Shown here: positions 1 through 64,000 of the stretch, in pieces | Numbering within the stretch: the first letter of the stretch is position 1 | How the letters are laid out: every line of letters begins with the position of its first letter | From: a virus | Virus record (IMG/VR): IMGVR_UViG_3300045988_076381 | Direction: 5' to 3' (one strand) | Length of the DNA: 64,000 nucleotides | Program-made: the position numbers and the translations under genes | The notes under the pieces: model-generated | What the model saw: only the letters and a program-made list of their open reading frames with translations | Databases searched by the model: none | What the model was told of the DNA's origin: nothing

Positions 1-858
1 TTCGAAAGTATCTGAGATAGAAGTATTAACCCAGAAAACAGCTTTAGTAATAGATACTAATTTTTCACCTACAGCACCCATACCAGTATGATCTCTTTCG
101 CATTCATAATCAAATACATATTGATTATAAGAAGCTCCCGGTACAATCTTAGAATCATCATTATCCTGATTAAAGATACCAGTTCTGAGACTAGTCTGGA
201 TCTGTACATTTTTCAACATAGTCCAGTAAGTACCGACACCTTCTTTAGCAGTTTGAGTATGGCTACCAGTTAAGATAGTTCTGTATACTGGTTCTTTAGG
301 ATAATAATTACCTAAAGCAGCAGTACTAAAATCTTCTAATTTCTGTACTTCTAGTACATTAAATAACTGGAACTCATTAGCAGAAGTTACAGTAATTTTA
401 GCACCATCAAGATTAGCTTTAAACCGAAGATTGTTATAGAAATTACCTTGTTTATTTATAATTTCAGCTAATTTTGAAGCAATATTAGAAGCAGTATCAG
501 TACTAACTACATCTAAATTAGCATAAAACATTCTCCGACGCCTATCATCCATAGTTTCAGCGAAATATGAATCAGCAGATCCGGAAAGCTGCATACCAAT
601 AGCTAATCTAATATGATTTATTACACCAGCAGTTGTGGGTTTAACAGCATCAGTAATAGTAATTTCAGATATAGATACCTGAGGATTTGAAGCTGATGTC
701 TTATATATCTTCCCACCTTTAATATTTGCAGTTTTATAATCTCCTACACGAAGAACCCTAAAACCTTGTTCACCACTTATCTGATTATCGAACTTATTAA
801 GTCCACTAAGCGAATCTTTCGCACTATTAATAATTACTTCATTTACAAATTCAAACAT
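1..858 (-). CDS. structural-module protein, C-terminus beyond window edge
   Basis: ATG at 858-856 (MFEFVNEVIINSAKD...). Hand translation stays open for 286 codons to position 1. Missing from the ORF track only because no stop lies in the window. Same strand as, and downstream of, the capsid gene. Confidence 0.6.
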   Translation of the reverse strand, partial: MFEFVNEVIINSAKDSLSGLNKFDNQISGEQGFRVLRVGDYKTANIKGGKIYKTSASNPQVSISEITITDAVKPTTAGVINHIRLAIGMQLSGSADSYFAETMDDRRRRMFYANLDVVSTDTASNIASKLAEIINKQGNFYNNLRFKANLDGAKITVTSANEFQLFNVLEVQKLEDFSTAALGNYYPKEPVYRTILTGSHTQTAKEGVGTYWTMLKNVQIQTSLRTGIFNQDNDDSKIVPGASYNQYVFDYECERDHTGMGAVGEKLVSITKAVFWVNTSISDTFE

Positions 859-869
859 GTTTATAAATT

Positions 870-1607
870 TTATTTATTAGGGGAAATAGGTGGAGCTATT
901 GTTTGATTAACTATAGGATTGGTATTTAACCTAGGATCTCTATGTCTCTCTAAAAATAATTTCACCATAATATTAATTATCTCGTAACATACATATTTAG
1001 GAAACTCTAAGTCCTCCAGAATCTCGTCCTCACTCTCTAAATCATTTAAAGTCAGACTCAATTCATTAGGATATTTAATATAATCTATAGATATATCTGA
1101 GATATTTATATTCTTATCTTCTCCATAAAACAGCTTTATAATAACTGGAGTTCCAGTTTTAATTTGTCCAGAATCATCATTATATATATAATAATAAGGT
1201 GTTTTATATGAAGGTTTAAAGTAATAATTATTTAATATCCCAGGATATTTATCAGATGTTAATCTTCTTGCTCCCTTTTTAATTATTGAATTAGAATTAC
1301 ATTTAGCATTAGGGTTATTAAATGTAATTACACAATTTTTAAGATGAAAATAATCGCTAGGTAAAGTAAATAATGTTTTATCGTCATCTTTACTTACTAT
1401 ATTCCCTCCAGATAAAGTGGCAGTCATATTTAATACTCTAAGATCATCATCTTCTTGTTGGTTCATATCACAAAAGTTATATTTAGTATTTATATACTGA
1501 ATAACACTTTTATAATAATAATAATTAAACTCGTCTAAGAGCATACTGGGAGCTTTTTGTTTTTCTAATTCTATAAGTACTGCTTGATAGACTTGTTTTA
1601 AATTCAT
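870..1607 (-). CDS. hypothetical structural-module protein
   Basis: 245-aa ORF tightly packed between neighbouring minus-strand genes. No motif recognised. Confidence 0.55.
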   Translation of the reverse strand: MNLKQVYQAVLIELEKQKAPSMLLDEFNYYYYKSVIQYINTKYNFCDMNQQEDDDLRVLNMTATLSGGNIVSKDDDKTLFTLPSDYFHLKNCVITFNNPNAKCNSNSIIKKGARRLTSDKYPGILNNYYFKPSYKTPYYYIYNDDSGQIKTGTPVIIKLFYGEDKNINISDISIDYIKYPNELSLTLNDLESEDEILEDLEFPKYVCYEIINIMVKLFLERHRDPRLNTNPIVNQTIAPPISPNK

Positions 1608-1615
1608 ATTATGTA

Positions 1616-2626
1616 TTATTTACTAGTCTTACTAGTAGGTTTACTTTTATTCTCCAATGGAAGTTTTTCGGCATTTTCTAAATCTTTTAATATTTCGGAA
1701 TCAGACTTAGAATCATCCAGAAAACCCTGTGTTGTAGATACCTCATTCTGTGCTTTTAAATCCTCAATTCTTTTATTATCATCGGAAATAGCTTCTATAA
1801 TTACATCCTTATCCTTTACAGAAATTTCTTGAATTTCTCTTAAAATCCTATCAGTAATAAGTTTATTCTTAGGATTTTTCATAAAATCAATACAAGAATC
1901 AGCATCTCTACCTATGATATCATTATCATTATATGTATACAATCCTGCTTTCTGTCGTAAAATACCTTTCTGTTTAGCATATGTAAATGCTATTAGATAT
2001 TTAGTATCATTACTCTCAAATAAAGAAATAATCTTCTCAGCATCTTTTTTAGCAAATTCTGTTAGAAACTCTTCAATTTCCTCATCGTAAGCATCTTTTA
2101 TATATTTACCTAAAAGCATTGCTCTAATTCTTAAAGCATCTCTTGAAGCATTATAAATATAATTTAGTGCTTTATTTAGTTTCCTTGAGGCTGTATTACG
2201 TTTTTTAGTATCCTCAACAATCCTTTCTACATAATAAACTGCTTGAGGTCCGATTTTTTCATTTGGTCCTACTAACATTTTACCACTTTCATCAAATTTC
2301 CCTTTACTATCAAAAATAAGATCAGAAAATTTAATAGCTTCCCATTGTTTAGATTTAACAGGATTACTTAGATCAAACTCATCCCCATCTTTAATAAAGA
2401 ATCTATCAGTAGTTCTAACGAAATAATCCAAAGGATCATCATCTTTACCTAAGATAATATTTCCAGATGAATCCACATTTCTGACACAAGAAGGAAATTC
2501 TCTTGTTAATGGATTCTTAACTGGGGAAATTGACATTCCAGCGTGATTAGGACCAAAACGGCTACGTAAATGTATTACCGTATCAAGTTCCTCTTTTAAA
2601 GCAGTTGTACTTATACTCATATTCAT
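1616..2626 (-). CDS. hypothetical protein with acidic/Lys-rich C-terminal tail
   Basis: 336-aa ORF, first gene after the capsid terminator. No motif recognised. Confidence 0.55.
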   Translation of the reverse strand: MNMSISTTALKEELDTVIHLRSRFGPNHAGMSISPVKNPLTREFPSCVRNVDSSGNIILGKDDDPLDYFVRTTDRFFIKDGDEFDLSNPVKSKQWEAIKFSDLIFDSKGKFDESGKMLVGPNEKIGPQAVYYVERIVEDTKKRNTASRKLNKALNYIYNASRDALRIRAMLLGKYIKDAYDEEIEEFLTEFAKKDAEKIISLFESNDTKYLIAFTYAKQKGILRQKAGLYTYNDNDIIGRDADSCIDFMKNPKNKLITDRILREIQEISVKDKDVIIEAISDDNKRIEDLKAQNEVSTTQGFLDDSKSDSEILKDLENAEKLPLENKSKPTSKTSK

Positions 2627-2644
2627 TGATCATTAAATAGTTTA

Positions 2645-2677
2645 AATTTAAAATAAAGAGGGTTATTAGCCCTCTTT
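2645..2677 (-). terminator. rho-independent terminator after capsid gene
   Basis: Minus strand AAAGAGGG-CUAAUAA-CCCUCUUU followed by AUUUUAAAUUU, 13 nt after the TAA TAA stops. Confidence 0.6.
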
Positions 2678-2689
2678 ATATTTTATTTA

Positions 2690-2751
2690 TTATAGCGGAT
2701 TCTGTCTAAAGATAACAGAACGATAGGGTGCGTATACTGATACGCCGCTGT
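2690..2751 (-). CDS. putative major capsid protein, exon 7 of 7
   Basis: Starts after terminal G2752 of intron F. T3088+AC gives Tyr, then SGVSVYAPYRSVIFRQNPL, TAA TAA. Confidence 0.6.
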
Positions 2752-3087
2752 CATTTATATTTAAATAAGATCGTTACTCTTATTCGAGCGTTTGCTCCAC
2801 TATGTCGCCATAGTGATTAGACTATATCTTTAACTTAAACACTGTTACCATATTTAAGTTACTCTCCATTTCCGATAGACTTCTATCGTACTCTACTCAT
2901 TTACTTGTTATAGGATTTCTCTATAACTACACTTTCGATAGTCGTTGAACTTTATATACTACTAAATGTGATTTAGTGTATATCTTAGCTGCTGATTGTC
3001 TAAGATAGAGTTTCCAGCAATTAGAAGAGTTGTTTTCTCTAATATCGCTACTAAAGGGGGTCTAAGCTTTAAAATTTTCAGATATCA
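2752..3087 (-). mobile_element. group I intron F (ORF-less, IA-like core)
   Basis: P1 GGGGUU/GACCCC with U3088.G3062. Plus-strand copies of P at 3012-3022, Q at 2988-2997, R (tagtcgttgaac) at 2939-2950, S at 2819-2828. Two P9-type hairpins. Ends at G2752. Confidence 0.75.
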
Positions 3088-3116
3088 AACCCCAGTAAAT
3101 CATTTTCTTGAGCCTC
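3088..3116 (-). CDS. putative major capsid protein, exon 6 of 7 (29-nt micro-exon)
   Basis: G AGG CUC AAG AAA AUG AUU UAC UGG GGU U. This is the only frame that connects exon 5 (phase 2) to exon 7 (phase 1). Confidence 0.55.
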
Positions 3117-3411
3117 CTGATCATTTTTGATCAAGAATCTTCATATTTCCATGAAGAACAGACTATATTATCACTTTTAAAAGTGTCTCCTCTTTCGAAC
3201 TTATTTAAGTTCTATGCCTATTTAATAGGACTTACTAGTCGTTGAACCTTTTTCTTTATTTAAAGAAACTTGGCTGCGGATTGTCTAATATTTAACCTTG
3301 TTACTATACCGAAGTAGTTACCTTCGCCATATAATTATTGCTAATTATATTTAGTAGTTAAATCTCTAAAGATGTTCCCGCAATTTAGGAGATTAGGATC
3401 CAAAATGATTC
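3117..3411 (-). mobile_element. group I intron E (ORF-less)
   Basis: P1 GGAUCU/GGAUCC with U3412.G3401. P AAUUGCGGGAA (3375-3385) and Q AAUCCGCAGC (3273-3282) covary relative to the other five introns. R at 3236-3247, S at 3160-3168. Ends at G3117. Confidence 0.75.
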
Positions 3412-3472
3412 AGATCCTGCAACTGGTGTGCTAGCGGTTCCTCCTGAGATACCGTCGATCCCGCCTCAAAGG
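3412..3472 (-). CDS. putative major capsid protein, exon 5 of 7 (61 nt)
   Basis: Only one of three frames is open: (S)FEAGSTVSQEEPLAHQLQD(L). Flanked by terminal G3473 and the P1 of intron E. Confidence 0.6.
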
Positions 3473-4809
3473 CTATTTTCTTATATTTTCATATAAGTTA
3501 GACTATATCATTAACTTGTTATAAGTTTATTCAATATATTTAAACACAAACCCTTTACAATGTGAAGCAGTTCCTTTAAGAACCTTGCTAACATTAGCAT
3601 ATTGTTTTCTACATTCCCTAACAGTATCAAATGTTTCTAATAGATTTCCTTCAAAATCATATCTTCCTACTTTTCTTTTTTTACATGGATTGAAATTTTT
3701 GGGAATTTCTAATTTATCTACTTTCTCCCAAGACCAAAAGTATCCACCATAACTTTGATTTAGATTTATAGCATTAGATAATCTATTTTGTTTTAAATTA
3801 CAAAATTCCTTAGCTTCTTTAGAATTTTTAAAACTACGTAAAAAATTACCTTCTAAATCATACTGATAGATAGGGTCATTACTTCTTTTTCTTTCTTGAG
3901 ATTTTATTGGATAAACATCAAATTTTCTATCGGAAATATAATATTTAGATATTTTAGTTCCTAATTTTACAGCTTTCTGTATTGAACTAAGATTAACATC
4001 TAAGTATCTAGCTGTATCAGACATAGATTTAAATTCCATGAAAAATACTCCTTTAGAAGTATATAAATAAGTTGATTTCTTTTGTAAAATAGGTTTGTTA
4101 GACAGATCTAGTTTATCAACTTTTATATCAGACCAATAAAATTCTCCACTCATACTTCCATTCAATACTGCACGCCCAATTGCAGCTTCATGAATATGAA
4201 TATGATCAGATGCCTCTTTAATACTATTAAAAGATCGTAAATAGTTTCCGGATAAAGAATACTGGTATATAATTTTATTTAATAATGGAGGAGTATCTCC
4301 GCCTAATGTAATATTATATGTATCAGATCTTCCAATGAAATTTTCATTTACTAAAAATCTTTCAATATTTTCTGCTTCTTCTCTTGTATTACATATAAAT
4401 AATGTAACTCTAGAGAAAGCATCAAATCCGTATTTCTTAACAGCACTCTGAAAAGGAGTTTTTGGATGTAATATACTAGATGGTTTATATATATTTACCC
4501 CATTTCCCAAATATCCATCAAATTTATCAGGATTCTCTGTTTCGTGTATTCCAATATAAATTTTTCTGTTTTTATTATTTATCGTTAGGTATACTATAGT
4601 TTTCATATATTGTGTTTTTACTTATACATTAAGTTATTTCCCATTTCGGAAGTAGAACTTCCTACGTCTATCCAGACTAGTCGTTGAACCCAATTTTGGA
4701 GTTTACATAAGTCTTACATATCCCAAAACCTTGGCTGCTGATTAGCATGTAATATTTATATTATTTAGCTTTCCAGCAATTAGAGAAATTTATTTTTCTG
4801 CATATCACT
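3473..4809 (-). mobile_element. group I intron D carrying a GIY-YIG gene
   Basis: P at 4771-4781, Q at 4734-4743, R at 4678-4689, then ORF 3527..4606, S at 3500-3509, GNRA-capped hairpin. Ends at G3473. Confidence 0.75.
3527..4606 (-). CDS. GIY-YIG homing endonuclease (intron-encoded)
   Basis: N-terminal IVYLTINNKNRKIYIGIHET...GYLGNG...EAENIERFLV (GIY-YIG core). C-terminal repeats YQYxLxGNxLRSFxSxKEA are typical DNA-binding modules of I-TevI/Seg-like enzymes. Paralog of 6465..7547. Confidence 0.8.
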   Translation of the reverse strand: MKTIVYLTINNKNRKIYIGIHETENPDKFDGYLGNGVNIYKPSSILHPKTPFQSAVKKYGFDAFSRVTLFICNTREEAENIERFLVNENFIGRSDTYNITLGGDTPPLLNKIIYQYSLSGNYLRSFNSIKEASDHIHIHEAAIGRAVLNGSMSGEFYWSDIKVDKLDLSNKPILQKKSTYLYTSKGVFFMEFKSMSDTARYLDVNLSSIQKAVKLGTKISKYYISDRKFDVYPIKSQERKRSNDPIYQYDLEGNFLRSFKNSKEAKEFCNLKQNRLSNAINLNQSYGGYFWSWEKVDKLEIPKNFNPCKKRKVGRYDFEGNLLETFDTVRECRKQYANVSKVLKGTASHCKGFVFKYIE

Positions 4810-5328
4810 ATGCAGCGGCGCAAGCGGATCTATTTACGCCAATTACATCAGTTTTAATCATATCACAGCCCTTGAACGTCCAAGATTCAATAGCTGGTTT
4901 TCCGTTAGCTAAGTCCGGAGTTAAGTCAAGAATAAATCCAAATGCTTGATCAGGATATTCTATATTTAAAGCTTTATCCGGCATAAAAGTAATCGTATTA
5001 CCCTGATATTCATAGCTAACAAAAGTATTACCTACTTTAACACCATCAACCGTTTCACCTACTTTCTTCTTCATACCAGAAGATTTACTATACATCAAAG
5101 TAGCAGTAGGAGTCCACCTTCCAATTTCATCCATTAAGTTATCACCAACCTGATTCCAAAGTAAAGAGTTACAGATTAATACGTAATCATTACCAGTTAA
5201 ATTCTTTGCCTTAGAGGTTAAGAAACTTAATGCTTCTTTGAAGTGTGAAGTAAGTAATTGATCGAAAGAGATTAAGTATGCATATCTTTCAATTTGAGGA
5301 ATTATCATTTGTGTTAGCTTTATGTTAC
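4810..5328 (-). CDS. putative major capsid protein, exon 4 of 7
   Basis: Track ORF 4808..5308 extended 5' to the splice acceptor. Ends at T4810 (phase 1), which is required by the only open frame of exon 5. Confidence 0.7.
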
Positions 5329-5514
5329 CATAAAGATCAGACTATATCTTAATCTTATATATTTAATTATTAAGATCCCCTCCATTTCGAGAAATTTTTC
5401 TCTACTCCATATTGGATAGTCGTTGAACGTTTCTTATAAAAGACTTCGCTGCTGATTGTCTTTATATTTAAAGATGTTCCAGCAATTAGAAGGGTGTTTC
5501 AGTATTTATCACTA
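5329..5514 (-). mobile_element. group I intron C (ORF-less, only about 186 nt)
   Basis: P1 UUUAUU/GAUAAA with U5515.G5510. P at 5477-5487, Q at 5448-5457, R at 5417-5428, S at 5339-5348. P7 GACUAU/AUAGUC. Extra hairpins between P7 and P3' (IA hallmark). Ends at G5329. Confidence 0.7.
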
Positions 5515-5542
5515 AATAAAGCGGCAAATTTCTTACCGTCGC
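5515..5542 (-). CDS. putative major capsid protein, exon 3 of 7 (28-nt micro-exon)
   Basis: GCG ACG GUA AGA AAU UUG CCG CUU UAU U between terminal G5543 and the P1 of intron C. Least certain exon. Confidence 0.5.
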
Positions 5543-5849
5543 CTATATACACTATTTATACTTTATATCACTATAAAGATTAGACTATATCATCAACTTA
5601 TCTTGTAACAATTATTTTTATTTAATTATTTAAGTTGTTCCCTGCTTCCATATATAAATATGTACGTCCGAAGACTAGTCGTTGAACTTTCATTAAATAT
5701 GATATAAATATATACAATATTTAATGCTTAGCTGCTGATTGCCTTTAAGTAGCAGATTAAAGATATTCCAGCAATTCAAGGAATTTAATTTATCATACTG
5801 TTTCCAGTATGCGACCCATGTTTAACATAGACGTTTGTTAAAATTTCCC
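5543..5849 (-). mobile_element. group I intron B (ORF-less)
   Basis: P1 GACCU/GGGUC with U5850.G5817. P2 CAUACUG-GAAA-CAGUAUG. P at 5766-5776, Q at 5731-5740, R at 5676-5687, S at 5582-5591. Ends at G5543. Confidence 0.75.
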
Positions 5850-6431
5850 AGGTCTCTGCGTTTGCGAATCAATTATAGTCGGTTTTCCGTTCTTATCCAC
5901 ATTACTACGTGCCCAAAGATCATGTTTAGCTTTAACTTCCAAGAAATTCTCAATCAAGGTCTTTTCCATTGAAGTCATAGTAAACAATTTCTCACTTCCC
6001 TTAGTTTCTGTATCACTAATTTTCAAGAATACATCTTCATTAGCTAAATAGGCTTGAGATGCATCAATATCATTTCTATGTAAGGTTAAGTAGTTACGAT
6101 GAACCTCCATATTAGACTGATATTTAGTCGTTCCAAAGTCGTGATAATCAAACGGATGAGCATTTGATAAGAAGTGAGTAGTCATACCAGGTTGACACGC
6201 AGAAGTATCAAGATACGACATATAATCAGTATCGATTAATCGAACAGTGTATTCATAATATTTATTACTTCTCCAAATTGGACGAGCAGTAACATAACAC
6301 TGTTGATGTGATTTATCTATCACGAAAATATCATGTTTATCGTAGTATTTTTCTTTAAACAACATCCGAATTTCAGTTCCTCCAACACCATCGCCTTCTG
6401 GAACAGCAACAAACGGAATACGTTTAATGAA
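5850..6431 (-). CDS. putative major capsid protein, exon 2 of 7
   Basis: Track ORF 5838..6365 extended upstream in frame (FIKRIPFVAVPEGDGVGGTEIR-MLFKEK...) to the acceptor. 582 nt = 194 codons. Confidence 0.7.
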
Positions 6432-7701
6432 CCTATTCTATTTAAAGAACTTAGACTATATCATTTACTTATTAGTATGATATTTAAAGATATAATCTTT
6501 ATAATATCTATCCCCCATCTGGATATTCTTTAATTTATTTGATGGGATATTGTATTTTTCTCTTACTTCTTTTATAGTATTTAAAGTCTCTATATAATTC
6601 CCAAATTTATCATACACATCAATTATCATTCCATTAGAATAACATTTTTGTGGAACTTTAGATACTTCTGTAGTAGATATGTAATAATCCTTATACCATC
6701 CCTCGTTATAAGATAATATATTCTGAATTTTAGCCCATGAATGAAGATTTATAACCTTCATTACTTCTTTCCCTTTAAATCTTCCTATATAATTTCCTTC
6801 TTTATCATATACATAATAAATAAGATTCTTACAACTTATCCTAGCCTTCGGAATAAATTCATCTACTAACTTCTTAGATATATAATATTGATTCTGTACT
6901 AGAGACTGATTTTTAATAGCTTTACTTATATCTAATATTCCTATATATTCAGCACATTCCTTTTCTGATTGAAACTCATTTAAGAGCTTCCCTTTTTTAG
7001 AATATAAATATACAGAAATAGGTGGATTAGATTTCTTACAATATTTAATAACATCTATCTCTGGTTCTAATGCCCAATAAGAATTAAGAAATTCACATTT
7101 CTTATCTATAGCATATTGAAATTTTTTAGGAGATTGTCCGTAAAAATCAAATACTTCTAAAGAATATTCCCATTTCTTTTGTAACTCTCCAGATGTATTA
7201 AATTGATAAATTGTTTTATATAAATCTGTATTTAAATAATTATAAGTATGATCCGCTTTTAAATACTCAGTATTTATTAACTCAGATTCTTTATTATACG
7301 CCTCTTCTAGAGTATCATAAATATATAAAGTAGTTCTCTCAAATGCTTTTGTTCCATACTTTTTAACAGCATATTGAAATGGAGTTTTTGGGTACATATA
7401 AGTACTTGGTTGATCTATATAAACTCCACACCCTAAATATCCATCAAAAGTATTAGGATCATTTGTCTGATGCACTCCAATATAAATTTTATTTAACTCT
7501 CCAACTTTAGATTTTAAATTTTTAGTAAGATATACAATATATTTCATAAGTAATTCAGTTTTTTAATCTTATTTAAATAATAAGATTTACAGGTTTCCCC
7601 TAGTCGTTGAACACTGTCTTCATCAAGACCATGCTGCTGATTATCTCTAGTAGCAGTAGAGAGTTCCCAGCAATTTAAAGAATTTATTGTGAACCTCATT
7701 G
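6432..7701 (-). mobile_element. group I intron A carrying a GIY-YIG gene
   Basis: P1 GUGAAU/GUUCAC with U7702.G7694. P at 7664-7675, Q at 7633-7642, R at 7601-7612, ORF 6465..7547, S at 6453-6462. Ends at G6432. Confidence 0.8.
6465..7547 (-). CDS. GIY-YIG homing endonuclease (intron-encoded)
   Basis: IVYLTKNLKSKVGELNKIYIGVHQT...GYLGCG...EAYNKESELI plus repeated C-terminal DNA-binding modules. Paralog of 3527..4606. Confidence 0.8.
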   Translation of the reverse strand: MKYIVYLTKNLKSKVGELNKIYIGVHQTNDPNTFDGYLGCGVYIDQPSTYMYPKTPFQYAVKKYGTKAFERTTLYIYDTLEEAYNKESELINTEYLKADHTYNYLNTDLYKTIYQFNTSGELQKKWEYSLEVFDFYGQSPKKFQYAIDKKCEFLNSYWALEPEIDVIKYCKKSNPPISVYLYSKKGKLLNEFQSEKECAEYIGILDISKAIKNQSLVQNQYYISKKLVDEFIPKARISCKNLIYYVYDKEGNYIGRFKGKEVMKVINLHSWAKIQNILSYNEGWYKDYYISTTEVSKVPQKCYSNGMIIDVYDKFGNYIETLNTIKEVREKYNIPSNKLKNIQMGDRYYKDYIFKYHTNK

Positions 7702-7941
7702 ATTCACATCCACGTCCCATTCGATAGCAAAAGCATCAATACTCTTACGTCCGGGCTTAGGAATATCTTGATAAACCATATTTTCAATTCTCTCAGTTAA
7801 AGCTGATACAGTATGTCCGGGACATAAAGATGCAGCTAAACCTACTCTATGAGTAATTCGTCCCAAGAATTGGGAGAAGTCATGAAAAGTTCTTGAGCCA
7901 TTCATATTGGCTCGATTTGAAATGTATTCTGCTACAAACAT
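7702..7941 (-). CDS. putative major capsid protein, exon 1 of 7
   Basis: ATG at 7941, 19 nt after the scaffold-like gene. 80 codons ending ...EWDVDVN at the P1 splice-site U. The capsid call rests on position after the scaffold and the 506-aa spliced size. Confidence 0.7.
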
Positions 7942-7959
7942 TTTAAATTAAATTTAGAT

Positions 7960-9027
7960 CTAATCCTTTAGGTTAAGAAAACTTTTTAAATCTGAATTTT
8001 CTATTTTATTACCTTTACCTGTTGATAGATTAGATGTGTTATTACTACGTTTTTTATTTTTAAGTTTACTTAATTTCTCTAGTCTATTCTTTAGGTACTC
8101 TTCATCGTTAAGTACATTATTATAATGTTCATGAATAGCTTCAATTAGTTCGTCTCCATGAGTAGCATAAAATGCTAATTTAAATAATGTATCTGGATTA
8201 TCTAAATCACTTGCAAGTTTTGTCCTTCCCGTAATCTGGGGTTTAGTTATATAATCCATTGTACTATCTATATCTGATTCTTCAAGGTCAAAACCTCCAA
8301 TAGTCTTAATATTTTTTCCAGCCTCTCTAAGAGTACCTATTATCTTATTTAATTCTTCCTCAGATAACTGAGAGTCTTGTTCTTCTTTCTGTTTAGCTTC
8401 GGCAGATAATCTTTCTTCTTCTGCTTTATATATCTCACGTAATTTATTAACCTTTTTCTCAAAAGATTCAGAATTTTCTTTAGCTTTATTTACTTCATCA
8501 ACTAATTCATCTTCTGTTAAAATATCTCCGTAATTATTTTTTATATATAAAGCATATATATCCTCATCTGATAATTCATCTACCTTATAAACAGCTCCTT
8601 CATTTGCTAAATATTCCTCAATTCCTTTCTGTTTGTAATAATTTACTAAAGATTCGGAGTTAAGGTTATTTTCACGCATAAATGTAAGAAGATTTATCTC
8701 ATCATCGTCTAGGTTATAATCATCTTCTTCTAAATTAAGAAGTTCTATTTGTTCTTCTCTGCTTAACTCAGTAAATGGGACACTGTGAATTACTCCGGTT
8801 TCAGTATCCTCTATTTTTATATTATTAAAATCTATTCCTCTAGATTTAAGAACAGACTCTAATAAAGATTGTTCGTCTATAACAGGAGAAGTATTCTCCT
8901 CTGTATTAACTTCCTCTTGGGAAGTATCTTTTTTACCATCCACATTCTCCTCAGATGATTTTTGAGGAGTAGATTCTTCGTCTAATGAGTTGAAGATATC
9001 TAAATCATTTTCATATTCCATATACAA
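7960..9027 (-). CDS. putative scaffolding protein
   Basis: 355 aa, very acidic with long coiled-coil-like Glu/Lys stretches, immediately upstream of the capsid gene. Based on composition and position only. Confidence 0.45.
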   Translation of the reverse strand: MYMEYENDLDIFNSLDEESTPQKSSEENVDGKKDTSQEEVNTEENTSPVIDEQSLLESVLKSRGIDFNNIKIEDTETGVIHSVPFTELSREEQIELLNLEEDDYNLDDDEINLLTFMRENNLNSESLVNYYKQKGIEEYLANEGAVYKVDELSDEDIYALYIKNNYGDILTEDELVDEVNKAKENSESFEKKVNKLREIYKAEEERLSAEAKQKEEQDSQLSEEELNKIIGTLREAGKNIKTIGGFDLEESDIDSTMDYITKPQITGRTKLASDLDNPDTLFKLAFYATHGDELIEAIHEHYNNVLNDEEYLKNRLEKLSKLKNKKRSNNTSNLSTGKGNKIENSDLKSFLNLKD

Positions 9028-9033
9028 TATTTA

Positions 9034-9324
9034 TTACAGAAGTTCTATATATTCCCCAAACTCTGCTAAAGACTTCTTTCTAATATTAAAAGGAGTAGAG
9101 GAAATAGTTTCTTTAAGAGAATTTTTATATTTATCATCCAATTCAAATGATTCCGATTCTACATTCTCTTCTAAAATTTTCATAATCTCTAAATCTCTTT
9201 TAATTGTAGATAAAGTTAAAGCTTTTTGGCTCGGAACTTCATAACAAAATAACATTAAACTTACATAATTAGCCGGACGCTGTGCATCCACTTTAATGTC
9301 AATAGGCTTATTTTCAATAATCAT
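9034..9324 (-). CDS. hypothetical protein
   Basis: 96-aa ORF packed 6 nt upstream of the scaffold-like gene. Confidence 0.5.
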   Translation of the reverse strand: MIIENKPIDIKVDAQRPANYVSLMLFCYEVPSQKALTLSTIKRDLEIMKILEENVESESFELDDKYKNSLKETISSTPFNIRKKSLAEFGEYIELL

Positions 9325-9399
9325 AGTTCATTAATTTTTAGTTATTCATCCACAAAAGTAGATAATATTTGTATGTAATACAATAAATAAATAAAAATT

Positions 9400-10017
9400 T
9401 TATTTTTTAATTTTATACGATTGTATCTTTATCTTATCTTTAAAACAATCAGATGTTGCAGTAATTTTACTAATATAATGATTCCGGAATCCTATTGTAT
9501 TATATCCGAATTCTTTTCTTTTCCTAAAATTATACCAATATATAATATCTCTATAGTCTATTATAGTTATATTTATATCAAAATCTAAAGAATCTATAGT
9601 AAGATATAATTTCTCATTATTAATTTCTAGAGTTTCATGTAATGTAATACAATCAATAGATTTAATTATCGGAATACAAGTATCTTTTATTATTTCAATA
9701 TTATTTAATATAGTATCTCTAATTACTTTAGTTGTGTTTATATTAGCTTTAATTACATTGTCTAATTGTTTAATCTTTAAATCTTTTTTCTCTAATTCCG
9801 ATTTAAGTAAAGAATCCTTTGATAAAATTATTCTTTTAAATTGTTTCTCTGTTACGATATGTACTTGTTGAAGAGAATCTATTGTACATAATTCTGAGGT
9901 ATGAATATCTTTTAAATCTCTAATTTCTCTAGATTGTTTATCTACTAGTTTTATTAAATATATTAAGGATATGATAAAGATTCCTAATGTAATATATTTA
10001 ATTAGTATTGTTTTCAT
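9400..10017 (-). CDS. membrane-anchored protein (N-terminal TM helix)
   Basis: 205 aa. ITLGIFIISLIYLI hydrophobic N-terminus, then a coiled-coil-like region. Confidence 0.5.
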   Translation of the reverse strand: MKTILIKYITLGIFIISLIYLIKLVDKQSREIRDLKDIHTSELCTIDSLQQVHIVTEKQFKRIILSKDSLLKSELEKKDLKIKQLDNVIKANINTTKVIRDTILNNIEIIKDTCIPIIKSIDCITLHETLEINNEKLYLTIDSLDFDINITIIDYRDIIYWYNFRKRKEFGYNTIGFRNHYISKITATSDCFKDKIKIQSYKIKK

Positions 10018-10252
10018 TATTATTAGATTTATTTATATTCTTTCTCCATATAGATGTAATAGTGTCAGCCCCTAATAGAGTAGTACTACATATGAAGAGC
10101 ATATCTACTATTTCTGGGGATTCTATTACTTTTATTGTGCACCATATACATATAAATAAACAAACTATCCACCCAAAAAATCCACATACTCTCTTAGAAC
10201 TTAATCCTGAATGAGCTGTGAACATCTTAATAAAGAAATTATTACAGTTCAT
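9998..10252 (-). CDS. small two-TM membrane protein (holin-like)
   Basis: 84 aa with two hydrophobic helices (GFFGWIVCLFICIWCTI, MLFICSTTLLGA) and a charged C-terminus. Function inferred from topology only. Confidence 0.4.
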   Translation of the reverse strand: MNCNNFFIKMFTAHSGLSSKRVCGFFGWIVCLFICIWCTIKVIESPEIVDMLFICSTTLLGADTITSIWRKNINKSNNNENNTN

Positions 10253-10280
10253 TTTAGAATCTGATTATAATATTATATAC

Positions 10281-10655
10281 TTATTCACCTTTAAAACCAG
10301 GAAAATATTTTTTATAATTTTCTGTAAACCATTTAGCGAGATCTTTTTTCATTTTGATTTCTTCTCCAGTTTTCATGCTTTCTTGTATAGCCGCGTCTAA
10401 TGAATATGGAGGTCTTGTATAATCAATTAATTTTCCTGTTTTCTTATCTTTTTGTACAGATGGATAAACATATCCATGAATACCATCATCACTCCATCCC
10501 ATTTTATGTGTTGCAATTGATAAAGGATCCACCCAGTCTTGAATAAATTCTCTATTTGGATCCTTTAATCTATTGATAAAATCAATATTTTTTATATTTT
10601 TAATTGCAGTTATTAATTTAGATGTGTCTGTAATATGTGATAAATCAACTGGCAT
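10281..10655 (-). CDS. hypothetical protein
   Basis: 124-aa ORF. No motif recognised. Confidence 0.5.
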   Translation of the reverse strand: MPVDLSHITDTSKLITAIKNIKNIDFINRLKDPNREFIQDWVDPLSIATHKMGWSDDGIHGYVYPSVQKDKKTGKLIDYTRPPYSLDAAIQESMKTGEEIKMKKDLAKWFTENYKKYFPGFKGE

Positions 10656-10812
10656 TTTGTTTAATATTTAAATTTGTAGTATATTTAATTTAGACAGTAT
10701 AAGAGTTAATAATTCATTATTCTCTTTTACATAATCTAATATACATAATATTTGTTGGGATTGGGGACATTTATCACATCCTTTACATTCCCTTAAAGAA
10801 TCTTCCATATTA

Positions 10813-11586
10813 TTAAGCGTCTATTGTTAAATATTCTATAATCATTCTGGGATTATTGTAATCTATATTACCTTCTTGTATACCTCCGATTTGTAGTCCA
10901 ATAGAATCTAATGGGATAGCATTAACATTTCCAAAATCCCATAAAAGTGCTCTTATACTATTTGATTCATTGATATGATATAACTTATTATTTATATATT
11001 CTATTGCGAAAATATTAGCTTTTCCCATATCTCCTCCATATATTATAGGATGATTAATTGGATCAGCATTTCCATTAACGTCTTGTACTACTATTTTAAT
11101 TGTTGGGTTAGTAGTATCTGTACTTCTTAATATACTTAAATACTTTCTATCATTAGTATCTGATACTAAAAGAGTTAATAAACAATTATAAGAATTTTCA
11201 GAACTTCCAATAGCAGTAATAGTATATCTAAAAGAAACTCTCCAATTATTTTTTCGATTCTCGAATAGATTAGCTATTAATATAGATGAATAATCTTTCA
11301 TAAACATGGCTCCAGTGCTACTATGCGAAATTGCTCCTACTTTTCGAATAACTGAAGTAACAGAAGATGTAGTTGTATTAGATGCTCCATTATATAAAAA
11401 GATCCGAGATAATATTTTAATTATATCATCATCTGCTGGAAAATCATATAAACTATAACTACTAAGTGGAGTAGGATCGGCTCCAGAGAGAATAGCTCCA
11501 TCTTTATGTATAAAATTCATATTTGTACTACTAGGAGATCCTAATCTATTAGCAGCATCTTTAAAAGTTAAAAAATCCTTACTCAT
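10813..11586 (-). CDS. hypothetical tail-fibre-module protein
   Basis: 257-aa ORF, last gene of the fibre/RBD cassette. Confidence 0.5.
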   Translation of the reverse strand: MSKDFLTFKDAANRLGSPSSTNMNFIHKDGAILSGADPTPLSSYSLYDFPADDDIIKILSRIFLYNGASNTTTSSVTSVIRKVGAISHSSTGAMFMKDYSSILIANLFENRKNNWRVSFRYTITAIGSSENSYNCLLTLLVSDTNDRKYLSILRSTDTTNPTIKIVVQDVNGNADPINHPIIYGGDMGKANIFAIEYINNKLYHINESNSIRALLWDFGNVNAIPLDSIGLQIGGIQEGNIDYNNPRMIIEYLTIDA

Positions 11587-11590
11587 ATTT

Positions 11591-11905
11591 CTAAGTTTTA
11601 GTTCCGAATACTATCCAATCTATAGTTTTTGGATCTTTTCCTCCACTATACAATTCTATATATGTCTTTGTTACACCCATAACATTACAAGAATATCCAG
11701 CTTCATTATTTCCCCGAAATGAACATACAGCAGTTCTTGGTATATAATCTCCTTGTAACGATACTCTAGTTTCAGTATGTCCCTCACATAAAGTACTTCC
11801 TATCTCAAATACCAAAGGACCTAATGTCATGACTACATGACCTGGTCTAATTATATCATGTGTAGTCTCTAATATATTATCTAATTCCGTTATAAACTCC
11901 GCCAT
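11591..11905 (-). CDS. small receptor-binding-domain-like protein, paralog c
   Basis: MAEFITE... N-terminus, RGNNEAGY and GGKDPKTIDWIVFG motifs shared with 11943, 12224 and 12670. Resembles the C-terminal tip domain of tail fibres. Confidence 0.6.
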   Translation of the reverse strand: MAEFITELDNILETTHDIIRPGHVVMTLGPLVFEIGSTLCEGHTETRVSLQGDYIPRTAVCSFRGNNEAGYSCNVMGVTKTYIELYSGGKDPKTIDWIVFGTKT

Positions 11906-11942
11906 AATTGATTATTTACTGATAATCCTATTATTAAAAATG

Positions 11943-12221
11943 TTACAGTTTTATCATCTTTTCCCCCAGAGAAAATGTTACTCCTGTAGTATTTAAACTA
12001 GATATACTTATAGCATATCCTTGTTCATCATTATTTTTTAATGAAGCCATTCCGGTAATTATCCCACTAAATCCTTTTAATGGTACAGAAACAACATCAT
12101 ACCCAGGACAAGTAGTAGTTCCATAAGCGATTCGTAGTCCTTTATAATTTATATATGTAACAGGATCTACCATTTCCACGGAATAGTCCTCTAAATTATC
12201 TTCTGTTAAAAATTCAGCCAT
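11943..12221 (-). CDS. small receptor-binding-domain-like protein, paralog b (C-terminus displaced to -1 frame)
   Basis: MAEFLTE..., LKNNDEQGY. The annotated frame ends ...SLGEKMIKL*, but the family motif GGKDDKTVTFLIIG is encoded in the -1 frame from the G5A4 run (11963-11967) to the stop at 11890. Confidence 0.55.
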   Translation of the reverse strand: MAEFLTEDNLEDYSVEMVDPVTYINYKGLRIAYGTTTCPGYDVVSVPLKGFSGIITGMASLKNNDEQGYAISISSLNTTGVTFSLGEKMIKL

Positions 12222-12223
12222 AT

Positions 12224-12517
12224 TTAATCACTTTCTCCTATTATTAAATAATAAAATTCTTTAGGATCTTTCCCTCCGAGTATGAAAATAGCCGAGGTAT
12301 TAGTATAAGAGGATAAATTTACTGTATAACCTGCTTCATTATTATTTTTTAAACAACAGAATACTCCATATACTGATTTAAATCCGGAATAAGTAATTGT
12401 TATACCTCTACTAGTTATAGAAGAATATCCTCCAACCATTCTGAGTCCTAAACCTTCAATCCCTCCAGATCCAGTAGAATCTAAAGCTCTATCGTCTACA
12501 GTTAGATATTCTGCCAT
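12224..12517 (-). CDS. small receptor-binding-domain-like protein, paralog a
   Basis: MAEYLTV..., LKNNNEAGY, GGKDPKEFYYLIIG. Confidence 0.6.
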   Translation of the reverse strand: MAEYLTVDDRALDSTGSGGIEGLGLRMVGGYSSITSRGITITYSGFKSVYGVFCCLKNNNEAGYTVNLSSYTNTSAIFILGGKDPKEFYYLIIGESD

Positions 12518-12518
12518 A

Positions 12519-12659
12519 TTATATTATTTTAGCTCTTTGTTTTAATCGATGTACATCATCTTCTAAAGATTGGATTTTGTCTTTTATTATATTTAATTCT
12601 AAGGAATCTTTTTTAATAAAGATTCTATGTAAAAATGTTTTAATTTTATTTAGTAACAT
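12519..12659 (-). CDS. short coiled-coil ORF (46 aa)
   Basis: ATG at 12659, MLLNKIKTFLHRIF...LEDDVHRLKQRAKII. Its stop overlaps the ATG of 12517. Below the track's size cutoff. Confidence 0.3.
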   Translation of the reverse strand: MLLNKIKTFLHRIFIKKDSLELNIIKDKIQSLEDDVHRLKQRAKII

Positions 12660-12669
12660 ATTAATTTAA

Positions 12670-13008
12670 TTAATATCCTATAGCTAACCAAAAAAATTCA
12701 CTTCTGGTATTTACTGGAGGAGTTCCTACTAATTCTACTGTACATGAGGAATTTGTGAAGGATTTGATGGTTAAAACATCTCCTTTAGACCAATGACCAT
12801 AATAATTATTAGGAGTGAGTTGCACTACACAGCATTTAGTAGGAAATGTTTTTGGATACGATACTGTTGCAGTCATACTTCCAGTATTAAAGTTACTAAG
12901 TCCTGACTGAATTAATATCCCCCCCCCTTGTAAGATATCTGCTCTTGTAGGAGCTGCTTTAGAGAATAAGGTATTTAAATTATCTCTGGTTATAAATTCC
13001 TTTGCCAT
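12670..13008 (-). CDS. small receptor-binding-domain-like protein, paralog d (contains G9 tract)
   Basis: MAKEFITRDNL..., YPKTFPTKCCVV..., FFWLAIGY C-terminus typical of fibre tip domains. In-frame G9 (plus-strand C9 at 12919-12927) encodes GGG. Confidence 0.6.
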   Translation of the reverse strand: MAKEFITRDNLNTLFSKAAPTRADILQGGGILIQSGLSNFNTGSMTATVSYPKTFPTKCCVVQLTPNNYYGHWSKGDVLTIKSFTNSSCTVELVGTPPVNTRSEFFWLAIGY

Positions 13009-13038
13009 TTATTAATATTTTATTTAATTGTTATATAT

Positions 13039-13911
13039 TTATGTTAATTTTTTATATGTATTTCCACTTCTAATTAATTCTGTCCACCATATATCTCCTT
13101 TATAATTGATGAGTTCTGGAAGAATTCCTACAAGTCCAAACTCTTTTACCTCACTGTGGGCATAAATATCAAGTAAATAAGGATATGATTTTTGGTTAGG
13201 TATAGACATACTTATACATTTATTACTTCCATATATTAAACATCTCACAAAAAACCTTGTAATAACTTCTCTAGAAGGAATAGGATATGTTTGTTGCCAT
13301 GACGTGCGCCAATCCCAAGTATTACTAATTGTTATATAATTCTGACCATTCTCATCTATATACCATGTACTGTACCGACCTGTATCTTCTTTAGTAAGAA
13401 CTTGAGAATACATAGTAGGACTAACATCCTTTCCTTTAGTATAAGAACATGAATCGTTAGTCTCATTTACATATAATCTAGCTACACTCCTATACGTTTC
13501 TCCAACATCAAAATACGCATAATGATAATTATCAATTTTCTCTACATAAAAAAAAGATCTTGGGTATTTAAAATTACTACCAGTATAAGCAGCTATAGCA
13601 GTGAGAGTATTATTAGATGTATTTAATTTATATATTCTGAATTGCGTATCAGCATCTGGAGAAGATCCACTACAACAAAATAGATAATTACCTGATAAAG
13701 CCGAAGTAGCTATATTATACCAATATCCAGTAGAACCACCCAGAGATATAGGTGTAGTAACCATTGTACCATTAACCACAACTCCGAAAGTGATATGTTT
13801 AAAATCGGAAGCTGCATAAACAAACGGAATTCTTTCATCATCAGGATTTGCTACAACACCTATACGACAATAGACACTTCTGTAGAAAGAAAATCGTTTA
13901 AAACCTGCATA
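13039..13911 (-). CDS. fibre-module protein, frame open about 44 codons upstream of its first start codon
   Basis: Track ORF 13039..13779 uses a GTG. The same frame is open back to 13911 with no ATG/GTG/TTG and overlaps ORF 13860..14045 in the -1 frame. Confidence 0.55.
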   Translation of the reverse strand, partial: YAGFKRFSFYRSVYCRIGVVANPDDERIPFVYAASDFKHITFGVVVNGTMVTTPISLGGSTGYWYNIATSALSGNYLFCCSGSSPDADTQFRIYKLNTSNNTLTAIAAYTGSNFKYPRSFFYVEKIDNYHYAYFDVGETYRSVARLYVNETNDSCSYTKGKDVSPTMYSQVLTKEDTGRYSTWYIDENGQNYITISNTWDWRTSWQQTYPIPSREVITRFFVRCLIYGSNKCISMSIPNQKSYPYLLDIYAHSEVKEFGLVGILPELINYKGDIWWTELIRSGNTYKKLT

Positions 13912-14045
13912 TTATCAATAGACTTTTGTACTTTCGATAGAGGTATGAATTCCATAGAAGAATACGAAGTTAATAAATCCTCTCTTGCTCCTCCGGAGAT
14001 TGCCTGAATTTTAGCTACAAATTCAGACCCCCCCCCCACCTCCAT
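13860..14045 (-). CDS. 61-aa ORF, probable upstream (zero-frame) part of a -1 frameshift gene
   Basis: ATG GAG GTG G9 UCU... starts 33 nt after the fibre gene stop. Contains a G10 tract and an in-frame U_UUA_AAC. Confidence 0.45.
   Translation of the reverse strand: MEVGGGSEFVAKIQAISGGAREDLLTSYSSMEFIPLSKVQKSIDNMQVLNDFLSTEVSIVV
13896..13902 (-). other. candidate -1 programmed frameshift heptamer U_UUA_AAC
   Basis: Minus strand GUU UUA AAC = codons 48-50 of ORF 13860..14045. A -1 slip gives UUU AAA CGA, exactly the frame of 13039..13779. A possible hairpin (CUACA...UGUAG) lies 10 nt downstream. Confidence 0.5.
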
Positions 14046-14078
14046 TTATAGAAGATCCTAAAATATTATTTGTTTGTG

Positions 14079-16463
14079 CTATAGTAGCAAATTCTTCTGA
14101 CATAATTCTTTTAAATTACTTATTTCCTGTTCTAAATATTTTATTTTTTTCTCAAATTCTTTCTGAGATTTAATTCTTAAATTATATTCCTCTTTTAAAG
14201 CCTCTTGAAGAAGGATTGTATATCTTTCATATGAAAATGTTAAAATAGAATTATTTATTTCTTTTACAAGCTCTGGATAATATTTATTCCAGTATTGAGC
14301 TGAGGTTCCTATACATAAATCATTCTCGTCCATCCAATTATATTTAAATCCGGGAGAATTTAATACTAAAGATAATGTATTAGATAAATTCTCTATATTA
14401 TGCTTGTATCTAATATCAGATACAGAAGTTGTTCCAGCTCCATTTGTATGAACAGTATGTTTTGTGAAAGTGATTTCGTCAAGACTATTAATCTTAGCCA
14501 TTATTGTTTCAGGTGTTTCTCCGGAAGAATTCATTAATGTATCTACATCAACCCTTAAACTAAGAATATTCTGTTGTAATGGAACTAAATCAGATAGATA
14601 AGATATTTCATTATCTCCCCATGTAATCCTTCTATTAAAAGTGCTAGGTATATTAAACACGTTATTAGTCCCCTCTTTATTTGGAATCCATACTCGAAAA
14701 TCAGTATCCATACCTAGTATCGACCAGTTTATTTCTTTTGTAGAAGGTGCAGATAATTTAAGCATTCCGTTTATCTCACAATCTCCTTTTAATCTTATAT
14801 ATCTACAATACACTTTTTCAGAATAGACTCCGTATATATCAGAACCTAATAAAGTATCAAAATATATAGGATCTCTAATACCTTCTAAACACCCTAATCT
14901 TAATCTAGGAGATAAGGGTGTAACTTCATCATTTATACCTAAATAAGATTTATCTAAACATTCTCCAGTCTTAGGATTTGTTTCTCTAATACTATGTAAA
15001 TATAAAGAATCTTGAGTTTTTAAATATAAAATATCCCCAACTTCTGGAAGTTTTTCTAATTCTCTCTTTCTTTCCTCATCAGTAGTTTTATCTAAATACT
15101 CTTCTAAATCCTTATCTAAAACATTCCCATCGATAGTAGCAACTATATTACATCCAGAAATTGTAAAAGTACCCTCATCATAAATCCATTCTAATTTTTC
15201 AATCTTAATTCTTCCTTTAGATATTATTTTAGTAGTAGGAATTAAAGTACTTACATCAATCCCTTCCTCAGAATTTTCTGGGATTTCTACATTATATCCA
15301 TAAGAATGCTTCTCAAAATATAAATAATCTCCTATTTTTATATTATAAATCCCATTTATAGATATCTCATATTTAATAGGAATAACTTCTCCAGATTCTC
15401 CAGATTCTTCTTCATCAGGAACTATTTCAGATATACTAGATACAATTCCTTGTGGTTCAAAGAAATAATTAGTATTTAATCCTCTAGTAATAAAATCCTT
15501 CTCTTTAGATGAACTATCCCCAAACGGGCCTTTAGCAGAATTTCTCACTATTAAATTATCTACTTCTAAAGTCCACTCTGAATTTATATTCTCTAATCTA
15601 TATCCAGCCATTCCCTCTATGAAATTATCAGATATTATTCCAGAATTAAGAACAGCTTTATCTTTCACATATATATTTCCATCTACCTCAAAATTATAGT
15701 TATAAGTTGGGGGATATCCTATAGATATATATTTTCCATTTATATATGTGATACCTTCTTTAGAATTAAATTTAATTCCAGAAGTATTAGTATCTAAAAC
15801 TATTTCATTATTATTAACTACTATATTTAAATAATCTTGTTGATTTTTTACCTGCAACCCGTTTGGACCAATTACATTAAGATCTCCGGACCCATGGAGA
15901 TTATTTTCTAAATTAATAGTCACTTTATCTTTAACTATTCCTCCAGAGGATAGATTTAGATATAATTCTACTAAAGTTCCATTGTTATTATAGTAATGAA
16001 CTTTATCATCAGAATTAAAATAAACAAAATCAGTAGGTAAGATTGCAATATTATCTTGGTTATCTATAATAACTTTTAAATTCCTTTGAGCAGTTCTGAT
16101 TTGTTCTAGAGTAAGATTTTGATTATAATTGATAGCTAAATAATCCTCAGAAGTTTCTACGTCGTCTCTATTAGATAATATTGGATATAGCACTCCATTT
16201 ATTTGAAAATAAATTGAATCTTCTGATTTTACAAAATACCAACCATCAGCAGCTCCTATATCATTTTTATTCTGAACAATATTTATACTATTAGTATCAT
16301 CAGTAGTCTTACATACCTTTCCATTAGAAATAAGATCTAAAAAAGAATTTCCGAATCTAACTTTTATATTACCTTTTCCATTAAGAATAATATCAGTATC
16401 AGCAGATCCTACCATTAAATATGGCTTTCCTAGAATCTTTTCTACTTTAATAAGTTCTCCCAT
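14079..16463 (-). CDS. tail fibre/spike with C-terminal S74 intramolecular chaperone domain
   Basis: 794 aa. C-terminus TSVSDIRYKHNIENL...FKYNWMDEND...GTSAQYW...FSYERYT matches the autoproteolytic chaperone domain of endosialidase-type fibres and is followed by a coiled coil. Confidence 0.8.
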   Translation of the reverse strand: MGELIKVEKILGKPYLMVGSADTDIILNGKGNIKVRFGNSFLDLISNGKVCKTTDDTNSINIVQNKNDIGAADGWYFVKSEDSIYFQINGVLYPILSNRDDVETSEDYLAINYNQNLTLEQIRTAQRNLKVIIDNQDNIAILPTDFVYFNSDDKVHYYNNNGTLVELYLNLSSGGIVKDKVTINLENNLHGSGDLNVIGPNGLQVKNQQDYLNIVVNNNEIVLDTNTSGIKFNSKEGITYINGKYISIGYPPTYNYNFEVDGNIYVKDKAVLNSGIISDNFIEGMAGYRLENINSEWTLEVDNLIVRNSAKGPFGDSSSKEKDFITRGLNTNYFFEPQGIVSSISEIVPDEEESGESGEVIPIKYEISINGIYNIKIGDYLYFEKHSYGYNVEIPENSEEGIDVSTLIPTTKIISKGRIKIEKLEWIYDEGTFTISGCNIVATIDGNVLDKDLEEYLDKTTDEERKRELEKLPEVGDILYLKTQDSLYLHSIRETNPKTGECLDKSYLGINDEVTPLSPRLRLGCLEGIRDPIYFDTLLGSDIYGVYSEKVYCRYIRLKGDCEINGMLKLSAPSTKEINWSILGMDTDFRVWIPNKEGTNNVFNIPSTFNRRITWGDNEISYLSDLVPLQQNILSLRVDVDTLMNSSGETPETIMAKINSLDEITFTKHTVHTNGAGTTSVSDIRYKHNIENLSNTLSLVLNSPGFKYNWMDENDLCIGTSAQYWNKYYPELVKEINNSILTFSYERYTILLQEALKEEYNLRIKSQKEFEKKIKYLEQEISNLKELCQKNLLL

Positions 16464-16485
16464 AAAAGTACTTTGCTATATTTTA

Positions 16486-16493
16486 CAAATATA
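16486..16493 (-). promoter_or_regulatory. Bacteroidota-type -7 box TATATTTG
   Basis: Minus-strand TAnnTTTG about 22 nt upstream of ATG 16463, just after a terminator. Confidence 0.35.
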
Positions 16494-16531
16494 ATAATTC
16501 TAGGTAAAGAATCCAATAATTGGTATATAAT

Positions 16532-16560
16532 AAAAAAAAGAAGAGAATCCCTTCTCTTCT
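16532..16560 (-). terminator. rho-independent terminator
   Basis: Minus strand AGAAGAGAA-GGGA-UUCUCUUCU followed by U8, 15 nt after the stop of 16575..17270. Confidence 0.6.
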
Positions 16561-16574
16561 TTCATTTTAGATAG

Positions 16575-17270
16575 TTAATCTCTATCTTCCTTATGTTTAT
16601 GTTTTAAATGCTTCATATAATGATAGAAAGCTTTTCCCTCTGGAATAGCTTTATCACGTAACCATAAATATGTAAGCTTAGCACACATTTGAATATCGTC
16701 TTTACATAAATCCTTAAATAAATGATAACAGATATTTAATGCATAATGCCAATCATGTTCATTAAAATCCTCAAACTCAACTCCGAATTTTTTAGCGACT
16801 TGTTTTGATTCCTCATATTCAAATTCAGCTTCTTTTGCTTTATAATCTTCCATAATACATTCAAGAGCTTCTTCACATAAATCTTTTGTGAAATGAGGGC
16901 CATTAATCATTTCATAGAGTTTAAATTTAATTATATGATACATTTCAGGACATTCCTCTTTTAAAGATTCCATTGCATCAATAAATTTATCCTCTAAATC
17001 TTCAAATAATTCAGAATCATCATCTTCATCATCTTCGAATAATCTAGATCTTTTATGTTTATATTTATATTCTTCATCATCTTTCTTAAACTTCTTATTA
17101 GTTCCTACATATTCCTCATCACTTCCCTCATTCTCATCATCTTCTCTAAATCCTCTATATTTCTTAGATTCTTTAGCTTCGTATGGATAATGTTTCTTAT
17201 GGGATTTCTTTTTACTTCCCATCTCCGACATCTCCCGTAGTAATTTCTTCATTCCTTCGATTGATTCCAT
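16575..17270 (-). CDS. highly charged (Asp/Glu/Lys-rich) protein
   Basis: 231-aa ORF. N-terminal half is low-complexity and charged; C-terminal half looks globular. Confidence 0.55.
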   Translation of the reverse strand: MESIEGMKKLLREMSEMGSKKKSHKKHYPYEAKESKKYRGFREDDENEGSDEEYVGTNKKFKKDDEEYKYKHKRSRLFEDDEDDDSELFEDLEDKFIDAMESLKEECPEMYHIIKFKLYEMINGPHFTKDLCEEALECIMEDYKAKEAEFEYEESKQVAKKFGVEFEDFNEHDWHYALNICYHLFKDLCKDDIQMCAKLTYLWLRDKAIPEGKAFYHYMKHLKHKHKEDRD

Positions 17271-17772
17271 TGCTTATAATTTTAGTAAGTTCTTCAATTT
17301 TCTTTTCTAAAGCTAATATCCTATTATCATCAGAAGAAATTCGTCCAAGTGAAGGATTATCCCCTAATAATTCTTGTTCTACTTTTTCACATTCTTCTAC
17401 TATTTTATTATATCTATCTAAAGATTTAAGTTGATTAGTAGCGTCAGTTTTCCTTACTCTGATTTCCTGTAATACATCCTCTTTAGTGATACATACAGTA
17501 CGTGTATCAGCTCTAGCTATAGACATATCCCTAGTTACAGTAAATGGGAATTGAACACCATTAAATAATGCGGTAATAGTTAAACTCTGAACCGGTTGAT
17601 TAATTCCGGTCTTCTGCATAAGAGTTTGGTATACATTATTTAAATTCTCTTTAGGAGGTTCATTAACAATAACTGTTTGGACTAATCCTTTTATATAAGT
17701 TAAATCCTTTTTAAATTGATTATAATCAATTAAATATAAAACATCACCTGGTTTTAATTCTCCGAAATTCAT
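17212..17772 (-). CDS. hypothetical protein
   Basis: 186-aa ORF. Overlaps the next gene by 59 nt. Confidence 0.55.
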   Translation of the reverse strand: MNFGELKPGDVLYLIDYNQFKKDLTYIKGLVQTVIVNEPPKENLNNVYQTLMQKTGINQPVQSLTITALFNGVQFPFTVTRDMSIARADTRTVCITKEDVLQEIRVRKTDATNQLKSLDRYNKIVEECEKVEQELLGDNPSLGRISSDDNRILALEKKIEELTKIISNGINRRNEEITTGDVGDGK

Positions 17773-17801
17773 AAGATATTATTTTATTTAAATATTAAAC
17801 A

Positions 17802-18230
17802 TTACGCACCAGGAGTAGCTGCTACAGCAAACTCTAATGCTACATTTCTTGAAAATTTATTAAATGCTCCATCTGGACATCCACCGCAAGTATTAGTAAA
17901 CGTTTCAGCATCATTTAAAGTAGTTGTGGTAGTTATAGTAGGAAGAGTACCTACAGAAGGAGGAGTAGTTAATTCTAGAGGAATAGTTATAGTATACTTC
18001 TTCACAGTAGTTTTAAGAACTGAACAAGAAACAGGTCTATAAGTTATCGTGTGCACTAGCGAATAATTTAATAGAAACACATTAGAAGTACCTATTCTAG
18101 TTATAACAGGATCTTCGATAGTAATTGTACTGGAAAATCCTTCTCTACATATTAAAGATGGGAATCTTTCTACTATTTGGAGATAAGTAACTCCTTCATT
18201 AACGAATCCTTTATTATTTATTACACTCAT
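17802..18230 (-). CDS. hypothetical Thr/Pro-rich protein
   Basis: 142-aa ORF, GC-richer than its surroundings, TTPPSVGTLPTITTTTT tract. Confidence 0.55.
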   Translation of the reverse strand: MSVINNKGFVNEGVTYLQIVERFPSLICREGFSSTITIEDPVITRIGTSNVFLLNYSLVHTITYRPVSCSVLKTTVKKYTITIPLELTTPPSVGTLPTITTTTTLNDAETFTNTCGGCPDGAFNKFSRNVALEFAVAATPGA

Positions 18231-18240
18231 AACAGTATTG

Positions 18241-18268
18241 TATTAAATAAGGGAGATTTCTCTCCCTT
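18241..18268 (-). terminator. hairpin terminator candidate
   Basis: Minus strand AAGGGAGA-GAAA-UCUCCCUU then AUUUAAUA, 19 nt after the stop of 18287..19237. Confidence 0.5.
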
Positions 18269-18286
18269 ATGATGTTAATATTTAAA

Positions 18287-19237
18287 TTAAGCAGGAGTTA
18301 CAGTTGTTGAAGACGGACATCCACACCCATTATTGCATCCGTATCCGTTATTATATCCATAGGGATAAGCTTGGTAAGCAGGAACTGGTCTCGGAGGAAT
18401 TATACATTCGAGATAGTCCAATTTAGCGGTAATAGGATTAATTAAAGCTTGTAAAGCGTTATATTGCTGTAAGGTCTGAACACTGTTATTCAATTCAGCA
18501 TTTCTAGTTTGAAGAGCTTCGATCTTGTAATCACACATCATGTCTTTAATAGACTGGAATCCTTGGTTAATAGCTATAGTCTGTGCATCTATTTTAGATC
18601 CTACATTAGCAAAACCTTGGTTCATGTTATTATTTATATTACAAGTTTGTTCCTGACAACGTAATTGTTCCTGATAACCTAAACTAGTTAAATTTAAATT
18701 AACAGCATCTATTGATCTCTGAGTAGAGCAGCAACATTGATTAATAGCTTGTTCTATAGAACATCCAGTAGATTGAACAGTACTTAAGATAGCACTATTA
18801 GATGCACAGATTTGATTGATTATATCTTTCTGACCAAGACCTACAGTCTGACCAACCTGATTAATAGCATTCTGAATTGCGTTAGTATCACAATTTAACT
18901 GAGTAGCTAAATTCTGTACAAAATTCACATTATCTCTAGATGCAGAATTAATAGCAGTTAGTAAGTATTCATTAGATAATGCTGACTGTACTTCCGGAGT
19001 TCCAAAACCAGCACCGAATCCATTACGCCCAAAGCCACCAAAACCACCATTACAGAAAGCTAGGATAAAAATAAGCCAAACAGCCCATTGACCTCCCCAA
19101 CCATCATTATTATTTCCATCTTTAGATAAAGCTAAAAGACCTGCTAAATCATTTATTCCACTACCAGACTTTCCAGCTTCTGGAATAAAATTAAAAATAT
19201 TAGGCATTCCACTGCCCATTTCGGTAAAATTTGCCAT
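18287..19237 (-). CDS. membrane-anchored Cys/Gln/Asn-rich protein
   Basis: 316 aa. One TM helix (WAVWLIFILAFC), Gly-rich linker, then a long Q/N/C-rich region and a GYGCNNGCGC tail. Confidence 0.6.
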   Translation of the reverse strand: MANFTEMGSGMPNIFNFIPEAGKSGSGINDLAGLLALSKDGNNNDGWGGQWAVWLIFILAFCNGGFGGFGRNGFGAGFGTPEVQSALSNEYLLTAINSASRDNVNFVQNLATQLNCDTNAIQNAINQVGQTVGLGQKDIINQICASNSAILSTVQSTGCSIEQAINQCCCSTQRSIDAVNLNLTSLGYQEQLRCQEQTCNINNNMNQGFANVGSKIDAQTIAINQGFQSIKDMMCDYKIEALQTRNAELNNSVQTLQQYNALQALINPITAKLDYLECIIPPRPVPAYQAYPYGYNNGYGCNNGCGCPSSTTVTPA

Positions 19238-19301
19238 AGATTAAATAAGTTTAAATTAGACATAAAAAAACTATCTTCGCGCTCTGATTGTTTTCATAGC
19301 A

Positions 19302-19309
19302 CAAAGATA
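19302..19309 (-). promoter_or_regulatory. Bacteroidota-type -7 box TATCTTTG
   Basis: Minus-strand TAnnTTTG in the intergenic region upstream of 19237. Confidence 0.35.
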
Positions 19310-19349
19310 GTTAATATATGATTTATTTAAACTTATTTTCTATCTGCAA

Positions 19350-19628
19350 CTAACACATGTGGTATTTTAATTTAAATTCTTTATCATAGTTCTTTAAATA
19401 TTCACATTTATTTACAGCTCTTATTATAGTAGAATGGTGTTTATTATAAATCTTTGATAAACGATAGAAAGAAATTCCATATTTAACATGTAAGAAGTAG
19501 AATAAAATACTTCTTGCATCTGTATGAGATCTAAGCTTTCTATTATCTCTCAATTCTTCTATTGTTATATTGAATATATTAGAGATTATACTTTCTAATT
19601 TATTTATTATTTCTTCCATAGAAATCAT
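19350..19628 (-). CDS. DnaA domain IV-like helix-turn-helix protein
   Basis: 92 aa. RSHTDARSILFYFLHVKYGISFYRLSKIYNKHHSTIIRAVNK resembles the DnaA C-terminal DNA-binding domain. Confidence 0.45.
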   Translation of the reverse strand: MISMEEIINKLESIISNIFNITIEELRDNRKLRSHTDARSILFYFLHVKYGISFYRLSKIYNKHHSTIIRAVNKCEYLKNYDKEFKLKYHMC

Positions 19629-19720
19629 ATTTTAAATTTTATATACACACTCTCTAGTATCAAAACGTATATATAAGCTATCATATCTATGGAAATCATA
19701 GTAGATAAATTATAAAATTA

Positions 19721-22700
19721 TTATATTAATTTTTGTATTAAAGAAGTTAAATCATTTAATCTAGTATTTAAAGAGTTGATATCTTCTTTAAATTTCTTTC
19801 TTTCTTCTTCTCTTAATCTATGTTCTTCTTTTAAAGCTTTTTGTAGTACTACTGTATATCTTTCATATGAGAAAGTTTTTGTTCCATCCTCCATCTCATG
19901 TACTAATTCCGGAATTTTATCTTCCCAATATTGTGCTGAGGTACCTATAGAGGTAGTTGTTTCATCCTTCCAGTTATATGTAAATTCTGGAGCATTGAGG
20001 ACTTTATTTAAAGTATCATCTGGTAAAGAATTAAAATTAGATTTGAATCTTATATCTGATGTAGATTGTAACCCTGCTCCAGCTGAACATACTACATGCT
20101 TCGTAAAAGTAATCTCGGATTGAGAATTAATTTTTGACATAATAGTAGCAGCTGTCTCAGCACTTGGAATAGAAGGCCTGTTACTTAAATCATTATAACT
20201 TCCGGATGTAGCTACGGTAGCAAATGATGGTTTACTTGTGACTTCACTCCAAGATGGCCAACGAGTCACATAAGCTGAGGGTGCAGCCTTTAACAAAGCA
20301 TCCCAAGAAGCTTGTAGATCACTAATATCAGATAAAGGATGTGTGTGACTTGACGGAGTAAAGGTACTTGGTTTACTTGTTATCTCAGACCAAGAATAAG
20401 AAGGCTTACTTGGTGCTTTTGCCCACGCATACACATCAGAAGCAGGCATTGAAGACGGAAAATCTGTTATCTGAGACTTGGCATGTGTATGACTAGAGGG
20501 TGCGGCTTCAATAAGCGTTCTTACCTCAGAAGGTGCAATATCTCTAAATACTTTGCATCCATTTACTAATGTTTTATCAATACCCACAAGATGTGATGCT
20601 GTAGAAGCAGTTAATCCATATCCATTATAAGCAAGCTGGATGTTATTGCTACCCCCACCTGAATCCAATATATATGTTGCCGGACCCCCAGCACTAGGAG
20701 AAGCAGCATAATTATGGGTATGAGAACTAGCAGCTGCCCCAATAGCAGCAGGAGTGATATTCACAGTTTTAGCTGCATTAGGAGCATATGTGGTATTAGT
20801 AGATCCGTTGAATTTGATAGTTAATGCTGCTATGTTAGACGTATCTAAAATAGTATATTGTGTACCATTTTTGCAGTGCATTAAATTAGTATTACTTGAT
20901 CGCAGTATCATTTGATCTACCACGGTACCAATTTCTACTTGTGTATTAGTTACTCCATCAACTCCAGCTTGATGGTAGGCTAGTAGAGCATTACCATCTA
21001 TACTTTCTATATAATTTGTGTTAATTCTGGGAACAGTTAACCTTCCAGTAAGAGTACCACCAGTAAGAGGCAAATAACCACTCAAATGAGTAGTAGTAGC
21101 TAACTCCTTCCAAGCTGTGTGTTCATCCTTATTACTTCCTGCTGGTGATCCAGCTCTAACAAACCATCTGTTAGAAGTATAGGTTCCATAGATTTGACTT
21201 GAACCATCATATACTCCGGGAATGACGATAAGAGATCCTGCTTGCTGTATTGGGTATCCTCTGTCTGTAGTAGCATCACTATTAGCTGGTTGAGCAGCCA
21301 TCATCGGAAAATGATTAAACGAACTATTTAAGCTTGTAGTTCCGAGATTCCTTGAGAAATTATAAGAATCAAATATCAGACAATGCACACCATTTCTATA
21401 ATGTAGTAGATCAGAACTATTTGATCTAAATACCAGTTGAGAGTCTGGTGTGCCTACTCCTACTTGTGTATTACTTACTCCAGTCCAATCTGTTGGATGA
21501 TAACTCAATAATCCGAGTTGCTCACGAGTAGTCGATATTGAATCTACATTTAACTTATTATAAATAATTACAGGAACATTTGTACCTGACGGCCCTCCTA
21601 CTACAATCCTATTATCGGATCCCATGTATATCCCTTCCACCCATGTTCCTCCGGTCTGCTTAAAAAGAATCCCATAAGTATTAGATAATACAGGCCTTCC
21701 ATCTGCAGTTATAGACATTTGCCCTCTGCCATTATAAGGATAGTATACAGTACTTAAATCTGATATATCATCTTTAAAAGCTAATTCTTTATACCAAGTA
21801 ATCTTTCCACTGTCCCCACCTCCAATAACAGCTTTCATAATATTACCTTCGTGTGCTACACTAAGGTAAGCATGAGTATCCCCGATGGCCCATCCTAAAG
21901 AGGCAGCATGAGCTCCGGCAGTTCCTAGGTCTGCCGAACCACTTCTGAAAGGCACTACCCAAGAAACACCGGAATTTGACCCCCAGATAGTTTCTGGAAA
22001 CTTATTTATAAGATTATCCCCAAAAGATGAAGAGGAAACTGATTTTATTCTAGTAGCTTTAGGAGTCCCTATAATATTTCCCTCTAAAGTGTAATTTAAT
22101 AAAAGTTCTTCTACATTTAAGTTACTAGTATCATAGACTGTGTACTCAGCACCATTCTTATAATGTTTTATATCATTGTCTCCTATAGTATGAATCGTAG
22201 TCTGTGAATTCTGATCATTTCCGGAAGTAATTATTCCAGATTTAATATTTCCATTAACATCAGTATACCCTAATCTAGTGACATAACTATTTCCGGAATT
22301 ATCTATATTTAATAATGCAGTATTGCCTAAATCACCTCCTATTAAAGTTTCATAATCCCCGAAGCTTCCTAGATATAAAGAAGTACCATTAGTACTATTC
22401 CTCATAAATAAAGCCCATGCATTTTCTCCAGTATCAGTCTTATTTACTAACGCGGAAGTTGGAGAAAAATATAAAGGACCAGTTAAAGCATTTGTAGATC
22501 CGGCACTTAGAGGTAAGTAATGACCAACTAAAGATTCTACGGTAGCAAAGGGTTTTCCATCTTTATCACAGAAATTTCCCCACATTGGAAAATTAACATG
22601 TAATGGAGTATATGTTGAATTAAGATTATATGTAACACTTCCATCAGATCCTGTAGTTTCAGTAATTTCTATAGTATTTTGTTCAATATCTGGGACATTA

Positions 22701-25672
22701 CTACTAGAAGATATAGAGAATCCCCCATTTACATAATGTAATGTTAATTTCTTATTAGGGTCATTTGGATTAACAACTACGAGACTATCAAATCCATCTA
22801 TAGAAGTAATAACATTGGTATTACTATCCCAAGCTAAATATTTCTTATTTAAATTCCAATAATTAGCAAATACTATCTGAGATAAATCGGAGGTTCTAAA
22901 TCCAGTAGGAATTATTATACTAACACTAAATCCTAATTCCAGAGAATTTGTCTTGATTAAAGAACGATCCCGAGAAGGGATAAATTGTATAGTATCACCA
23001 GCTATATCAAATGTAAAACTATCAGTACCTCCATAAAATTGACAACTTTGATCTTTAAATCCAATATATGAATCTAGAATAATAGGATTAGTAAATCCTA
23101 AGGCTTTATGTGAGCTAGTTAATATATCTAATATAGGAATTTTATAAACAGCCTCTCTTGTCAAAGTAACTCTTGGAGATATAACAAGATTCCATGCATT
23201 TGATGCTTTAAGCCCTGCAATATCAAAATTCCCATTTTGGGTTGATAATTTAACTTGATTATCAACATCATCAATACTAGGGAAAAAATCTAATCCTCCT
23301 TTATCAGTATATACAGCATTTAAGGCTTTGATTGTTTTTTTATCCGAATCGTATTGTAAAAACATTCTATCCGATATATCAGGATCGATAAAAGCTAGTT
23401 CGTATCCATCATCTCTTTTAAAAGTTGAAGCCCAAATTTCTTTATCAAATACATATTTAGTAGCAGAAGGACTAGATTTAAATAAAATATCATCTAAAAC
23501 CCTTAAACTTAAATATTTATCATTAGTATCTCCATATTGTAGATATAAATCATTATCAACTCTTTTAAATATAATATCTGTATCTTTCTCAGATAGATTT
23601 TGTAATGCAAACCTTAAAGCCAATTGAATTGGAACAGTACTAGTAGTTTGTGCTCTTTTAAATGTAGAATTCCAGGTTAAGAAAGCACCATCTACCATAT
23701 CAGGTTCATTATCTCGAAGCATTAAAGGGAATTGATTTCCCTCAGTACCACATTTAAATCTATCATCAGATTCATCAAAGATAATAAAATAATTCGGAAG
23801 TTTTCCTCTATCAATCTCCAATCCAGAGATTCCTTTAGTGACGCCTTCACCTTGTTCTCCACTATTTAAAGTAAGAATATTATCAGTTACTTTTACTTCT
23901 TCTGTATCTATAATGAAAGCACTTCCACCAAATACTATATCCTCTTTAATAGTTAAATTTCTAACTATTAAATCTCCATATTCTGTATCATCCTCATTTC
24001 TAACACTAAATCCTTCTTTTTCATTCTTCAATATCTGATCTCCTATTTTCCATGTTTTAGATGGTGTTCCTTCATATGTAAGAGGAGTTCCATTAACATC
24101 CTTTAATCCTTGTATTACATTGAAATCTGTTGAAGTAATAGATCCGGCAATGGTAGATGTAGCCATTGGGAGAGAATAATATTTATCTTCGTAGGTATTT
24201 AAAAAGGGATTATATGATTGATAATGTATAATTGCTTGAGTTGCAGATGTTGTGTCGGTATCTATTAAATCTGTTAGATATTTAACTACATTATCTAGTT
24301 TCCCTTTATCAGATGAAGACATTACTCCCGCTTTTTCCGAAGTGGCAGATTTAAATACTATCTGTACTGGTTCTTCTACTCCAGTTTGTGGGTTATTAGT
24401 AACTAAATTTAATATAACAGAATTAGAGTTGTACGTATTATCAGATACAGCTTGGACAATAGAAGAAATATTTCCTAATTTATTCTTCTCCATTGCTGTG
24501 ATTAATCCGGCAGTAGATGAGGTAGCAGCATCTAATACTAAATATTTAGACGTTACTTTTTTAGATATAGGATCATATATAGGAAATATTATTTGTAGAT
24601 CTTGTCCAGTATATTCTTTAGTAGGATCTCCTGTGTAATAACTCTTTAGCGAATCTATATAATCCTTATATTTAGGAGACATTAATCCGGATATTGCAGA
24701 AGATACATCAGGGAAGCTAAGTATCTTAGAACTAGATTCTCCAATAGTAGGATCTTTAGTAGTCACTTTAAGAGAAGCTCTATTATTAGCCTCAGCATAC
24801 TCTACATTTTCTACATAATCAAAGATTTGATTTATTTTAAATATCTGAGAAGTATCTAATAAATCCTTTCCAGGAGCGACATCTACTTTTTTATTTAATA
24901 ACTCCTGTACTTCTTCTTTTGTGTATATATTATTAGTAACAGTATTTAATAATCTAGAAAGATTTAAACAAGCCTCCTTAGACATTAAACCATTCTGATT
25001 TATATTAGCCTCCCGAATTGGTAAGGATTTAGTTCCATCACTACTAACTATATCTAACACTAAAGTATCAGCTCCAGAAAATGATATTTCTTTTACATAT
25101 TTAGTAATTGAATCTAATTTAGTTTTATCCTCCTTACTAAATAATCCGGGAGTGGTTGGTGAAGCGACAGGAAGTGTAACACCATCCCCAGAAGAATTTA
25201 ATATCTGAATATTATCTTGATTTATTTTCATACTTAAATGGATAGTAGAAATATCTACTAAAGCTCCATTATTATATCTATACTCTTTTGAATCCTTTTT
25301 ATTAAAGAACTCATATCCATCTTTTAATTGTATTCTATCCCAATATTTAAGAGTATCTCTCCAAGTACAATGGTAATATTTATCCTCTACTCTTAATATA
25401 TAAGATACTCCACTTTCAGCATTGCTTGGAATATTATCTACTATATCTTCTACGGGACTTAAATGTGTAGGTTCTGAAACATCATTTAATTGAAGAATGT
25501 CTGTGGATATGACAACATCTGGAGATTGTTTGATTATAAGTTTTTTGGTGATAGGATTAAATTCTATTTCTTTTATCCTAAAATCCTCTACTCTCTTATC
25601 AAAACAAGATTCAGGTGTTATATTATATATCTTACTTTCACATCCACTGGAATTTTGTGCTTTGGTAATCAT
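19721..25672 (-). CDS. giant tail fibre (1983 aa) with S74 chaperone C-terminus
   Basis: Six N-terminal xGLMSxxDKxKLDxI-type repeats, three (A/P)SSHTH repeats, C-terminal STSDIRFKSNF...FTYNWKDE...FSYERYT chaperone domain homologous to that of 14079..16463. Confidence 0.85.
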   Translation of the reverse strand: MITKAQNSSGCESKIYNITPESCFDKRVEDFRIKEIEFNPITKKLIIKQSPDVVISTDILQLNDVSEPTHLSPVEDIVDNIPSNAESGVSYILRVEDKYYHCTWRDTLKYWDRIQLKDGYEFFNKKDSKEYRYNNGALVDISTIHLSMKINQDNIQILNSSGDGVTLPVASPTTPGLFSKEDKTKLDSITKYVKEISFSGADTLVLDIVSSDGTKSLPIREANINQNGLMSKEACLNLSRLLNTVTNNIYTKEEVQELLNKKVDVAPGKDLLDTSQIFKINQIFDYVENVEYAEANNRASLKVTTKDPTIGESSSKILSFPDVSSAISGLMSPKYKDYIDSLKSYYTGDPTKEYTGQDLQIIFPIYDPISKKVTSKYLVLDAATSSTAGLITAMEKNKLGNISSIVQAVSDNTYNSNSVILNLVTNNPQTGVEEPVQIVFKSATSEKAGVMSSSDKGKLDNVVKYLTDLIDTDTTSATQAIIHYQSYNPFLNTYEDKYYSLPMATSTIAGSITSTDFNVIQGLKDVNGTPLTYEGTPSKTWKIGDQILKNEKEGFSVRNEDDTEYGDLIVRNLTIKEDIVFGGSAFIIDTEEVKVTDNILTLNSGEQGEGVTKGISGLEIDRGKLPNYFIIFDESDDRFKCGTEGNQFPLMLRDNEPDMVDGAFLTWNSTFKRAQTTSTVPIQLALRFALQNLSEKDTDIIFKRVDNDLYLQYGDTNDKYLSLRVLDDILFKSSPSATKYVFDKEIWASTFKRDDGYELAFIDPDISDRMFLQYDSDKKTIKALNAVYTDKGGLDFFPSIDDVDNQVKLSTQNGNFDIAGLKASNAWNLVISPRVTLTREAVYKIPILDILTSSHKALGFTNPIILDSYIGFKDQSCQFYGGTDSFTFDIAGDTIQFIPSRDRSLIKTNSLELGFSVSIIIPTGFRTSDLSQIVFANYWNLNKKYLAWDSNTNVITSIDGFDSLVVVNPNDPNKKLTLHYVNGGFSISSSSNVPDIEQNTIEITETTGSDGSVTYNLNSTYTPLHVNFPMWGNFCDKDGKPFATVESLVGHYLPLSAGSTNALTGPLYFSPTSALVNKTDTGENAWALFMRNSTNGTSLYLGSFGDYETLIGGDLGNTALLNIDNSGNSYVTRLGYTDVNGNIKSGIITSGNDQNSQTTIHTIGDNDIKHYKNGAEYTVYDTSNLNVEELLLNYTLEGNIIGTPKATRIKSVSSSSFGDNLINKFPETIWGSNSGVSWVVPFRSGSADLGTAGAHAASLGWAIGDTHAYLSVAHEGNIMKAVIGGGDSGKITWYKELAFKDDISDLSTVYYPYNGRGQMSITADGRPVLSNTYGILFKQTGGTWVEGIYMGSDNRIVVGGPSGTNVPVIIYNKLNVDSISTTREQLGLLSYHPTDWTGVSNTQVGVGTPDSQLVFRSNSSDLLHYRNGVHCLIFDSYNFSRNLGTTSLNSSFNHFPMMAAQPANSDATTDRGYPIQQAGSLIVIPGVYDGSSQIYGTYTSNRWFVRAGSPAGSNKDEHTAWKELATTTHLSGYLPLTGGTLTGRLTVPRINTNYIESIDGNALLAYHQAGVDGVTNTQVEIGTVVDQMILRSSNTNLMHCKNGTQYTILDTSNIAALTIKFNGSTNTTYAPNAAKTVNITPAAIGAAASSHTHNYAASPSAGGPATYILDSGGGSNNIQLAYNGYGLTASTASHLVGIDKTLVNGCKVFRDIAPSEVRTLIEAAPSSHTHAKSQITDFPSSMPASDVYAWAKAPSKPSYSWSEITSKPSTFTPSSHTHPLSDISDLQASWDALLKAAPSAYVTRWPSWSEVTSKPSFATVATSGSYNDLSNRPSIPSAETAATIMSKINSQSEITFTKHVVCSAGAGLQSTSDIRFKSNFNSLPDDTLNKVLNAPEFTYNWKDETTTSIGTSAQYWEDKIPELVHEMEDGTKTFSYERYTVVLQKALKEEHRLREEERKKFKEDINSLNTRLNDLTSLIQKLI

Positions 25673-25859
25673 TATTTAAAAAATATTCGATGATTGAATT
25701 AAATAGCGAGTCTTTTATACAATCTATTTCATTATATTTGAGGAATAAAACTTCTTCAACTATGAAACTTTCATCTATATAATTACCGTATTGATATTCT
25801 TCTATTAAGGAGTGGTAGTCCTTAATTGCTTTTTCTAGTAATTGATTTATTTTATCCAT
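25638..25859 (-). CDS. hypothetical small protein
   Basis: 73-aa ORF overlapping the fibre start by 35 nt. Confidence 0.4.
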   Translation of the reverse strand: MDKINQLLEKAIKDYHSLIEEYQYGNYIDESFIVEEVLFLKYNEIDCIKDSLFNSIIEYFLNNDYQSTKFQWM

Positions 25860-25880
25860 AATTAATATTTTACGTAATAT

Positions 25881-26762
25881 TTATCTCCATTCCTCTGGGA
25901 TATCATAATAATTTGGTATTGAAGAACAATTCTCAAAACAATGTATTCCATTTATTATTCTAGGAAATTCATCATAACTTGTACGTTCCCATAATTCTAT
26001 ATTATTAATTCCAGAAGGAGTTATTGATATATTACATTGCTTAAAACAACTACCAAAATTAGCTATCTTAAAGCAATTATCAAATAAATTATTTGAAATT
26101 TGAGAAAGATTATAACAATAACAAAAACAATATCTAACAGTTTCTACTTCTGGAGTATATTGAAACAAATCCTCAGGTATAGTTTTTAAATTAGAGCACA
26201 TATACCAACACTCCTCAAAACTAGTTATTTTATTATTATTAATAAATAATTTTTCTGGAATATAGGTTAATGAGTCACAGCCAGCAAAACAGCCCTCTAT
26301 ATATTTAAGATTAGGGAAATAAATAAATAGTTCTTTTGGAATCTCAGATAATAGTTGACAATTTCTAAATATATTTATAATACTAATTACATTTGAACAA
26401 CCTTTAAATAAATCCTCACTTACTTTATATAAATTAAAACATCCATAAAAACATCCAGTTAAATTAGTCTGTAATGGTATAAATTTAACATAAATTTTAT
26501 GCCTTCCAGGATCTTTAAATATTACATCCAAAGCAGAAGTATTTGACTTTTTATTACTTAATAAATCTCTTCCTTTATCATCATAAATATACTCAAAATA
26601 CTCCCATCTATTAGTTATTCTAATAATTTCATTAGAATTTACCGTAGTATATATCAAAGTAGAAGAATCTTCTGGAGGGGACCAAGATACAATGTGAGAA
26701 TTATAATTCTCACACTTATAACTTTGCGATCCTAATATAGTAACTACTTCTGATTTCTTCAT
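25881..26762 (-). CDS. BspA-type leucine-rich repeat protein
   Basis: Repeats of the form CFxGCxNLxxIPxxLF about every 23 aa (CFYGCFNLYKV, CFAGCDSLTYIPEKLF, CWYMCSNLKTIPEDLF...). Confidence 0.7.
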   Translation of the reverse strand: MKKSEVVTILGSQSYKCENYNSHIVSWSPPEDSSTLIYTTVNSNEIIRITNRWEYFEYIYDDKGRDLLSNKKSNTSALDVIFKDPGRHKIYVKFIPLQTNLTGCFYGCFNLYKVSEDLFKGCSNVISIINIFRNCQLLSEIPKELFIYFPNLKYIEGCFAGCDSLTYIPEKLFINNNKITSFEECWYMCSNLKTIPEDLFQYTPEVETVRYCFCYCYNLSQISNNLFDNCFKIANFGSCFKQCNISITPSGINNIELWERTSYDEFPRIINGIHCFENCSSIPNYYDIPEEWR

Positions 26763-27562
26763 TATTTTCTACAATTGCAAGAATTAAATCCAGAGGAGTA
26801 TTTAAGATAGTCATTATTACAAAATCCCCCACAAACCTGAATTTCTTCTATAATTCTCTCTGCTTCGTAATAACTACATTTATCTATTAATCTATGTATT
26901 AATTCTAAAGCTATAAATACCATATTTCTATCTCTAAATACCTGAGAAATATTATTATCATTTTTTATATTACATCTAGTATACAATTTATTATAATAGA
27001 TATATTTTAATTTATTCTCATAACAATATTCTAAATTCCCTAAAAGAAATGTCTCTTCTTCAATCCCTATTATATTAGAGTTAGATTGATTACTATATAA
27101 ATCCATTATAGATACTTTCTTTTCAGTATAACTTCCGGATATAATAGTTATTTCATAGATCTCTACTTCTCCATTTGAAAGTTCTTTCGCGGAATAGAAT
27201 ATTTCCCCTTCCATATTTAAACTAGATGGAGATACTCCATGAACCCATTCGTAATTAGGTAATGCTAAATGATCTATTATATGCCATCCATCTATTTTAG
27301 TAGAATAATTTAATTTATAATCAGTATATTCTTGATCTGAATGACATACATAATAAAAATCAGATACTTTAGGATCTTCAATAGTATTTAAAGTAATCAA
27401 ATCAATAAATACAATATCTTTTGTTCTTAAATAATTAGAAGATATCTGTGATACTTCTGGATAGATACTACTAGTACTTATACCAGTAGTATCCTTCAAT
27501 GTAAATCCAGATATTCCATATTCAGTTAATGAAATGCTTAAATTTAATGAAATATTTTTCAT
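26762..27562 (-). CDS. hypothetical virion-module protein
   Basis: 266-aa ORF with start/stop overlaps to both neighbours. Confidence 0.55.
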   Translation of the reverse strand: MKNISLNLSISLTEYGISGFTLKDTTGISTSSIYPEVSQISSNYLRTKDIVFIDLITLNTIEDPKVSDFYYVCHSDQEYTDYKLNYSTKIDGWHIIDHLALPNYEWVHGVSPSSLNMEGEIFYSAKELSNGEVEIYEITIISGSYTEKKVSIMDLYSNQSNSNIIGIEEETFLLGNLEYCYENKLKYIYYNKLYTRCNIKNDNNISQVFRDRNMVFIALELIHRLIDKCSYYEAERIIEEIQVCGGFCNNDYLKYSSGFNSCNCRK

Positions 27563-29796
27563 TTTCCAAAATTTACTTCGTTATTTCTAGGATTGTTATC
27601 AAATAATTGTGCCCATTCAATATCAGCTTTCTTTTCTTCAATCTTATTTCTCTCTTTATCATTTTCATCTTTAGATTTAGCAGTAAACCATTTAATAGAG
27701 GAATCTTGTTCTTTTTGTTTTAGATTTTCTACTTCTTTAATAGATTTTTGCAATTCCTCTTGAAGTTGCTGTATCTGTTGTTGAGCTTCTTTAAGAGCTT
27801 GATCATATTGCTGTATCTGCTGTTGAGCTTGTTGTATTTGATTATTCTCCTCTTTTTGACGTTTAATTGCGTCTAATGTTATTTGTTTATATTCTGTGAT
27901 ACTCTTACATCCAATAGCTTGTACTAATACATCAGCTGTTAATTGTCCCGATTTAATTAACTCAAGATTATATGCTTTTATAGTTTCTAAGTCTTGTAAA
28001 GCGGATTGAGTATCAGCAATATTTATATCAAAGTCTGTTACTGTATAATGTTCTGGAAGTGCTGTGAAAATAGCTTTTTGTTTCTCTCCAAGAATTATAG
28101 TTCCTTGAAATCCATCTTTATATACTACTTTAGCTATATTTAAACTATCTAAGAATAATTCTCTTAAAGCTAATGCCATGTTAGAGAAGTATATTTTTGT
28201 GACAATTAGTGATTGATTAATTCCGGTTCTAACATTAGTAACAGCATCTCTAGTTTCAACTCCTCCAATAGCTTCTCTAAATGCTCCTGTTATATTAGAT
28301 GCGAGTTGTTCTATTTTTTCTATAGCTAAATCTAGAGCTTGCATTGATTGGTAGGATAAACTCATATCATATGTATTAAATACAGCATTTGGCATAGATT
28401 GTCCAGCCTCACTTTGGGAAGTATCTAATGCTGCGAATCCTTGTTTTACATACGCCATGAATTTAAGTAATCTGTTTGTTTCATCTTCCTCGTCTAAGAA
28501 TGTGGGGATTTTAGAGAAATCTACTGCAATACCTTTTGTCCCACTTACTGCAATGGCATTATTTCGAAGGAAAAATAGTATATTATACATATCTTGCAAA
28601 TCTGCTGTAGCTAATACTAAACTAAACGGGATATTTTGTCTCGTTGTCATAAATAACCCATTAACAGATAATGTACATTCCTTAGGATTATCCATAGATC
28701 TAACTACATTTAAATCTACATCCCTAACAATATAAATATCACTAGCAATTTTAACTACAGAGTATCTATGCATTACACCATCTTTTCCTGTCTCTATATA
28801 TTCTACCTCATATACAGTAATTAATCTATTATTATATCCATACATTCCAGTATTCCCATCCCAAACAGGAGTTACCTCTAGTCCCCCTAATATTCCGGTA
28901 GCAAATTCCGAATCCTCTGTAGTAGCAGCATTTATTGGTCCGGTAGATCTTATTATATACTTCTGATTATCAGTATAATATGCCTTCTCTAATTCATCTC
29001 TTAACTTAGTTTTATCAGCTTCTGTTAATTCTGAATTATATTTAGATAAGATCTGATCTACTGTCATGTAATATCTACAAACAGCTCTAGGAGATTTATT
29101 TAAATAATAACTATTAGGATTTTTCTCCACAAAAGTATTAATAGGATTTAATCCTTCTATATCCACATTATTCCCACTTCTAGAAGGTTGTGTTTTAAAA
29201 TAAAGTGTTCCGGAGATTAATAAATCCGTCATTAATAATCTAGCTTTTATATCTAAATCAATACTTTTAGATTGAGATAAATATGTTATAATATTCTGTG
29301 CTGCTATTTCATATTCAGAAATAAAATTTTTATCTATATCTTCCTTTAATAATTGTAGAGACTTTTCAGTTAGAGGATCTTTTGTTATAGGAGTATTCTG
29401 ATCTCCGAATTTAGAGAGAATAGTATTATATAAATTACTCATATATAATTCCCTAACTCCATCTAATACTTTAAGCTGTCTCTCTCTATTTATTAAAGAT
29501 AATGTCTTTTGATCTTTACATGTAATTTGCATATTTAATGGAGCATCTAGAAACTTCCCAACTAAATAATCTATGTGCTTTTTTATAAGTGGTATAAATT
29601 GTATTTGTGTCGGAGTTCCTATTCCATAATTTTCTTCGAAATGCTTATATTGATCTAAATCCATCTTCCCGTGATAGTAGTTATAAGCTTTTCTTATCGC
29701 TACTTTATCATACACGAGATCAGAAATAGCTTGATTAGCCTTCTGAATTTGATAGTCTTTTGATCCTCGTTTGTACTCGACGCTCATCCAAATCAA
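27559..29796 (-). CDS. putative portal protein
   Basis: 745 aa, about 260 nt downstream of the large terminase (a 108-aa ORF, 29735..30061, spans the gap). Gln-rich coiled coil near the C-terminus. Based on size and position, no motif-level proof. The real start is possibly Met4. Confidence 0.55.
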   Translation of the reverse strand: MIWMSVEYKRGSKDYQIQKANQAISDLVYDKVAIRKAYNYYHGKMDLDQYKHFEENYGIGTPTQIQFIPLIKKHIDYLVGKFLDAPLNMQITCKDQKTLSLINRERQLKVLDGVRELYMSNLYNTILSKFGDQNTPITKDPLTEKSLQLLKEDIDKNFISEYEIAAQNIITYLSQSKSIDLDIKARLLMTDLLISGTLYFKTQPSRSGNNVDIEGLNPINTFVEKNPNSYYLNKSPRAVCRYYMTVDQILSKYNSELTEADKTKLRDELEKAYYTDNQKYIIRSTGPINAATTEDSEFATGILGGLEVTPVWDGNTGMYGYNNRLITVYEVEYIETGKDGVMHRYSVVKIASDIYIVRDVDLNVVRSMDNPKECTLSVNGLFMTTRQNIPFSLVLATADLQDMYNILFFLRNNAIAVSGTKGIAVDFSKIPTFLDEEDETNRLLKFMAYVKQGFAALDTSQSEAGQSMPNAVFNTYDMSLSYQSMQALDLAIEKIEQLASNITGAFREAIGGVETRDAVTNVRTGINQSLIVTKIYFSNMALALRELFLDSLNIAKVVYKDGFQGTIILGEKQKAIFTALPEHYTVTDFDINIADTQSALQDLETIKAYNLELIKSGQLTADVLVQAIGCKSITEYKQITLDAIKRQKEENNQIQQAQQQIQQYDQALKEAQQQIQQLQEELQKSIKEVENLKQKEQDSSIKWFTAKSKDENDKERNKIEEKKADIEWAQLFDNNPRNNEVNFGK

Positions 29797-30061
29797 TTTT
29801 TTGTCCTACGAAGTATCTAGTTAGATTTAAACCTCGAAGGTGTAGTTCTTTCTTTATTTTTTCTAAAAACTTCTCTTTACTATCACATTGGATATATATA
29901 CATAAAGGAGTTAGGTAATCTTCTGTTATATACATTTTAAGTATATAACCATCCTCTGTTTTAATTATATCCATTGATTTATTATATATCGCCCCATATA
30001 ATTCTAATATGTATTCTTTAATCATACATATTAAATATTCTTTTTCAGTCGTATTAATCAT
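29735..30061 (-). CDS. hypothetical protein
   Basis: 108-aa ORF between terminase and portal. Confidence 0.5.
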   Translation of the reverse strand: MINTTEKEYLICMIKEYILELYGAIYNKSMDIIKTEDGYILKMYITEDYLTPLCIYIQCDSKEKFLEKIKKELHLRGLNLTRYFVGQKIDLDERRVQTRIKRLSNSEG

Positions 30062-30234
30062 ATACTGAATCTGTTCTAGATATTAATACTTTTAAATCCT
30101 CAGGAATTCCATCATCTGTAGGTATTTTTCCAAAATGTTTTACTCCATTAGAATCATAATAATATCCTATTTTACTTATTTTAATTTTTTTCTTCTTCTC
30201 ACCAATTCCTCCTAGTAATCTTAGTTCTTGATCG
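30054..30234 (-). CDS. terL: terminase large subunit, exon 4 of 4 (assignment tentative)
   Basis: A 60-codon open frame that is in frame with exon 3 only if the intron ends at G30235 (AU+C=Ile: ...AAMGI-DQELRLL...). Confidence 0.5.
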
Positions 30235-30515
30235 CCCATTTCGCACCATATTTGTTATCTATAAGGCTTTTTATCCTTATATTCTTATAATTTCTTATAA
30301 GCTCAGCATATATTTTCATCTTATATTTAAATAAGATGTTCCGCACTCGTGGAAGGATTATTACTCTCATTAACGTTCACCTTCTATGCGTTACAATGGC
30401 TAACGATGTTTTAGCTTATCTCGGTATTAGCATGGTATTTAAACTTTAACTTTCACCGATTTTGCGGAATTATTTTATTACCTTAAATTTCTTTAAGGAG
30501 GGACATGCAAGGTCT
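30235..30515 (-). mobile_element. group I-like intron T3 (ORF-less, second family)
   Basis: P1 GGGAU/GUCCC with U30516.G30504. P2 CCUUAAA-GAAA-UUUAAGG. P3 UUCCGCA/UGCGGAA. J3/4 AAA. P4 UCGGUG/UACCGA. 3' end ...GAAAUGGG. Confidence 0.65.
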
Positions 30516-31534
30516 ATCCCCATTGCAGCGATAATATCAAACTTCCTCTTATTCTCATAAGAATAATCCTTTAACTCATTTAACATCTCTATACAATCAA
30601 TTCTATCCCAGAATTCATTAACATAATCCTGAATAAGTTCAAGATAATACTCAATAACTCTTTTTGAGGGATAAATACCGTACATACTAGAATTTAAAGA
30701 TTTCTTCTTAGATACATCTGTACTATTCGGAGATTGTAATTTTTTCATTAATAAATATTGTTTTCCTTTATCCTGAAAATAACTTACAATAGCTGTTCTG
30801 GAACTTTCTAATACTGCTTTTGCTCCATACCATTCTAATAATAGAATTGTCTGATTATAAGCTGTTCTAATATTCTCAGGCCTATCTTTATATATAGCTA
30901 CATATTTATTTCCATCAAGTCCATAATTCCTCTTCTTTATAACTAAACAGAAATCAGATGTATCCTTCTGCCCAGTAGACTGATCAATACCTTGGTCAAT
31001 AGAGTCAATTCCAGCAACATAAAGATTAGGTATTAAATCACCATTCTCATCTCTTATAGGCTCTTCAAATATTTTAACTTTACCATTAGGAGAAGAGATG
31101 AATTTAATATTATCTCTACCTCCATCTGTGGCTAAAGCAAGTATACCAATTTTTGGTTTTATTCCGTAGCCATGAACTTCTATATCTGTTAATCTTTGTG
31201 CGATTAAATTCTGATTGAACATATTATCTCCTTTCCTAGATAAAGCTTCTTGGAAAGTCCAACAATACTCTGCACAATGTACCATATAAGCAAAGGGATC
31301 ATTTGAGTATCTTTGACGTTCAATCATTAAAAATTCTTCTGCTTTCTTACGTATTGTAACTCCTCGATTATCTATTATCCCAGGTTGCATTACTATGGCA
31401 GTAGATGGGATAAAGTATGCTGTATAGACTGTACGATTATCTGAGGAGTGATTATGTTTATATGGTAAGATTCCGAAGGAAATTGGATCAAGAAACATCC
31501 GTTCTAGTCCTTCTAAAGATGGACCACTATCTCC
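30516..31534 (-). CDS. terL: terminase large subunit, exon 3 of 4
   Basis: Nuclease-domain part (LYVAGIDSIDQG..., ...KFDIIAAMG). The track start (GTG at 31537) is really the intron 3' end. Confidence 0.75.
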
Positions 31535-31818
31535 CACTTTGTTATCTCTAGAGCTTTTTATCTCTAGATTCTTACACTTCTTAATTTATGTAAGGTCAGC
31601 ATATATTTTCATCTGTTCTAGATGTCGAACACTCGTGGTAGGATTATATTTATTCACCTACTATGCGTTACAGTATCAATTAACCTTTCGCAATTTAATT
31701 GATTACCTCGGGATTGGCATCACAGCTTTCCCCGATTTTGCTCGATTTTCTCAATGAAGATTCCTCTTCAAGCCGGCAAAATTTTATATTTTCTTTCTAA
31801 ATAAATACTGGAATATTT
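31535..31818 (-). mobile_element. group I-like intron T2 (ORF-less, second family)
   Basis: P1 CCGGU/GCCGG with U31819.G31777 and a 41-nt L1. P2 UGAAGA-GGAA-UCUUCA. P3 UCGAGCA/UGUUCGA. P4 UCGGGG/UCCCGA. Ends ...AAAGUG. Confidence 0.65.
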
Positions 31819-32229
31819 ACCGGTACCATAACCAATCTTAAATCCAACTCTTTGTCCAATTACCTTAATAAGAGCATCTCCTTGAATCCATTTCTTAATC
31901 AACTCGGGGTCAGAACCACATTCTTCGTATATAAGTAATTCACATCGATCACCTCTGACTTTAGAAGGTTTATCCGCTACAATACCTGTTATCATAGATT
32001 TAAATCCGGATTCATTACCTTCTCTATCCTTCTTTGATGCTCTTTTTTGGACCATAGTATTTATCGCTTGGCGTAAATGCTTAAATCCATTCTCTGTTTC
32101 TGTATTTAAATAATCCAATTGTACCCAACATTTCTCTAATGTCTTAGCTAAGAAATCACTAGTTGCTGCGGTATATATAGATTGAGACTCTGGTTCACAT
32201 GTATACATTGCAACTCCATTATTTGCTCC
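31819..32229 (-). CDS. terL: terminase large subunit, exon 2 of 4
   Basis: 137 codons containing a Walker B-like CELLIYEECGS. Ends ...KIGYGTG at the splice-site U. Confidence 0.75.
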
Positions 32230-32536
32230 CATTTCACTGAAACCGCTTCTGTTATCATAAAGACTTTTTATTCTTTATTTCCTGGAGTTTCCTCCTTACT
32301 ATATTTAGATTTAATCATCTAAAGGATCGGCGCACGTTTTTATCTCATATTTAAATAAGATATTCCGAACTCATGGGAAGATTATTACTCTCTTAACGTT
32401 CACTTCCTGCGCTCTACGATAATTAATTGATATTTAATCATCTCGGCATTAACATAGTTTATATTTAAACCTTAGTCTTTACCGATATTTCGGAATTTAT
32501 TACCCTTAAATTACTTTAAGGGAGGCCCGGTATTTT
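32230..32536 (-). mobile_element. group I-like intron T1 (ORF-less, second family)
   Basis: P1 GGCUU/GGGCC with U32537.G32528. P2 CCCUUAAA-GUAA-UUUAAGGG. P3 UUCCGAA/UUCGGAA. P4 UCGGUA/UGCCGA. Ends ...GAAAUG. Confidence 0.65.
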
Positions 32537-33346
32537 AAGCCCACGTCCCTTTAAAACAAGAGCATCTTTATTTGTTTTCCTACATAATTCCAGATAATGA
32601 AAATATTCATATTGTTTTGCTAGAAACATTGGAAAAGATGTAGCACGTTTACCTTTTTTTGTTCCTCCTGTATCTAATATAATCGGAGTTTGCATTCGAT
32701 AGAAATTTAAATAAAAATAATTCCATCCAGTTATAGTATACCCATGTGAAGTATAGCCCTCAGTACATCTTCTGAATCTCTCATCCCAGAAATTATTATA
32801 TGCAGGACCTTTATAAGCATACATCTCATACTTCCCTGTAGCTTCTTTAGTCATTGCATCTTCTCTGAACCAATCAGGATTAAAATCTAATCCTTGTGTT
32901 TCTGTTATAGGTCTATACCCAGTAAGTTCATACGAAAGTTCGGGATCAAAGAAATCTACTGGATCTCCTATTTTAACATCCCAATCAGTAAATGCTTCTG
33001 ATTGTTCTAGAGCTTTAGTCTTTAATTTACTATATAAATAATCATCTATTTCAACTTCATCTCTAGCAATTTTATAGTTAGATAAATCTTTAGATATATA
33101 AGAATTATCATATAATTTCTGCTCTTCCGATTCCTCTTCTTTTAACTTTTCGGGGGTATCATAGGTACTAAGATCTCTTACTATTGTTTCAGTATCTAAA
33201 GAATTTAAAAGTTCCTTTGTAGTAGGTTTCTTTTTTACAACTCTTTTAGGTTTTTCTGGTTCGGAATCTACTTTTTTAGGAATATCTTTCTTTGCCTTTA
33301 CTTTAGATACATTACCTTTTGCTCCATATGTAATTTTCCTAGCCAT
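32537..33346 (-). CDS. terL: terminase large subunit, exon 1 of 4
   Basis: 270 codons ending ...ALVLKGRGL. Splicing to exon 2 gives KGRGLGANNG (Walker A-like region). Confidence 0.75.
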
Positions 33347-33348
33347 AT

Positions 33349-33930
33349 TTAATCTCTATATCCAGGTTCATAATCCCCTTTTATTTTAGATTGTTTTTCT
33401 ATATCTCTCTTATATCTATCCTCTGCTGCCCTAACTTCATCCAGAAGAGGGCCTATTCCTTTAGCTTCTGCGATTACGTCTTTAGCTTTATATCTTAATT
33501 GTCCTGTTTCATCATTTACATCACTTAAATCAACTAAGTCATTAAAATATATCGTTAATTTATCTATTACAGTATATACGGATTTAAGTAATTTATATGT
33601 TCTAAAAGAATCTCTTAATTCCTCATATTTCCTACAAGCTGCTCTAAATAAAGGATCAGAAAATTCTTCATCTGTTATAGCTGCTTGCCTTCTTGCTTCT
33701 TTATTCCTATTTTGTTCTGGGAAATCATATATAGGAGATTGCCAATCTAACATTAAATAAATATATTTAAATTCCCTAAACGCTCGTAATTTAAACCTTC
33801 CAGCAGGATCTTCTGGACATTTATTTCTCTCAGACTCCATTAAATCATTAAATTCTTTAAGTAATAGAATCTCCTCCTTATTTAATTCTAAGGATCCGGT
33901 TTGATTATTATAATTAAAAAACTTTACCAT
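33349..33930 (-). CDS. possible terminase small subunit
   Basis: 193-aa ORF ending 3 nt before the terL start. Based on position only. Confidence 0.35.
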   Translation of the reverse strand: MVKFFNYNNQTGSLELNKEEILLLKEFNDLMESERNKCPEDPAGRFKLRAFREFKYIYLMLDWQSPIYDFPEQNRNKEARRQAAITDEEFSDPLFRAACRKYEELRDSFRTYKLLKSVYTVIDKLTIYFNDLVDLSDVNDETGQLRYKAKDVIAEAKGIGPLLDEVRAAEDRYKRDIEKQSKIKGDYEPGYRD

Positions 33931-33997
33931 AGTACATATCCATATTTAGCAAGAAAGAGTGATATAAATAAGGAGATTACTTATATCACTCTTCATA

Positions 33998-34225
33998 TCA
34001 TACCTTTTCTAAATCTTTAGTCGAGAATACTCCTTCGCACATATCTCGATTAGAATTAAACCATACACACCTCATTCCAAGAAATGAAATTTCATTTTCT
34101 GATGAATCTACAACTTTTTCCACTATAAGCATTTTAGGCTTAAATGGCATATCGTGTTTTAATTGAACCAAATCTCCTGGTTTTAGAAATATTTTAGGTT
34201 CTTGATATTTAAGACAATTCTTCAT
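33998..34225 (-). CDS. hypothetical small protein
   Basis: 75-aa ORF overlapping the upstream gene by 17 nt. Confidence 0.45.
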   Translation of the reverse strand: MKNCLKYQEPKIFLKPGDLVQLKHDMPFKPKMLIVEKVVDSSENEISFLGMRCVWFNSNRDMCEGVFSTKDLEKV

Positions 34226-34748
34226 GGTTATTAATTTTCTTAGAACTACAAGCTAATACATTTTGCTCTTGAATAATCCATAAAACAGTATCTCCAGTTC
34301 CGTCAGTATCAATTGGGAGATCTCTTTCACTATTAGCTATATACATTATATCCATTCCCGGGGTAACTGTTTTACAATCGGGACCTACATCTATTACACT
34401 ACCTACAGAAATAAAGCGTTCATTCCAAATATCTATATCTTCTCCAGAACGAGGATCATGTTTAACGTCCCGTTTTAATATAATTCCTCCCTTAGATTTA
34501 GGGTTTTCATAAGGACTAGCAGGATATTTAGAGAAGATTAAATAAGTTCCCATTGGTTTAATTTCCCAATTATTTACTTTATCCTCAAAAAACTCTACTT
34601 GTTTCTGGAGTTCTTCGTCAGAGACATTTTTTATTTTCTCATCGATTCCTATCGATTTAAGAGCTTTGTCAGTATTTAATTCTGACCTAACATTCTCCGG
34701 AACATATAATCCGGAATAATCATTTTTCATTACTTTTCCCATATACAT
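34209..34748 (-). CDS. GroES-like co-chaperonin (tentative)
   Basis: KPMGTYLIF..., GGIILK..., VGSVIDVGPDC...VTPGMDIMY follows the GroES/gp31 pattern (KPLGDRVLV, GGI, GxVvavGpG, vkvGDkV). Confidence 0.4.
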   Translation of the reverse strand: MYMGKVMKNDYSGLYVPENVRSELNTDKALKSIGIDEKIKNVSDEELQKQVEFFEDKVNNWEIKPMGTYLIFSKYPASPYENPKSKGGIILKRDVKHDPRSGEDIDIWNERFISVGSVIDVGPDCKTVTPGMDIMYIANSERDLPIDTDGTGDTVLWIIQEQNVLACSSKKINNHEELS

Positions 34749-34768
34749 TTAAATTTAACATAAAACAT

Positions 34769-35035
34769 TTACCATTTATTTAATACACAATGATTATTTT
34801 TATTTCTTGTCTTTGCCATTAGTCTACATCCACATCCTTTAACCCATCCAACCATTTCTACATTAGATACCTGACCAGTACGAGGATTTATCCATAATTT
34901 AGGATCACAATAGCCTCCATATTTTTCTGAATATAAAGGACATTCTTTACATATCTCCAATCTTTTTAAATATAATTTTTCATTTATATTTAAAAATTCC
35001 TTTGCGTGTCCTGATAATATATCTTTAATACTCAT
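34769..35035 (-). CDS. Cys-rich small protein (zinc-binding?)
   Basis: 88 aa with CKECP...C...GCGC...HC pattern. Confidence 0.5.
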   Translation of the reverse strand: MSIKDILSGHAKEFLNINEKLYLKRLEICKECPLYSEKYGGYCDPKLWINPRTGQVSNVEMVGWVKGCGCRLMAKTRNKNNHCVLNKW

Positions 35036-35040
35036 GATAT

Positions 35041-37020
35041 TTAAAATATTATAGGTTTATTTTCTTCTTCATATTTCCGGAGAATTAACTGCTTTTTATA
35101 GTATTTAAGCATCTTCTCTATATCAGATTTTAAATATTCTAGAACATACTCATTAACTTCACCATCGTGAGTAAAGTGAACAATTCTTAGCTCATCAATA
35201 ATTAAATCCGGATTTTGTTTTTGAAGCATCCATGCGTAAAGAGATAATTGAAGAGTATAATGTAAGAAGTTACAATCCATTATATTATTTAAAGGGTATT
35301 TCATCATTTGATACTTCTTCTTTTTAGGATCAAAATAGGATTTTTGTTTTAATTTCTTATTAGTATTATGTGTTGGAATCATAGAATATCCAAACAAAAA
35401 AGTATGAGAAGGACTATCTACTTCAATACATTGTGTTGGAATAGTATCTACTTTTTCTACAGATTTAATATTTCTATAATGATTCTTAGACCCATTAGAT
35501 AATTCAATATTTTGATTTCTAGTTAAAAAAGGGTTTAAATCATTACTAGAAAAACAAATATCATATCCTAGAAAAATTTTACCATCACACTTCTTTTTTA
35601 CATTAAATATTGTTCCTTTTAAACCTAAACTAGATATTAATTTAATTGTATCGTCTGCTTGCCATCTTTGAGTAGTTGACATTACAAATCTTCTCCTTTC
35701 TTTATGATAGTATCCGTCAGTATCCATCAGTCCTCTAAGAAGATCTAATCGTTGTTCAAATGAAGCCCTCAGATATATATCAGGAATATGTTTATATTCT
35801 AATACTCCTAATTGTTTTAGCTTTGTACGTAAACCATAAATTGTTTTACATTCTACATTAGCTCTATCTGGATTATGTTGAGCATTTTCTCCTATATCAT
35901 ATCCTCTAGATTTAATTTCTTCCCATAATGGAGAATCTTTTCTTTGAGTAATTAGTCCACATGATTTTGAACCGTCACCAAGCCAACAACCTAATACATA
36001 TGGATCTATAGGTAAATCTGCTTTTGGGAGATTTAAAGGTTTAGCATTAAGTATTTTTGGAAGTTCTTCTGATTTAATTTTTATTCTTTTTTCTTTTCTA
36101 TTATTTATATCTTCTAATAGATAATGTAATTCCTCAGTTGTCATTACTTTATTTGTATATTTTTTGTTTTTTAAGAAGGATATAAACCAACGATGTTCGT
36201 GATCTGCTATAATACTTTCAGAATTATCAAAAGTTATTTTATAACAAGGATTATAATGTATTTCAGATTTATGTACTACTTTAGTTATATTTCCATCCTT
36301 ATCAAAAATTTCTTCTCCTTCTTTAATATCCTTTATAGTTGTCCATCCAGATTTAGTTGCAATTGGCGTGTCTAAAGGTAATCCTTTCCAGTCCCATACT
36401 TTGATATGATTTCCATTTTTAATAATTAAATCAGATTGTCCAGCAATACGTAACATTCCTTCTGGATCTATATAAGAAATTAACATTTCCGGTATAATTC
36501 CTGTATCTATATCTAAATTATGATGATTTTTATATACAGGAATAGTTCCTCCTAAATTAAATCTCTTAATCATTTTCTCAGCATGATTATAAAATCCAGT
36601 TTCTTGTTCTGCATGTATCTCAGTACCATACTCACAAGCTATCCTATTTGTTTCTCCCCAATCTTTTACATATTTATTACAAGTCTCTTCAAATACTTCT
36701 TTTGTAATACTATCTGGAATATAAGAATCATCCCATTTTTTAGTATTTAATAAAGAACTCTTTACATTAATAAAATCATTTCCCATTAACTCTTCTAACG
36801 CCTTATACTTCTTCCAAAAATCTGAATCAAACTTATTCTCGAACTCTCCAATTAAAGTAGTTACAGAAATAAATTTTTTTCCTTCACCTACTCCCTTTTT
36901 ACCTACATACACATGTTTCTCATCATTGTATGTAACATCATCGTTTTCCTTATCGACGATTAAATCATTACCATCGAAGGAGAAGTATTTAACATCTCCT
37001 TCATTCATACTCATAGTCAT
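35041..37020 (-). CDS. PD-(D/E)XK (RecB/Cas4-like) nuclease interrupted by an intein
   Basis: Extein motifs GTEIHAEQE, GQSDLII, VWDWK|T (DxK-T) and YTLQLSLYAW. About 340 aa of Hint+LAGLIDADG sequence is inserted between K212 and T553. Confidence 0.7.
   Translation of the reverse strand: MTMSMNEGDVKYFSFDGNDLIVDKENDDVTYNDEKHVYVGKKGVGEGKKFISVTTLIGEFENKFDSDFWKKYKALEELMGNDFINVKSSLLNTKKWDDSYIPDSITKEVFEETCNKYVKDWGETNRIACEYGTEIHAEQETGFYNHAEKMIKRFNLGGTIPVYKNHHNLDIDTGIIPEMLISYIDPEGMLRIAGQSDLIIKNGNHIKVWDWKGLPLDTPIATKSGWTTIKDIKEGEEIFDKDGNITKVVHKSEIHYNPCYKITFDNSESIIADHEHRWFISFLKNKKYTNKVMTTEELHYLLEDINNRKEKRIKIKSEELPKILNAKPLNLPKADLPIDPYVLGCWLGDGSKSCGLITQRKDSPLWEEIKSRGYDIGENAQHNPDRANVECKTIYGLRTKLKQLGVLEYKHIPDIYLRASFEQRLDLLRGLMDTDGYYHKERRRFVMSTTQRWQADDTIKLISSLGLKGTIFNVKKKCDGKIFLGYDICFSSNDLNPFLTRNQNIELSNGSKNHYRNIKSVEKVDTIPTQCIEVDSPSHTFLFGYSMIPTHNTNKKLKQKSYFDPKKKKYQMMKYPLNNIMDCNFLHYTLQLSLYAWMLQKQNPDLIIDELRIVHFTHDGEVNEYVLEYLKSDIEKMLKYYKKQLILRKYEEENKPIIF
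35365..36384 (-). mobile_element. intein with LAGLIDADG endonuclease, class-3-like (WCT)
   Basis: Block A GLPLDTPIAT (no Cys/Ser1), block B ADHEHRW, LAGLIDADG motifs LGCWLGDGS and LLRGLMDTDGY, block F TQCIEVDSPSHTFLF, block G MIPTHN followed by Thr+1. Confidence 0.65.
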
Positions 37021-37032
37021 AATATATAAATT

Positions 37033-37743
37033 TTAATTTCCTTTCACTATAGCTAAATCTATTATAGCTCTTGCACAAGTTGTTGTATAATAAAACATTT
37101 GATCATGCGAAAGTGGGGATTCTTTTGAATAACTTATTCCAATAAATCCTCTGGGAGTTCCATCAATTTCTATTAAATAAAGAAATAATTGTTTAGCTCC
37201 ATTCTTTTTTAACATTGTATATAAAATCGGATCTGATTCTTTAATATTCTCTATATCTAATAGATTATATACTTTCTTTTCGTTAAGTTCTACATTAAAT
37301 CTAAAATTATCAGTACTTTGTTGTTGATATTGCTGTTTAATTCCCGCTACTCCAGAAGCATTTTGTTCATTCCTCATTGTGAAGTATGTAAAAAGATTTC
37401 CGCTTAATGAAGTTAAACTATTACCATATTCACAGAAAAATACCCTATCAGCTTTAAGAGTTTGTTGAAGTTTACGTAATTCATTATCTATTTTAGGGGG
37501 AATAGTTAGTGCGGTATTTACTAATTCCGTATGTTTCTCAGATCTCTCTTTCTCTCTTTGATTGAATACATTACTTATTTCAATTCTAACAGTTTCCTTT
37601 ATCGTTTCGTTTAAATATCTTTCTACATAGTTAGAAAAATATAAAGTACATAGTACAATAACTACACAAAGTACCAATTTAGAATCTTTTATAATTTTAG
37701 ATTTAATCAAACTATTTATGAGGGGTAGAATTTTGTCTATCAT
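37033..37743 (-). CDS. membrane-anchored hypothetical protein
   Basis: 236 aa. TM helix LVLCVVIVLCTLYF near the N-terminus. Confidence 0.5.
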   Translation of the reverse strand: MIDKILPLINSLIKSKIIKDSKLVLCVVIVLCTLYFSNYVERYLNETIKETVRIEISNVFNQREKERSEKHTELVNTALTIPPKIDNELRKLQQTLKADRVFFCEYGNSLTSLSGNLFTYFTMRNEQNASGVAGIKQQYQQQSTDNFRFNVELNEKKVYNLLDIENIKESDPILYTMLKKNGAKQLFLYLIEIDGTPRGFIGISYSKESPLSHDQMFYYTTTCARAIIDLAIVKGN

Positions 37744-37787
37744 TTAACTTATTTTCTATTTTTAATACACACTTATTTTGAATAGTG

Positions 37788-37795
37788 CAAATATA
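37788..37795 (-). promoter_or_regulatory. Bacteroidota-type -7 box TATATTTG
   Basis: Minus-strand TAnnTTTG about 45 nt upstream of ATG 37743, at the head of the long minus-strand block. Confidence 0.35.
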
Positions 37796-37881
37796 TTAAT
37801 AACTTGCAGTCAAAACAAGATTTATATATTTAAATTTAAAAATATAAGAAATAATATGTTTAACGCGTTAAATTATAGAGT

Positions 37882-38196
37882 ATGAAATTTAATCTTAGTA
37901 AAATAGACTTTAGTCTATTAAAAGTTCCAGATTTGGATTTAGAGGAATTTAATAATGTTATAGAGAAGTATTTAGGTAAAGAATCTGCGGAATTTCTTAA
38001 AAAGGGCGGGAAAATTTATATTAAGAAAAAGAATCGTGGAAAATTTACAGAGTCTGCTAAAAGAGCTGGACAATCTGTTCAAGAACATGCTAGATCAGTA
38101 TTAAATGATCCAAATGCTACACCTCTACAAAGGAAAAGAGCTAACTTTGCACGTAATTCTGCTAAATGGAAACATAAAGGAAAAAAGAAGAAGTAG
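37882..38196 (+). CDS. Lys/Arg-rich hypothetical protein
   Basis: 104-aa ORF at the start of a short plus-strand unit. Confidence 0.55.
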   Translation: MKFNLSKIDFSLLKVPDLDLEEFNNVIEKYLGKESAEFLKKGGKIYIKKKNRGKFTESAKRAGQSVQEHARSVLNDPNATPLQRKRANFARNSAKWKHKGKKKK

Positions 38197-38532
38197 GATT
38201 TATATATAATCTTATATTTAAATGATATCTAATACTTCCAATAGCAAAATCCCACCCCTTCCTGTCTGGGCGATATTATTTAAATCTTCTTCCAAACCAG
38301 AACTCTTTCTACTAATTCTCAAGAAATTCAATATTTTACATCTAAAGAATCCGTATATAAAGAAATGATTCAATCTAATCCAAAATTTGATGCTGAAGTT
38401 GATTTGGATAATATAAAACGAAGGGTTCTTTCATAAGAATTTAATAAAGAGTAGGAATATTATATATAATAAACCTTCAGGAATAATGTCTAATATTATA
38501 TAATAATATAAAAACAAGTAATATATAAATAA

Positions 38533-38979
38533 ATGAGCACTGATTATTTAAATGAGGATAAAATAATAGCATTATTAAAAAAGACTCAAGCAATGGTTGC
38601 CGGAACAGCCAATGTTTCAAGTGGAACACTACAAACAATCTTTTATAATCACGAATATATAAATAACGTTACTGCTTCTATAATCTCTAATTCAGATGAT
38701 AAAGGGATAAGAATAACAGTAGGATATAAAAACTCTACTTTAGCTTCTAGATATAAAAATTTATTATGTATAACTCCTTTTCTATCAGAGAATGTAAATG
38801 TCTCGGATGAAAATTATCTATCTACAACATTTAAATCTGCAATAAGTGGAAGTACTGTCGTCTCTTATTATATATATATTTATGATACAAATAATGGAGC
38901 AAATCTTAAACAAGGTAACTATATAAGCTTCTTAATTCCTAATATTAATGATTCTAATGAACTATTAAGTAACAACTAA
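38533..38979 (+). CDS. hypothetical protein
   Basis: 148-aa ORF. Confidence 0.55.
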   Translation: MSTDYLNEDKIIALLKKTQAMVAGTANVSSGTLQTIFYNHEYINNVTASIISNSDDKGIRITVGYKNSTLASRYKNLLCITPFLSENVNVSDENYLSTTFKSAISGSTVVSYYIYIYDTNNGANLKQGNYISFLIPNINDSNELLSNN

Positions 38980-38992
38980 ATAATATTTAACT

Positions 38993-39217
38993 ATGAAAAA
39001 TTTTTGGAATAAAGTAAAGGGATTCTTTTATAAAATCCTAAATTATAAAGCTGTTAAGGTTATTATCTCAGTTTTATTATCTGCCGGATTAACTTATTTA
39101 TTTAAATCTGCATTAGTATTTTTCTGCTTCTTAGTATTATGGTATTTATTATATATCTTAATAGATAAGTGGGTAAAGAAAAATGACAATGAGGAATTAA
39201 ATAAATTACATATTTAA
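38993..39217 (+). CDS. small membrane protein
   Basis: 74 aa with two hydrophobic helices. Followed by a strong terminator. Confidence 0.5.
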   Translation: MKNFWNKVKGFFYKILNYKAVKVIISVLLSAGLTYLFKSALVFFCFLVLWYLLYILIDKWVKKNDNEELNKLHI

Positions 39218-39228
39218 ATTTTATATAT

Positions 39229-39272
39229 AAAAAAATACCCTATAACAATTAAGTTATAGGGTATTTTCATTT
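39229..39272. terminator. bidirectional terminator hairpin
   Basis: 12-bp perfect stem ATACCCTATAAC/GTTATAGGGTAT (39235-39246/39253-39264) flanked by an A-run and a T-run, between convergent genes. Confidence 0.6.
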
Positions 39273-39308
39273 AACATTATTAACACATAAATAAACACGC
39301 AAAGAAGA

Positions 39309-39938
39309 CTACTTGCTTATATTTTCAATCATCTCCTTAATAAAATTAAGGGATTTAAGATAATCGTCATTTGTTATATATTCTATATCAGAACTTTTTA
39401 ACATTTCCTTTACCATCTCTCCGAAATTAGAAAATAACTCATTTATATCAGGACTAGTACATTTAACCTGATCTATCGGTAATTTATTACTAGCTATAGG
39501 TGCTCCGATAGTAATCCCAACTTTAGCATAATCTGGAATTTTATCTAAATCAGGATTATTTAATTTATTTTCTAACTCATCTAAAGAATCTTCTTCTTCG
39601 TTAGGAATTTTATTTAAAGTTCTATCTAATTTCTCATCGATAAGATTTAACGATGTCTCTATATCAATTCCATCATAGTCTTCTTCTCTATGGAAGTTAT
39701 CTAACTTAGATAATATCACTTTAAGTCTATCCTCAATCATATCAAAATAATCAGAGAAGCTCTTATTCATTTCTAATAGTTCTCTTAAATTCTTTTTATT
39801 CTCACAATCTCCTTCATTAAAATACTGAATAATTTGAACTAATTTCTCAATTCCGATTTTAGCATTATTCATTACATCCATCATAGAAGCATTTATACAT
39901 TCTAACTCCTTATCACTAATAAGTTTTTCCATAATCAT
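39309..39938 (-). CDS. acidic hypothetical protein
   Basis: 209-aa ORF. Confidence 0.55.
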   Translation of the reverse strand: MIMEKLISDKELECINASMMDVMNNAKIGIEKLVQIIQYFNEGDCENKKNLRELLEMNKSFSDYFDMIEDRLKVILSKLDNFHREEDYDGIDIETSLNLIDEKLDRTLNKIPNEEEDSLDELENKLNNPDLDKIPDYAKVGITIGAPIASNKLPIDQVKCTSPDINELFSNFGEMVKEMLKSSDIEYITNDDYLKSLNFIKEMIENISK

Positions 39939-40005
39939 ATTTTTAATTTAACATATACAAATATACTAAGATTATAGATCTAATCCTAAGATTAAATGTT
40001 AAATT

Positions 40006-40245
40006 TTATAAATTAAGATTTTTTCTTAATTCCGGAATAATATTATTCAAATCCTTCTTCACAGCCCCTTGTCTATCTAAATACGATAGTTCTGGATATT
40101 TAATCTTTCCAAATTCATCTATAAACTCTATTGAATCCTGAGATTTAAATTCAGGATCTGATATTATTATTGTTTTTATTTTATTTAAGTTATTCATTAC
40201 ATAACTATACATCACTAATACATTTTGCATTATATTACCGTCCAT
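40006..40245 (-). CDS. hypothetical small protein
   Basis: 79-aa ORF with a TAnnTTTG box upstream. Confidence 0.5.
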   Translation of the reverse strand: MDGNIMQNVLVMYSYVMNNLNKIKTIIISDPEFKSQDSIEFIDEFGKIKYPELSYLDRQGAVKKDLNNIIPELRKNLNL

Positions 40246-40280
40246 ATACTATTTGTTTAACTTTATAAATTATGTCACTA

Positions 40281-40288
40281 CAAAGATA
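40281..40288 (-). promoter_or_regulatory. Bacteroidota-type -7 box TATCTTTG
   Basis: Minus-strand TAnnTTTG about 35 nt upstream of ATG 40245. Confidence 0.35.
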
Positions 40289-40354
40289 GTATATCTTTAA
40301 TATTTAAAGAATGTATATATTATATAACAATAACATGTGCAATTTAATTTATAC

Positions 40355-40807
40355 CTAATCAATTGCCCCTCCATTTGCTGGCGGAAGTTTTGGAGAGGTA
40401 TTAGTTACAATAGTATCTAATTTAGTATTTGCCTGAATTAAATTAGTATCTATACTAGAGGTATTCGTATGTATAGAAGTAGTTGTATCCTTTATCTGTC
40501 CTAAAGTTTCTTTAACAGGATCTAAATCAACATCAATATTAGCTAGAGATGCTAATGCTGTATCTAATTTAGCACTAAATGTAGTAGTTAAATTCTCTAT
40601 TTTAGTTATTAAATCTTGTATTTTAGTATTTGTCGTATCTATCTTAGTATTAGTAGTATTTAATTCATTTACTACTGCTGATAATTTCTCTGTTAATAAA
40701 GCTATATTCTCTGTATTAAAATCTCCTACTCCTTCCTTAATCCCTTGTAAAAGTTGGAGGTATAGCTCATTGTAATTGGTTGTTTTATAAAAATCGTTTA
40801 CGTTCAT
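40355..40807 (-). CDS. Thr/Asn-rich coiled-coil protein
   Basis: 150 aa with NTTNTKIDTTNTKIQDL-type heptad-like repeats. Confidence 0.55.
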   Translation of the reverse strand: MNVNDFYKTTNYNELYLQLLQGIKEGVGDFNTENIALLTEKLSAVVNELNTTNTKIDTTNTKIQDLITKIENLTTTFSAKLDTALASLANIDVDLDPVKETLGQIKDTTTSIHTNTSSIDTNLIQANTKLDTIVTNTSPKLPPANGGAID

Positions 40808-40817
40808 TGTGATATAT

Positions 40818-41027
40818 TTAAATTATAAGTTCTATTATTTTAGTATTGTCTGTATTTAAAATTTCTTCATTTTTGCATGGTTGAAGTTTATATGTATAAC
40901 TCTCCTCTTCTGGAGTATATTTAGGTTCGGAGATTATTTTATAATATCGTTGTAGTCCTTCTTTTATATAAAATGATTCTGGAAAAGTTAATGTTATTGG
41001 TGTAGATTCAAAAGTTGGATTTTGCAT
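40818..41027 (-). CDS. hypothetical small protein
   Basis: 69-aa ORF. Confidence 0.45.
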   Translation of the reverse strand: MQNPTFESTPITLTFPESFYIKEGLQRYYKIISEPKYTPEEESYTYKLQPCKNEEILNTDNTKIIELII

Positions 41028-41089
41028 AAAAGGATTGATTGTTATGATTTACAAAGGTATGTGGTTTTTGTGAGAAATCCTAAAGAAGA

Positions 41090-41844
41090 TTAAGATTTAA
41101 TTATATTATCATATTTAACTCCATTCCAATAAGGATATAGATAATAATCATCAAGTTTAGCATTTCCGATTCCTACATATTTTTCAAATTCGTCTAATTC
41201 ATTTATTGGAGTATTCTTGAAATCATCTATTAAACGAGTATAAAAATCTAGAATAGTAAAATTATTAAATAATACTGTACTTTCTTTATATCTTTCTACT
41301 TTTATAAAACCTAAATCCTCTAACAATTTCTCTCTTTTAATTAAAATATTTTTAGATTTAATCTTTAAAAGTTTTTGTAATAGAGATTTAGTAATAATTA
41401 ATTTTGGATTTAAGTTATATTGTTTGAAAAATGAAGTTAGTAATAAACATATAACTCTAATTTCTATATTTCCAACAGGACTACATACAATATATAAATC
41501 ACTAAAATTATCGCAGAAAGTATATTCATAAACATACTCTCCACTATGAGAGATTACATTTTCTTCTGCTTGTTCTTTTGTTTTATCTTCTTCTTTTTTA
41601 TCTTCTTTGATTGGGATATAATCTTTAAAGATTGTAACAACTTTATCTGAATTAAACCATTCTGGCGATCTATTCTATATTCTTCACATAATTTATGTAA
41701 ATTAGATTCATCTTTACGACTTCCTTCTTTCGAATCTAATAATATGGCTGTAGGGTTATGTTGTTTATATTGATCAAATCTATGTTCTAAATTAGTAGTA
41801 TATCCTATTTTATATAAATTTCCTGATTGAATTAAGTATATCAT
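41090..41844 (-). pseudogene. T5orf172/GIY-YIG-like gene split by a frameshift near 41665
   Basis: N-terminus IYLIQSGNLYKIGYTTNLEHRFDQYKQHNP. The expected EWF motif (RSPEWFNSDKVV) and about 190 further codons are in the -1 frame, open from 41674 to 41090 with no start codon before 41326. Confidence 0.55.
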
Positions 41845-42302
41845 TCTATTTCGTATTTAATAATAGTGTTAAATTCTCTACAATTTTTTAATGCTTCTTC
41901 AATTTGGTTTGTATTTCCTTTAAAAAAATATCTCGGATTTAAATAATAGATTCCTTTATATGTAGGATCTTTAAATATAACATTTTTTTTACATAAGGAA
42001 GTTAAACAATTTTTTATTGTTCCTTCTGTAATTCCACAATTATTTATTATATCCGCTTTTAATTTCATATTAATAACTATCTGATTTCCATATTCCTTAT
42101 CTACTTCTTTTATATATTGTGAATTTTTCCATAAATATAAAAGTACTTTATATTCACTCATCGTTTTTATTCCAAGTAATCCTGTTATATCCTCTAAATA
42201 TACTTGAATAAATTCACTAGATTTAGTTTTCTTTACTATTTCAAACTCTTGAAGAGTTTCTCCCGCAAAAGTGTTAGTAATTTCTTCTTTAGTTATATTC
42301 AT
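41841..42302 (-). CDS. winged-helix DNA-binding protein, RepL-like initiator (tentative)
   Basis: 153 aa. ...FIQVYLEDITGLLG...SEYKVLLYLWKNSQ...GTIKNCLTSLCKKNVI pattern of wHTH replication/regulatory proteins. Adjacent to a repeat-rich non-coding region. Confidence 0.4.
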   Translation of the reverse strand: MNITKEEITNTFAGETLQEFEIVKKTKSSEFIQVYLEDITGLLGIKTMSEYKVLLYLWKNSQYIKEVDKEYGNQIVINMKLKADIINNCGITEGTIKNCLTSLCKKNVIFKDPTYKGIYYLNPRYFFKGNTNQIEEALKNCREFNTIIKYEIE

Positions 42303-42593
42303 AATTATTTAATTTTACATTACAAATATAATAATATAAATTTATATTACCAAATATAAAAGACTGAAATTTTTAATCACTCCCCAAATGACTTATGTCA
42401 TTCCCCAGATGACTAACCATAATTTGGGGAATTACTAATTCTCTTGTAACTAGTTGATTGTCAGTATGTTATATAAAATTCTCTTATCTAAAGATTTAAC
42501 CTCAATCATCTCCGATGATTTCGGATCTACCCCTACCCCCTTCAAAGGGGTAAGTTTTTTTGCTTCGCAAAAAATCTTGAGCTGGGAGTCTCT

Positions 42594-42685
42594 TTATATT
42601 TAAAATTTATCTATTATATAAAATTTATATTTAAATACCTCATATATTTAAAATTCCCATATATCTTAAATATTTTATATTTAAT
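42594..42685. repeat. iteron-like direct repeats (T/A)TATATTTAA(A/T) x4
   Basis: Copies start at 42594, 42625, 42642 and 42675, in a 497-nt non-coding region that also holds other direct and inverted repeats. Confidence 0.4.
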
Positions 42686-42799
42686 ACAATCTTCATACCT
42701 CATTCCGAAGAAAATTTAAAAATTTTATTTTATTTAAATCCTAAAATTTCATACTTTTCCTCTTAAGAAATTGTAAAATGGAGGAGAAATTTATTGTAT

Positions 42800-43828
42800 T
42801 TATATTAAATCTATATTATTTAAGTTATTATATATATTCACAATCCTTTCCTTAAATTCTTTAATAGATAAATTACTCTTCATTACATTAATCTTATCCT
42901 CACAAATAACAATATTTCCTTTTATATATCCTTTATTAGAATCTATCCTATCCACAGAAGGTCTATAATCTTTTGAAAACGGGATTCCAGAATAATAACA
43001 TTTCCCCTCTTGTGCTTTGTACATCTCATTTAAATATTCTTCTGTAATATCCAATTCCTTTTTTATATTATTTTTATTACTATAATTATATTTTCTATAC
43101 TCACAATTTCTTTTACATTTATCTAATAACCACTTTCCTATATTTTCCCATTTCTTTTCTTCCTCTTCATCTCGTGCACACTTACTACATAAGAAATTTC
43201 TATGCTTATCAAATTTAGAAGGATCTGTTTCTCCACATTTTATACATAATTTATCAGAGTGTTTATATATAACCCTTTCTTCAGTATTCTCACCTTTTAA
43301 TAATTTAGAATTAACTTGATATCCTTTAGGTGTTTTTAAAAGAGTGTACTTAGGATGTGAGATTTTTAAAGTTATATCTTTTGTATTCTTAAGTATTCCA
43401 AATAAACCTTCTGTATTAAATTCTTTTAATCTTCTTGTAATATTATAAATAGTTCCAATAACACAATCTATATTATTATCATCTAAAATTCGTTTTAATT
43501 CTCTAGCTGGAATTTTATCATATGATGGTAGAATGTTATAAAACATTAGAATGAAAGCTTTGTTGTTTAATGTTAGATCTGGATTAGTTAAAAAATCTGG
43601 ACAAGATAATGATGTATGAATTTTAAATCTTGGAGCGAAGCCATTGCTGGAACAATCTTCAATATCTCCAGATGAAATTAAATGTTTTGTGGATACTTTT
43701 ATTACTTCATCACTTATACCGTAAGTAGATAATTGGGAAGATAAAATACTTGCAATTTCGTCTTCTTCTTTAAATGCATTAAGGATTCTTAATACTACTT
43801 CTAATTTAAAATTTTCAATTGTTTTCAT
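42800..43828 (-). CDS. free-standing HNH-type endonuclease
   Basis: 342 aa. CxxC pairs (CIKCGE...CSKCARD) and C-terminal CYYSG...SVDRIDSNKGYIKGNIVICEDKINVMKS. Confidence 0.6.
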   Translation of the reverse strand: MKTIENFKLEVVLRILNAFKEEDEIASILSSQLSTYGISDEVIKVSTKHLISSGDIEDCSSNGFAPRFKIHTSLSCPDFLTNPDLTLNNKAFILMFYNILPSYDKIPARELKRILDDNNIDCVIGTIYNITRRLKEFNTEGLFGILKNTKDITLKISHPKYTLLKTPKGYQVNSKLLKGENTEERVIYKHSDKLCIKCGETDPSKFDKHRNFLCSKCARDEEEEKKWENIGKWLLDKCKRNCEYRKYNYSNKNNIKKELDITEEYLNEMYKAQEGKCYYSGIPFSKDYRPSVDRIDSNKGYIKGNIVICEDKINVMKSNLSIKEFKERIVNIYNNLNNIDLI

Positions 43829-43854
43829 ATTATGTTTTTTGTTGTTTAGTTATA

Positions 43855-43862
43855 CAAAGATA
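43855..43862 (-). promoter_or_regulatory. Bacteroidota-type -7 box TATCTTTG
   Basis: Minus-strand TAnnTTTG 27 nt upstream of ATG 43828, in a divergent intergenic region. Confidence 0.35.
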
Positions 43863-44072
43863 GAGTAGATAATCTAAATAAAAAATAATTTTTAAAATTT
43901 TTTGTATTTTAAAGTAGATAGGGTTTTTAGTTTTATATTGTTCTATAATAACTAAGCAAAAATAAAAATTTTTTTATAAAAAATTTCTGTAGCTCTGAAA
44001 ATTTAAGATCTATCACACCCTACACCCCGTGACCATCTTTGAATAAAAAACATTAAATAAAACGTAAAGATT

Positions 44073-44498
44073 ATGAAAGGTAGAAGTAAATTTTCACAAG
44101 GTCTGTCTAAAGAATTATTAAATTCCCCAGTTATAGTTCGTAACGCAGAAGGCGGACGTGAAATTGGAGACGTTGTCGACTTAAGTAATGCAACATTTAA
44201 CCCTGAATATAAGTTCACAACTCAGGATGGACAAGAACGTGTTGTTCAAGGTTTTGTTCGTGGAGAGGGAGAAGCACAAACACTGGTTATCTCTTTATCT
44301 CAGCTCGTAAACAGAGTCAATGGACTGGATGAGGCAAAATCGGGGTTAATGAAGCAACTCCGGAAATGCACGACCTTAGGAGAAATCCTAGAGGTTATGG
44401 ATGATGTTGAAGCTGTCAAAGTCATTGACGTGAAACGCGTCCCGAATCGTTTCGTTCCTGGCACAGAAAGAACTCTGTGTCTCTGGGATGAGGCTTAA
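44073..44498 (+). CDS. hypothetical protein in a GC-rich island
   Basis: 141-aa ORF with clearly higher GC (about 42% by eye) than its neighbours. Followed by a terminator. Confidence 0.6.
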   Translation: MKGRSKFSQGLSKELLNSPVIVRNAEGGREIGDVVDLSNATFNPEYKFTTQDGQERVVQGFVRGEGEAQTLVISLSQLVNRVNGLDEAKSGLMKQLRKCTTLGEILEVMDDVEAVKVIDVKRVPNRFVPGTERTLCLWDEA

Positions 44499-44501
44499 TA
44501 T

Positions 44502-44533
44502 AAAGGATAGCTAATGCTATCCTTTATTTATAT
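44502..44533 (+). terminator. rho-independent terminator
   Basis: AAAGGATAGC-TAAT-GCTATCCTTT then ATTTATATT. Confidence 0.6.
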
Positions 44534-44568
44534 TATGTATTATTATTAAAAAATTAACACAAGATATC

Positions 44569-44979
44569 ATGAAAAAGATTAAAAATTTAACACAAGAAGA
44601 TTACAAAGAACTGAGTCAAAAACTTAACTCACTCAAAAGAGAAAATCTACATCATCCAATGGAGAAATCCTATATAAGAAAGGAATTAGCTAAAATTCTC
44701 CCAATTAGAGAAGGATTAATTTTAAAATTCCTGTCTGAGGTAGGTATTTTAGAAAATACTTCCACAAGAACTGTGGACTGGACTGATGAAAATCCTATTT
44801 ATGTAGGAAAAGTTAAAAGTGCTCTGGAATTATTTAGAGAATATAATCTAGAACGTAATATGAGTATTACAGAAGCAAGAAAGCAAAAATCATTCTCTGT
44901 TGAGGATGCGATAAAACTATTGCTCGAAACAGGAGAGTATAAAATATATAAAAGAAAAATCGAATGGGTTGAAATATGA
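44569..44979 (+). CDS. hypothetical protein
   Basis: 136-aa ORF. Confidence 0.55.
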   Translation: MKKIKNLTQEDYKELSQKLNSLKRENLHHPMEKSYIRKELAKILPIREGLILKFLSEVGILENTSTRTVDWTDENPIYVGKVKSALELFREYNLERNMSITEARKQKSFSVEDAIKLLLETGEYKIYKRKIEWVEI

Positions 44980-45321
44980 CCTATTCGATTTACCTAGAAT
45001 GGTTAATGAAGGTTCGTTTCCTTCACTAGGTACTAAGGGAGTTGTGATAATATTTTTTAAGTGATAATATTTTTCAAGTGATTAGAAGTGAGAGATGGGA
45101 TTTTTGTGATTCTAAACCACAAATTTCCCCCTTCTCACAGCATTAATCCACAACACCACTAAAAATTTTCTCCATAGTTCGTAAAACCATGGAAAATCCT
45201 GTGTTAATGAAAGAGGTGAGACAAGTTCTAATCTTGAACCCTAATCACCTCTTATTTGCCTCTAGTATCAATAAATATATAAGCTGTCGTGTCTATAATT
45301 TATAACTTTAAATTTAAAATT

Positions 45322-45471
45322 ATGGAATCAATATTAATTATTTTAACAGTACTTAATGCAGTATGTATAACTGCGTTAATAGTATTATTACAAAACATTA
45401 AAAAGACAGCTAGTCCTTGGATGTATAGAATATATCTATTCTTTACAATATTAGCTCTTCTCTTTTGTTAA
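45322..45471 (+). CDS. small hydrophobic peptide
   Basis: ATG at 45322 inside track ORF 45289..45471. MESILIILTVLNAVCITALIVLL... Confidence 0.35.
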   Translation: MESILIILTVLNAVCITALIVLLQNIKKTASPWMYRIYLFFTILALLFC

Positions 45472-45628
45472 ATAAGAGTTATAATATAAATTACAAGGAT
45501 TGTTAGATAAAGATCTATGATATATTATCTAGATCAACATATTCAGATCGCTAGAAATATGATTATGATATATGTTTAAACATATGATGATAAGTATATA
45601 ATTATATATCTTATTTAAGGATATGTAA

Positions 45629-45701
45629 GGTCCCATAGCGTAAAGGTTAACGCAAAACACTCATAATGTTGAGATTCTAGGTTCAAGTCCTAGTGGGACC
45701 A
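45629..45701 (+). tRNA. tRNA with CAT anticodon (Met or lysidine-Ile)
   Basis: Hand-folded cloverleaf: acceptor GGTCCCA/TGGGACC, D stem GCGT/ACGC, anticodon loop CTCATAA, T arm CTAGG-TTCAAGT-CCTAG. Confidence 0.85.
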
Positions 45702-45824
45702 CGATATTGATTTTCAGGATTTCTGAGGTTTAGAATTTCTGGATTAATGTTTTTTGTAATTTTTTTCATGATCAGTGTTTAACATTAGCAACATTTAATG
45801 AGATGTGATATCTCCTTCCTTATT

Positions 45825-45849
45825 AAGGAGAGTTAATACTCTCCTTTTT
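45825..45849 (+). terminator. hairpin terminator candidate
   Basis: AAGGAGAGT-TAAT-ACTCTCCTT followed by TTTT. Confidence 0.5.
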
Positions 45850-45965
45850 AAATTTGTTTATTATGAGAAAGATAGATATAAAATACATAATGACAATAAT
45901 AGGAATATTTATATTTCTATTATTATTATCTTCATTAGAATCAATCATTAATTCTATTTAAATAA

Positions 45966-46039
45966 GAGCGAATATCCAAATTGGTTAAGGGAATAGTCTG
46001 CAAAACTATATTGTGAGAGTTCGAATCTCTCTTCGCTCT
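45966..46039 (+). tRNA. tRNA-Cys (GCA)
   Basis: Acceptor GAGCGAA/TTCGCTC, anticodon stem ATAGT/ACTAT with loop CTGCAAA, T arm GAGAG-TTCGAAT-CTCTC. Confidence 0.85.
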
Positions 46040-46156
46040 CATTAAATATTATATTTAAAAGGTTATATTCGGAAATATATAAGAATGATATCTTTTAAAT
46101 ACTTTAAAATTATATTAATTAAAATAAATAAAAATAATCTTTTAAATATAATAATT

Positions 46157-46426
46157 ATGAAGATCGTGATTAATAGATCCGGAATTGGATTAAATCTATC
46201 TCTACCAGCTATAGAGTATTTAATTAAATATAAAGTAATTAAGTCTCCATTAGATATGAGAAATATTAATAGGAGTAGCCCAAGATTGGTAAGATGTATC
46301 GAAGTATTAGGAGATAACGCATCTTTAGATATGTTAGAAACGATAACAGTTAGAGATGATTTTAAATATAAAATCTCTGAAATCCAAATAGGTAACATCC
46401 ATAGAGAAATTATCCTCATGGAGTAA
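46157..46426 (+). CDS. hypothetical protein
   Basis: ATG at 46157 (MKIVINRSGIGLNLS...) inside track ORF 46085..46426. Preferred over the low-complexity antisense ORF 46063..46419. Confidence 0.45.
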   Translation: MKIVINRSGIGLNLSLPAIEYLIKYKVIKSPLDMRNINRSSPRLVRCIEVLGDNASLDMLETITVRDDFKYKISEIQIGNIHREIILME

Positions 46427-46594
46427 GATATTTACATATGTAAATCTAATTAGTGTACAATAATTAGATATTCCAAGCTCTACTGGTTACAGAGTATAAA
46501 TAAACCTAGATTTTTAGATTTCCAAATTGACCTAAAATCTAATATCTTAGGATTAGATATAAAATAAGCGTGGAATACTTATTGTTAAATCAAC

Positions 46595-46664
46595 TTCTTA
46601 GTAGTTTAACTGGTGAAAATGTCATATACAGTAGGAAATATTAGTTCGAATCCAATCTAAGAAG
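46595..46664 (+). ncRNA. tRNA-like element with unpaired anticodon arm (pseudo-tRNA?)
   Basis: Acceptor TTCTTAG/CTAAGAA, U8-A9, D arm GTTT-AACTGGTGA-AAAT, T arm ATTAG-TTCGAAT-CCAAT. No 5-bp anticodon stem can be drawn in 46621-46639. Confidence 0.35.
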
Positions 46665-46710
46665 TGATAAAGAAACTCATATAATTCATATCTTAATATT
46701 AACCCGAAAA

Positions 46711-46796
46711 AAGGGCAACAGTAGGGTTGGGGTGGGTTCAGTGCCCTTGAGATAGTATCAAAATCAGCAATAATGCAGATGAGCTGTAACCACCCC
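46711..46796 (+). ncRNA. structured spacer RNA candidate (pseudoknot-like)
   Basis: AAGGGCA(46711-17)/TGCCCTT(46742-48). The loop sequence GGGGTGG(46729-35) is complementary to CCACCCC(46790-96), which is followed by TTTT. Confidence 0.3.
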
Positions 46797-46824
46797 TTTT
46801 ATTAATAATTTTGTTTATATTCTA

Positions 46825-46896
46825 TGCGAGATAGTGTAAAGGTAACATCCTAGGCTCATAACCTAGAGGATGGTGGTTCGAATCCATCTCTCGCTA
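46825..46896 (+). tRNA. tRNA with CAT anticodon, U1:U72 mismatch
   Basis: Acceptor TGCGAGA/TCTCGCT (first pair mismatched), D stem GTGT/ACAT, anticodon stem CTAGG/CCTAG with loop CTCATAA, T arm GGTGG-TTCGAAT-CCATC. Confidence 0.8.
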
Positions 46897-47132
46897 CTAT
46901 ATAATAGACTTCAGATATTTAACGCGGAATATAGAAGTTTGTTATATTTTATAATTATGCATGCTAATTATAAATCCCAACTCATCCTATGTCTAAGGGG
47001 AGTATAAATTAAAAGCAGATCCATCTTTTTGAGTTTGTATTGGTAATGAGAATAACTCTATAACTTAGAAATGTTATAAAACTTTCTTGAATTTAAGATA
47101 TAAGGTTTGGGAACTTACATCATTAAATTAAC

Positions 47133-47207
47133 TCCTCAGTAGCTCAGTTGGCTAGAGCAGCGGACCGTTAATCCGTAGGATCGTAGGTTCAAGTCCTACC
47201 TGAGGAG
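47133..47207 (+). tRNA. tRNA-Asn (GTT) with C at position 33
   Basis: Acceptor TCCTCAG/CTGAGGA, D arm GCTC-AGTTGGCTA-GAGC, anticodon stem GCGGA/TCCGT with loop CCGTTAA, T arm GTAGG-TTCAAGT-CCTAC. Closely parallels the E. coli tRNA-Asn layout. Confidence 0.8.
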
Positions 47208-47651
47208 CATAATAAAGAGTGTAGTACTAGTGTAGGACTCAACGTAACTTATAGGTTTTGTATTGTACATATAAATTTAGTCCTATTGGGTGTCGTATAA
47301 CCCAACTTAGCTATCGAGTACGGTTAATGATAGCATTTTTATCGAACTTTCATAAAAATAATTATATGAGAAACAAGCATTATTTCCTAATAGATTAATC
47401 TGATAAACCGTATATTGGAGTTGATACACTTATAATTGTCTAATGCAGCTTCGTATTATAAGAAGCAAGTCAATATAAGAAATCAGTTCAGAATAATGTA
47501 TTGTATTCGACGTGGGATTTAAAATTGTATTTATGTGATAGATGTATAGAGAGAAGATTAAGACGGAAAATATCTGGAGAAGATCTAATTCCAAATGATC
47601 CTGTTAATAATTTATATATACAAATATGTCTAGATTTATAATTTATTAATT

Positions 47652-48035
47652 ATGAAAAAGAGAGAACTCCCAAAAGAAGTAAAGAGATGGATTAAATTTT
47701 TTATAAAAACTAATGCTTATTATAATTTTGATTGGGCATTTATGTTAGATGTAGAAAAAGAGAAATTAACTCAATGTATTAAATTTTTTACTGATAACGG
47801 ATGTCATATTAATAATTCCAGAATAATTTCGAAGATGCAATTGGCTGTGAGATTATTAGATATTGCTAGGGATGAGGATTTAGATTTTAAAGGTTATGTA
47901 AATACTAAGAATATAAATAGATTTATTTCTATAGATAAATATGATATTGATATTCTCCCAACTCTTCGAACTGAAAAAGCGTGGTATTTATATAATAAAT
48001 TAAGATATTATTATATGAAAGAATGGTGGGATTAA
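47652..48035 (+). CDS. hypothetical protein
   Basis: 127-aa ORF embedded in the tRNA cluster. Confidence 0.55.
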   Translation: MKKRELPKEVKRWIKFFIKTNAYYNFDWAFMLDVEKEKLTQCIKFFTDNGCHINNSRIISKMQLAVRLLDIARDEDLDFKGYVNTKNINRFISIDKYDIDILPTLRTEKAWYLYNKLRYYYMKEWWD

Positions 48036-48044
48036 ATATATTAT

Positions 48045-48130
48045 GCTAGAATGGTGAAATTGACAGACACTCAGGACTTAAAATTCTGTGGATAGTAATA
48101 TCCGTGTGGGTTTGAATCCCACTTCTAGTA
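48045..48130 (+). tRNA. tRNA-Leu (TAA), long variable arm
   Basis: Acceptor GCTAGAA/TTCTAGT, anticodon stem CAGGA/TTCTG with loop CTTAAAA, variable arm TGGATAGTAATATCCG, T arm GTGGG-TTTGAAT-CCCAC. Confidence 0.85.
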
Positions 48131-48422
48131 CTATCTAGATGTAGCAAAATCAGTGAAGTTAAATACAGAAATACGCTTCGTAAGAGAACCTGTAGTCCTT
48201 AAAGGATAGTGGTGACACTGAGCCAATCTATTTATATAGAAGGTGAGATTCCAAAAACTACAATATTTATAGGGAATCAATCATATAAGAAATTATATGA
48301 AATCTCTGATAATCTATAGTGCCTTATAGAAAAACAGGGGATGAAGTTAAGGCACAAACTTCATTGGGATATATTCCCGGCGAAAGAGATTTTATATATC
48401 TCTGGATCTGATTATTTAATAG

Positions 48423-48485
48423 TACTTTGTGCATCGGATGCACTCCGAGGGATGTGAGGTTAAGGTTCGACTCCTTACAAAGTGC
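48423..48485 (+). ncRNA. truncated tRNA-like element (acceptor + T arm)
   Basis: TACTTTG/CAAAGTG acceptor and TAAGG-TTCGACT-CCTTA T arm. Only about 29 nt lie where the D and anticodon arms should be. Confidence 0.3.
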
Positions 48486-48515
48486 CTAAGTAGTAATTAT
48501 TTAAATATTCATATT

Positions 48516-49415
48516 ATGGAAATTAGAAATGAGAATAAAGTATTTTTTGGAGAGAGTGGTATTACTTCTACTTCTGCTACATATTTATGTAACATTGCTA
48601 GGGAGTTATTAAAAGATATAGAATCATCTTTAAATAATATCTCCTTCATTACTGAGGAAGTAACACTCTTTGGATCTGAGAATAAGATTAGAACTAAAGA
48701 AGGATATAATTTATCCGAACTATCTGATCTAGATTCTAAACTTACTAAAGCTGCACAACTAAAAGCATTTATAGCATGGATGAGTGAAGGAATCAAAGCA
48801 AAAGATGTGGAAAGTGAGAAACTTAGAGAATATACTTTATCTGATTTTATAAAGGATTTCCCTGAATATGTAGTACAGAGGTCTAAAGATTCTACACTAG
48901 ATCCTAATTATGGACTTGGGAAATTAGATGTTTCAGAACGGGTTAAATATCTCTTCTCAGAAGCTTTAACTTCTTCAATTGGGAAATATATTCATAATAA
49001 TGGTGCTTTAAGAAAAGCTTATAGCGAGCTTTTAAATATTGCACATAACAAAGTGAATATAACCACAGAAGCAAAAGATTCTATAGTTGTAGTCACTAAT
49101 AAAATCCCAAGTGTGGATACTAAAAAAGTAGAAAAGATTATGCTTAAATATCAAGATTTACGAAGAGAGAATGAGAAGGTTCTGAACTCTTTGAAATCTA
49201 AGATAAAAAGTTATGATCATGAATATCAAATATATCTTACTCTTGAAGATAAAGCAGCTTCAGAGTCGTATAATGAAAAGATGGAAGTAGTACGTTCAAA
49301 ATATAATGAATATGTATTAAATAAGAGATCGGAAATTGAGAAACTTAAAATCATCATCCCAGATGGTTTAAGGAGTATTTATAACGATCTTCATACCATC
49401 TCAAAAGAAAAATAA
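48516..49415 (+). CDS. hypothetical protein
   Basis: Start moved to ATG 48516 (MEIRNENKVFF...) because the track's upstream extension overlaps the tRNA-like element. Confidence 0.6.
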   Translation: MEIRNENKVFFGESGITSTSATYLCNIARELLKDIESSLNNISFITEEVTLFGSENKIRTKEGYNLSELSDLDSKLTKAAQLKAFIAWMSEGIKAKDVESEKLREYTLSDFIKDFPEYVVQRSKDSTLDPNYGLGKLDVSERVKYLFSEALTSSIGKYIHNNGALRKAYSELLNIAHNKVNITTEAKDSIVVVTNKIPSVDTKKVEKIMLKYQDLRRENEKVLNSLKSKIKSYDHEYQIYLTLEDKAASESYNEKMEVVRSKYNEYVLNKRSEIEKLKIIIPDGLRSIYNDLHTISKEK

Positions 49416-49693
49416 ATAAAGTAGGTAATACTTAAATCCATTTGGATGGAGGTATTTTTATATGTATAGATTATATATATAATAAAATTTAGCTAAATAA
49501 TATAGACGATAATATAAACTATTAATGCGAAAGAATCCTCAAAAGATGTTTTTATTTAAATAAATATACTTATTTAAATATAAACTATACTCCTCTTTCT
49601 GTCTTAACCTTAGTCCTTGAGAGGATTCTTGCCCTTGACATATTCTTTGGCTGTATTTATATAATCTATACATAACTATTTTTAATAAACATT

Positions 49694-49764
49694 TGTCCTA
49701 TAGTATAATGGTAATACATCTGGTTTTGGTCCAGAGAATTGAGGTTCAAATCCTCGTAGGACAA
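49694..49764 (+). tRNA. tRNA-Gln (TTG)
   Basis: Acceptor TGTCCTA/TAGGACA, D arm GTAT-AATGGTA-ATAC, anticodon stem TCTGG/CCAGA with loop TTTTGGT, T arm TGAGG-TTCAAAT-CCTCG. Confidence 0.85.
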
Positions 49765-50147
49765 CAATTCTATAATGGGAATTTTTAGATTGATTATTTC
49801 TTATAGAAAAGTCTGGACAAATTTTGTTTGGACTTTTCTTTTCATTCAATAGATATTGAAAAATTCGAAAACATATGATAAATTCTCCAAATAGTTATTT
49901 AACTGAATATTATATAAATAAAGTTTTGTTTATATAACTCTTTAAAAGACTGTAAAATATTAAAATTTCAAAACTAAACGGATTCTATGGCTTATAAGTA
50001 GAATACCCCTTTCTGTCTATTTTATCAAGCCTAGATACTCTAAAACTATTTTTAAGTCAACTTCCAGATATGGTATGTTTGGACTATTATAGATTTTTGG
50101 AGTTCTAGGCTTTTTTATTTTCATTTTTCAAACTCGGATTTTCAAGT

Positions 50148-50501
50148 ATGATTATCGTGAATGTATTAATTAGATATAATGATCTCGTTTTATTATTTAA
50201 AAAGAGGCATAAAAATGTTTGGGATTCTCTTGAAGGTCCATTATTTAGAGCTGAAACAATGGAATCTTGTGCTAGTAGAATAGTGAAAGATTCTATTAAT
50301 CATAGGTTTAAAAGAGAGAAGTTTATAAGGGTTGATAGAGACAATGATTTAGATGGACAGAGATATTTCTATTCTATTACTTTAGATCATATTCCGGAAT
50401 TTATACAGCTTCCAGAAGATTTAATTTCTTGTAAATGGTTTAGTATGCAGGATTTAAAACATGTTAAAATATCTAAGAATTTAAAAGTATTGTTTAATTA
50501 A
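50148..50501 (+). CDS. Nudix-like protein with degenerate Nudix box
   Basis: GPLFRAE-x7-RIVKDS only partly fits Gx5Ex7REUxEExGU. Confidence 0.4.
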   Translation: MIIVNVLIRYNDLVLLFKKRHKNVWDSLEGPLFRAETMESCASRIVKDSINHRFKREKFIRVDRDNDLDGQRYFYSITLDHIPEFIQLPEDLISCKWFSMQDLKHVKISKNLKVLFN

Positions 50502-50601
50502 ATATTATTATTATGGCAGAATATAAAAATGAAGATAGTGCTGGAGTAATTGCTTTTGGAGTTATTTTAATAATCTTAACTCTTTTAGGAATAATAAATC
50601 C

Positions 50602-51075
50602 ATGAGAATAACTTCCAGAGAGAGATTTAAGGATTATTTTAAATCTACTAAGACTATATATGGGAGAACTGTTAAAGGTACCTCTAATATATTAGATCTT
50701 AGAGAGAATAGGGTATTTAAAACAAATGGTAAATTTGGGGTTAATTGGATGGGATGGATGATATTAAAGTCCTCCGGATTTGGGTATTGGTCTATCTCAT
50801 CCATGAAACCTCATCCTATTTATTCTATAAAAGAGGATGGGGATAAATATGATTTAAATGTGATAAAAGATACCTTAAACAAGAGAAGTACTAAAGATTA
50901 TCCCAATTTATCTATAAAAGAATTATTCGATATAATCTCCCCAGAATTTAATGGAATGGTTTATATAGGAGATGAGCTTGATAGCGATCAATCATTCTTA
51001 AATTCTCTTAGATATAAATTAAATCCCAAATTTGATTTAAATAGTGTTAAAAGTAAAAAGATGTTTATATATTAA
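50602..51075 (+). CDS. hypothetical protein
   Basis: 157-aa ORF. Confidence 0.55.
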   Translation: MRITSRERFKDYFKSTKTIYGRTVKGTSNILDLRENRVFKTNGKFGVNWMGWMILKSSGFGYWSISSMKPHPIYSIKEDGDKYDLNVIKDTLNKRSTKDYPNLSIKELFDIISPEFNGMVYIGDELDSDQSFLNSLRYKLNPKFDLNSVKSKKMFIY

Positions 51076-51087
51076 AATACACAAAAT

Positions 51088-51438
51088 ATGAATGAAGGAG
51101 TTACTAAAGCTACATATTTAAATAGCATCATTTCAAGTTTATCTGACAAAATTGATACTAGATTTATTTCGGATGGAAAACATACATTTGGGGAATTATA
51201 CGATTATATAGCATATTTAGAAGCTTTATATTTAACTCAGACCAATGTATATAAAGCAGTTAAACGTACCATAAATAATACTACTTTTATAGTAGTAAAA
51301 TCTCGTGAATTCCCTCAGGGAGATGTAATTCAGACAAGTAAACTATATCCGATTAAATATATAGATCTATTTGCAGATATTCCAGAGGATAAGGAAATAT
51401 CTCTAGTTAATATTCCACTCACTGATTTTTATATATAA
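51088..51438 (+). CDS. hypothetical protein
   Basis: 116-aa ORF. Confidence 0.55.
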   Translation: MNEGVTKATYLNSIISSLSDKIDTRFISDGKHTFGELYDYIAYLEALYLTQTNVYKAVKRTINNTTFIVVKSREFPQGDVIQTSKLYPIKYIDLFADIPEDKEISLVNIPLTDFYI

Positions 51439-51440
51439 TT

Positions 51441-51680
51441 ATGAGTACAGAAATACTTTCATATAATAAATTCCAAGAGGTTTTAAATCCTTATAAGGAA
51501 TTTTGTGTGGAGATGTGTGAGGTTTTAGATACTACAAGAGTTCTTATATCTGAAATATTATCTATCACTCCTCTTAATTTAGAGCTTCCGGATATAAATA
51601 GAATTATTGAAGAGAATCAATTAGATTTAGATTTAACAACTGAGAAATTATTACTTGAAATTGATAAAATGTTTGTGTAA
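51441..51680 (+). CDS. hypothetical protein
   Basis: 79-aa ORF, 2 nt after the previous stop. Confidence 0.5.
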   Translation: MSTEILSYNKFQEVLNPYKEFCVEMCEVLDTTRVLISEILSITPLNLELPDINRIIEENQLDLDLTTEKLLLEIDKMFV

Positions 51681-51916
51681 TGGATATTATATATTTAGAA
51701 TGTGAATGTAATTGCTCTGAACATTTAATTCGCTTCATCTCTTATGAAGGGGAAGAGGAGATTTATATAGAATATTATTTAAATCCGGAATTGAGTTTTT
51801 GGAAGAGATTGAAAATTGCTATTAAATATTTATTTAATAGAAAATGTAAATTCGGAGCATTTGATGAAGTAATTGTAAATAAGGAAAGATTAAAAGATCT
51901 TTTAAATAAATTATAA
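51680..51916 (+). CDS. hypothetical Cys-containing small protein
   Basis: 78-aa ORF with a TAATG overlap to the previous gene. Confidence 0.5.
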   Translation: MDIIYLECECNCSEHLIRFISYEGEEEIYIEYYLNPELSFWKRLKIAIKYLFNRKCKFGAFDEVIVNKERLKDLLNKL

Positions 51917-52087
51917 TAAAATGTATATTATTGTAGGTTTTATATTATTATTATTGTCATGGGGTATATACTACCATGCTGAGAATTACTGTGAGTTAGA
52001 GCTTGGAGAATTTGAAAAGCTTATAGCCATAATACTAATGATGTTCAGTCTATTGTTAATTCCTATAGCAATATTTCAGAAATTATT

Positions 52088-52759
52088 ATGATAAATATAG
52101 CAGAAATAATAAAAAGATTTCCAGAAAATTTTAAGTATTATAACATACTTACTGGAATTTGTACAGTAGAAATACTTGAGAATGATGATATTGAAATTTT
52201 TCCAGGAAATATTATACTAAATAAATATGGACAACATTCATCTTTTGAAGCTTCTGAATGTATCTTATTTCCTAAAAAAGACTATCGGGATTGGGAGACT
52301 TATTTGATTGATTCTGGATATAGAATAAATATCTTTTCTAGATTGGCAGGATTAGATATATCCAATAGAATGTTTTATTATGAGGGTATTGGAGATTGCA
52401 AGATTGAATTGAATTTCGAAAAACATACTATTGAAGTATATACATCTACTTCACCTGATTGCGTAGATATATTAAATGAATTTGGATTTGGTTACACATT
52501 TTTAAAACTTTCTAAATATTCTTCTTATTTAGACTGGTTGAATATTCCTAAAGAGTTACCACTTGGAGCTTTAGTAGTTGCATCAAATAATAAAACATTT
52601 TGGTCAATAGGAACATATGAAGGAAATCAATGTGTAACTACAACTTTTCCAAAAAGGATAAGTACAAGATATCAGTATATAGTTCTATATAATTTATTCA
52701 ATTTAGAAACAGGAGAATTTCCGGAATCTGAAAATTATGGATGTGCTAAAAAGGATTAG
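52088..52759 (+). CDS. hypothetical protein
   Basis: 223-aa ORF. Confidence 0.55.
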   Translation: MINIAEIIKRFPENFKYYNILTGICTVEILENDDIEIFPGNIILNKYGQHSSFEASECILFPKKDYRDWETYLIDSGYRINIFSRLAGLDISNRMFYYEGIGDCKIELNFEKHTIEVYTSTSPDCVDILNEFGFGYTFLKLSKYSSYLDWLNIPKELPLGALVVASNNKTFWSIGTYEGNQCVTTTFPKRISTRYQYIVLYNLFNLETGEFPESENYGCAKKD

Positions 52760-52818
52760 AATGAAGTATATTATATTCATTACCGGATATATTATAGCTA
52801 TATCTGCATTTATTAAAT

Positions 52819-53259
52819 ATGAAATATATAGTTTATACAGATGGATCTTACAGAGCCTCCAGAAAACAAGGAGGATATGCAGTAGTCTTTTATGATTCCG
52901 ATATGAATCTTATTAAATACGTATTTAAAGGAATTAAGAATACAACTAATAATCGTTGTGAGTTAATGGGATTTATTTCAGCATTGAAACATCTCCCATT
53001 TAACTCCGAAGTTGTTATATATTCTGATTCTGAATATGTATTAAATCCGATTAAAAAAGGATGGATTTATAATTGGATAAAGACTAATTTTAAAGATAAA
53101 AAGAATGAAGATTTGTGGAGAGAAGTTATTGATTTATTACCTCATTATAAATTATCTCTTGAGTGGGTTAAAGGACATGAGGAAGATGAAGGAAATAATT
53201 TCGCGGATATGTTAGCTCAACATTCATCAATAATTGATTTAAAAGATAATGAAGACTAA
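52819..53259 (+). CDS. rnhA: ribonuclease HI
   Basis: YTDGSY (Asp), NNRCELMG (Glu), IYSDSEYV (Asp), VKGHEEDEGNNFADMLA (His...Asp) = the RNase H DEDD pattern in canonical order. Confidence 0.8.
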   Translation: MKYIVYTDGSYRASRKQGGYAVVFYDSDMNLIKYVFKGIKNTTNNRCELMGFISALKHLPFNSEVVIYSDSEYVLNPIKKGWIYNWIKTNFKDKKNEDLWREVIDLLPHYKLSLEWVKGHEEDEGNNFADMLAQHSSIIDLKDNED

Positions 53260-53494
53260 AAAGACATTAAACGATTTCTTGATATGGTTAAAGTGTTCTG
53301 GTTTATTAACGGTATATTTTGAAACAATCAATAATATATCATCTTCCTATAATATAATAAGAAATTTAGATGCAAATAATCCAGATACTTTATTTGATAT
53401 TATTCCTAAGGATCTAGGACAAGAATCAGTATTACCGAAAATAGATTGGGATTATATAAAAGCGTTATATACTCATTGGTTATTAGATATTTAA
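53249..53494 (+). CDS. hypothetical protein
   Basis: 81-aa ORF overlapping the rnhA end. Confidence 0.5.
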   Translation: MKTKKTLNDFLIWLKCSGLLTVYFETINNISSSYNIIRNLDANNPDTLFDIIPKDLGQESVLPKIDWDYIKALYTHWLLDI

Positions 53495-53609
53495 TATATG
53501 TTTAACTAGATCTAATCTATATCAAAATAAGTAAAAGGAGTTTTTATTATAAAAATTATAATAATCTGTGTATAGCAGCTGAAATAGAATATTTACTAAT
53601 TTATTACAT

Positions 53610-53897
53610 ATGATAATAATAGAAAGCGACTTTAAAATAGAAGAAGGTTCATCTCCTGCTAGATATGATCTATATCTAAAGAAGATTATAAATAAAGGAA
53701 AAAAAGATACCTCCGGAAAGAGTTTAGAGAGAGAGGATTGGATATTAGAAGGATATGATATATCAATGCCTACAATCCTCAAAACTCTTTCTCATCATTT
53801 AACAGATAAAAAGTTAAACGAATGTTCCTTAAAAGAATATATAAAAGCGTATAAAGACACTATTAATCATTTAAATACTATAATAAATGATTGCTGA
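53610..53897 (+). CDS. hypothetical protein
   Basis: 95-aa ORF. Preferred over antisense ORF 53522..53782. Confidence 0.5.
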   Translation: MIIIESDFKIEEGSSPARYDLYLKKIINKGKKDTSGKSLEREDWILEGYDISMPTILKTLSHHLTDKKLNECSLKEYIKAYKDTINHLNTIINDC

Positions 53898-54129
53898 AAT
53901 AAAAGTAATAATCAATAAGGAAGAGCTTGAACAAGCGGATAAAATGGGAGTATACAAAGAACCAGTCTATACCACTACTCCATTTGGATTTCATCTAGAT
54001 GATGTAGAATTATTTTACTTAAATGATAATAAGAATAAAGAAATAACACTTAGAATAGATAGAGAGTATTTTGTTATTAAATACGATCTTTCTATTTTAA
54101 ATAAATTAAAACTTAAATTTAATAATTAA
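53887..54129 (+). CDS. hypothetical protein
   Basis: 80-aa ORF in an overlapping gene chain. Confidence 0.5.
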   Translation: MIAEIKVIINKEELEQADKMGVYKEPVYTTTPFGFHLDDVELFYLNDNKNKEITLRIDREYFVIKYDLSILNKLKLKFNN

Positions 54130-54434
54130 TGAAAAGTTGGTATGTATATATTGTAGATTTTAATTCTACTAAATTAGAGCAGTATGATGTAATGCCTTAT
54201 TTCTTAGGAAGTGCAAGACAGCAGAAATTTGAATCTTCTGATTTAGAAGAGTGTAAAAAATTTATAAAGAAAGAAGGTATGTATATGTTTTGGGCTAGAT
54301 GTGAGTGGGAAATTCTAATTTCTCCTTGGCCTTCTGTAAAAGATAAATACTTTAAAATAGATGTCTGGGATCAGATAAATATGAATTTAGATGTTTTTGC
54401 AACTGTATTTATTGAAAATTTAAATAATAAATAA
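54129..54434 (+). CDS. hypothetical protein
   Basis: 101-aa ORF with a TAATG junction. Confidence 0.5.
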   Translation: MKSWYVYIVDFNSTKLEQYDVMPYFLGSARQQKFESSDLEECKKFIKKEGMYMFWARCEWEILISPWPSVKDKYFKIDVWDQINMNLDVFATVFIENLNNK

Positions 54435-54435
54435 A

Positions 54436-54786
54436 ATGAAAGAAATAATACAATATATAGAAGATGTTTTTACTGATAATAATGGGTGTCAACGAAAATT
54501 TATTATCTGTGCTGTAACCATCTCAAACTCATCTGGAAAATTTACTCGTTTCGGGATTTCTGTAGCAAGAAAGGAGGATATGGCTAAATATTCTTTAGAG
54601 TTAGGAAAGAGGATAGCATACGGAAAGGCTTGTAAACGTCCTTTTATATTTGTTGAATGTAACAGAATAGAAGGAATGAATCAAGAAATTTGCAATACTT
54701 ATTTAAAAACATTTGCTAAGTATTTTAAAGAAGATCCCTCATTTGCTCTTAAATGGTTTAAATCTCCACGTAATAATAAAAAATAA
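54436..54786 (+). CDS. hypothetical protein
   Basis: 116-aa ORF. Confidence 0.5.
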   Translation: MKEIIQYIEDVFTDNNGCQRKFIICAVTISNSSGKFTRFGISVARKEDMAKYSLELGKRIAYGKACKRPFIFVECNRIEGMNQEICNTYLKTFAKYFKEDPSFALKWFKSPRNNKK

Positions 54787-55079
54787 TGTCTCGAATTTTT
54801 AAGAAGAATAATTCTTATATATATCCTACAGAAGAATTTATTTATGAAGTTTTATTATATAAACGAGAAGGTAATATTATCTCAATTCAAGATAGTAAAA
54901 CTTTAAAATCTAAGACATATATTCCGGAAAAGACAATAGCTCCTAAAAAGTCTAATACATTTACGTATATGGATTTAATAGGAGCTCCAGAAAAATGGTT
55001 ATATGATAATGGATATATTGAAACTGATTCGGAGGAATTAGTAAAAAAGAAATTTAGGAAAAATAAAAGTAATATTTAG
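54786..55079 (+). CDS. hypothetical protein
   Basis: 97-aa ORF. Confidence 0.5.
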   Translation: MSRIFKKNNSYIYPTEEFIYEVLLYKREGNIISIQDSKTLKSKTYIPEKTIAPKKSNTFTYMDLIGAPEKWLYDNGYIETDSEELVKKKFRKNKSNI

Positions 55080-55106
55080 TATTAATAATTATAAATAAAA
55101 TATCTT

Positions 55107-55439
55107 ATGGAAAGTTATTATAATCTCGGAATCGTTAAAATGACAACTGGAGAATCAAGTAGAGGATTAATTCTTAAAAGAGAACTTTCTTTGGATGAAT
55201 GTAAGTATATTCTTTCTGAAATATTTGGAATTAAATTATACACACGTGAAGATTTTGATGATGAAGAAGAATATCAAGAGCAAATGGATAAGTATAAAGA
55301 TACTATAAACGCTTGGCTTAAGGGAGACCGTGACGATCAATATATATTAGATTCTTATATGAGTTATTTGGTGAATAGCCTAGGGATAATGAATATGGTT
55401 TTAATCATTGATTATTTGAAAAAATTATCAGTTATTTAA
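55107..55439 (+). CDS. hypothetical acidic protein
   Basis: 110-aa ORF. Confidence 0.5.
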   Translation: MESYYNLGIVKMTTGESSRGLILKRELSLDECKYILSEIFGIKLYTREDFDDEEEYQEQMDKYKDTINAWLKGDRDDQYILDSYMSYLVNSLGIMNMVLIIDYLKKLSVI

Positions 55440-55609
55440 AAGTTAAAAAGAAAAAGATTCTAAAGGAAATTACTTATGTTTACTACACCTTGTTTTATCG
55501 GAAAATACTTCAGAACTTCGCAAGAAGTTAGAGGAATTGGATACTATCTCCACCATCTGAAAAGAAACTTTATGAACAATAGTAGAAGAATTAATTTCAC
55601 ATTTTAAAC

Positions 55610-55888
55610 ATGAAAACAAAACTTCTTAAGAAACTTAGAAGAAAAGTAAAGAATGACATTAAATATAGCTATATAGATGACTTAGTATATTTATGTGATT
55701 CAAACCTTGAAATTTATCTTACTTTAAAATATCCAGAATTTATAAAAACATCTGATAAATATCTATATAAAGTATTAAAAGAACATAGAATAGAGAGAAT
55801 ACTAGAATATATTAAAGAACTTAGAAAGAATAAAAATTTTAAGAAGTCTAATATGGAGAATAGAATTAATTATATAAATAACTTATGA
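55610..55888 (+). CDS. basic small protein, paralog of 57116..57409
   Basis: MKTKLLKKLRRKVKN... versus MKVKLLKRLRKKSIKN... Confidence 0.5.
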   Translation: MKTKLLKKLRRKVKNDIKYSYIDDLVYLCDSNLEIYLTLKYPEFIKTSDKYLYKVLKEHRIERILEYIKELRKNKNFKKSNMENRINYINNL

Positions 55889-55904
55889 AAAATATAACTA
55901 TTGA

Positions 55905-56358
55905 AGTTCAGATAATTGTAAATTAATTAAAGAAGACGATACAACTTTTAAAGTAATTACAGAAAGAGAACCTAAAACTTGGAAAGATTTTTGTGATATT
56001 GTACCAGTTATAAATGAATATTATATAGATCAATTTTCAAACGTGCGTTCGATAAGCTCTGGTAAAAGAGATCCTATGTATGATAGAAATTTATGTGCAA
56101 CCAGAGAAGAAGCAGAAGCTATTGTAGCCCTTATTCAACTAAGAAGATTAAAAGTTGAATGGGATAAATATGAGAAAAAATATTTGTTCAAAAGGTATTT
56201 TTAAATACTATATTATATGGGACTACGGCAATAGTTGTTTAACTATAGGTGAAGGACTTTCAAACCATCTCTTGGAATTTAACTCTAGAGATAGTGCCTC
56301 AGAATTTATAACTTGTTCCAGTTATTTACTTGAAAAAGCTAAATTATTTTTACATTAA
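55905..56358 (+). pseudogene. gene distributed over two or three reading frames
   Basis: Frame-0 segment 55905..56204 (about 100 codons, no start codon until late) joins track ORF 56155..56358 by a +1 shift in an A6 run (56175-56180). The nearest ATG (55885) is in the other frame. Confidence 0.35.
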
Positions 56359-56363
56359 TTTCA

Positions 56364-56723
56364 ATGAAGCAAGAATTAAAAGATAAGGAAGTAATATTAT
56401 GTGCAGCTATTCACTATGATAATGGATTAGAATATCCACATCAATCCATTTACGGAGTTAAAACTGGATTTGTTTTATGTGGATATAGACATCTAAATAT
56501 TATCGGAATACTTCCTACTAATATCTATTTTAAAAAGACTAATGAAAATAGTGTACAGGTAGCATGGAACGAAAATTGTCCAAAGCATGAAAGTTATCAA
56601 GGATTTCTTACTTCTACTGGTAGATTTGTTGGTAGAAGAGAAGCAGCACAAATAGCGTTACACTCAGGACAAATTAAAGAGTTAAAATTTGGAATTGAAT
56701 TATATAGTGAAGATTTATATTAA
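56364..56723 (+). CDS. hypothetical protein
   Basis: 119-aa ORF. Confidence 0.55.
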   Translation: MKQELKDKEVILCAAIHYDNGLEYPHQSIYGVKTGFVLCGYRHLNIIGILPTNIYFKKTNENSVQVAWNENCPKHESYQGFLTSTGRFVGRREAAQIALHSGQIKELKFGIELYSEDLY

Positions 56724-56735
56724 TTAAAATATGTT

Positions 56736-57002
56736 ATGCCACTTATTATTGTTGTTAGTTTTATTATTATAGGTGTATATGTAATAATAAATATAATTGA
56801 TGAAGAGTTTGATTTAAAAGATTATATCTATTTTATCCTAATTACACTCGGAATATTTTTGGGAGGTATAATTGAAGACTACAAACAAGAATCTCAAAAC
56901 AGTTCTAAATCTAAAATAGACTACACAAAAAATTCAGAAGTATTAAATAGTATAGATACTCTAGTTACATACAGAGATAGTGTTCTCCTTATATTTAAAT
57001 AA
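56736..57002 (+). CDS. small membrane protein
   Basis: 88 aa with two hydrophobic helices. Confidence 0.5.
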   Translation: MPLIIVVSFIIIGVYVIINIIDEEFDLKDYIYFILITLGIFLGGIIEDYKQESQNSSKSKIDYTKNSEVLNSIDTLVTYRDSVLLIFK

Positions 57003-57115
57003 AGCATATTTATGGCTACAAGGATCTTTAATATGGAAGGATAATGGAAAGGTTTCTATTGTAGATCTATCTCTCATTCTAGAATATCTAAAGGGAATAA
57101 TATTATCTGAATAAT

Positions 57116-57409
57116 ATGAAAGTAAAACTGTTAAAAAGACTAAGAAAAAAATCTATTAAAAATATTTATATACGTCCTCCGAAATTTCCTTGGGAATCTT
57201 ATAAAATTATCACTCCTATACAAGATGATGTAGTAGTAATATATTTTTATACTCTAAAAGATATAAAAATCAGTGAAAGAATGCTTATAAATAAAAGGAG
57301 GGAGTATGTCTTAGATATAATTTATTCCATGCGATCACAATTTAATAAAATTATAGCTAAGAAATATTTTACTAAGGAATTAAATAGAATTAATAAATTA
57401 ATACCCTAA
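57116..57409 (+). CDS. basic small protein, paralog of 55610..55888
   Basis: Shared N-terminal MK(T/V)KLLK(K/R)LR(R/K)K. Confidence 0.5.
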   Translation: MKVKLLKRLRKKSIKNIYIRPPKFPWESYKIITPIQDDVVVIYFYTLKDIKISERMLINKRREYVLDIIYSMRSQFNKIIAKKYFTKELNRINKLIP

Positions 57410-57413
57410 ATTT

Positions 57414-57638
57414 ATGTGGATAGCGAGAGAAGAAAATGATGATTTATATTTATTTAGATATAAACCTTATAAATCTGTACGTCATTGGGTTGCTGATGAA
57501 CAAGATCCGTCTAAATATCGTTTTAGAATAGATAGAGAATTATTCCCAGAAATTACTTTTTATAATAGTCCCAAAGAAGTTATTCTTCAGCTTAAGGAGA
57601 AAATAACTAAAGTATCAATATTAAACCAGACTATATGA
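57414..57638 (+). CDS. hypothetical protein
   Basis: 74-aa ORF. Confidence 0.5.
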   Translation: MWIAREENDDLYLFRYKPYKSVRHWVADEQDPSKYRFRIDRELFPEITFYNSPKEVILQLKEKITKVSILNQTI

Positions 57639-58222
57639 GAAAAATAGGAATATTCTTAGGAAACTTTGATCCTCCTACTATATGTCATCAAAATATAATT
57701 AGGAATATTGTAAATTATAATTTCTTAGATGAAATCTTTATTGTTCCTAAATATAGAAGTGTTAAAGAATCATATTCCACACTTTTTACAGATAGAGTAA
57801 CTATGTGTAAGAGAGCGTTTAAACCATTTAAAAAGGTTACTATATCTAATATGGAAAGTTTAATAGCTTCTACAGATATGAAAACCTATAGAGAAGGGGT
57901 TCCATCTTGGAAGACTATTGAATTCTTTAAGAATATAAAAGATATTGAATTATATATAATAACTACATTCCCTGGATATTCCAAAATTCCTAATTGGGAT
58001 AAGGGTGAGGAGATATTAAAGGATAATAAATTTATTGTTCTTTGTGAAACTAAAGATTTAGGGAAATTATCTGAAGATATTATTAGTATACCTTTATATG
58101 ATCATATCAATATTACATCTAATAAAATTCGGAATTATATAAGATTAGATTCTAATCCGTTTCCCTTAGTTCAGAAAGATGTACTTGATTATATTTACAA
58201 ACATAATCTTTATATAGGATGA
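57635..58222 (+). CDS. NadD-like nicotinate/nicotinamide mononucleotide adenylyltransferase
   Basis: IGIFLGNFDPPTICHQ (GxFxPxHxGH-type motif with Cys-His), ITSNKIRNYI (ISSTxIR-like), VLDYIYKHNLY (V..YI...LY). Confidence 0.7.
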   Translation: MRKIGIFLGNFDPPTICHQNIIRNIVNYNFLDEIFIVPKYRSVKESYSTLFTDRVTMCKRAFKPFKKVTISNMESLIASTDMKTYREGVPSWKTIEFFKNIKDIELYIITTFPGYSKIPNWDKGEEILKDNKFIVLCETKDLGKLSEDIISIPLYDHINITSNKIRNYIRLDSNPFPLVQKDVLDYIYKHNLYIG

Positions 58223-58587
58223 GATATTATATTACAGGACATCGAGATTTATCTAAAGAGGAGTTTAGTAAAATTTATATTCCGGAAATAGATAGAATTA
58301 TTCAGGAAGATTCTAATGCAGTATTCTTAGTTGGAGTATGTGAAGGTGTTGATTTATATACTATACAGTATTTAAATAAATACTCTATTCCAGTTCAAGT
58401 ATACGGTCCGAATTTGGATATTAAAAATGATCTTATAAGATTACATTTATATCCAAGTTATGAAAAATCTGCTTTAGAGATGATTAAAAATTCAGATAAA
58501 ACTATCGGATTTATTAAACCTGGTAGAGAAAATTCTAGTTTTACTGCTCTAAATGTTTTAAAAAGGTATATAATAAACAAATCTTAA
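58219..58587 (+). CDS. SLOG/DUF2493-like protein (tentative)
   Basis: YYITGHRDLS...FLVGVCEGVDLYTIQYL resembles the Rossmann-like SLOG pattern. Its start overlaps the adenylyltransferase stop by 4 nt (58219-58222). Confidence 0.35.
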   Translation: MRYYITGHRDLSKEEFSKIYIPEIDRIIQEDSNAVFLVGVCEGVDLYTIQYLNKYSIPVQVYGPNLDIKNDLIRLHLYPSYEKSALEMIKNSDKTIGFIKPGRENSSFTALNVLKRYIINKS

Positions 58588-58598
58588 ACTTAAATAAT

Positions 58599-59008
58599 AT
58601 GAATAGAAAAGAAAGAACTATCTCCGAAAATATGGAGAAATTAATGATAGACCAAATCTCAAGAGAATTATATAATCATAATGTATATAGAACATATGCG
58701 AATTACTATTATGTAAGAGGATTGTTTAAATTACATCTTTATTATGAGATGAGATCTAACGAGGAATATAATCATCATCAATGGATTGTTGATAGATTAT
58801 ATAGAGCCGGAGTTGATTTTAATTATCCAGAAGTACCAGCTATTAAATCTAATCATGTTATATTAAAGCCAGAAGATAGTTTTCAGAAAGTAGTAGATTT
58901 AGAGATTGAAACTACTATGTATATAAATAAAATGATAGAAACTGCGAAAGAGGAGAAGGATTGGCAGACGGAGGGATGGTTAAAGAGGACGTTAAATGAA
59001 GAGCAGAT
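58599..59008 (+). CDS. ferritin-like protein, exon 1 of 2
   Basis: ELYNHNVYRTYANYY, NEEYNHHQWIVDRL and DLEIETTMYINKMIE follow the ferritin helix A-C ligand pattern. Exon ends ...LNEEQ + AU at the P1 splice-site U59008. Confidence 0.7.
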
Positions 59009-60177
59009 AAACTTTTGTCTGAAAGTATGGTAACATACAGGTGAATAGATCAAAATCGATGAAGTCTAATTTAGATAATATCGAGGTAAGTATGAATTTA
59101 AAGGATTCATACCACTGTAACGCGTAGGTGTTGAAACTATTAATTATTTATAAATTATATTTTTGCAGAAGAGATAATTGTTTTTATCGTGGAAGAATAT
59201 TAACTTTGTATTTATTACATTTTAATATTTAAATTCTTATGGATAAAAACAGAAAACTAGAATTTGAGGGAAAGATATTTCCTACGAATAATTGTGGCGA
59301 GCTAAAAATCATCGAATATAATGGAGCAACTAATGTAGTGGTGGAGTTTATTACTACTAAAACTATACATTCTACCACTATGAATAACATCAAGAAAGGA
59401 TCAGTATCCGATCCTATGTATCCAACAGTATATGGAATAGGATATATGGGTATAGGAGAGTATAAAAGTAGGACTGGGACTAGTCCTCAAACAACTTGCT
59501 ATAAACGATGGAAAGAAATTCTTAATCGATGCTATAATCCTAAATGTTCTGCTTATAAATTTTATGGAGGAAATGGAGCAATTATATGTGAAGAATGGAA
59601 AAATTTCCAAAATTTTGCATCTTGGTGGTATTCTAACTTTCCAAATTGGGAAGGAATTAAAATTGCTATAGATAAAGATTTATTATGTAAGGGAAATAAG
59701 GAATATTGTCCTGAATACTGCTGCTTTTTACCTCAAGAAATAAACGAAGCTCTTACTTTAAGAAAAAAGGAAAGAGGGGATTATCCAGTTGGAGTACGGT
59801 TAAAAGAAGGAAAAATTATTGCTCAAATTAATTACATGGGAAATAAAAAACATTTAGGAACATTTTCCACTGTTGAAGATGCTTTTGCAAAATATAAAAT
59901 AGAAAAGGAAAAGTGTATGAAAGAATATGCTGATAAATACAAAAATATACTTTCGGAGAGAGTGTATCAAGCATTATATAACTACACTATAAATATAGAT
60001 GATTAATAGAATAAAATATACCCAAGAGTGATCTACTCCTACAGGTAATGCTGAGGATGAAAATGTACGCTGAACCGTCTGATGATTAAATCAGAATATC
60101 TTTATTTACATCTTCAATAAAGTAAGGAGGAGACTCCCGGAAGTAAGAGATAAAAAACTCTTACGATAACAAAATTG
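59009..60177 (+). mobile_element. group I-like intron (terminase-intron family) carrying an AP2-domain gene
   Basis: P1 CAGAU/GUCUG with U59008.G59017. P2 GUAUG-GUAA-CAUAC. P3 UAGAUCA/UGAUCUA. J3/4 AAA. P4 UCGAUG/UAUCGA. 3' end GAUAACAAAAUUG like intron T2. Ends at G60177. Confidence 0.65.
59239..60006 (+). CDS. AP2-domain homing-endonuclease-like protein (intron-encoded)
   Basis: VGVRLKEGKIIAQINYMGNKKHLGTFSTVEDAFAKYKIEKEK is an AP2/ERF-type DNA-binding domain, common in phage HNH/AP2 homing endonucleases. I did not identify a catalytic motif. Confidence 0.6.
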   Translation: MDKNRKLEFEGKIFPTNNCGELKIIEYNGATNVVVEFITTKTIHSTTMNNIKKGSVSDPMYPTVYGIGYMGIGEYKSRTGTSPQTTCYKRWKEILNRCYNPKCSAYKFYGGNGAIICEEWKNFQNFASWWYSNFPNWEGIKIAIDKDLLCKGNKEYCPEYCCFLPQEINEALTLRKKERGDYPVGVRLKEGKIIAQINYMGNKKHLGTFSTVEDAFAKYKIEKEKCMKEYADKYKNILSERVYQALYNYTINIDD

Positions 60178-60340
60178 GGAAGAAGAAGATGTTAGCCGAA
60201 TAATCCTAACAATGTCTGAGGAAGATACTGACTGGCAGACTAAGGAAGATACTATTCTATCATATTATAATGGATTGAATAGAGTAATAGAAGGAGATAG
60301 AGATATTATTGACAATAACTCTTTTCTTAAACAAAGATAA
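60178..60340 (+). CDS. ferritin-like protein, exon 2 of 2
   Basis: AU+G then GAA GAA GAA... gives EEQ-MEEEDVSRIILTM, which parallels E. coli FtnA SEQ-HEEEKLFKSIIDKL. Stops TAA TAA at 60338-60343. Confidence 0.6.
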
Positions 60341-60359
60341 TAATTTAATATAATAACTT

Positions 60360-61004
60360 ATGTTAGTTCTAGATAATATTAATTCAGTCTCGGATGTAAT
60401 TACAAATTCCTCATCGGAATTATTTGTAATAAACGATAAAAATACTACATTAGACCATCTTAAGAATATAATCAATCCTATATTAGATGGTTATTATGAA
60501 CCATTTGTATTTAATTTAGATACGTTTAGAAAATGGGTAGAAAGTTCCGAAGAGGATAATTCTACGGATATAGACGCATGTTTTCAGACTATATACGACT
60601 GGTTCATTGATTTAGAGTGTCCTAGTGGTTTAACTTACTATATTAGGGATACTCTTTATAAGTTACGGTTAGAGGACTATATTAAATTAGAAAATAGTCT
60701 ACTTAAAGAATTATACGCGGAATTAATTAAAAAGTATGATACTAATTATTCCTCATATAAAGAAATTGAAGCTTTTCTTCAAACATATGATGAAGACAAA
60801 ATAAACAAAATCATAGACTATTTGCTAAATACAAATTTCGAATATGACATTCGAAAATTAAATGGAAAGATTATTCTCCTTTCCGAGGAGGAGAATTCCA
60901 TTTCATGTAGTAGAAAATTTAACCGCTCAGAATTTGCGGAAGATTCTGATGTATTTCAATGGCTTGAGCATAATTTTAATATTACATATTATCATTTAGG
61001 ATGA
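60360..61004 (+). CDS. TNSSSE-motif protein, paralog 1
   Basis: N-terminal INSVSDVITNSSSELFVI, shared with the next two genes. Confidence 0.55.
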   Translation: MLVLDNINSVSDVITNSSSELFVINDKNTTLDHLKNIINPILDGYYEPFVFNLDTFRKWVESSEEDNSTDIDACFQTIYDWFIDLECPSGLTYYIRDTLYKLRLEDYIKLENSLLKELYAELIKKYDTNYSSYKEIEAFLQTYDEDKINKIIDYLLNTNFEYDIRKLNGKIILLSEEENSISCSRKFNRSEFAEDSDVFQWLEHNFNITYYHLG

Positions 61005-61426
61005 GATTTAAAATACATTCAATATCAGATATTATAACAAACAGTAGTTCAGAAGTATTTCTTGTTTCTAAAGATAGTGAGATAAAGAATATAAAAGGAT
61101 TGCAAGAGAAACTGAATTTAGGAGACGTATCTGATTTACTAAAGTTTATACATACTTATAGTTGGGGTATAGATAAAGACTATAATTATGGAGATTTATG
61201 TATAACACTTGATCATATACGTGATATAACTAATGCTTTCAGTAACTACTTCAATGATAGTGACTGGGATGATAATATCTCAAAAATAGGTATATTACGT
61301 GATGAGATGTACAAAGTATTTGCTGAGAGTTTTAAAGATATAGTAGCTATAGTAATAGATAATGGCTATTATTATGAATTTATTGCAAATAATCCAAATT
61401 TAAAATATGAAAACTTTCCATATTAA
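61001..61426 (+). CDS. TNSSSE-motif protein, paralog 2
   Basis: IHSISDIITNSSSEVFLV. Overlaps both neighbours. Confidence 0.55.
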   Translation: MRFKIHSISDIITNSSSEVFLVSKDSEIKNIKGLQEKLNLGDVSDLLKFIHTYSWGIDKDYNYGDLCITLDHIRDITNAFSNYFNDSDWDDNISKIGILRDEMYKVFAESFKDIVAIVIDNGYYYEFIANNPNLKYENFPY

Positions 61427-61715
61427 AATTCATTCTATTTCAGATATTATTACTAATAGTAGTTCCGAGACCTTTTGTTTTATTTATAGTGAAGATATAT
61501 CTAAAGTATTAAAAGTATTATCTCCTTATTTTGGGAACTATGATGTTTTTGATGAATGTTGTGCACAAATATATGGTCCTTTTCAAGAAGGTATAGAGGA
61601 TCCTTATATTGAAATTAGATGTTCCGAAGATTATAGACCTTCGTTACTAGAAGAAGGATTAAGATATGTATTAGATAAAAATAATATTGATTATACAATA
61701 TCAAAAGAAGAATAA
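61407..61715 (+). CDS. TNSSSE-motif protein, paralog 3 (N-terminal part?)
   Basis: IHSISDIITNSSSETFCF. Only 102 aa versus 214 for paralog 1. Confidence 0.55.
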   Translation: MKTFHIKIHSISDIITNSSSETFCFIYSEDISKVLKVLSPYFGNYDVFDECCAQIYGPFQEGIEDPYIEIRCSEDYRPSLLEEGLRYVLDKNNIDYTISKEE

Positions 61716-61999
61716 AAAATATCTTTATATATGGAGTCAATAATAGAGTTCCAATAATTTTTGTATTTGATTCTAAATACTATAATGAAACTACTATAAG
61801 TAATATATTAAATAAACTATTAGAGCCTGAGGGAAGATCATACGAAGATTTCTTTAGAAAGATCCAACCGGCTATTGAAGTAACAACATGCTGCAATCCT
61901 AAAGACTTAGTAGTACTAACTTATGAGATACCCTATTGGATGAGACTTTATTTAGAGAATTTACATAATGTAAAAGGTTATAGTTGTTTAACTTTATAA
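61691..61999 (+). other. start-less open frame, probable -1 continuation of paralog 3
   Basis: About 100 sense codons with no in-frame ATG/GTG/TTG until near the end. Overlaps the end of 61407..61715 in the -1 frame. The C-terminus PYWMRLYLENLHNVKGY resembles FQWLEHNFNITYY of paralog 1. Confidence 0.35.
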
Positions 62000-62007
62000 A
62001 TTAAGAG

Positions 62008-62475
62008 ATGAAAGATTTTAAACACTTTGGAGTTAGGTTTAAAGGTATAAGTAGTTGTAATTATACCGCAATATGGAGTAATTTAATTACAATACGTCTT
62101 GGAGATAAAGAGATTAAAGAACTTCCAGCAGATAAAGCTGAGTTTTATGACGTTTCATTAGGAGATAAATGTGTTACTGGGAAATGTAATTTCTGCTTAG
62201 TACCAGAAACACATATACTTACTAATGAGGGTGATAAATATATAACAGACATAAAAACAGAAGACTTAGTGTTTTCTTACAATGAGTGTAGTGGAGATAT
62301 TGAGTTAAAAAAAGTAGACCAAGTATTTGAAAGAGTATATGAAGGAGAACTTATTGAAGTGGTTACAGAAATCGGAACTTTAAGACTGACTCCGAATCAT
62401 AAAATATATACTAGAAATAGAGGATGGATTGCAGCGTGTAATCTACAAGTGTCAGACGAATTGTTAGAATTTTAA
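62008..62475 (+). CDS. radical-SAM-like protein N-fragment fused to split-intein N-part
   Basis: Extein ...GDKCVTGKCNF, then CLVPETHILT (block A) ... LRLTPNHKIYT (block B) ... ELLEF*, about 93 aa of Hint N-half ending in a stop. Confidence 0.7.
   Translation: MKDFKHFGVRFKGISSCNYTAIWSNLITIRLGDKEIKELPADKAEFYDVSLGDKCVTGKCNFCLVPETHILTNEGDKYITDIKTEDLVFSYNECSGDIELKKVDQVFERVYEGELIEVVTEIGTLRLTPNHKIYTRNRGWIAACNLQVSDELLEF
62194..62472 (+). mobile_element. split intein, N-fragment (IntN)
   Basis: Starts at Cys63 (TGC 62194). Size and blocks A/B are comparable to DnaE-type IntN (about 100 aa). Confidence 0.65.
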
Positions 62476-62547
62476 TATCCGAAAAGTTGGAAGTATTAAA
62501 ATAGATTATTATTTTTGTATATAAAATAATAACTAATTTTAATACTT

Positions 62548-63669
62548 ATGAAAACATGTAAATATTGTGGATGTGATATATCCCACCTAAGAGCTAATGC
62601 TACCACTTGTGGATCGAGAGAATGTATAAATGCGTATAGAAGAGAACGTAAATCCAAACCTAAGGAGCCAAGAACTTGCGAAATTTGTGGAACGTCTATA
62701 GACGATCTTCCTGGACAAAGGAGAATTTGTAAAAATCCAGAATGTGAAGCGGAGCAAAAAAGAAGAAAATATGCACAGGCCTTAAAAGAAAAAATATGTA
62801 AAAAATGTGGAGATACTTTCCTTGGCACTTCTAAACAAACCTGTTGTGAAAACTGTAGAAAACATAAAGATATAACATTTAAAGTTATAGAACAGAAAGT
62901 AGTTTGTGAAGATTGTGGAGCCTTACTAAGGACCGAAAGTAAAAAAGTTAATGGAAAAACTAAGGAGATTATAGCAAAAGGAATGTGTGATGATTGTAAA
63001 CAAAAACATAGAGAGAAACTTAGTTTACAAATGAAAGAACATAATCCTATGTTTGATCCTGAGATAGTTAAAAAAACTTCGGAGACAAGACGATATAAGT
63101 ATCTACAAAAATGTGAAGAAGAAGAAAGGCTTCCTTATGTAAGAAAAGGATGTAAAGGTGAAACTAGGGAAGAAATGATTCAAAGAATGAAAGAACACAA
63201 TCCTATGTTTGATCCTGAAACTAGAGCAAAGGTCAGCAAAACTCTTAAAGAAAAAATTTTATCTGGAGAAATTATTTATGCTAAAGGTCCAGAACATCAT
63301 TTGTGGAAAGGTAATAGAAATTTTAATAAGGCAGTACGTATAGAATTAAGAAAATGGGTTAAAGAACAAATGGAAAAGGTTCATTATATATGCCAAAAAT
63401 GTGGGAAAACACGCACCGAATTACATGTACACCATTTACATCCATTAAGGGATATAATTTTGGATACTTTAAATAAAAATAATTTAACTATCATAGATAT
63501 AAATAGTATGGAGGGTTCAGAACAATATTTTGATATAATTAAACAAATAATTGAATATCATTATCAACATAATGATATCGGAATTGTTGTTTGTCCCCAA
63601 TGTCATAATGAACTAGATAGTTATTATAAAAGAAAAACTCATGAAAATAGTAAGTATAAAGAAAGTTAA
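62548..63669 (+). CDS. HNH homing endonuclease with zinc ribbons and NUMOD3-like repeats
   Basis: Four CxxC...CxxC ribbons, two KEHNPMFDPE repeats, C-terminal ELHVHHLHP...N...CPQCHNELD. Lies between the two intein halves. Confidence 0.75.
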   Translation: MKTCKYCGCDISHLRANATTCGSRECINAYRRERKSKPKEPRTCEICGTSIDDLPGQRRICKNPECEAEQKRRKYAQALKEKICKKCGDTFLGTSKQTCCENCRKHKDITFKVIEQKVVCEDCGALLRTESKKVNGKTKEIIAKGMCDDCKQKHREKLSLQMKEHNPMFDPEIVKKTSETRRYKYLQKCEEEERLPYVRKGCKGETREEMIQRMKEHNPMFDPETRAKVSKTLKEKILSGEIIYAKGPEHHLWKGNRNFNKAVRIELRKWVKEQMEKVHYICQKCGKTRTELHVHHLHPLRDIILDTLNKNNLTIIDINSMEGSEQYFDIIKQIIEYHYQHNDIGIVVCPQCHNELDSYYKRKTHENSKYKES

Positions 63670-64000
63670 TTATAATGGAAAGGTATATAATATTGGAGTG
63701 AGAGATAATAATAATTATTTTGCATCTAATATTTTAGTACATAACTGCTATGTATCTTCTAATCCAAATGGGGAGTATTATACTAATGTATGTGAAACAT
63801 GGAAGAAGTTTATTGCTACATTTGCTCCAGATAAGAAAGAAAAGAATATCACTATCACAGAAAAACCCTTTCAAATAGCGATTGGATCTGAAGGCTCTGC
63901 GGACGAGTCGCCGGAGTTCTGTGATTTCTTGGAAACTGTATATAATACTGGAGTAGTTCCTAATTATACTACTAACGGAGTAATTCTATCATATTATGAT
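63641..64000 (+). CDS. split-intein C-part (35 aa) fused to radical-SAM-like C-fragment (runs off window)
   Basis: ATG at 63641 (overlaps the HNH end): MKIVSIKKVNYNGKVYNIGVRDNNNYFASNILVHN|CYVSSNPNG.... HN-Cys+1 at 63740-63748. Not in the ORF track because no stop lies in the window. Confidence 0.65.
   Translation, partial: MKIVSIKKVNYNGKVYNIGVRDNNNYFASNILVHNCYVSSNPNGEYYTNVCETWKKFIATFAPDKKEKNITITEKPFQIAIGSEGSADESPEFCDFLETVYNTGVVPNYTTNGVILSYYD

Follow-up and report, generated by a model that had tools for sequence, protein, structure and literature searches.

Is the large terminase of this phage encoded by four genes or by one, and what are the noncoding blocks that separate the pieces? We analyzed a stretch of 64,000 nucleotides from the IMG/VR virus record IMGVR_UViG_3300045988_076381 (hereafter, the window), in which four same-strand minus ORFs (33346..32516, 32232..31768, 31537..30470, and 30239..30054) jointly make up one large terminase. 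The gene, terL (minus strand, 33346..30054), belongs to a crAss-like phage and is cut into four pieces by three paralogous noncoding blocks. The spliced terL product matched PHROG 6681 (E 2.8e-60) and had 677 homologs at E ≤ 1e-10, the top ones being uninterrupted proteins of 821 and 832 aa; a Pfam search of spliced TerL gave no family match. Because a megablast search of the terL-portal region returned no match among GenBank phages, the virus has no close cultured relative. TerL similarity and contig sizes point to the Zeta group of crAss-like phages, with related contigs here of 130–190 kb versus the 145–192 kb of the intron- and intein-rich Zeta-group genomes described by Yutin et al. 2021 (PMC7886860). 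The three blocks are, with high probability on the strength of their sequence and its variation among relatives, self-splicing group I introns from one sequence family; they resemble the IA-like type of phages and carry an additional hairpin in the interval from P7 to P3'. The exons and predicted introns are as follows.

32538..33346, minus strand: terL exon 1, 809 nt (ORF list, gap-free homolog alignment, and intron-less alleles continuous across CDS nt 809/810)
32537..32246, minus strand: intron I1, 292 nt, ORF-less group I (model R1, covariation, and intron-less alleles)
31819..32245, minus strand: terL exon 2, 427 nt (homolog alignment)
31818..31535, minus strand: intron I2, 284 nt, ORF-less group I (model R1 and intron-less alleles)
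30516..31534, minus strand: terL exon 3, 1019 nt (homolog alignment)
30515..30247, minus strand: intron I3, 269 nt, ORF-less group I (model R1, MFE fold, and intron-less alleles)
30054..30246, minus strand: terL exon 4, 193 nt with its stop codon (co-linearity to P0001 and P0002 extends up to the C-terminus)

Intron-less alleles in IMG/VR map the insertions to CDS nt 809/810, 1236/1237, and 2255/2256. Exon 1 ends in ...AAG GGA CGU GGG CU|, its final U being the U.G partner in P1, and exon 2 opens with CGG UUU CAG UGA AAU GGG, which together with the CU of exon 1 encodes L-G-F-S-E-M-G. Exon 2 ends in ...UAU GGU ACC GGU|, exon 3 spans GGA GAU AGU GGU (GDSG) to ...GCA AUG GGG AU|, and exon 4 opens with G UGC GAA AUG GGC GAU, which with the AU of exon 3 encodes M-C-E-M-G-D. 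Splicing at these junctions would yield a TerL of 815 aa, which aligns to nine uninterrupted homologs (42–82% identity) with no gaps at any of the three junctions.

An earlier sequence-only reading of this DNA had proposed blocks of 281–307 nt dividing terL into four exons; the four exons stand, but the introns measure 269–292 nt. That reading took the apparent starts of the downstream ORFs for conserved intron ends, A(A/G)UG|GG. For I2 it was exact, since the boundaries, including the GTG 31537 end, and the length of 284 nt coincide with ours and the junction YGTG|GDSG is restored as claimed. For I1 and I3, by contrast, homologs and intron-less alleles identify ATG 32232 and ATG 30239 as exon sequence (codons E-M-G), and the true 3' splice sites lie 16 and 12 nt upstream. 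Uninterrupted homologs read KGRGL-GFSEM-GANNG at site 1, where a direct KGRGL-GANNG junction had been expected, and AAMGM-CEMG-DQELRL at site 3; the 5 and 4 residues "missing" from the earlier junctions are encoded just upstream of its acceptors. When aligned to intron-less homologs, the exons do form one continuous product, but not with those acceptors for I1 and I3, and its length is 815 aa rather than the 805 or 750 aa predicted. The acceptors G30235, G30237, and AAAUG|GG at 32230 were accordingly rejected: they lose conserved residues or break the frame, and the intron-less alleles disagree with them. A cut at site 1 after the second U (intron 32536..32245) was also considered, in which case the intron would end in C; the protein data are compatible with either option, and the cut after the first U is preferred because it results in a terminal G and in adjoining P1 and P10.

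These junctions bear directly on a competing explanation, a truly split gene whose ORFs are translated separately from ATG, GTG, and ATG into a multisubunit terminase without splicing, the blocks being intergenic spacers or remnants of mobile elements. An in-frame start codon does lie close to the 5' end of every downstream piece, and gene callers and GenBank annotate separate CDSs, for example, two "terminase large subunit" CDSs in CHPC1042. However, the breaks lie inside the invariant motifs RGL|GFSE, GTG|GDS, and GM|CEMG: I1 is inserted inside the conserved K-x-R-G-[LV]-G-F-S-E segment, I2 in the invariant G-T-G-G-D segment, and I3 in the K-R-K-F-D-I-[IV]-A-A...G-M-C-E segment, which, judging from their positions, would correspond to the P-loop, an ATPase motif, and the nuclease domain, respectively. 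Starts at 32232 and 30239 would forfeit the 5 and 4 conserved residues encoded just upstream, alleles without the blocks are continuous ORFs, and the blocks hold a covarying ribozyme fold whose guides pair with exactly those exon ends. We therefore regard a split gene as highly improbable and interpret the blocks as group I introns with the following predicted helices.

I1, 5' part: IGS 32531-32523 (P10 ACCG, then P1 GGCCU); P2 32522-32503 (GUAA loop)
I1, core: P3 32495-32489/32369-32363; P4 32485-32480/32448-32443; P6 32442-32418
I1, P7 and after: P7 32414-32408/32334-32329; P7.1 32407-32376; P8 32361-32342
I1, 3' part: P9, P9.1, and P9.2 32323-32257; tail GAUAACAGAAG, terminal G at 32246
I2, 5' part: long P1 loop; IGS 31780-31773; P2 31770-31755 (GGAA loop)
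I2, core: P3 31745-31739/31631-31625; P4 31735-31730/31713-31708; P6 31707-31672
I2, P7 and after: P7 31668-31662/31603-31598; P7.1 31661-31638; P8 31623-31611
I2, 3' part: P9 and P9.2 31594-31547; tail GAUAACAAAGUG
I3, 5' part: IGS 30508-30500 (P10 GCAU, then P1 GUCCC); P2 30498-30481 (GAAA loop)
I3, core: P3 30469-30463/30345-30339; P4 30459-30454/30426-30421; P6 30420-30395
I3, P7 and after: P7 30391-30385/30310-30305; P7.1 30384-30352; P8 30337-30318
I3, 3' part: P9 and P9.2 30302-30260; tail GAUAACAAAUAUG

P1 pairs with a U.G at the 5' exon end in each intron (GGGCU/GGCCU in I1, CCGGUAAA/UUUGCCGG in I2, and GGGAU/GUCCC in I3), at junction positions that are independently fixed by the intron-less alleles and by protein co-linearity, and the last nucleotide at the revised junctions is G in all three. 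A 4-bp P10 directly 5' of the P1 guide can be read in I1 (CGGU/ACCG) and I3 (GUGC/GCAU); that of I2 is weak and lies away from the guide. P1, P2 with its GUAA, GGAA, and GAAA loops, P3, J3/4, P4, the 9-bp P6, and P8 were all found at the sequences given for them by the sequence-only reading, which had also called the blocks mutually alignable: the mean column identity of their alignment is 69%, and BLASTN matches I1 to I3 (76.6% over 192 nt) and I2 to I3 (71.7% over 152 nt). The MFE fold of I3 has z = -3.3 and recovers P2-P9.2.

Covariation was assessed with model R1, built from two I1-type and two I3-type cores with I2 and P7 left out; a core-only alignment was used because MAFFT, when given the full introns, aligned the 3' ends and the P4'-P6 region of I2 wrongly. 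The model scores I1, I2, and I3 at 197.6, 87.5, and 199.8 bits and matched 78 full-length members in 80 IMG/VR loci, a family sample gathered with a 15-base motif in which the 5' strand of P7 is held constant, so that variation there is restricted and the sample biased. In alignment A5 (n = 75), 92.6% of cells pair versus 31–41% for slid partners, 42 of the 46 pairs show changes on both sides, and 0/500 shuffles reach the observed values; as A5 was fitted to R1, these nested-helix counts lean towards the modeled structure. P7, the 3' domain, and the thermodynamic fold provide checks that are independent of the nested helices. P7 in particular is an independent test, because it is absent from R1: within the variation that the motif allows on its 5' strand, 94.7% of its cells pair in A5 (n = 75), pair 234-470 being split between AU (44 sequences) and GC (24 sequences), the closing pair between AU (67) and GC (5), and the G-C pair beside the bulged nucleotide present in 67/75. 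The P7.1 hairpin between P7 and P3' pairs in 98.9% of cells (n = 75), and no second hairpin (P7.2) was found there in the family. The 3' domain, present in 64/75 members, consists of a hairpin that covaries and has AUAAAAAG as its loop, followed by G(A/G)UAACA, 3–6 nt, and G. Covariation (n = 75) thus backs P3, P4, P5, P6, P7.1, P8, and the P3/P7 pseudoknot, bearing out the earlier claims that the helices covary and that the blocks are of the group I type; the core topology is P3-[P4-P5-P6]-P7-P3'-P8-P7'.

The fold and the sequence also argue against other intervening elements, namely group II introns, inteins, or translational bypass as in T4 gene 60, a reading that is already contradicted by the sequence and to which we assign practically no weight. 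At 269–292 nt, the blocks fall well below the 400 nt or more of a six-domain group II intron with GUGYG...AY ends, and they have no group II Rfam match. The bypass gap of T4 gene 60 is 50 nt, far below the approximately 280 nt found here, and bypass would leave the P3/P7 pseudoknot, the U.G pair, and the terminal G unexplained. Inteins deserve consideration, given that TerL of crAss-like phages carries them too, several homologs having Hint or LAGLIDADG intein domains (PMC7886860), but each block runs into in-frame stops within a few codons of its 5' junction, which rules an intein out.

The group I assignment must be reconciled with the silence of the standard model. RF00028 gave no match in 29900-33400 even at E ≤ 10, Rfam searched over the whole window at gathering scores found no intron family in terL, and RF00028 at its gathering score missed every family member in 20 IMG/VR loci and gave no match in locus L201 at E ≤ 1. 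The capsid-gene introns of the window are detected by RF00028, and the sequence-only reading had concluded that the terL introns lack the catalytic core of the latter and constitute a distinct lineage. The core is in fact present: a compensatory swap at two base pairs of P7 turns the R/S pair GUUCAACGACUA ... AAGAUAUAGUC into UGUAACGCAUA ... AAAAUAUAUGC, so that P7 is GCRUA/UAYGC in place of GACUA/UAGUC, while the usual closing pair, bulged nucleotide, and G-C pair are kept. The predicted guanosine site would comprise A-U (G-C in I1), a bulged C (or A), then G-C, and the P7 layout is the same as that of CAAC-GACUA/UAGUC-U in the RF00028 consensus. A distinct lineage is likewise only part of the picture: the terL introns differ in sequence from the capsid introns and escape RF00028, yet RF00028-positive bridging members join the two. 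R1 matches the capsid introns that RF00028 detects, at 5337-5498 (E 8e-5) and 3239-3387. With RF00028 and R1, respectively, the terL intron of Streptococcus thermophilus phage CHPC1042 reaches 51 bits (cut-off 50) and 35.6 bits, and family member L130:9518-9765 reaches 35.4 bits (E 8e-7) and 59.8 bits, the two models agreeing on the helix positions in the latter. We take the missing matches as a sensitivity limit of the model, which has also been argued in PMC11878797, and not as absence of a ribozyme; the terL introns are real, ordinary phage group I introns missed by the standard Rfam model.

By the standard group I pathway, each intron in the terL pre-mRNA would fold into P1-P10, an external guanosine bound by P7 would attack after the U of the P1 U.G pair, and the released 3'-OH would attack after the terminal G, so that the four exons would be ligated into an mRNA for a single 815-aa TerL. 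It is reasonable to infer that active TerL, and hence packaging, requires all three splicing events. Loss of autonomous catalysis is conceivable: the introns would then be group I-derived but in need of a maturase or chaperone encoded by phage or host, or of special conditions, with TerL limited or regulated by splicing. Such a scenario would fit the ORF-less state of the window copies, sister copies of which encode LAGLIDADG proteins, a class that includes maturases (PMC7886860), the departure of the core from the RF00028 consensus, and three serial splicing events in one late mRNA, which could serve as a control point. We consider it unlikely, since all core helices and junctions are kept under covariation in 75 members, the sequence bears no sign of a missing element, and related phage terL introns, such as that of SIOphi, self-splice in vitro (PMC11878797).

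The introns also bear marks of mobility. Among IMG/VR terL alleles with exon identities of 96.8–99.4%, I1, I2, and I3 occur in several occupancy combinations, each being absent from some alleles (I1 from L006, L008, and L010-L014; I2 from L001, L003, and L004; I3 from L007, L010, and L014), with presence/absence boundaries exactly at the three CDS sites. A LAGLIDADG ORF resides in the P5 loop of the L005 copy at site 1 and of the L008 and L009 copies at site 3 (Pfam PF14528, E 1.6e-14 for L008 and 6.2e-11 for L005), and a remnant of it persists at site 3 in L011, L013, and L016. Exon differences between intron-plus and intron-minus alleles are clustered at the empty sites; in L012, 6/15 lie within ≤7 nt of the I1 site. 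The family thereby combines an endonuclease gene in a peripheral loop, fixed-site polymorphism, and co-converted flanks, all features of homing introns, and the terL introns would be degenerate mobile elements, of which sister copies in near-identical phages keep a double-motif LAGLIDADG gene. Given these sister copies with the gene or its remnants, the copies in the window probably represent the ORF-deleted end stage of the homing cycle. The allele series, from empty site through intron with endonuclease gene and intron with remnant to ORF-less intron, shows that cycle at two sites of an essential packaging gene.

A further copy is found elsewhere in the window.

59009..60177, plus strand: fourth intron-family member, in a ferritin-like gene, separate from terL (R1, BLASTN, and Pfam)

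Its predicted boundaries follow from P1 (CAGAU/GUCUG) and a terminal G. R1 matches it at 59042-59169 and 60003-60073, a 255-aa ORF (59239-60006) lies between P7 and P3', BLASTN matches it to the 3' domain of I1, and the Pfam Ferritin match runs across the predicted junction. An nhmmer profile of the three terL introns retrieved close copies only and missed this member, which R1 found.

Beyond the window, BLASTN with I3 gave matches in 52 phage records. Cultured phages with the family include Staphylococcus Sextaecvirus (PG-2021_67, 6ec-like; the PG-2021_67 copy scores 138.5 bits with R1), Clostridioides phiCD211-like phages, Bacillus PJN02, and S. thermophilus Brussowvirus, in terL; in CHPC1042, terL is interrupted by a relative with the 3' domain in common. 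These copies differ from those in the window in host phylum and in host gene (tape measure, hypothetical proteins, and terL). Besides Staphylococcus phages and IMG/VR contigs, the family also occurs in Clostridium and Streptococcus phages. The cultured-phage records that we checked carry no intron annotation on the family copies, and we found no specific prior description in the literature of the family in Sextaecvirus or phiCD211 phages. Tentatively, and with considerable doubt, the GCRUA/UAYGC-P7 family (UGAA...AUAAU P7.1 loop, AUAAAAAG hairpin then GAUAACA) might be an undescribed group I subgroup spreading between phages of Bacteroidota (crAss-like) and Bacillota. If so, ORF-less copies may explain part of the "unknown forms of gene fragmentation" of the Zeta group, and a dedicated covariance model would mend many split core-gene annotations.

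The terL introns leave knowledge of group I introns and terminases unchanged; their consequences concern annotation and detection. The gene would be called as four ORFs, like related GenBank cases; annotated correctly, it encodes a single TerL of 815 aa. RF00028 overlooks a widespread phage intron family, whose ORF-less copies also elude endonuclease-domain surveys; the intron load of crAss-like phages is therefore underestimated, and probably that of many other phages too.

Both phage terL genes with several introns and Zeta-group crAss-like phages rich in introns have been published before. In the Zeta group, group I introns, as many as 14 in one genome, break up the core genes MCP, PolB, and TerL and can have LAGLIDADG ORFs inside, and the survey located introns through endonuclease protein domains (PMC7886860), for which reason ORF-less copies would have gone uncounted. 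The terL genes of Bacillus phages in the Bastillevirinae likewise contain group I introns, in some cases two or three in the same gene; these are IA-like, with or without homing endonuclease ORFs (PMC11878797). As in Bastillevirinae, the large terminase gene here is interrupted by several group I introns, which look IA-like; unlike in Bastillevirinae, the host is a crAss-like phage of Bacteroidota, and the introns are three ORF-less paralogs with a GCRUA/UAYGC P7 that RF00028 does not see. A terminase intron was reportedly described in Lactobacillus phage LL-H by Mikkonen and Alatossava in 1995, and Landthaler and Shub are said to have found three small ORF-less group I introns in orf142 of Staphylococcus phage Twort in 1999 (PNAS 96:7005). 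The Twort orf142 case resembles ours in having three short, related, ORF-less introns in one gene, with extra pairing between P7 and P3' and an architecture of IA type, which for the terL introns is a probable one. However, the Twort introns have the canonical GACUA/UAGUC P7 and both P7.1 and P7.2, whereas the terL introns have P7.1 as their one hairpin there, its loop conserving UGAA...AUAAU, and are set apart by a 3' hairpin whose loop is AUAAAAAG.

The large terminase gene (terL) of the window consists of four ORFs running in the same direction on the minus strand, which together match PHROG large-terminase family 6681 (E = 2.8e-60). The three noncoding blocks that a sequence-only reading had placed between them are real, but two of their 3′ boundaries, and with them the block sizes, required revision, whereas the limits proposed for the second block stand unchanged:

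33346..30054, minus strand: terL
32537..32246, minus strand: intron I1, 292 nt (revised)
31818..31535, minus strand: intron I2, 284 nt (unchanged)
30515..30247, minus strand: intron I3, 269 nt (revised)
29796..27559: portal gene (PHROG 6547), the next gene downstream of terL

A protein collection search yielded 677 TerL homologs at E ≤ 10^-10, including fragments, intein-bearing versions and uninterrupted proteins of 821 and 832 aa (P0001 and P0002, respectively). With the revised junctions, the spliced ORF of 2448 nt encodes a product of 815 aa that aligns without gaps at all three junctions to nine homologs (42–82% identity), with no need for stop-codon read-through. The exon joining proposed originally was rejected, as it leaves TerL, compared to every homolog, short of 5 residues at the first junction and of 4 at the third. 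The homologs read KGRGL-GFSEM-GANNG and AAMGM-CEMG-DQELRL at these positions, and the residues in question are encoded directly upstream of the acceptor sites chosen previously; hence, AAAUG|GG, taken for a conserved intron 3′ end, is exon sequence, with E-M-G codons present after both sites. The 3′ exons of I1 (32245-32225, minus strand) and I3 (30246-30231, minus strand) both contain G(U/C)GAAAUGGG, 3–12 nt past the splice site and with these codons, which accounts for the misplacement. All three insertion sites fall in the most conserved TerL segments, K-x-R-G-[LV]-G|F-S-E, G-T-G|G-D and F-D-I-I-A-A-x-G-M|C-E, which by their position probably correspond to the P-loop, an ATPase motif and the nuclease C-terminus. 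Elsewhere in the window, a cluster at 45629-49765 (plus strand) holds six or seven tRNA genes (two Met, Cys, Asn, Leu-UAA, Gln-UUG and a weak Rfam match at 46595-46664), in which no suppressor anticodon was seen.

In Rfam searches of the window, the capsid region (2798-5838, minus strand) yielded four group I introns and the terL region nothing even at E ≤ 10; the group I identity of the terL introns was instead established by a dedicated covariance model and by covariation. The model, R1, was built from four intron cores, two of the I1 type and two of the I3 type, with helices assigned by hand. On the window it recovers I3, I1 and I2, the last scoring 87.5 bits despite having been left out of model building, and gives weaker matches on capsid introns positive for RF00028, the Rfam group I model (e.g., 5337-5498, E = 8e-5). 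The family was sampled by scanning IMG/VR for a 15-base P7-region motif (GTAACGCRTAG, 3–6 nt, TGAA), which retrieved at least 120 stretches. Across 80 loci among the matches listed, R1 produced 78 matches, 77 over the full model length, and nearly all of these loci therefore hold family members. When P3, P4, P5, P6, P7.1, P8 and a hand-added P7 pseudoknot were counted in an alignment of 75 sequences, 92.6% of cells were paired, versus 31–41% with partners slid by 1–3 columns; both sides vary in 42 of the 46 pairs, and none of 500 shuffles reached the observed values.

P7 lies outside R1 and thus provides an independent test of the fold. At its third pair, 44 sequences have A-U and 24 have G-C; at its closing pair, 67 have A-U and 5 have G-C. 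The closing pair is followed by a bulged nucleotide and a near-invariant G-C pair, an arrangement that, judged from the aligned sequences, is that of the group I guanosine-binding helix. Because P7 covaries within this layout, the assertion that the terL introns lack the canonical core is incorrect: UGUAACGCAUA ... AAAAUAUAUGC corresponds to the canonical GUUCAACGACUA ... AAGAUAUAGUC, from which it differs by the exchange of two P7 pairs. Further features typical of group I introns are visible in the sequence: the 5′ exon of each intron ends in U, paired to G in P1, the terminal nucleotide of all three is G, and the P1 guide of I1 and I3 directly adjoins a 4-bp P10 formed with the 3′ exon. Thermodynamic folding of I3 by itself recovers P2–P9.2 (z = -3.3), and 64 of the 75 family members share a 3′ domain in which a covarying hairpin (loop AUAAAAAG) is followed by G(A/G)UAACA, 3–6 nt and G. 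The terL blocks are group I introns, with a fold supported by covariation, exact boundaries and a spliced protein co-linear with uninterrupted homologs.

The family lies beyond the reach of the Rfam model, a limitation discussed in a study of Bastillevirinae (PMC11878797). The terL of Streptococcus thermophilus phage CHPC1042 (MH937494.1, 531-2078) is split in its annotation into two CDSs (531-1202 and 1491-2078). The intron in the gap, which carries no annotation in the GenBank record, reaches 51 bits with RF00028, against a cut-off of 50, and 35.6 bits with R1, and has its 3′ domain in common with I3 (BLASTN). At IMG/VR locus L130 (9518-9765), the RF00028 and R1 scores are 35.4 (E = 8e-7) and 59.8 bits, respectively, and the two models agree on helix positions, whereas a copy from a Staphylococcus Sextaecvirus scores 138.5 bits with R1 and has no RF00028 match at E ≤ 1. 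The terL family therefore belongs with the ordinary group I introns of phages, as a branch that has diverged in sequence; the distinct lineage suggested earlier holds only at the level of the sequence family. BLASTN matches to the family in GenBank phage records overlap no annotated introns; in Staphylococcus 6ec-like and Clostridioides phiCD211-like phages, they coincide with no feature or with ordinary CDSs. Several IMG/VR contigs carry two members, or one beside a canonical RF00028 intron, within 1–2 kb (L132:6369-6595 and 6710-6888; L081:6606-6769 and 7333-7492; L154; L130; L145), and multi-intron genes seem common for the family.

All three terL sites are polymorphic for intron presence. 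Intron combinations vary among near-identical IMG/VR alleles, and the insertions lie at CDS nucleotides 809/810, 1236/1237 and 2255/2256, exactly the revised junctions.

Introns in IMG/VR terL alleles with exons 96.8–99.4% identical to those of the window
I1 only: L001
I2 only: L006, L010, L014
I1 and I3: L003, L004
I1 and I2: L005, L007
I2 and I3: L008, L009, L011, L012, L013, L016, L020
All three: L017

Where the exons of occupied and empty alleles differ, the differences cluster at the insertion sites; of the 15 in L012, 6 are no more than 7 nt from the empty I1 site. This site reads CGU GGG CU|C GGU UUC when occupied and CGA GGA UUA GGA UUU when empty (empty-site allele sequences for sites 1 and 3: AAGGGACGAGGATTAGGATTTAGTGAAATGGG and GCAATGGGAATGTGCGAAATGGGCGAT). 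Homing co-conversion, together with the need for exon-guide pairing, would give such clustering.

Some sister copies encode a protein of about 260–280 aa in the P5 loop, with two LAGLIDADG motifs (PF14528; E = 6.2e-11 in L005 and 1.6e-14 in L008). The gene is intact in the intron copies at site 1 of L005 (copy at 1952-2999) and at site 3 of L008 and L009 (5540-6581), whereas only its last ~20 codons (about 56 nt) are left in the copies of L011 and L016 (about 5540-5865) and L013 (about 4221-4545). Among phages with terL exons 97–99% identical, I1 and I3 copies thus bear the intact gene, the remnant or neither, a natural series of homing-endonuclease decay. The ORF-less introns of the window therefore derive from homing introns by deletion. 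Of the paralogs, I1 and I3 are the most closely related pair, and the LAGLIDADG proteins of their sister copies are also related; the shared E-M-G 3′ exon sequence may reflect ectopic homing between similar targets.

A fourth family member interrupts a ferritin-like gene, with the Pfam Ferritin match crossing the predicted junction:

58599-59008, plus strand: ferritin-like gene, exon 1 (exon 2 from 60178)
59009-60177, plus strand: fourth family member (predicted boundaries)
59239-60006: its 255-aa ORF, between P7 and P3′

The ORF splits the R1 matches (59042-59169 and 60003-60073, plus strand) and has no Pfam match, although its C-terminus (HLGTFSTVEDAFAKYK) gives the impression of an AP2/HNH-type homing endonuclease. 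The four capsid introns (RF00028, 66–107 bits) have the canonical core GUUCAACGACUA/GAUAUAGUC and P7.1/P7.2 insertions. A weak R1 match at 4623-4792 (minus strand, 26 bits), not reported by RF00028 at gathering score, may be a fifth intron of that region.

All three terL introns would be removed from the late transcript by guanosine-initiated self-splicing, in which case full-length TerL, and hence packaging, would require three successful splicing events. Three small ORF-less group I introns likewise occur in a single gene of phage Twort, orf142. As in the window, several group I introns share one terL in Bastillevirinae phages, with two or three per gene and self-splicing in vitro (PMC11878797). 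In tblastn searches against GenBank phages, the window TerL falls among crAss-like phages (identity ≤42%), and related IMG/VR contigs are 130–190 kb; the window phage probably belongs to the intron-rich Zeta group, for which up to 14 introns per genome are reported (PMC7886860). The Zeta-group introns were detected via endonuclease domains, whereas those of the window terL are ORF-less. The family, as sampled by the P7-region motif in IMG/VR and by GenBank matches, is abundant and spans host phyla. Multi-intron phage terL genes, three ORF-less introns per gene and the intron richness of the Zeta group are already known; mildly new is that the terL introns are both ORF-less and invisible to RF00028, a combination that would escape both usual detection routes.

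Follow-up and report, generated by a model that had tools for sequence, protein, structure and literature searches.

The gene considered here lies on the minus strand of the analysed window, a 64,000-nt stretch of viral DNA, and all features described below are encoded on that strand. According to the list of open reading frames, it extends over positions 35041..37020, including a stop codon at 35041..35043, and encodes a precursor of 659 aa in which a Cas4/RecB-like PD-(D/E)XK exonuclease is interrupted by an intein of 340 aa (G213-N552; 1020 nt, 35365..36384). The N-extein comprises M1-K212 (36385..37020) and the C-extein T553-F659 (35044..35364). The computed masses are 77.0 kDa for the precursor, 39.3 kDa for the intein and 37.7 kDa for the predicted spliced product, which is in line with the value of about 37 kDa expected in a first-pass annotation of this DNA.

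Host exonuclease and intein-free allele

The host protein is a Cas4/RecB-type PD-(D/E)XK exonuclease, as the first-pass annotation had proposed. The spliced sequence matched PF12705 with 31.8 bits (cutoff 22) and the exonuclease family phrog_298 at 6e-24. A model of the joined exteins with a pLDDT of 91.9 retrieved Cas4 SSO0001, MGME1, AddAB, RecE and Exo5 in a Foldseek search, with modest TM scores of 0.25-0.49. The motif II Asp, the motif III (D/E)xK and the QxxxY motif are all present in the spliced protein, within a restriction-endonuclease-like fold. Key residues of the N-extein are H136, E140, D197 (motif II) and D210-W-K212 (motif III), with K212 being residue -1 of the intein, while the C-extein starts with Thr+1 (T553, 35362..35364) and contributes Q591 (35248..35250) and Y595 (35236..35238) of the QxxxY motif. 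In an alignment of 121 homologues, D197, D210, K212, Q591 and Y595 are invariant. The term Cas4-like is used here for the superfamily and not for a CRISPR function; two nearly invariant Cys residues (C129 and C243, numbered as in the spliced protein) were found among the aligned exteins, compared to the four Cys of a bona fide Cas4 Fe-S cluster.

The intein shows a presence/absence polymorphism. In contig L001, the same gene is found without it, and the flanks match with 99.4% and 98.3% nucleotide identity on either side of an exact in-frame insertion of 1020 nt, with the N-extein as a whole at 99.5% nucleotide identity. The empty site in L001 reads ...GGGACTGGAAG|ACTAATAAG..., with GTATGGGACTGGAAG|ACTAATAAGAAATT at its centre. 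The intein-free protein P0121 (319 aa) has 99% identity with the predicted spliced product, and its alignment to the precursor contains a single gap that corresponds exactly to G213..N552, so that T553 directly adjoins K212. Empty and occupied alleles were thus both found in phages that are 98-99% identical over the aligned flanks. As the gene is present without this 1020-nt segment in a relative of 99% identity, both junctions are fixed, and not by motifs alone. The BLAST matches of the two L001 flanks overlap by 2 nt since the codon of the terminal Asn (AAT) is similar to that of the Lys (AAG). With a boundary one codon away, the catalytic Lys would become Asn and the intein would lose its terminal Asn; this boundary was rejected on the basis of conservation.

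The insert begins with GLPLDT at residue 213 (Gly1, 36382..36384) and ends at PTHN|T (residues 549-553; N552, 35365..35367). These boundaries are those of the first-pass annotation, which had placed an insert of about 340 aa between K212 and T553 of the 659-aa ORF. Its observation that the first residue is Gly also holds, as the intein-free allele sets the true N-terminal junction at K212|G213 and no conventional nucleophile is located there. The insert had further been described as splitting the DxK motif. It does adjoin motif III, but it lies outside the D-x-K triplet, immediately after the Lys (DWK|intein|T) and upstream of the QxxxY motif. As is characteristic of inteins, it is an in-frame insert in a conserved host protein, and its flanks are contiguous in intein-free homologues.

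Splicing domain and homing endonuclease

The HINT domain consists of an N-terminal half, which contains blocks A and B and covers approximately intein residues 1-95 (36100..36384; the inner boundary is approximate), and a C-terminal part with blocks F and G at 35365..35484. Block B contains ADHEHRW (residues 272-278) with Asp at B:7 (D273), His at B:10 (H276, 36193..36195) and Trp at B:12 (W278, 36187..36189). Block F contains TQCIEV (residues 529-534) with Cys at F:4 (C531, 35428..35430) and is followed by His539, and block G contains Thr at G:5 (T550, 35371..35373), His551 and Asn552. With all four blocks and with H276, H551, N552 and T553 in place, the insert has the HINT fold of an intein. 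The AF2 model of the intein has a pLDDT of 95.6; its strands extend as far as residue 82 and are followed by a linker helix (residues 83-98). In a Foldseek search, this model matched class 3 mini-inteins with TMt values of 0.81-0.87, and inteins and Hedgehog/BIL domains were also found.

The Pfam Hint models remained below their threshold for the insert (best Hint_2, 12.9 bits), and the sole NCBIfam match was the intein-containing Tes model, over its endonuclease part. For this reason, the class assignment is based on alignments to PDB, PHROG and homologous sequences. The best PDB sequence matches of the insert were the class 3 DnaB inteins 6bs8, 6rix and 6riy (E ~6e-20), and an intein-bearing terminase PHROG was matched with an E-value of 3.5e-35, values well outside what chance would produce. 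In the alignment to the three PDB entries, G1 corresponds to A1, HRW to HQW, QCIEV to RCVEV and PTHN to PTHN. Blocks A and B can be aligned residue by residue with those of the class 3 inteins Msm and Mch DnaB1, and in blocks F and G QCIEVDSPSHTFLFG..MIPTHN pairs with RCVEVDNPEHLYLAG..MVPTHN of 6bs8. Including the exonuclease intein of MP-Catera Gp206, H276-R-W278 is paired with HQW (Msm, Mch DnaB1) and HLW (Catera), C531 in TQCIEV with RCVEV (6bs8) and RCITV (Catera), and T550 in PTHN is the same in 6bs8, 6rix and Catera. The Trp, Cys and Thr (WCT) signature of class 3 inteins (Tori et al. 2010), which the first-pass annotation had recognised, is therefore located as stated there for Cys531 at F:4 and for the Thr at G:5 preceding His-Asn. 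Its Trp is also at B:12, although the residue number Trp277 was off by one and has to be W278.

G1, the Asp at B:7, the His at B:10, the Trp at B:12, the Cys at F:4, the Thr at G:5 and the terminal His and Asn each occur in 121/121 homologues, including those with an identity of only ~52%. The +1 residue is Thr in 120 of these homologues and Ser in the remaining one. Asp at B:7 contrasts with the Thr, Ser or Asn usual at this position in standard inteins and is shared by 139 of the 150 best relatives. Of the 150 best distant relatives, 144 contain WCT, and in none of these 144 is residue 1 a Cys, Ser or Thr. We therefore regard the insert as very probably a full-length class 3 intein (HINT + LAGLIDADG) in a Cas4/RecB-like exonuclease of a low-GC, intron-rich and probably crAss-like gut phage.

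Between the two parts of the HINT domain, a LAGLIDADG domain covers approximately intein residues 105-300 (35485..36072, boundaries approximate). It contains the motifs LGCWLGDGS with D349 (35974..35976) and LRGLMDTDG with D435 (35716..35718), and is a two-motif monomer with an acidic residue in each helix and an alpha-beta-beta-alpha-beta-beta-alpha pseudo-dimer fold. D349 is present in 121/121 homologues and D435 in 120/121. The Pfam matches to LAGLIDADG_3 (23.4 bits) and Hom_end (21.9 bits) are each barely above the cutoff, and Foldseek matched PI-SceI, TliVMA and PI-PfuI at TMq values of 0.62-0.75 as well as I-DmoI. Together with the PDB and PHROG alignments, these matches bear out the combination of HINT and LAGLIDADG domains previously read from the sequence. 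By analogy with its homologues, the domain would cut the intein-free allele site-specifically, for which the co-occurrence of empty and occupied alleles and the higher conservation of the intein provide indirect support. The intein has an identity of 63-64% compared to 46% for the extein, and is the more conserved of the two in 116/120 homologues. This is consistent with horizontal spread. Alternatively, the higher conservation could reflect a stronger constraint on the intein, for which mobility would not be required.

At the same site, mini-inteins that lack the endonuclease but contain G1 and WCT were found in P0135 and P0138. Since they keep these residues, splicing is under selection independently of homing. 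Intein-free, occupied and mini-intein alleles thus all exist at the exonuclease site, and the empty, full-length and mini alleles at a single position provide a natural comparison set for the homing cycle. When the ORFs of all six frames were searched with the intein by phmmer and the motif T[HG]N[STC] was also looked for, no second intein was revealed in the window.

Proposed pathway and alternative explanations

The following pathway is based on homology with the MP-Be DnaB, MP-Catera Gp206 and Msm/Mch DnaB1 inteins, by which the 659-aa protein is predicted to excise its intein autocatalytically and to ligate its exteins. Translation would yield the 77-kDa precursor, which is presumably nuclease-dead because motif III (D210-x-K212) and the QxxxY helix are 340 residues apart. 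As there is no nucleophile at residue 1, Cys531 (F:4) would act as the first nucleophile and, activated by His276 (B:10) with Trp278 and Thr550, would attack the K212-G213 bond. The expected product is a block F branched intermediate with a thioester link, for which the F:4 Cys would be obligate. Thr553 (+1) would then accept the N-extein on its side-chain oxygen, the cyclisation of Asn552, assisted by His551, would free the 39-kDa intein, and an O-to-N acyl shift would create the K212-T553 peptide bond and thereby the active exonuclease of 37.7 kDa. In co-infections, the freed LAGLIDADG endonuclease may cut intein-free alleles at a target of approximately ...TGGGACTGGAAG|ACTAATAAG..., and the repair of the cut allele would copy the intein in. 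Given the dependence on Cys531, a possibility is that the maturation of the nuclease is redox-gated in an anaerobic host; redox-gated splicing has reportedly been shown for Msm DnaBi1.

Instead of an active element, the insert could be a decayed, non-splicing remnant comparable to the Arthrobacter Arth_1007 pseudogene, which would leave the gene inactive or the domain retained in the mature protein. Dead class 3 inteins are known (PMC3196547), and the phage studied here carries many selfish elements. However, both the intein residues (His at B:10, Trp, Cys, Thr, His, Asn and Thr at +1) and the catalytic residues of the nuclease are intact and near-invariant across the 121 homologues, whereas Arth_1007 lacks the His at B:10 and the Cys at F:4 and retains only 66 extein residues. 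Here, the exteins are not shortened and share 99% identity with an allele that has no interruption, which makes a remnant very unlikely.

The missing N-terminal nucleophile would also fit a class 2 (KlbA-like) intein, in which the residue at position +1 directly attacks the N-terminal junction, without a block F branched intermediate. KlbA inteins (Ala1) are the main exceptions that lack both this nucleophile and WCT (PMC2807308), whereas the intein described here has a full WCT and Thr+1, and its nearest relatives in both sequence and structure are class 3 inteins. Membership in class 2 is therefore considered highly improbable.

If the insert were a standard class 1 intein, whose splicing starts with a conventional N-S or N-O acyl shift, its true N-terminal junction would have to lie at a Cys, Ser or Thr close by. 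Thr218 and Thr222 are located a few residues into the insert, and a few WCT inteins do start with Ser or Cys (PMC2807308), among them Catera gp206 with Ser. This explanation is extremely improbable, since the intein-free allele sets the junction at K212|G213 and any other boundary would add or delete native residues; in addition, the homologues uniformly start with Gly1, and the WCT relatives among the best 150 all lack a nucleophile at residue 1.

That the insert is instead spliced out of the RNA, being a group I intron that contains a LAGLIDADG ORF in frame, has a practically negligible probability: despite the presence in the window of four Rfam group I introns with homing-endonuclease ORFs nearby, and the frequent occurrence of LAGLIDADG enzymes in introns, there is no Rfam match within 35365..36384, the insert consists of exactly 340 in-frame codons free of stops, and the model is a HINT domain wrapping an endonuclease with all intein splicing blocks present.

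Relation to known inteins and phage setting

Among the known class 3 inteins, that of MP-Catera Gp206 occupies the corresponding position, as it is inserted straight after the motif III Lys of a Cas4/RecB-like PD-(D/E)XK exonuclease and is followed by Thr+1. Its published coordinates 117445-118437 correspond to S150-N480 with the flanking residues K149 and T481, giving the junctions VELK|S...THN|T compared to WDWK|G...THN|T here. Both inteins contain WCT and a LAGLIDADG domain and are of similar size (331 aa and 340 aa). They differ in sequence (~31% identity), in residue 1 (Ser compared to Gly) and in their phages, which are a mycobacteriophage with 65% GC and a gut phage with 28% GC. Catera Gp206 is reported to splice in a model precursor (PMC3196547), whereas the intein described here is known from sequence and model.

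The Cas4 inteins of actinophages, such as Streptomyces phage Frankenweenie gp79, Mycobacterium phage Dexes gp69 and ScoobyDoobyDoo, share Gly1, WCT, Thr+1 and the motif-III site, with junctions such as VDWK|GLALDT... and VVDYK|GLDLDT... and an identity of 35-42% over the intein. They differ in phage lineage and host phylum, and their exteins are only distantly related except for the catalytic motifs. Gly1 versions occur in Dexes, Frankenweenie and the Pseudomonas phage Rollin, and deposited phages that infect cyanobacteria and proteobacteria also contain class-3-signature inteins.

The Msm and Mch DnaB1 inteins (6bs8, 6rix, 6riy) are not only the top PDB sequence matches but also the best-matching mini-inteins by structure. 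They and the MP-Be DnaB intein likewise have Lys at -1 and Thr or Ser at +1, and the splicing residues H65/W67/C320/T339/N341 of MP-Be DnaB (PMC2807308) correspond to H64/W66/C319/T338/N340 in intein numbering here. In contrast, the DnaB inteins are inserted after the P-loop Lys of a helicase and not in a nuclease, they have Ala1 instead of Gly1, and the DnaB1 structures that have been solved are those of mini-inteins, which lack an endonuclease. The best whole-model structural matches are inteins of the PI-SceI/VMA type (1vde, 1ef0, 7qsu; TMq 0.66-0.75), which share the two-domain layout of HINT and LAGLIDADG. These are class 1 inteins with Cys1, Cys+1 and no WCT, at ~16% identity.

The first-pass annotation had suggested that a class 3 intein in this nuclease family and phage context would extend the range of these elements. 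For the nuclease family, this does not apply because class 3 inteins at the motif-III site have already been published. Besides Catera gp206, these are 40 RecB-like exonuclease inteins in cluster C1 mycobacteriophages (Kelley et al. 2016, PMC5050341) and 138 Cas4 exonuclease inteins in actinobacteriophages, where the insertion site is the RecB motif III 'EFKT' (bioRxiv 10.1101/2025.01.02.630785). The novel aspects are the setting in a gut phage of low GC content that is probably crAss-like, to which the known range of class 3 inteins is extended, and the abundance of the intein allele in metagenomes. This Cas4 motif-III allele is very abundant, with at least 109 distinct 50%-identity clusters sharing the site among the best 150 matches. 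The searches recovered several thousand class 3 inteins.

A further, tentative interpretation, which we hold to be possible but somewhat doubtful, is that the Gly1 class 3 intein at the Cas4-like motif III is a pan-phage mobile element exchanged across bacterial phyla (actinophages, Pseudomonas phage Rollin and gut phages), with intron-rich crAss-like gut phages of presumed Bacteroidota as a major unrecognised reservoir. If true, the proposal that class 3 inteins have an actinophage-centred origin would be weakened. In practice, the intein has modest consequences and raises no new mechanistic question, but compact class 3 inteins with Gly1/Thr+1 junctions could be mined for protein engineering.

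The exonuclease gene is located within the structural block of the phage. A 292-nt insertion in the terminase gene had no Rfam match at E <= 1. In a near-identity DNA search of positions 34000-38000 against deposited phages, no match was obtained, and the source phage is absent from this collection.

The gene and hundreds of its metagenomic homologues are either unnamed or misleadingly named. Related deposited genes are called 'HNH endonuclease', 'hypothetical protein' or 'Cas4 exonuclease and intron', and in one case a homologue was given the name of a transthyretin-family hydrolase. A suitable annotation would be intein-containing Cas4-like exonuclease with a mature product of 319 aa.

Boundaries and class of the intein

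The 659-aa precursor ORF lies on the minus strand (35041..37020), and the 340 codons from G213 to N552 occupy 35365..36384 of the same strand, exactly the interval given in the first-pass annotation, whose quoted motifs were all found in this ORF. In precursor numbering, VWDWK ends at K212, GLPLDT starts with G213 (codon 36384..36382), TQCIEV covers residues 529-534, and PTHN/T covers residues 549-553, with the N552 codon at 35367..35365 (slashes mark junctions). The description in the annotation was otherwise accurate except for its Trp277, which should read Trp278 since ADHEHRW spans residues 272-278. The third-position GC content is 10% in the intein versus 20-25% in both exteins, while the overall GC content is the same (27.7% versus 28.0%).

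An empty allele proves where the intein begins and ends. A homologue search with the extein as predicted after splicing (residues 1-212 joined to 553-659) returned P0121, a 319-aa intein-free protein with 99% identity over the full length, along with many further proteins of about 300-320 aa from the same family. When aligned, all these intein-free proteins show a single gap, which runs exactly from G213 to N552 and leaves ...DWK adjacent to TNKK.... P0121 is encoded on contig L001, which shares its neighbouring genes with the window and is 99.4% identical upstream and 98.3% identical downstream of the gap, where the two differ by an exact 1020-nt insertion. The empty site in L001 reads GGGACTGGAAG/ACTAATAAG, and the occupied site in the window reads GGGACTGGAAA/GGATTA...CATAAT/ACTAATAAG. 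The sole difference near the junction is a synonymous change from AAG to AAA in the -1 codon of Lys212 (36385..36387), which is AAA in the window and in two other occupied alleles (contigs L010 and L011) and AAG in L001. In this small sample, the AAA codon of the occupied alleles may mark a very short tract of co-conversion or may have arisen by chance.

The annotation had also read the insert as a class 3 intein, defined by the WCT triplet of Trp B:12, Cys F:4 and Thr G:5, and this reading finds strong support in the sequence, the predicted structure and the comparative data. The best sequence relatives with solved structures are the DnaB1 inteins of M. smegmatis (6bs8) and M. chimaera (6rix/6riy), with E-values of about 6e-20, both of which are established class 3 inteins. 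In the alignment to these, G1-L-P-L-D-T-P pairs with A1-L-A-L-D-T-P, ADHEHRW with ADAQHQW, TQCIEVDSPSHTFLFG with VRCVEVDNPEHLYLAG, and MIPTHN with MVPTHN. The entire insert is matched by PHROG profiles of intein-containing terminases (3.5e-35), and its central part by Pfam LAGLIDADG_3 and Hom_end with scores slightly over the cutoffs. A very confident AlphaFold2 model of the insert (pLDDT 95.6, pTM 0.92) was matched as a whole by PI-SceI, TliVMA, PhoVMA and PI-PfuI in Foldseek (TMq 0.62-0.75), and the best mini-intein matches were the class 3 DnaB1 inteins (TMt 0.81-0.87). The Rfam scan found no RNA families in the intein segment 35365..36384.

Host nuclease and published alleles

The spliced sequence scores 31.8 bits on Pfam PDDEXK_1 (cutoff 22) and matches phrog_298 'exonuclease' with 6e-24. 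A model of the intein-free allele (pLDDT 91.9) matches Cas4 SSO0001, MGME1, AddAB, RecE, Exo5 and lambda exonuclease with modest TM scores. In the homologue alignment, the nuclease residues D197 (motif II), D210-x-K212 (motif III) and Q591xxxY595 are invariant. The intein had been placed inside the DxK motif, but the triplet itself is intact, with the intein directly following the motif III Lys; it does, however, separate the triplet from the remainder of the active site.

The suggestion that an intein in this nuclease and phage context would extend the range of class 3 inteins did not hold. A tblastn search against deposited phages detected the same element inside annotated exonuclease genes. 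These are gp206 of Mycobacterium phage Catera and its relatives in cluster C1, gp69 of Dexes ('Cas4 exonuclease') and gp79 of Streptomyces phage Frankenweenie, labelled 'Cas4 exonuclease and intron'. The architecture is identical to that of the window intein in Catera (VELK/SLAC..AEHLW..RCITV..PTHN/T), Dexes (VVDYK/GLDLDT..SEHIW..ACIGV..PTHN/T) and Frankenweenie (VDWK/GLALDT..NEHLW..QCIKV..VTHN/T). The Catera gp206 intein coordinates 117445-118437 (Kelley et al. Table S2, PMC5050341) translate to S150-N480 between K149 and T481, the site homologous to that of the window intein. Kelley et al. 2016 (PMC5050341) reported 40 inteins in 'Cas4 RecB-like exonucleases', within the PD-(D/E)XK motif, and treated them as class 3. 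A 2025 preprint (bioRxiv 10.1101/2025.01.02.630785) counted 138 actinobacteriophage Cas4-exonuclease inteins, gave the insertion site as RecB motif III 'EFKT', and found LAGLIDADG-bearing class 3 inteins almost confined to Cas4 exonuclease and terminase genes. The window intein is thus a further case of a well-described allele, class 3 at motif III of a Cas4-like exonuclease, and the host protein is not new. What is genuinely new is the phage lineage and the scale of this allele in metagenomes.

Beyond the actinophages, class 3 signatures were found in the deposited Synechococcus phage B23 terminase, Alishewanella phage Slicko01 and Klebsiella phage fENko-Kae01, as well as in Pseudomonas phage Rollin (K/GLPLGT), whose intein probably represents the same allele of the nuclease. 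The contig MT835539, an unannotated phage sequence from human faeces, shows 47.6% identity over the full length by tblastn. Several homologues of the intein-bearing nuclease, P0056 and deposited phage records among them, carry misleading names: many C1 mycobacteriophages have it as 'HNH endonuclease', one Clavibacter phage CN1A record as 'terminase large subunit', and JGI as '5-hydroxyisourate hydrolase-like protein'.

Metagenomic homologues and the predicted splicing route

More than 100 full-length intein-bearing homologues with 52-82% identity were found in metagenomes, on contigs of up to about 185 kb. Across the query and 120 of these metagenome homologues, Gly1, Asp B:7, His B:10, Trp B:12, Cys F:4, Thr G:5 and the terminal His and Asn are kept in all 121 sequences, the LAGLIDADG aspartates in 121 and 120, and position +1 holds Thr in 120 sequences and Ser in one. 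An exhaustive profile-free search yielded 17,307 intein-related cluster representatives, 3,395 of them at E <= 1e-30. WCT is present in 144 of the best 150 relatives, and none of these 144 starts with Cys, Ser or Thr; of all 150, 115 start with Gly and 22 with Ala. Of the 111 best relatives shorter than 800 aa, 109 sit at the same site of the nuclease, with [D/E]xK at -3..-1.

Two metagenomic homologues, P0135 (503 aa) and P0138 (465 aa), carry mini-inteins of about 184 and 146 aa at the same DxK/T site, without the LAGLIDADG domain but with Gly1, Trp, Cys, Thr and His-Asn retained, making them possible compact class 3 inteins. The coexistence of empty, full-length and mini alleles gives the picture of a classic homing cycle. 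The intein is the more conserved part in 116 of 120 comparisons, with a median identity of 63-64% versus 46% for the extein. Lateral spread between diverged alleles would fit this pattern, but so would a stronger constraint on the intein.

Judged from its homology to MP-Be DnaB (PMC2807308), the intein would splice as follows. Cys531 would attack the K212-G213 bond to form a block F thioester branch, and the N-extein would be transferred onto the side-chain oxygen of Thr553. Cyclisation of Asn552 with the help of His551, followed by an O-to-N shift, would then release a 37.7-kDa nuclease and a free 39.3-kDa intein endonuclease. The catalytic numbering of MP-Be, H65/W67/C320/T339/N341, almost coincides with the intein-local H64/W66/C319/T338/N340 of the window intein.

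Phage setting and other insertions

The nuclease gene lies in the structural block, where its neighbours are a portal gene and a large terminase split into pieces. The portal is weakly similar to known phages, with about 21% identity to crAss-like portals and Cellulophaga phi14:2, and 40-43% identical to human-faecal 'Bacteriophage sp.' contigs. Because of its group I introns, homing-endonuclease ORFs, tRNA cluster, GC content of 28.7% and relatives on contigs of 165-186 kb, we infer that the phage fits the 'Zeta' crAss-like group of Yutin et al. 2021. The searchable text and supplementary text of that study do not mention intein classes and never tie the PDDEXK nuclease gene to an intein.

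The four group I introns (RF00028, 66-107 bits in Rfam) are all on the minus strand and form two close pairs, 2798-3081 with 3139-3479 and 5318-5544 with 5561-5838. They are flanked by ORFs matching homing-endonuclease PHROGs (3527..4606 and 6465..7547). Two free-standing ORFs with HNH endonuclease and endonuclease VII PHROG matches, 42800..43828 (minus) and 62548..63669 (plus), raise the selfish-nuclease load of the genome. In the tRNA cluster on the plus strand (45629..49765), ARAGORN called Met, Cys, Met, Asn, Leu(taa) and Gln(ttg), and Rfam added a seventh tRNA at 46595-46664; no suppressor tRNA was among those called.

The large terminase (30470..33346, minus) is in separate pieces, 33346..31768 after removal of a 292-nt insertion and 31537..30470, matching PHROG 6681 positions 62-186 and 341-717. 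The insertion (32245..32536, minus), in the N-terminal part of the gene, is absent from L001, and its removal yields a 428-aa ORF identical to that of L001 at 426 of 428 residues. Since 292 is not divisible by three, the insertion must be excised from the RNA unless the gene is broken. It shows strong folding (z about -4.8), matches nothing in Rfam at E <= 1 and ends in C, with boundaries taken from the L001 exon junction; the usual last nucleotide of group I introns is G. It is a candidate for an unclassified self-splicing intron. The 230-nt gap between the terminase pieces is shared by L001 and is possibly a further intron or else a programmed discontinuity.

The portal gene shows the reverse polymorphism. 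L001 holds about 261 extra nt (approximately 7915..8177) relative to window 27559..29796, and its gene is split into ORFs of 399 and 344 aa, compared with a single 745-aa ORF in the window. By blastn, this extra segment resembles the group I introns of the window, with up to 88% identity over 34 nt and 67% over 154 nt.

Follow-up and report, generated by a model that had tools for sequence, protein, structure and literature searches.

Layout of the locus

The window analyzed here is a 64,000-nucleotide stretch of virus DNA (IMG/VR record IMGVR_UViG_3300045988_076381). Its last part, positions 62008-64000, holds three open reading frames (ORFs): an N-extein with an intein N-half (IntN), an HNH endonuclease gene, and an intein C-half (IntC) with a C-extein. 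The features are as follows.

62008..62193, + strand: N-extein of a radical-SAM-like enzyme; 62 codons that align colinearly with residues 1-62 of the 320-aa alleles lacking the interruption
62194..62475, + strand: IntN; 93 codons, with Cys1, block B TPNH, and a TAA stop at 62473-62475
62476..62547, + strand: 72-nt AT-rich spacer (15% GC) with three additional in-frame TAA codons
62548..63669, + strand: free-standing HNH homing-endonuclease gene; 373 aa
63641..63745, + strand: IntC; 35 codons (MKI...ILVHN), in a frame other than that of the HNH gene, whose 3' end it overlaps by 29 nt
63746..64000, + strand: C-extein; first 85 of 258 codons, opening with Cys+1 (the third cluster Cys) and running past the window
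62194..63745, + strand: whole mobile cassette (IntN, spacer, HNH gene, IntC); 1552 nt; with it taken out, the gene is colinear with that of the empty alleles L009-L011 and L022

This layout had been read from the sequence by a first-pass annotation, and its coordinates hold. The ORF at 62008-62475 encodes 155 aa; its extein part ends in ...CVTGKCNF, which contributes the first two Cys of a cluster motif (C-VTGK-C-NF), and is followed by CLVPETHILT...TPNHKIYT...ELLEF and the TAA. The spacer and the ORF at 62548-63669 follow as described, and the ATG at 63641 opens MKIVSIKKVNYNGKVYNIGVRDNNNYFASNILVHN followed by CYVSS..., with the claimed 29-nt overlap. This ATG is the sole start codon of the IntC ORF after the preceding in-frame stop at 63616. 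For sequence past 64000, which the annotation had proposed to obtain, contig L005 is 100% identical to the final 11 kb of the window; it supplies the full C-extein of 258 codons, so that the complete IntC and C-extein ORF (L005 positions 11094-11975, identical to the window) is 293 aa. The remark that the HNH gene is GC-richer than its surroundings describes a marginal difference at best, since the gene has 30.6% GC against 28.7% for the window and 30-35% for the exteins.

The fracture would be spurious if assembly or sequencing had gone wrong at 62473 and 63641, sites that the annotation had listed for checking. At least 23 contigs encode an identical HNH protein. These contigs stem from many different samples and were put together by two assembly pipelines, and the stops, spacer, and frames of the window appear on 23 contigs. 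They recur in a second cassette lineage that is 3-5% diverged. Because 23 independent contigs agree, and with nothing found in its favor, we reject an artefact; its probability is negligible.

Another reading is that of a contiguous, HNH-containing intein: IntN, HNH, and IntC would become one product through read-through of the stops, a frameshift, or an alternative genetic code. The IntN and HNH ORFs do share a reading frame, and in three distant relatives (P0199, P0207, and P0235) they are fused in a single ORF. However, four in-frame TAA codons lie between IntN and HNH in the window, IntC is in a different frame, and even the fusion relatives keep IntC and the C-extein as a separate, overlapping ORF with a conserved Met-Lys-Ile start. 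To our knowledge, the stop codons that are recoded in phages are TAG and TGA, not TAA. Because of the four TAA codons, we reject the contiguous reading as extremely unlikely and treat the three ORFs as separate.

The split intein

Both halves of the intein are recognizable by profile searches. The N ORF matches PT-HINT at 1.4e-7, above the curated cut-off, and the 35-aa C-terminal segment, for which Hint homology had been proposed, matches Intein_splicing by itself at positions 122-155 of 155 (4e-5). The fused halves score 49.9 bits against Pfam Intein_splicing (threshold, 35.8), 44.4 against PT-HINT (threshold, 27.7), 36.5 against TIGR01445 (threshold, 24.5), and 22.6 against TIGR01443 (threshold, 15.6); TIGR01445 is above its cut-off for IntN, as is TIGR01443 for IntC. 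Among solved inteins, the NrdJ-1 split intein (PDB 8ubs; E 2.1e-8) is the closest, in an alignment that spans the split point, and other PDB sequence matches at E ≤ 1 include the KlbA, RadA, and DnaX inteins. IntC had been called very like DnaE-type split inteins, a likeness that the comparison does not support: the sequence matches in the PDB at E ≤ 1 include no DnaE intein, and the intein is NrdJ-1-like instead.

The window intein has the Cys1, block B T-x-x-H, terminal His-Asn, and Cys+1 of class 1 inteins. C1, T66-P-N-H69, and L-V-H127-N128-C129(+1) are invariant in 10 family inteins of 43-54% identity, which bears out the proposed 35-aa IntC with terminal His-Asn and Cys+1. Block F is unusual. 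The Asp expected there in class 1 inteins is absent; Asn110 is invariant across the family, contiguous members included; the block F His is replaced by Asn in the window and is present in L018, P0270, and P0292. Block F Asp and His usually assist the intein splicing reaction. IntN has a net charge of -9, and IntC has a net charge of +4. A single-sequence AlphaFold model of the fused intein reached a pLDDT of only 34.

The same family includes contiguous mini-inteins (P0250, P0270, and P0292), in which the halves are joined by only 2-4 extra residues, located where the window locus has the stop, the HNH gene, and the start. We infer that the locus carries an NrdJ-1-like split intein, for which competence in trans-splicing is predicted from its conserved catalytic residues and from purifying selection (below).

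The host enzyme

When the exteins are joined, the predicted product is 62 + 258 = 320 aa, with a mass of about 36-37 kDa; 320 aa is also the length of the uninterrupted alleles P0058-P0065 (93-97% identity), and ...GKCNF-CYVSS... matches the 320-aa allele P0058 exactly at the junction. As claimed, the C-extein supplies the third cluster Cys through its +1 residue. The canonical CxxxCxxC motif was not found in the window protein, which has Cx4Cx2C. This spacing had been singled out as noncanonical, and so it is, but it is not peculiar to the gene: about half of the family shares it, with 62 full-length homologues having x4 spacing and 51 having the canonical x3.

Pfam and NCBIfam searches of the spliced protein assigned no family, and PF04055 (Radical_SAM) gave no match at E ≤ 1. 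A stretch that reads GxxGEPT is recoded to GSEGSADES in the window protein. Because the window product lacks a Pfam Radical_SAM match, the assignment to radical-SAM proteins rests on homologues and fold. Many homologues that are 57-65% identical carry precomputed PF04055 matches, and a family profile run against PDB sequences gave a marginal radical-SAM match only (GDGT-MAS; E 0.086). Since domain searches gave no family, a fold comparison was needed. An AlphaFold2 model of a 97%-identical intein-free allele has a pLDDT of 92, and its top PDB fold matches are SuiB, DesII, NifB, GDGT-MAS, EpeE, BlsE, and viperin (E 2e-9 to 1e-4); the top matches of an intein-free allele in a viral structure search are likewise all radical-SAM proteins. 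The first-pass description of the host gene as radical-SAM-like is thus sustained by homologues and fold. These lines of evidence support a radical-SAM fold enzyme, for which cluster binding and SAM cleavage are predicted.

The neighborhood names no pathway: Pfam matches of the adjacent ORFs are to Metallophos, ferritin-like, and cytidylyltransferase-like families only. Upstream ORFs with a TNSSS motif, within the sequence SDIITNSSSE, showed no significant pairwise link to the N-domain of a second radical-SAM family (E 3.1).

The HNH gene and its leader

The HNH protein matches phrog_1271 (HNH endonuclease) at 3.5e-16 and falls below the Pfam HNH gathering score, with 17.1 against 21.4 bits (E 0.006); Pfam HNH is matched weakly by 13 of 21 relatives, at best with 2.6e-4. 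Its core consists of C282xxC285, H295H296, and C349xxC352H353. In the 21 relatives, C282, C285, H295, H296, C349, and H353 are invariant, and C352 is conserved in at least 90%. The protein also has four CxxC...CxxxxC/CxxC zinc-ribbon modules and two RMKxxNPMF repeats. Against PDB sequences, the family profile returned zinc-ribbon noise only and no solved HNH relative. The first-pass label of HNH/NUMOD3/zinc-ribbon gene therefore stands for its HNH core and zinc ribbons and fails for NUMOD3, of which Pfam searches found no match at E ≤ 1 in the protein and none among the 21 relatives. By eye only, the two repeats (RMKxxNPMF-x-E-x-R-x-KVS) resemble NUMOD3.

A hairpin at 62491-62547 occupies the spacer and ends at the HNH start codon (fold, -19 kcal/mol; z = -3.4). 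Hairpins lie at the equivalent place in four diverged lineages and in the close sibling L007, with z of -3.0 to -5.7. The position of the hairpin is kept even though the spacer sequences are unrelated between lineages. No Shine-Dalgarno-like sequence precedes the HNH or the IntC start, and a promoter and terminator scan gave 12 promoter-like sites versus 12.4 expected, no excess over chance.

Distribution, empty sites, and mobility

In the six places listed among these contigs, the identical HNH protein lies between the same two half-genes. The IntN, HNH, and IntC coding segments are 100% identical in L001-L006, while exteins and flanks differ by 0-6.5%; the L001 spacer has 2 mismatches. L006 combines an L009-like backbone with a donor co-conversion tract that extends from -81 to +9. 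Uninterrupted alleles were found in syntenic sibling phage contigs, and the cassette is thus polymorphic for presence and absence at one site among sibling phages. The L022 type of empty site reads ...AAATGTAATTTT before the insertion point and TGCTATGTA... after it, and a difference of 1 nt separates L022 from the L007 flanks. The L009 type reads ...AAATGCTCGTTT and TGTTATGTA..., with 6 differences from the L022 type within -7 to +3. Identical cassettes in diverged backbones, together with empty sites and a co-conversion tract, suggest that the cassette spreads among related phages by homing.

For eight HNH relatives, from 95% to 37% identity, the gene context was examined; in all eight, both the split intein and its site are those of the window. 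The arrangement had been described as a rare fractured gene. That it is a fractured gene is borne out, but within this gene family it is not rare. When 50,697 deposited phage genomes were searched by BLAST with the DNA of the locus and with the intein-free protein, neither gave a match; the phage has no close sequenced relative in that set. A second interruption in the sibling contigs L007 and L014 showed no group I intron by Rfam.

Selection and the case for splicing

Between the two cassette lineages, synonymous and nonsynonymous changes stand at 7:1 in IntN, 35:16 in HNH (pN/pS = 0.10), and 2:1 in IntC; for the C-extein, the ratio among intein-bearing alleles is 26:12. All three cassette ORFs are under purifying selection.

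The halves might nevertheless merely associate, with the intein pieces serving as noncovalent docking elements, or the enzyme might be dead and the locus a decaying relic of a nuclease-invaded intein. The altered block F, with Asn for Asp and, in the window lineage, Asn for His, would suit either idea, as would the recoded GGE-like stretch and the missing Pfam Radical_SAM match of the window allele. There is also a precedent in the nrdA gene of phage Aeh1, which, as summarized in PMC2677866, is fractured by a free-standing HNH gene without splicing. Against these ideas, all nucleophiles and the terminal His-Asn are invariant down to 43% identity, in lineages that include contiguous mini-inteins, whose host protein requires splicing, and the block F Asn is found in contiguous family members too. 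Strong purifying selection acts on IntN, IntC, and both exteins, and an unspliced 128-residue intein would occupy exactly the position of an Fe-S cluster ligand. We consider a locus that does not splice, or a dead enzyme, quite unlikely.

We propose instead, with considerable confidence, that this is a fractured gene: a gene for a 320-aa phage radical-SAM-like enzyme, split by a 1552-nt selfish cassette, with trans-splicing of the product and homing of the cassette as the probable processes. The cassette sits just before the third Cys of the Fe-S cluster motif, and one strand would serve for expression of all three ORFs. Translation of the nuclease may be limited by the hairpin, which reaches to the HNH AUG, and translation of the IntC ORF, which begins within the 3' end of the HNH gene, may be coupled to it. 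Acidic IntN and basic IntC would then associate and trans-splice by the class 1 route (Cys1, TxxH, His-Asn, and Cys+1), and at the ligated junction, ...GKCNF-CYVSS..., C-x4-C-x2-C would be complete. In mixed infections, the HNH enzyme would cut intein-free alleles, and repair from intein-bearing genomes would copy the cassette into the cut allele.

The insertion point has one further property. Judged from the motif, intein Cys1 and extein Cys+1 both fall at the predicted third Fe-S ligand position, and Cys-3 and Cys-8 lie a few residues before them. Even before splicing, the N-fragment thus has all of C-x4-C-x2-C, with the nucleophile of the intein as the last Cys. By analogy with a known MoaA intein (below), the insertion point might not be neutral: a Cys-3/Cys1 disulfide, or cluster binding, could restrain trans-splicing and make this a natural conditional split intein instead of an insert that is purely selfish. 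We offer this as a speculative and rather unlikely idea. If it were true, maturation of an oxygen-sensitive radical enzyme would be conditional on redox state or Fe-S supply.

Significance

In metagenomes, one intein family at one site is found in many states: empty, contiguous mini-intein, three-ORF split, and IntN-HNH fusion with separate IntC. This series is a natural test bed for the entry of nucleases into inteins and for the origin of split inteins. Identical cassettes in diverged backbones, with a mapped co-conversion tract, would amount to direct population evidence of ongoing homing. For work on protein ligation, the locus could also be of practical interest, as it offers a new candidate split intein from nature, of 93 + 35 aa, with Cys1, Cys+1, and an atypical block F.

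Comparison with known systems

Fractured genes were described by Dassa, London, Stoddard, Schueler-Furman, and Pietrokovski in 2009 from ocean metagenomes (gp41-1, NrdJ-1, IMPDH-1, NrdA-2, DnaE, and others), with eight DNA synthesis and repair enzymes as hosts and nucleases of the GIY-YIG or Vsr-like type only, an HNH type being merely predicted (PMC2677866). The window locus has the marks of this class: a colinear rejoined product, IntN and IntC ends, a free-standing nuclease between them, and a hairpin and an overlap. As in the 2009 genes, the split lies at the canonical endonuclease insertion point, the origin is in phages, and a hairpin stands in the nuclease 5' leader; the overlap of the nuclease 3' end with IntC is 29 nt here and 6-69 bp there (PMC2677866). 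A negative N-half and a positive C-half are common to the window intein, NrdJ-1, IMPDH-1, and NrdA-2. The alignment to NrdJ-1 (8ubs) reads TIRCTPDHPVYTKNRGY... / ...NFFANDILVHN; the two inteins are split at the same place, and their similarity is moderate. However, block F of NrdJ-1 retains the customary Asp and His, whereas the window family has Asn at the Asp position, and host and nuclease differ as well. DnaE split inteins have only the general layout in common (about 100 aa + 35 aa, Cys1, and Cys+1).

Other systems share single aspects of the locus. Phage Aeh1 has an nrdA gene divided by mobE, a free-standing HNH gene (Friedrich 2007; Gibb and Edgell); as PMC2677866 describes it, the nuclease leader has a regulatory hairpin, and the nuclease end overlaps the downstream start. 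In these points it resembles the window locus; unlike the latter, the Aeh1 gene has no intein in that account, and its halves assemble noncovalently. Inteins in radical-SAM proteins are known (NCBIfam rSAM_Tes_intein), and in the Pyrococcus abyssi MoaA intein, a native disulfide between Cys-3 and Cys1 controls splicing (PMC3922620). The window intein shares the C-x-x-C1 geometry of the latter (C-N-F-C1), but the Pab MoaA and Tes inteins are archaeal, splice in cis, and are without a free-standing nuclease. In actinobacteriophages, inteins occur with in-frame HNH domains or with out-of-frame nested nucleases, and invasion of an intein by a free-standing nuclease was proposed as their origin (bioRxiv 10.1101/2025.01.02.630785). 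Those inteins are contiguous, whereas the present one is a split intein encoded with its nuclease in three ORFs; some relatives pair an IntN-HNH fusion with a separate IntC ORF.

We found no earlier fractured gene with an HNH nuclease or a radical-SAM host. The fractured layout itself is already known; what is new is the type of nuclease, the kind of host enzyme, and the signs of spread among related phages. Unlike the genes of the 2009 paper, this one has an HNH nuclease, predicted yet unfound at that time, and a radical-SAM-like host cut inside its Fe-S cluster motif. The class would thereby extend to a host outside DNA metabolism, fractured in a catalytic metal-binding motif. Beyond that work, the locus comes with full genomic context and with population data: unoccupied sites, a co-conversion tract, and diverged backbones that share one identical cassette.

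Organization of the locus

The first-pass annotation described a radical-SAM-like gene fractured by a split intein and an HNH nuclease gene, and its placement of the three open reading frames (ORFs) is borne out by the window sequence.

62008-62475, + strand: N-extein and IntN ORF, 155 aa, reading ...DVSLGDKCVTGKCNF up to the junction, then CLVPETHILTNEG...LTPNHKIYTRNRGW...DELLEF; TAA stop at 62473
Between the IntN and HNH ORFs, + strand: 72-nt spacer, 15% GC, with three further in-frame TAA codons
62548-63669, + strand: HNH ORF, 373 aa, Cys-rich at the N terminus, HNH core at the C-terminal end
From ATG 63641 past the window end, + strand: IntC and C-extein ORF, reading MKIVSIKKVNYNGKVYNIGVRDNNNYFASNILVHN up to the junction, then CYVSSNPNG...

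The ATG at 63641, the sole start codon downstream of the preceding in-frame stop, lies 29 nt within the HNH 3' end in a different frame from that gene. Sequence beyond position 64000, which the first-pass annotation had proposed to seek, was obtained from contig L005, which is 100% identical to the window's final 11 kb and supplies a C-half of 293 aa (35 aa of IntC and 258 aa of C-extein).

A split intein most like NrdJ-1 among solved structures

Each half is recognizable by itself: the N ORF matches PT-HINT over the curated cutoff (1.4e-7), and the 35-aa IntC segment matches the final 34 positions of Pfam Intein_splicing (4e-5). Fused, the halves pass the Intein_splicing cutoff (49.9 versus 35.8 bits) as well as the thresholds of PT-HINT, TIGR01445, and TIGR01443. 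NrdJ-1 (8ubs), whose source is itself a fractured gene, is the top sequence match among solved structures (E = 2.1e-8), and this alignment spans the split point. A likeness to DnaE-type inteins had been suggested initially, but no DnaE intein was among the sequence matches to solved structures.

In an alignment of ten family inteins from separate contigs (43 to 54% identical), C1, T66, H69, L-V-H-N, and C+1 are invariant. Block F carries an invariant Asn where NrdJ-1 has Asp, a departure from the usual form of this block. IntN is acidic (18 D/E, 9 K/R) and IntC is basic (5 K/R, 1 D/E), the same polarity that Dassa et al. (PMC2677866) give for NrdJ-1, IMPDH-1, and NrdA-2.

The interrupted radical-SAM gene

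Used as a query, the joined exteins recovered uninterrupted homologues that span the junction. Splicing is predicted to give a 320-aa product; of the 824 homologues that it retrieved, eight (P0058 to P0065) have exactly this length, are 93 to 97% identical to it, and are encoded on syntenic phage contigs of ~160 kb. P0058 reads ...GKCNFCYVSS..., an exact match to the predicted ligation product and to the CVTGKCNF-CYVSS junction anticipated by the first-pass annotation. Moreover, removing 62194-63745 (1,552 nt) from the window leaves a sequence that aligns in frame and ungapped with the empty allele L009.

Pfam Radical_SAM does not match the window protein itself, but it matches many homologues that are 57 to 65% identical to it. 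An AlphaFold model of P0058 (43-sequence alignment; pLDDT 92, pTM 0.91) has only radical-SAM proteins as its best PDB matches (SuiB, DesII, NifB, GDGT-MAS, EpeE, BlsE, viperin, PqqE, and MoaA), and its best viral structure matches are phage radical-SAM proteins. The Cx4Cx2C spacing of the cluster motif, initially contrasted with the canonical Cx3Cx2C, is real but is a trait of the host-enzyme family, whose full-length homologues include 62 with x4 and 51 with the canonical x3. Elsewhere in the family, the homologue P0165 has a 48-residue insert, not an intein, separating the first two cluster cysteines, and other homologues space these residues by 5, 13, or 18; the loop between them is unusually tolerant in this family.

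In L007 (11881-13377) and L014 (5965-6387), the host gene has a second interruption, located after 'QIAIG'. The L007 insert, 1.5 kb with a GIY-YIG ORF at 12004-13209, looks like a group I intron, given the final T of the preceding exon, the final G of the insert itself, and the lack of a start codon downstream. The L014 insert (~420 nt) has no ORF, and the ORF downstream has its own ATG. Rfam detected no intron in either insert. Several database proteins (P0003, P0021, P0024, and P0250) terminate in ...FQIAIGE/G. In the window, a 37-nt patch at 63884-63920 (62% GC in a 29% GC genome) begins a few nucleotides past this second insertion point, between G and S of QIAIGS, and, within the conserved GGE-like stretch, turns ...GSEGEPTESSSF... 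(as in L001, L006, and L009) into ...GSEGSADESPEF...; the window allele carries a recoded 'GSEGSADES'. The patch assorts independently of the intein, being present in L002 to L004 and the empty allele L022 and missing from L001 and L006. It may be a scar left by co-conversion, or a recoding that resists a nuclease.

The nuclease gene and its leader

The 373-aa ORF matches phrog_1271 'HNH endonuclease' at 3.5e-16, whereas its Pfam HNH match (0.006) is under threshold; weak Pfam HNH matches occur in 13 of its 21 relatives. Across these 21, C282xxC285, H295-H296, and C349xxC352-H353 are invariant or almost so, and the same holds for four zinc-ribbon-like Cys quartets at the N terminus and for two RMKxxNPMF repeats. 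NUMOD3, proposed in the first reading, was not detected by Pfam in the protein or any of the 21 relatives. The GC enrichment proposed in the first reading is marginal (30.6% for the gene versus 28.7% for the window).

Within the spacer, the 57 nt at 62491-62547 are predicted to fold into a hairpin running up to the HNH AUG, at -19 kcal/mol (z = -3.4; 1 of 200 shuffles equally good). In the close sibling L007, and in four diverged lineages whose spacers are unrelated in sequence, the spacer likewise forms a strong hairpin extending to or over the AUG (z from -3.0 to -5.7). Dassa et al. (PMC2677866) saw such hairpins in the leaders of 15 of 16 nuclease genes and reported nuclease/IntC overlaps of 6 to 69 bp at 15 loci.

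A family of related arrangements

The locus is no one-off but belongs to a family. In the contigs of all eight HNH relatives examined (95% down to 37% identical), the HNH gene is flanked by a ~155-aa Hint-bearing N ORF and a ~281- to 337-aa C ORF. For seven of them the sequence could be inspected, and there the same radical-SAM family is cut at the same point, before the last cysteine of C-x-x-C; the eighth, P0241, was judged from Pfam matches of its neighbors alone. In the three-ORF form, the spacer is 50 to 79 nt and the HNH/IntC overlap 29 to 41 nt, except that L020 has a 42-nt gap in place of the overlap. In a two-ORF form, one continuous ORF encodes N-extein, IntN, and HNH (563 to 573 aa; P0199, P0207, and P0235), and a separate IntC and C-extein ORF overlaps the fused ORF by 4 to 11 nt. 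Distant orthologues with the fused IntN-HNH ORF are L012 (4001-5692), L013, and L014 (4001-5722). This form is a split intein with the nuclease on its N-fragment, intermediate between free-standing and nested nucleases.

An exhaustive N-ORF search gave 170 cluster representatives at E <= 1e-10, many of them ~150-aa and ~310-aa fragments terminating in IntN. The set also includes contiguous mini-inteins: P0250 at the same site in the same radical-SAM family, and P0270 and P0292, which score over the Pfam Radical_SAM cutoff, in a second such family that has an extra N-domain. In these contiguous forms, 2 to 4 residues join the halves exactly where the split forms carry stop, HNH gene, and start.

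Mobility and selection

Different samples and two assembly sources yielded 23 contigs that encode the identical HNH protein, which answers the earlier concern about an assembly artifact, and the protein sits between the same two half-genes at all six places shown among these contigs. L001 to L006 share one nucleotide sequence in each of the IntN, HNH, and IntC coding segments (L001 has two mismatches in the noncoding spacer), while the exteins diverge by up to 6.5% (N) and 3.9% (C). Upstream of -82, L006 has the substitution pattern of the empty allele L009, and between -81 and +9 it resembles the donor; this segment is a short co-conversion tract. Occupied alleles and the common empty allele (L009 to L011) differ at -1, -4, -5, -6, -7, and +3; another empty allele, L022 (P0058), has a single difference in 105 nucleotides from the L007 flanks. 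A second cassette lineage (L007 and L008) is 3 to 5% diverged, mainly by synonymous changes, with synonymous:nonsynonymous counts between lineages of 7:1 in IntN (pN/pS 0.04), 35:16 in HNH (0.10), 2:1 in IntC (0.11), and 26:12 in the C-extein (0.12).

Together, the 23 contigs, identical cassettes, co-conversion, empty sites, and pN/pS values argue for an active homing element in a functional host gene rather than a relic. Splicing, DNA cleavage, expression, and enzyme activity at the locus are all inferred, and caution is called for chiefly by the atypical block F, by an HNH score under threshold, and by the recoding to 'GSEGSADES' in the window allele.

Genomic neighborhood

Immediately upstream of the radical-SAM gene, three tandem paralogous ORFs (60360-61715; 214, 141, and 102 aa) each open with SD[IV]ITNSSSE. 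A protein with this motif also precedes the gene in the distant loci L015 to L017, and the fused N-domain of the second intein-bearing radical-SAM family begins RLGxATNSSSxHS. Pairwise BLAST between the ORFs and this N-domain gave no significant match, and Pfam assigned the ORFs no family; their products may be partners or substrates.

Two kilobases upstream, a free-standing HNH endonuclease gene (59239-60006; phrog_953, 1e-60) is shared with L005; in sibling contigs it is missing, or other small genes take its place. Next to it, a ferritin-like gene encodes 144 aa in the window and 190 aa in L001, L002, and L006. This region is a second hot spot of indels associated with a nuclease. Homing-endonuclease-like genes are plentiful in the phage, with further such ORFs at 3527-4606, 6465-7547, and 42800-43828 (two phrog_314, one endonuclease VII/HNH-like).

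Across the whole window there are 53 copies of the T4-type late-promoter octamer TATAAATA, versus 34.8 expected (0 of 100 shuffles reach 53); the window also encodes portal, large terminase, baseplate, and tail-fiber proteins, and sibling contigs encode a T4_Y16D domain protein. These features fit a large tailed phage of ~160 to 165 kb. Searches with the locus DNA and the intein-free protein found no close relative among deposited phage genomes.

Comparison with known systems

Inteins in radical-SAM enzymes are known in contiguous form (NCBIfam rSAM_Tes_intein and the Pab MoaA intein). In the latter, a native Cys-3/Cys1 disulfide controls activity (PMC3922620), and the same C-x-x-C1 geometry is found here. 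A split intein linked to a radical-SAM host was not found in the open-access papers searched, and an earlier description elsewhere is possible. Other known forms set beside this locus are in-frame HNH inteins, Vsr-like nucleases in split inteins, and out-of-frame nested nucleases.

The layout agrees feature by feature with the fractured genes that Dassa et al. described in 2009 (PMC2677866). Their nucleases are GIY-YIG or Vsr-like, and gene fracture by HNH was no more than a suggestion there, whereas ours is HNH; their hosts are DNA synthesis and repair enzymes, whereas ours is radical-SAM-like. Given the match in layout and this comparison of nuclease and host with the literature, we file the locus as a fractured gene of the kind that Dassa et al. 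already described.
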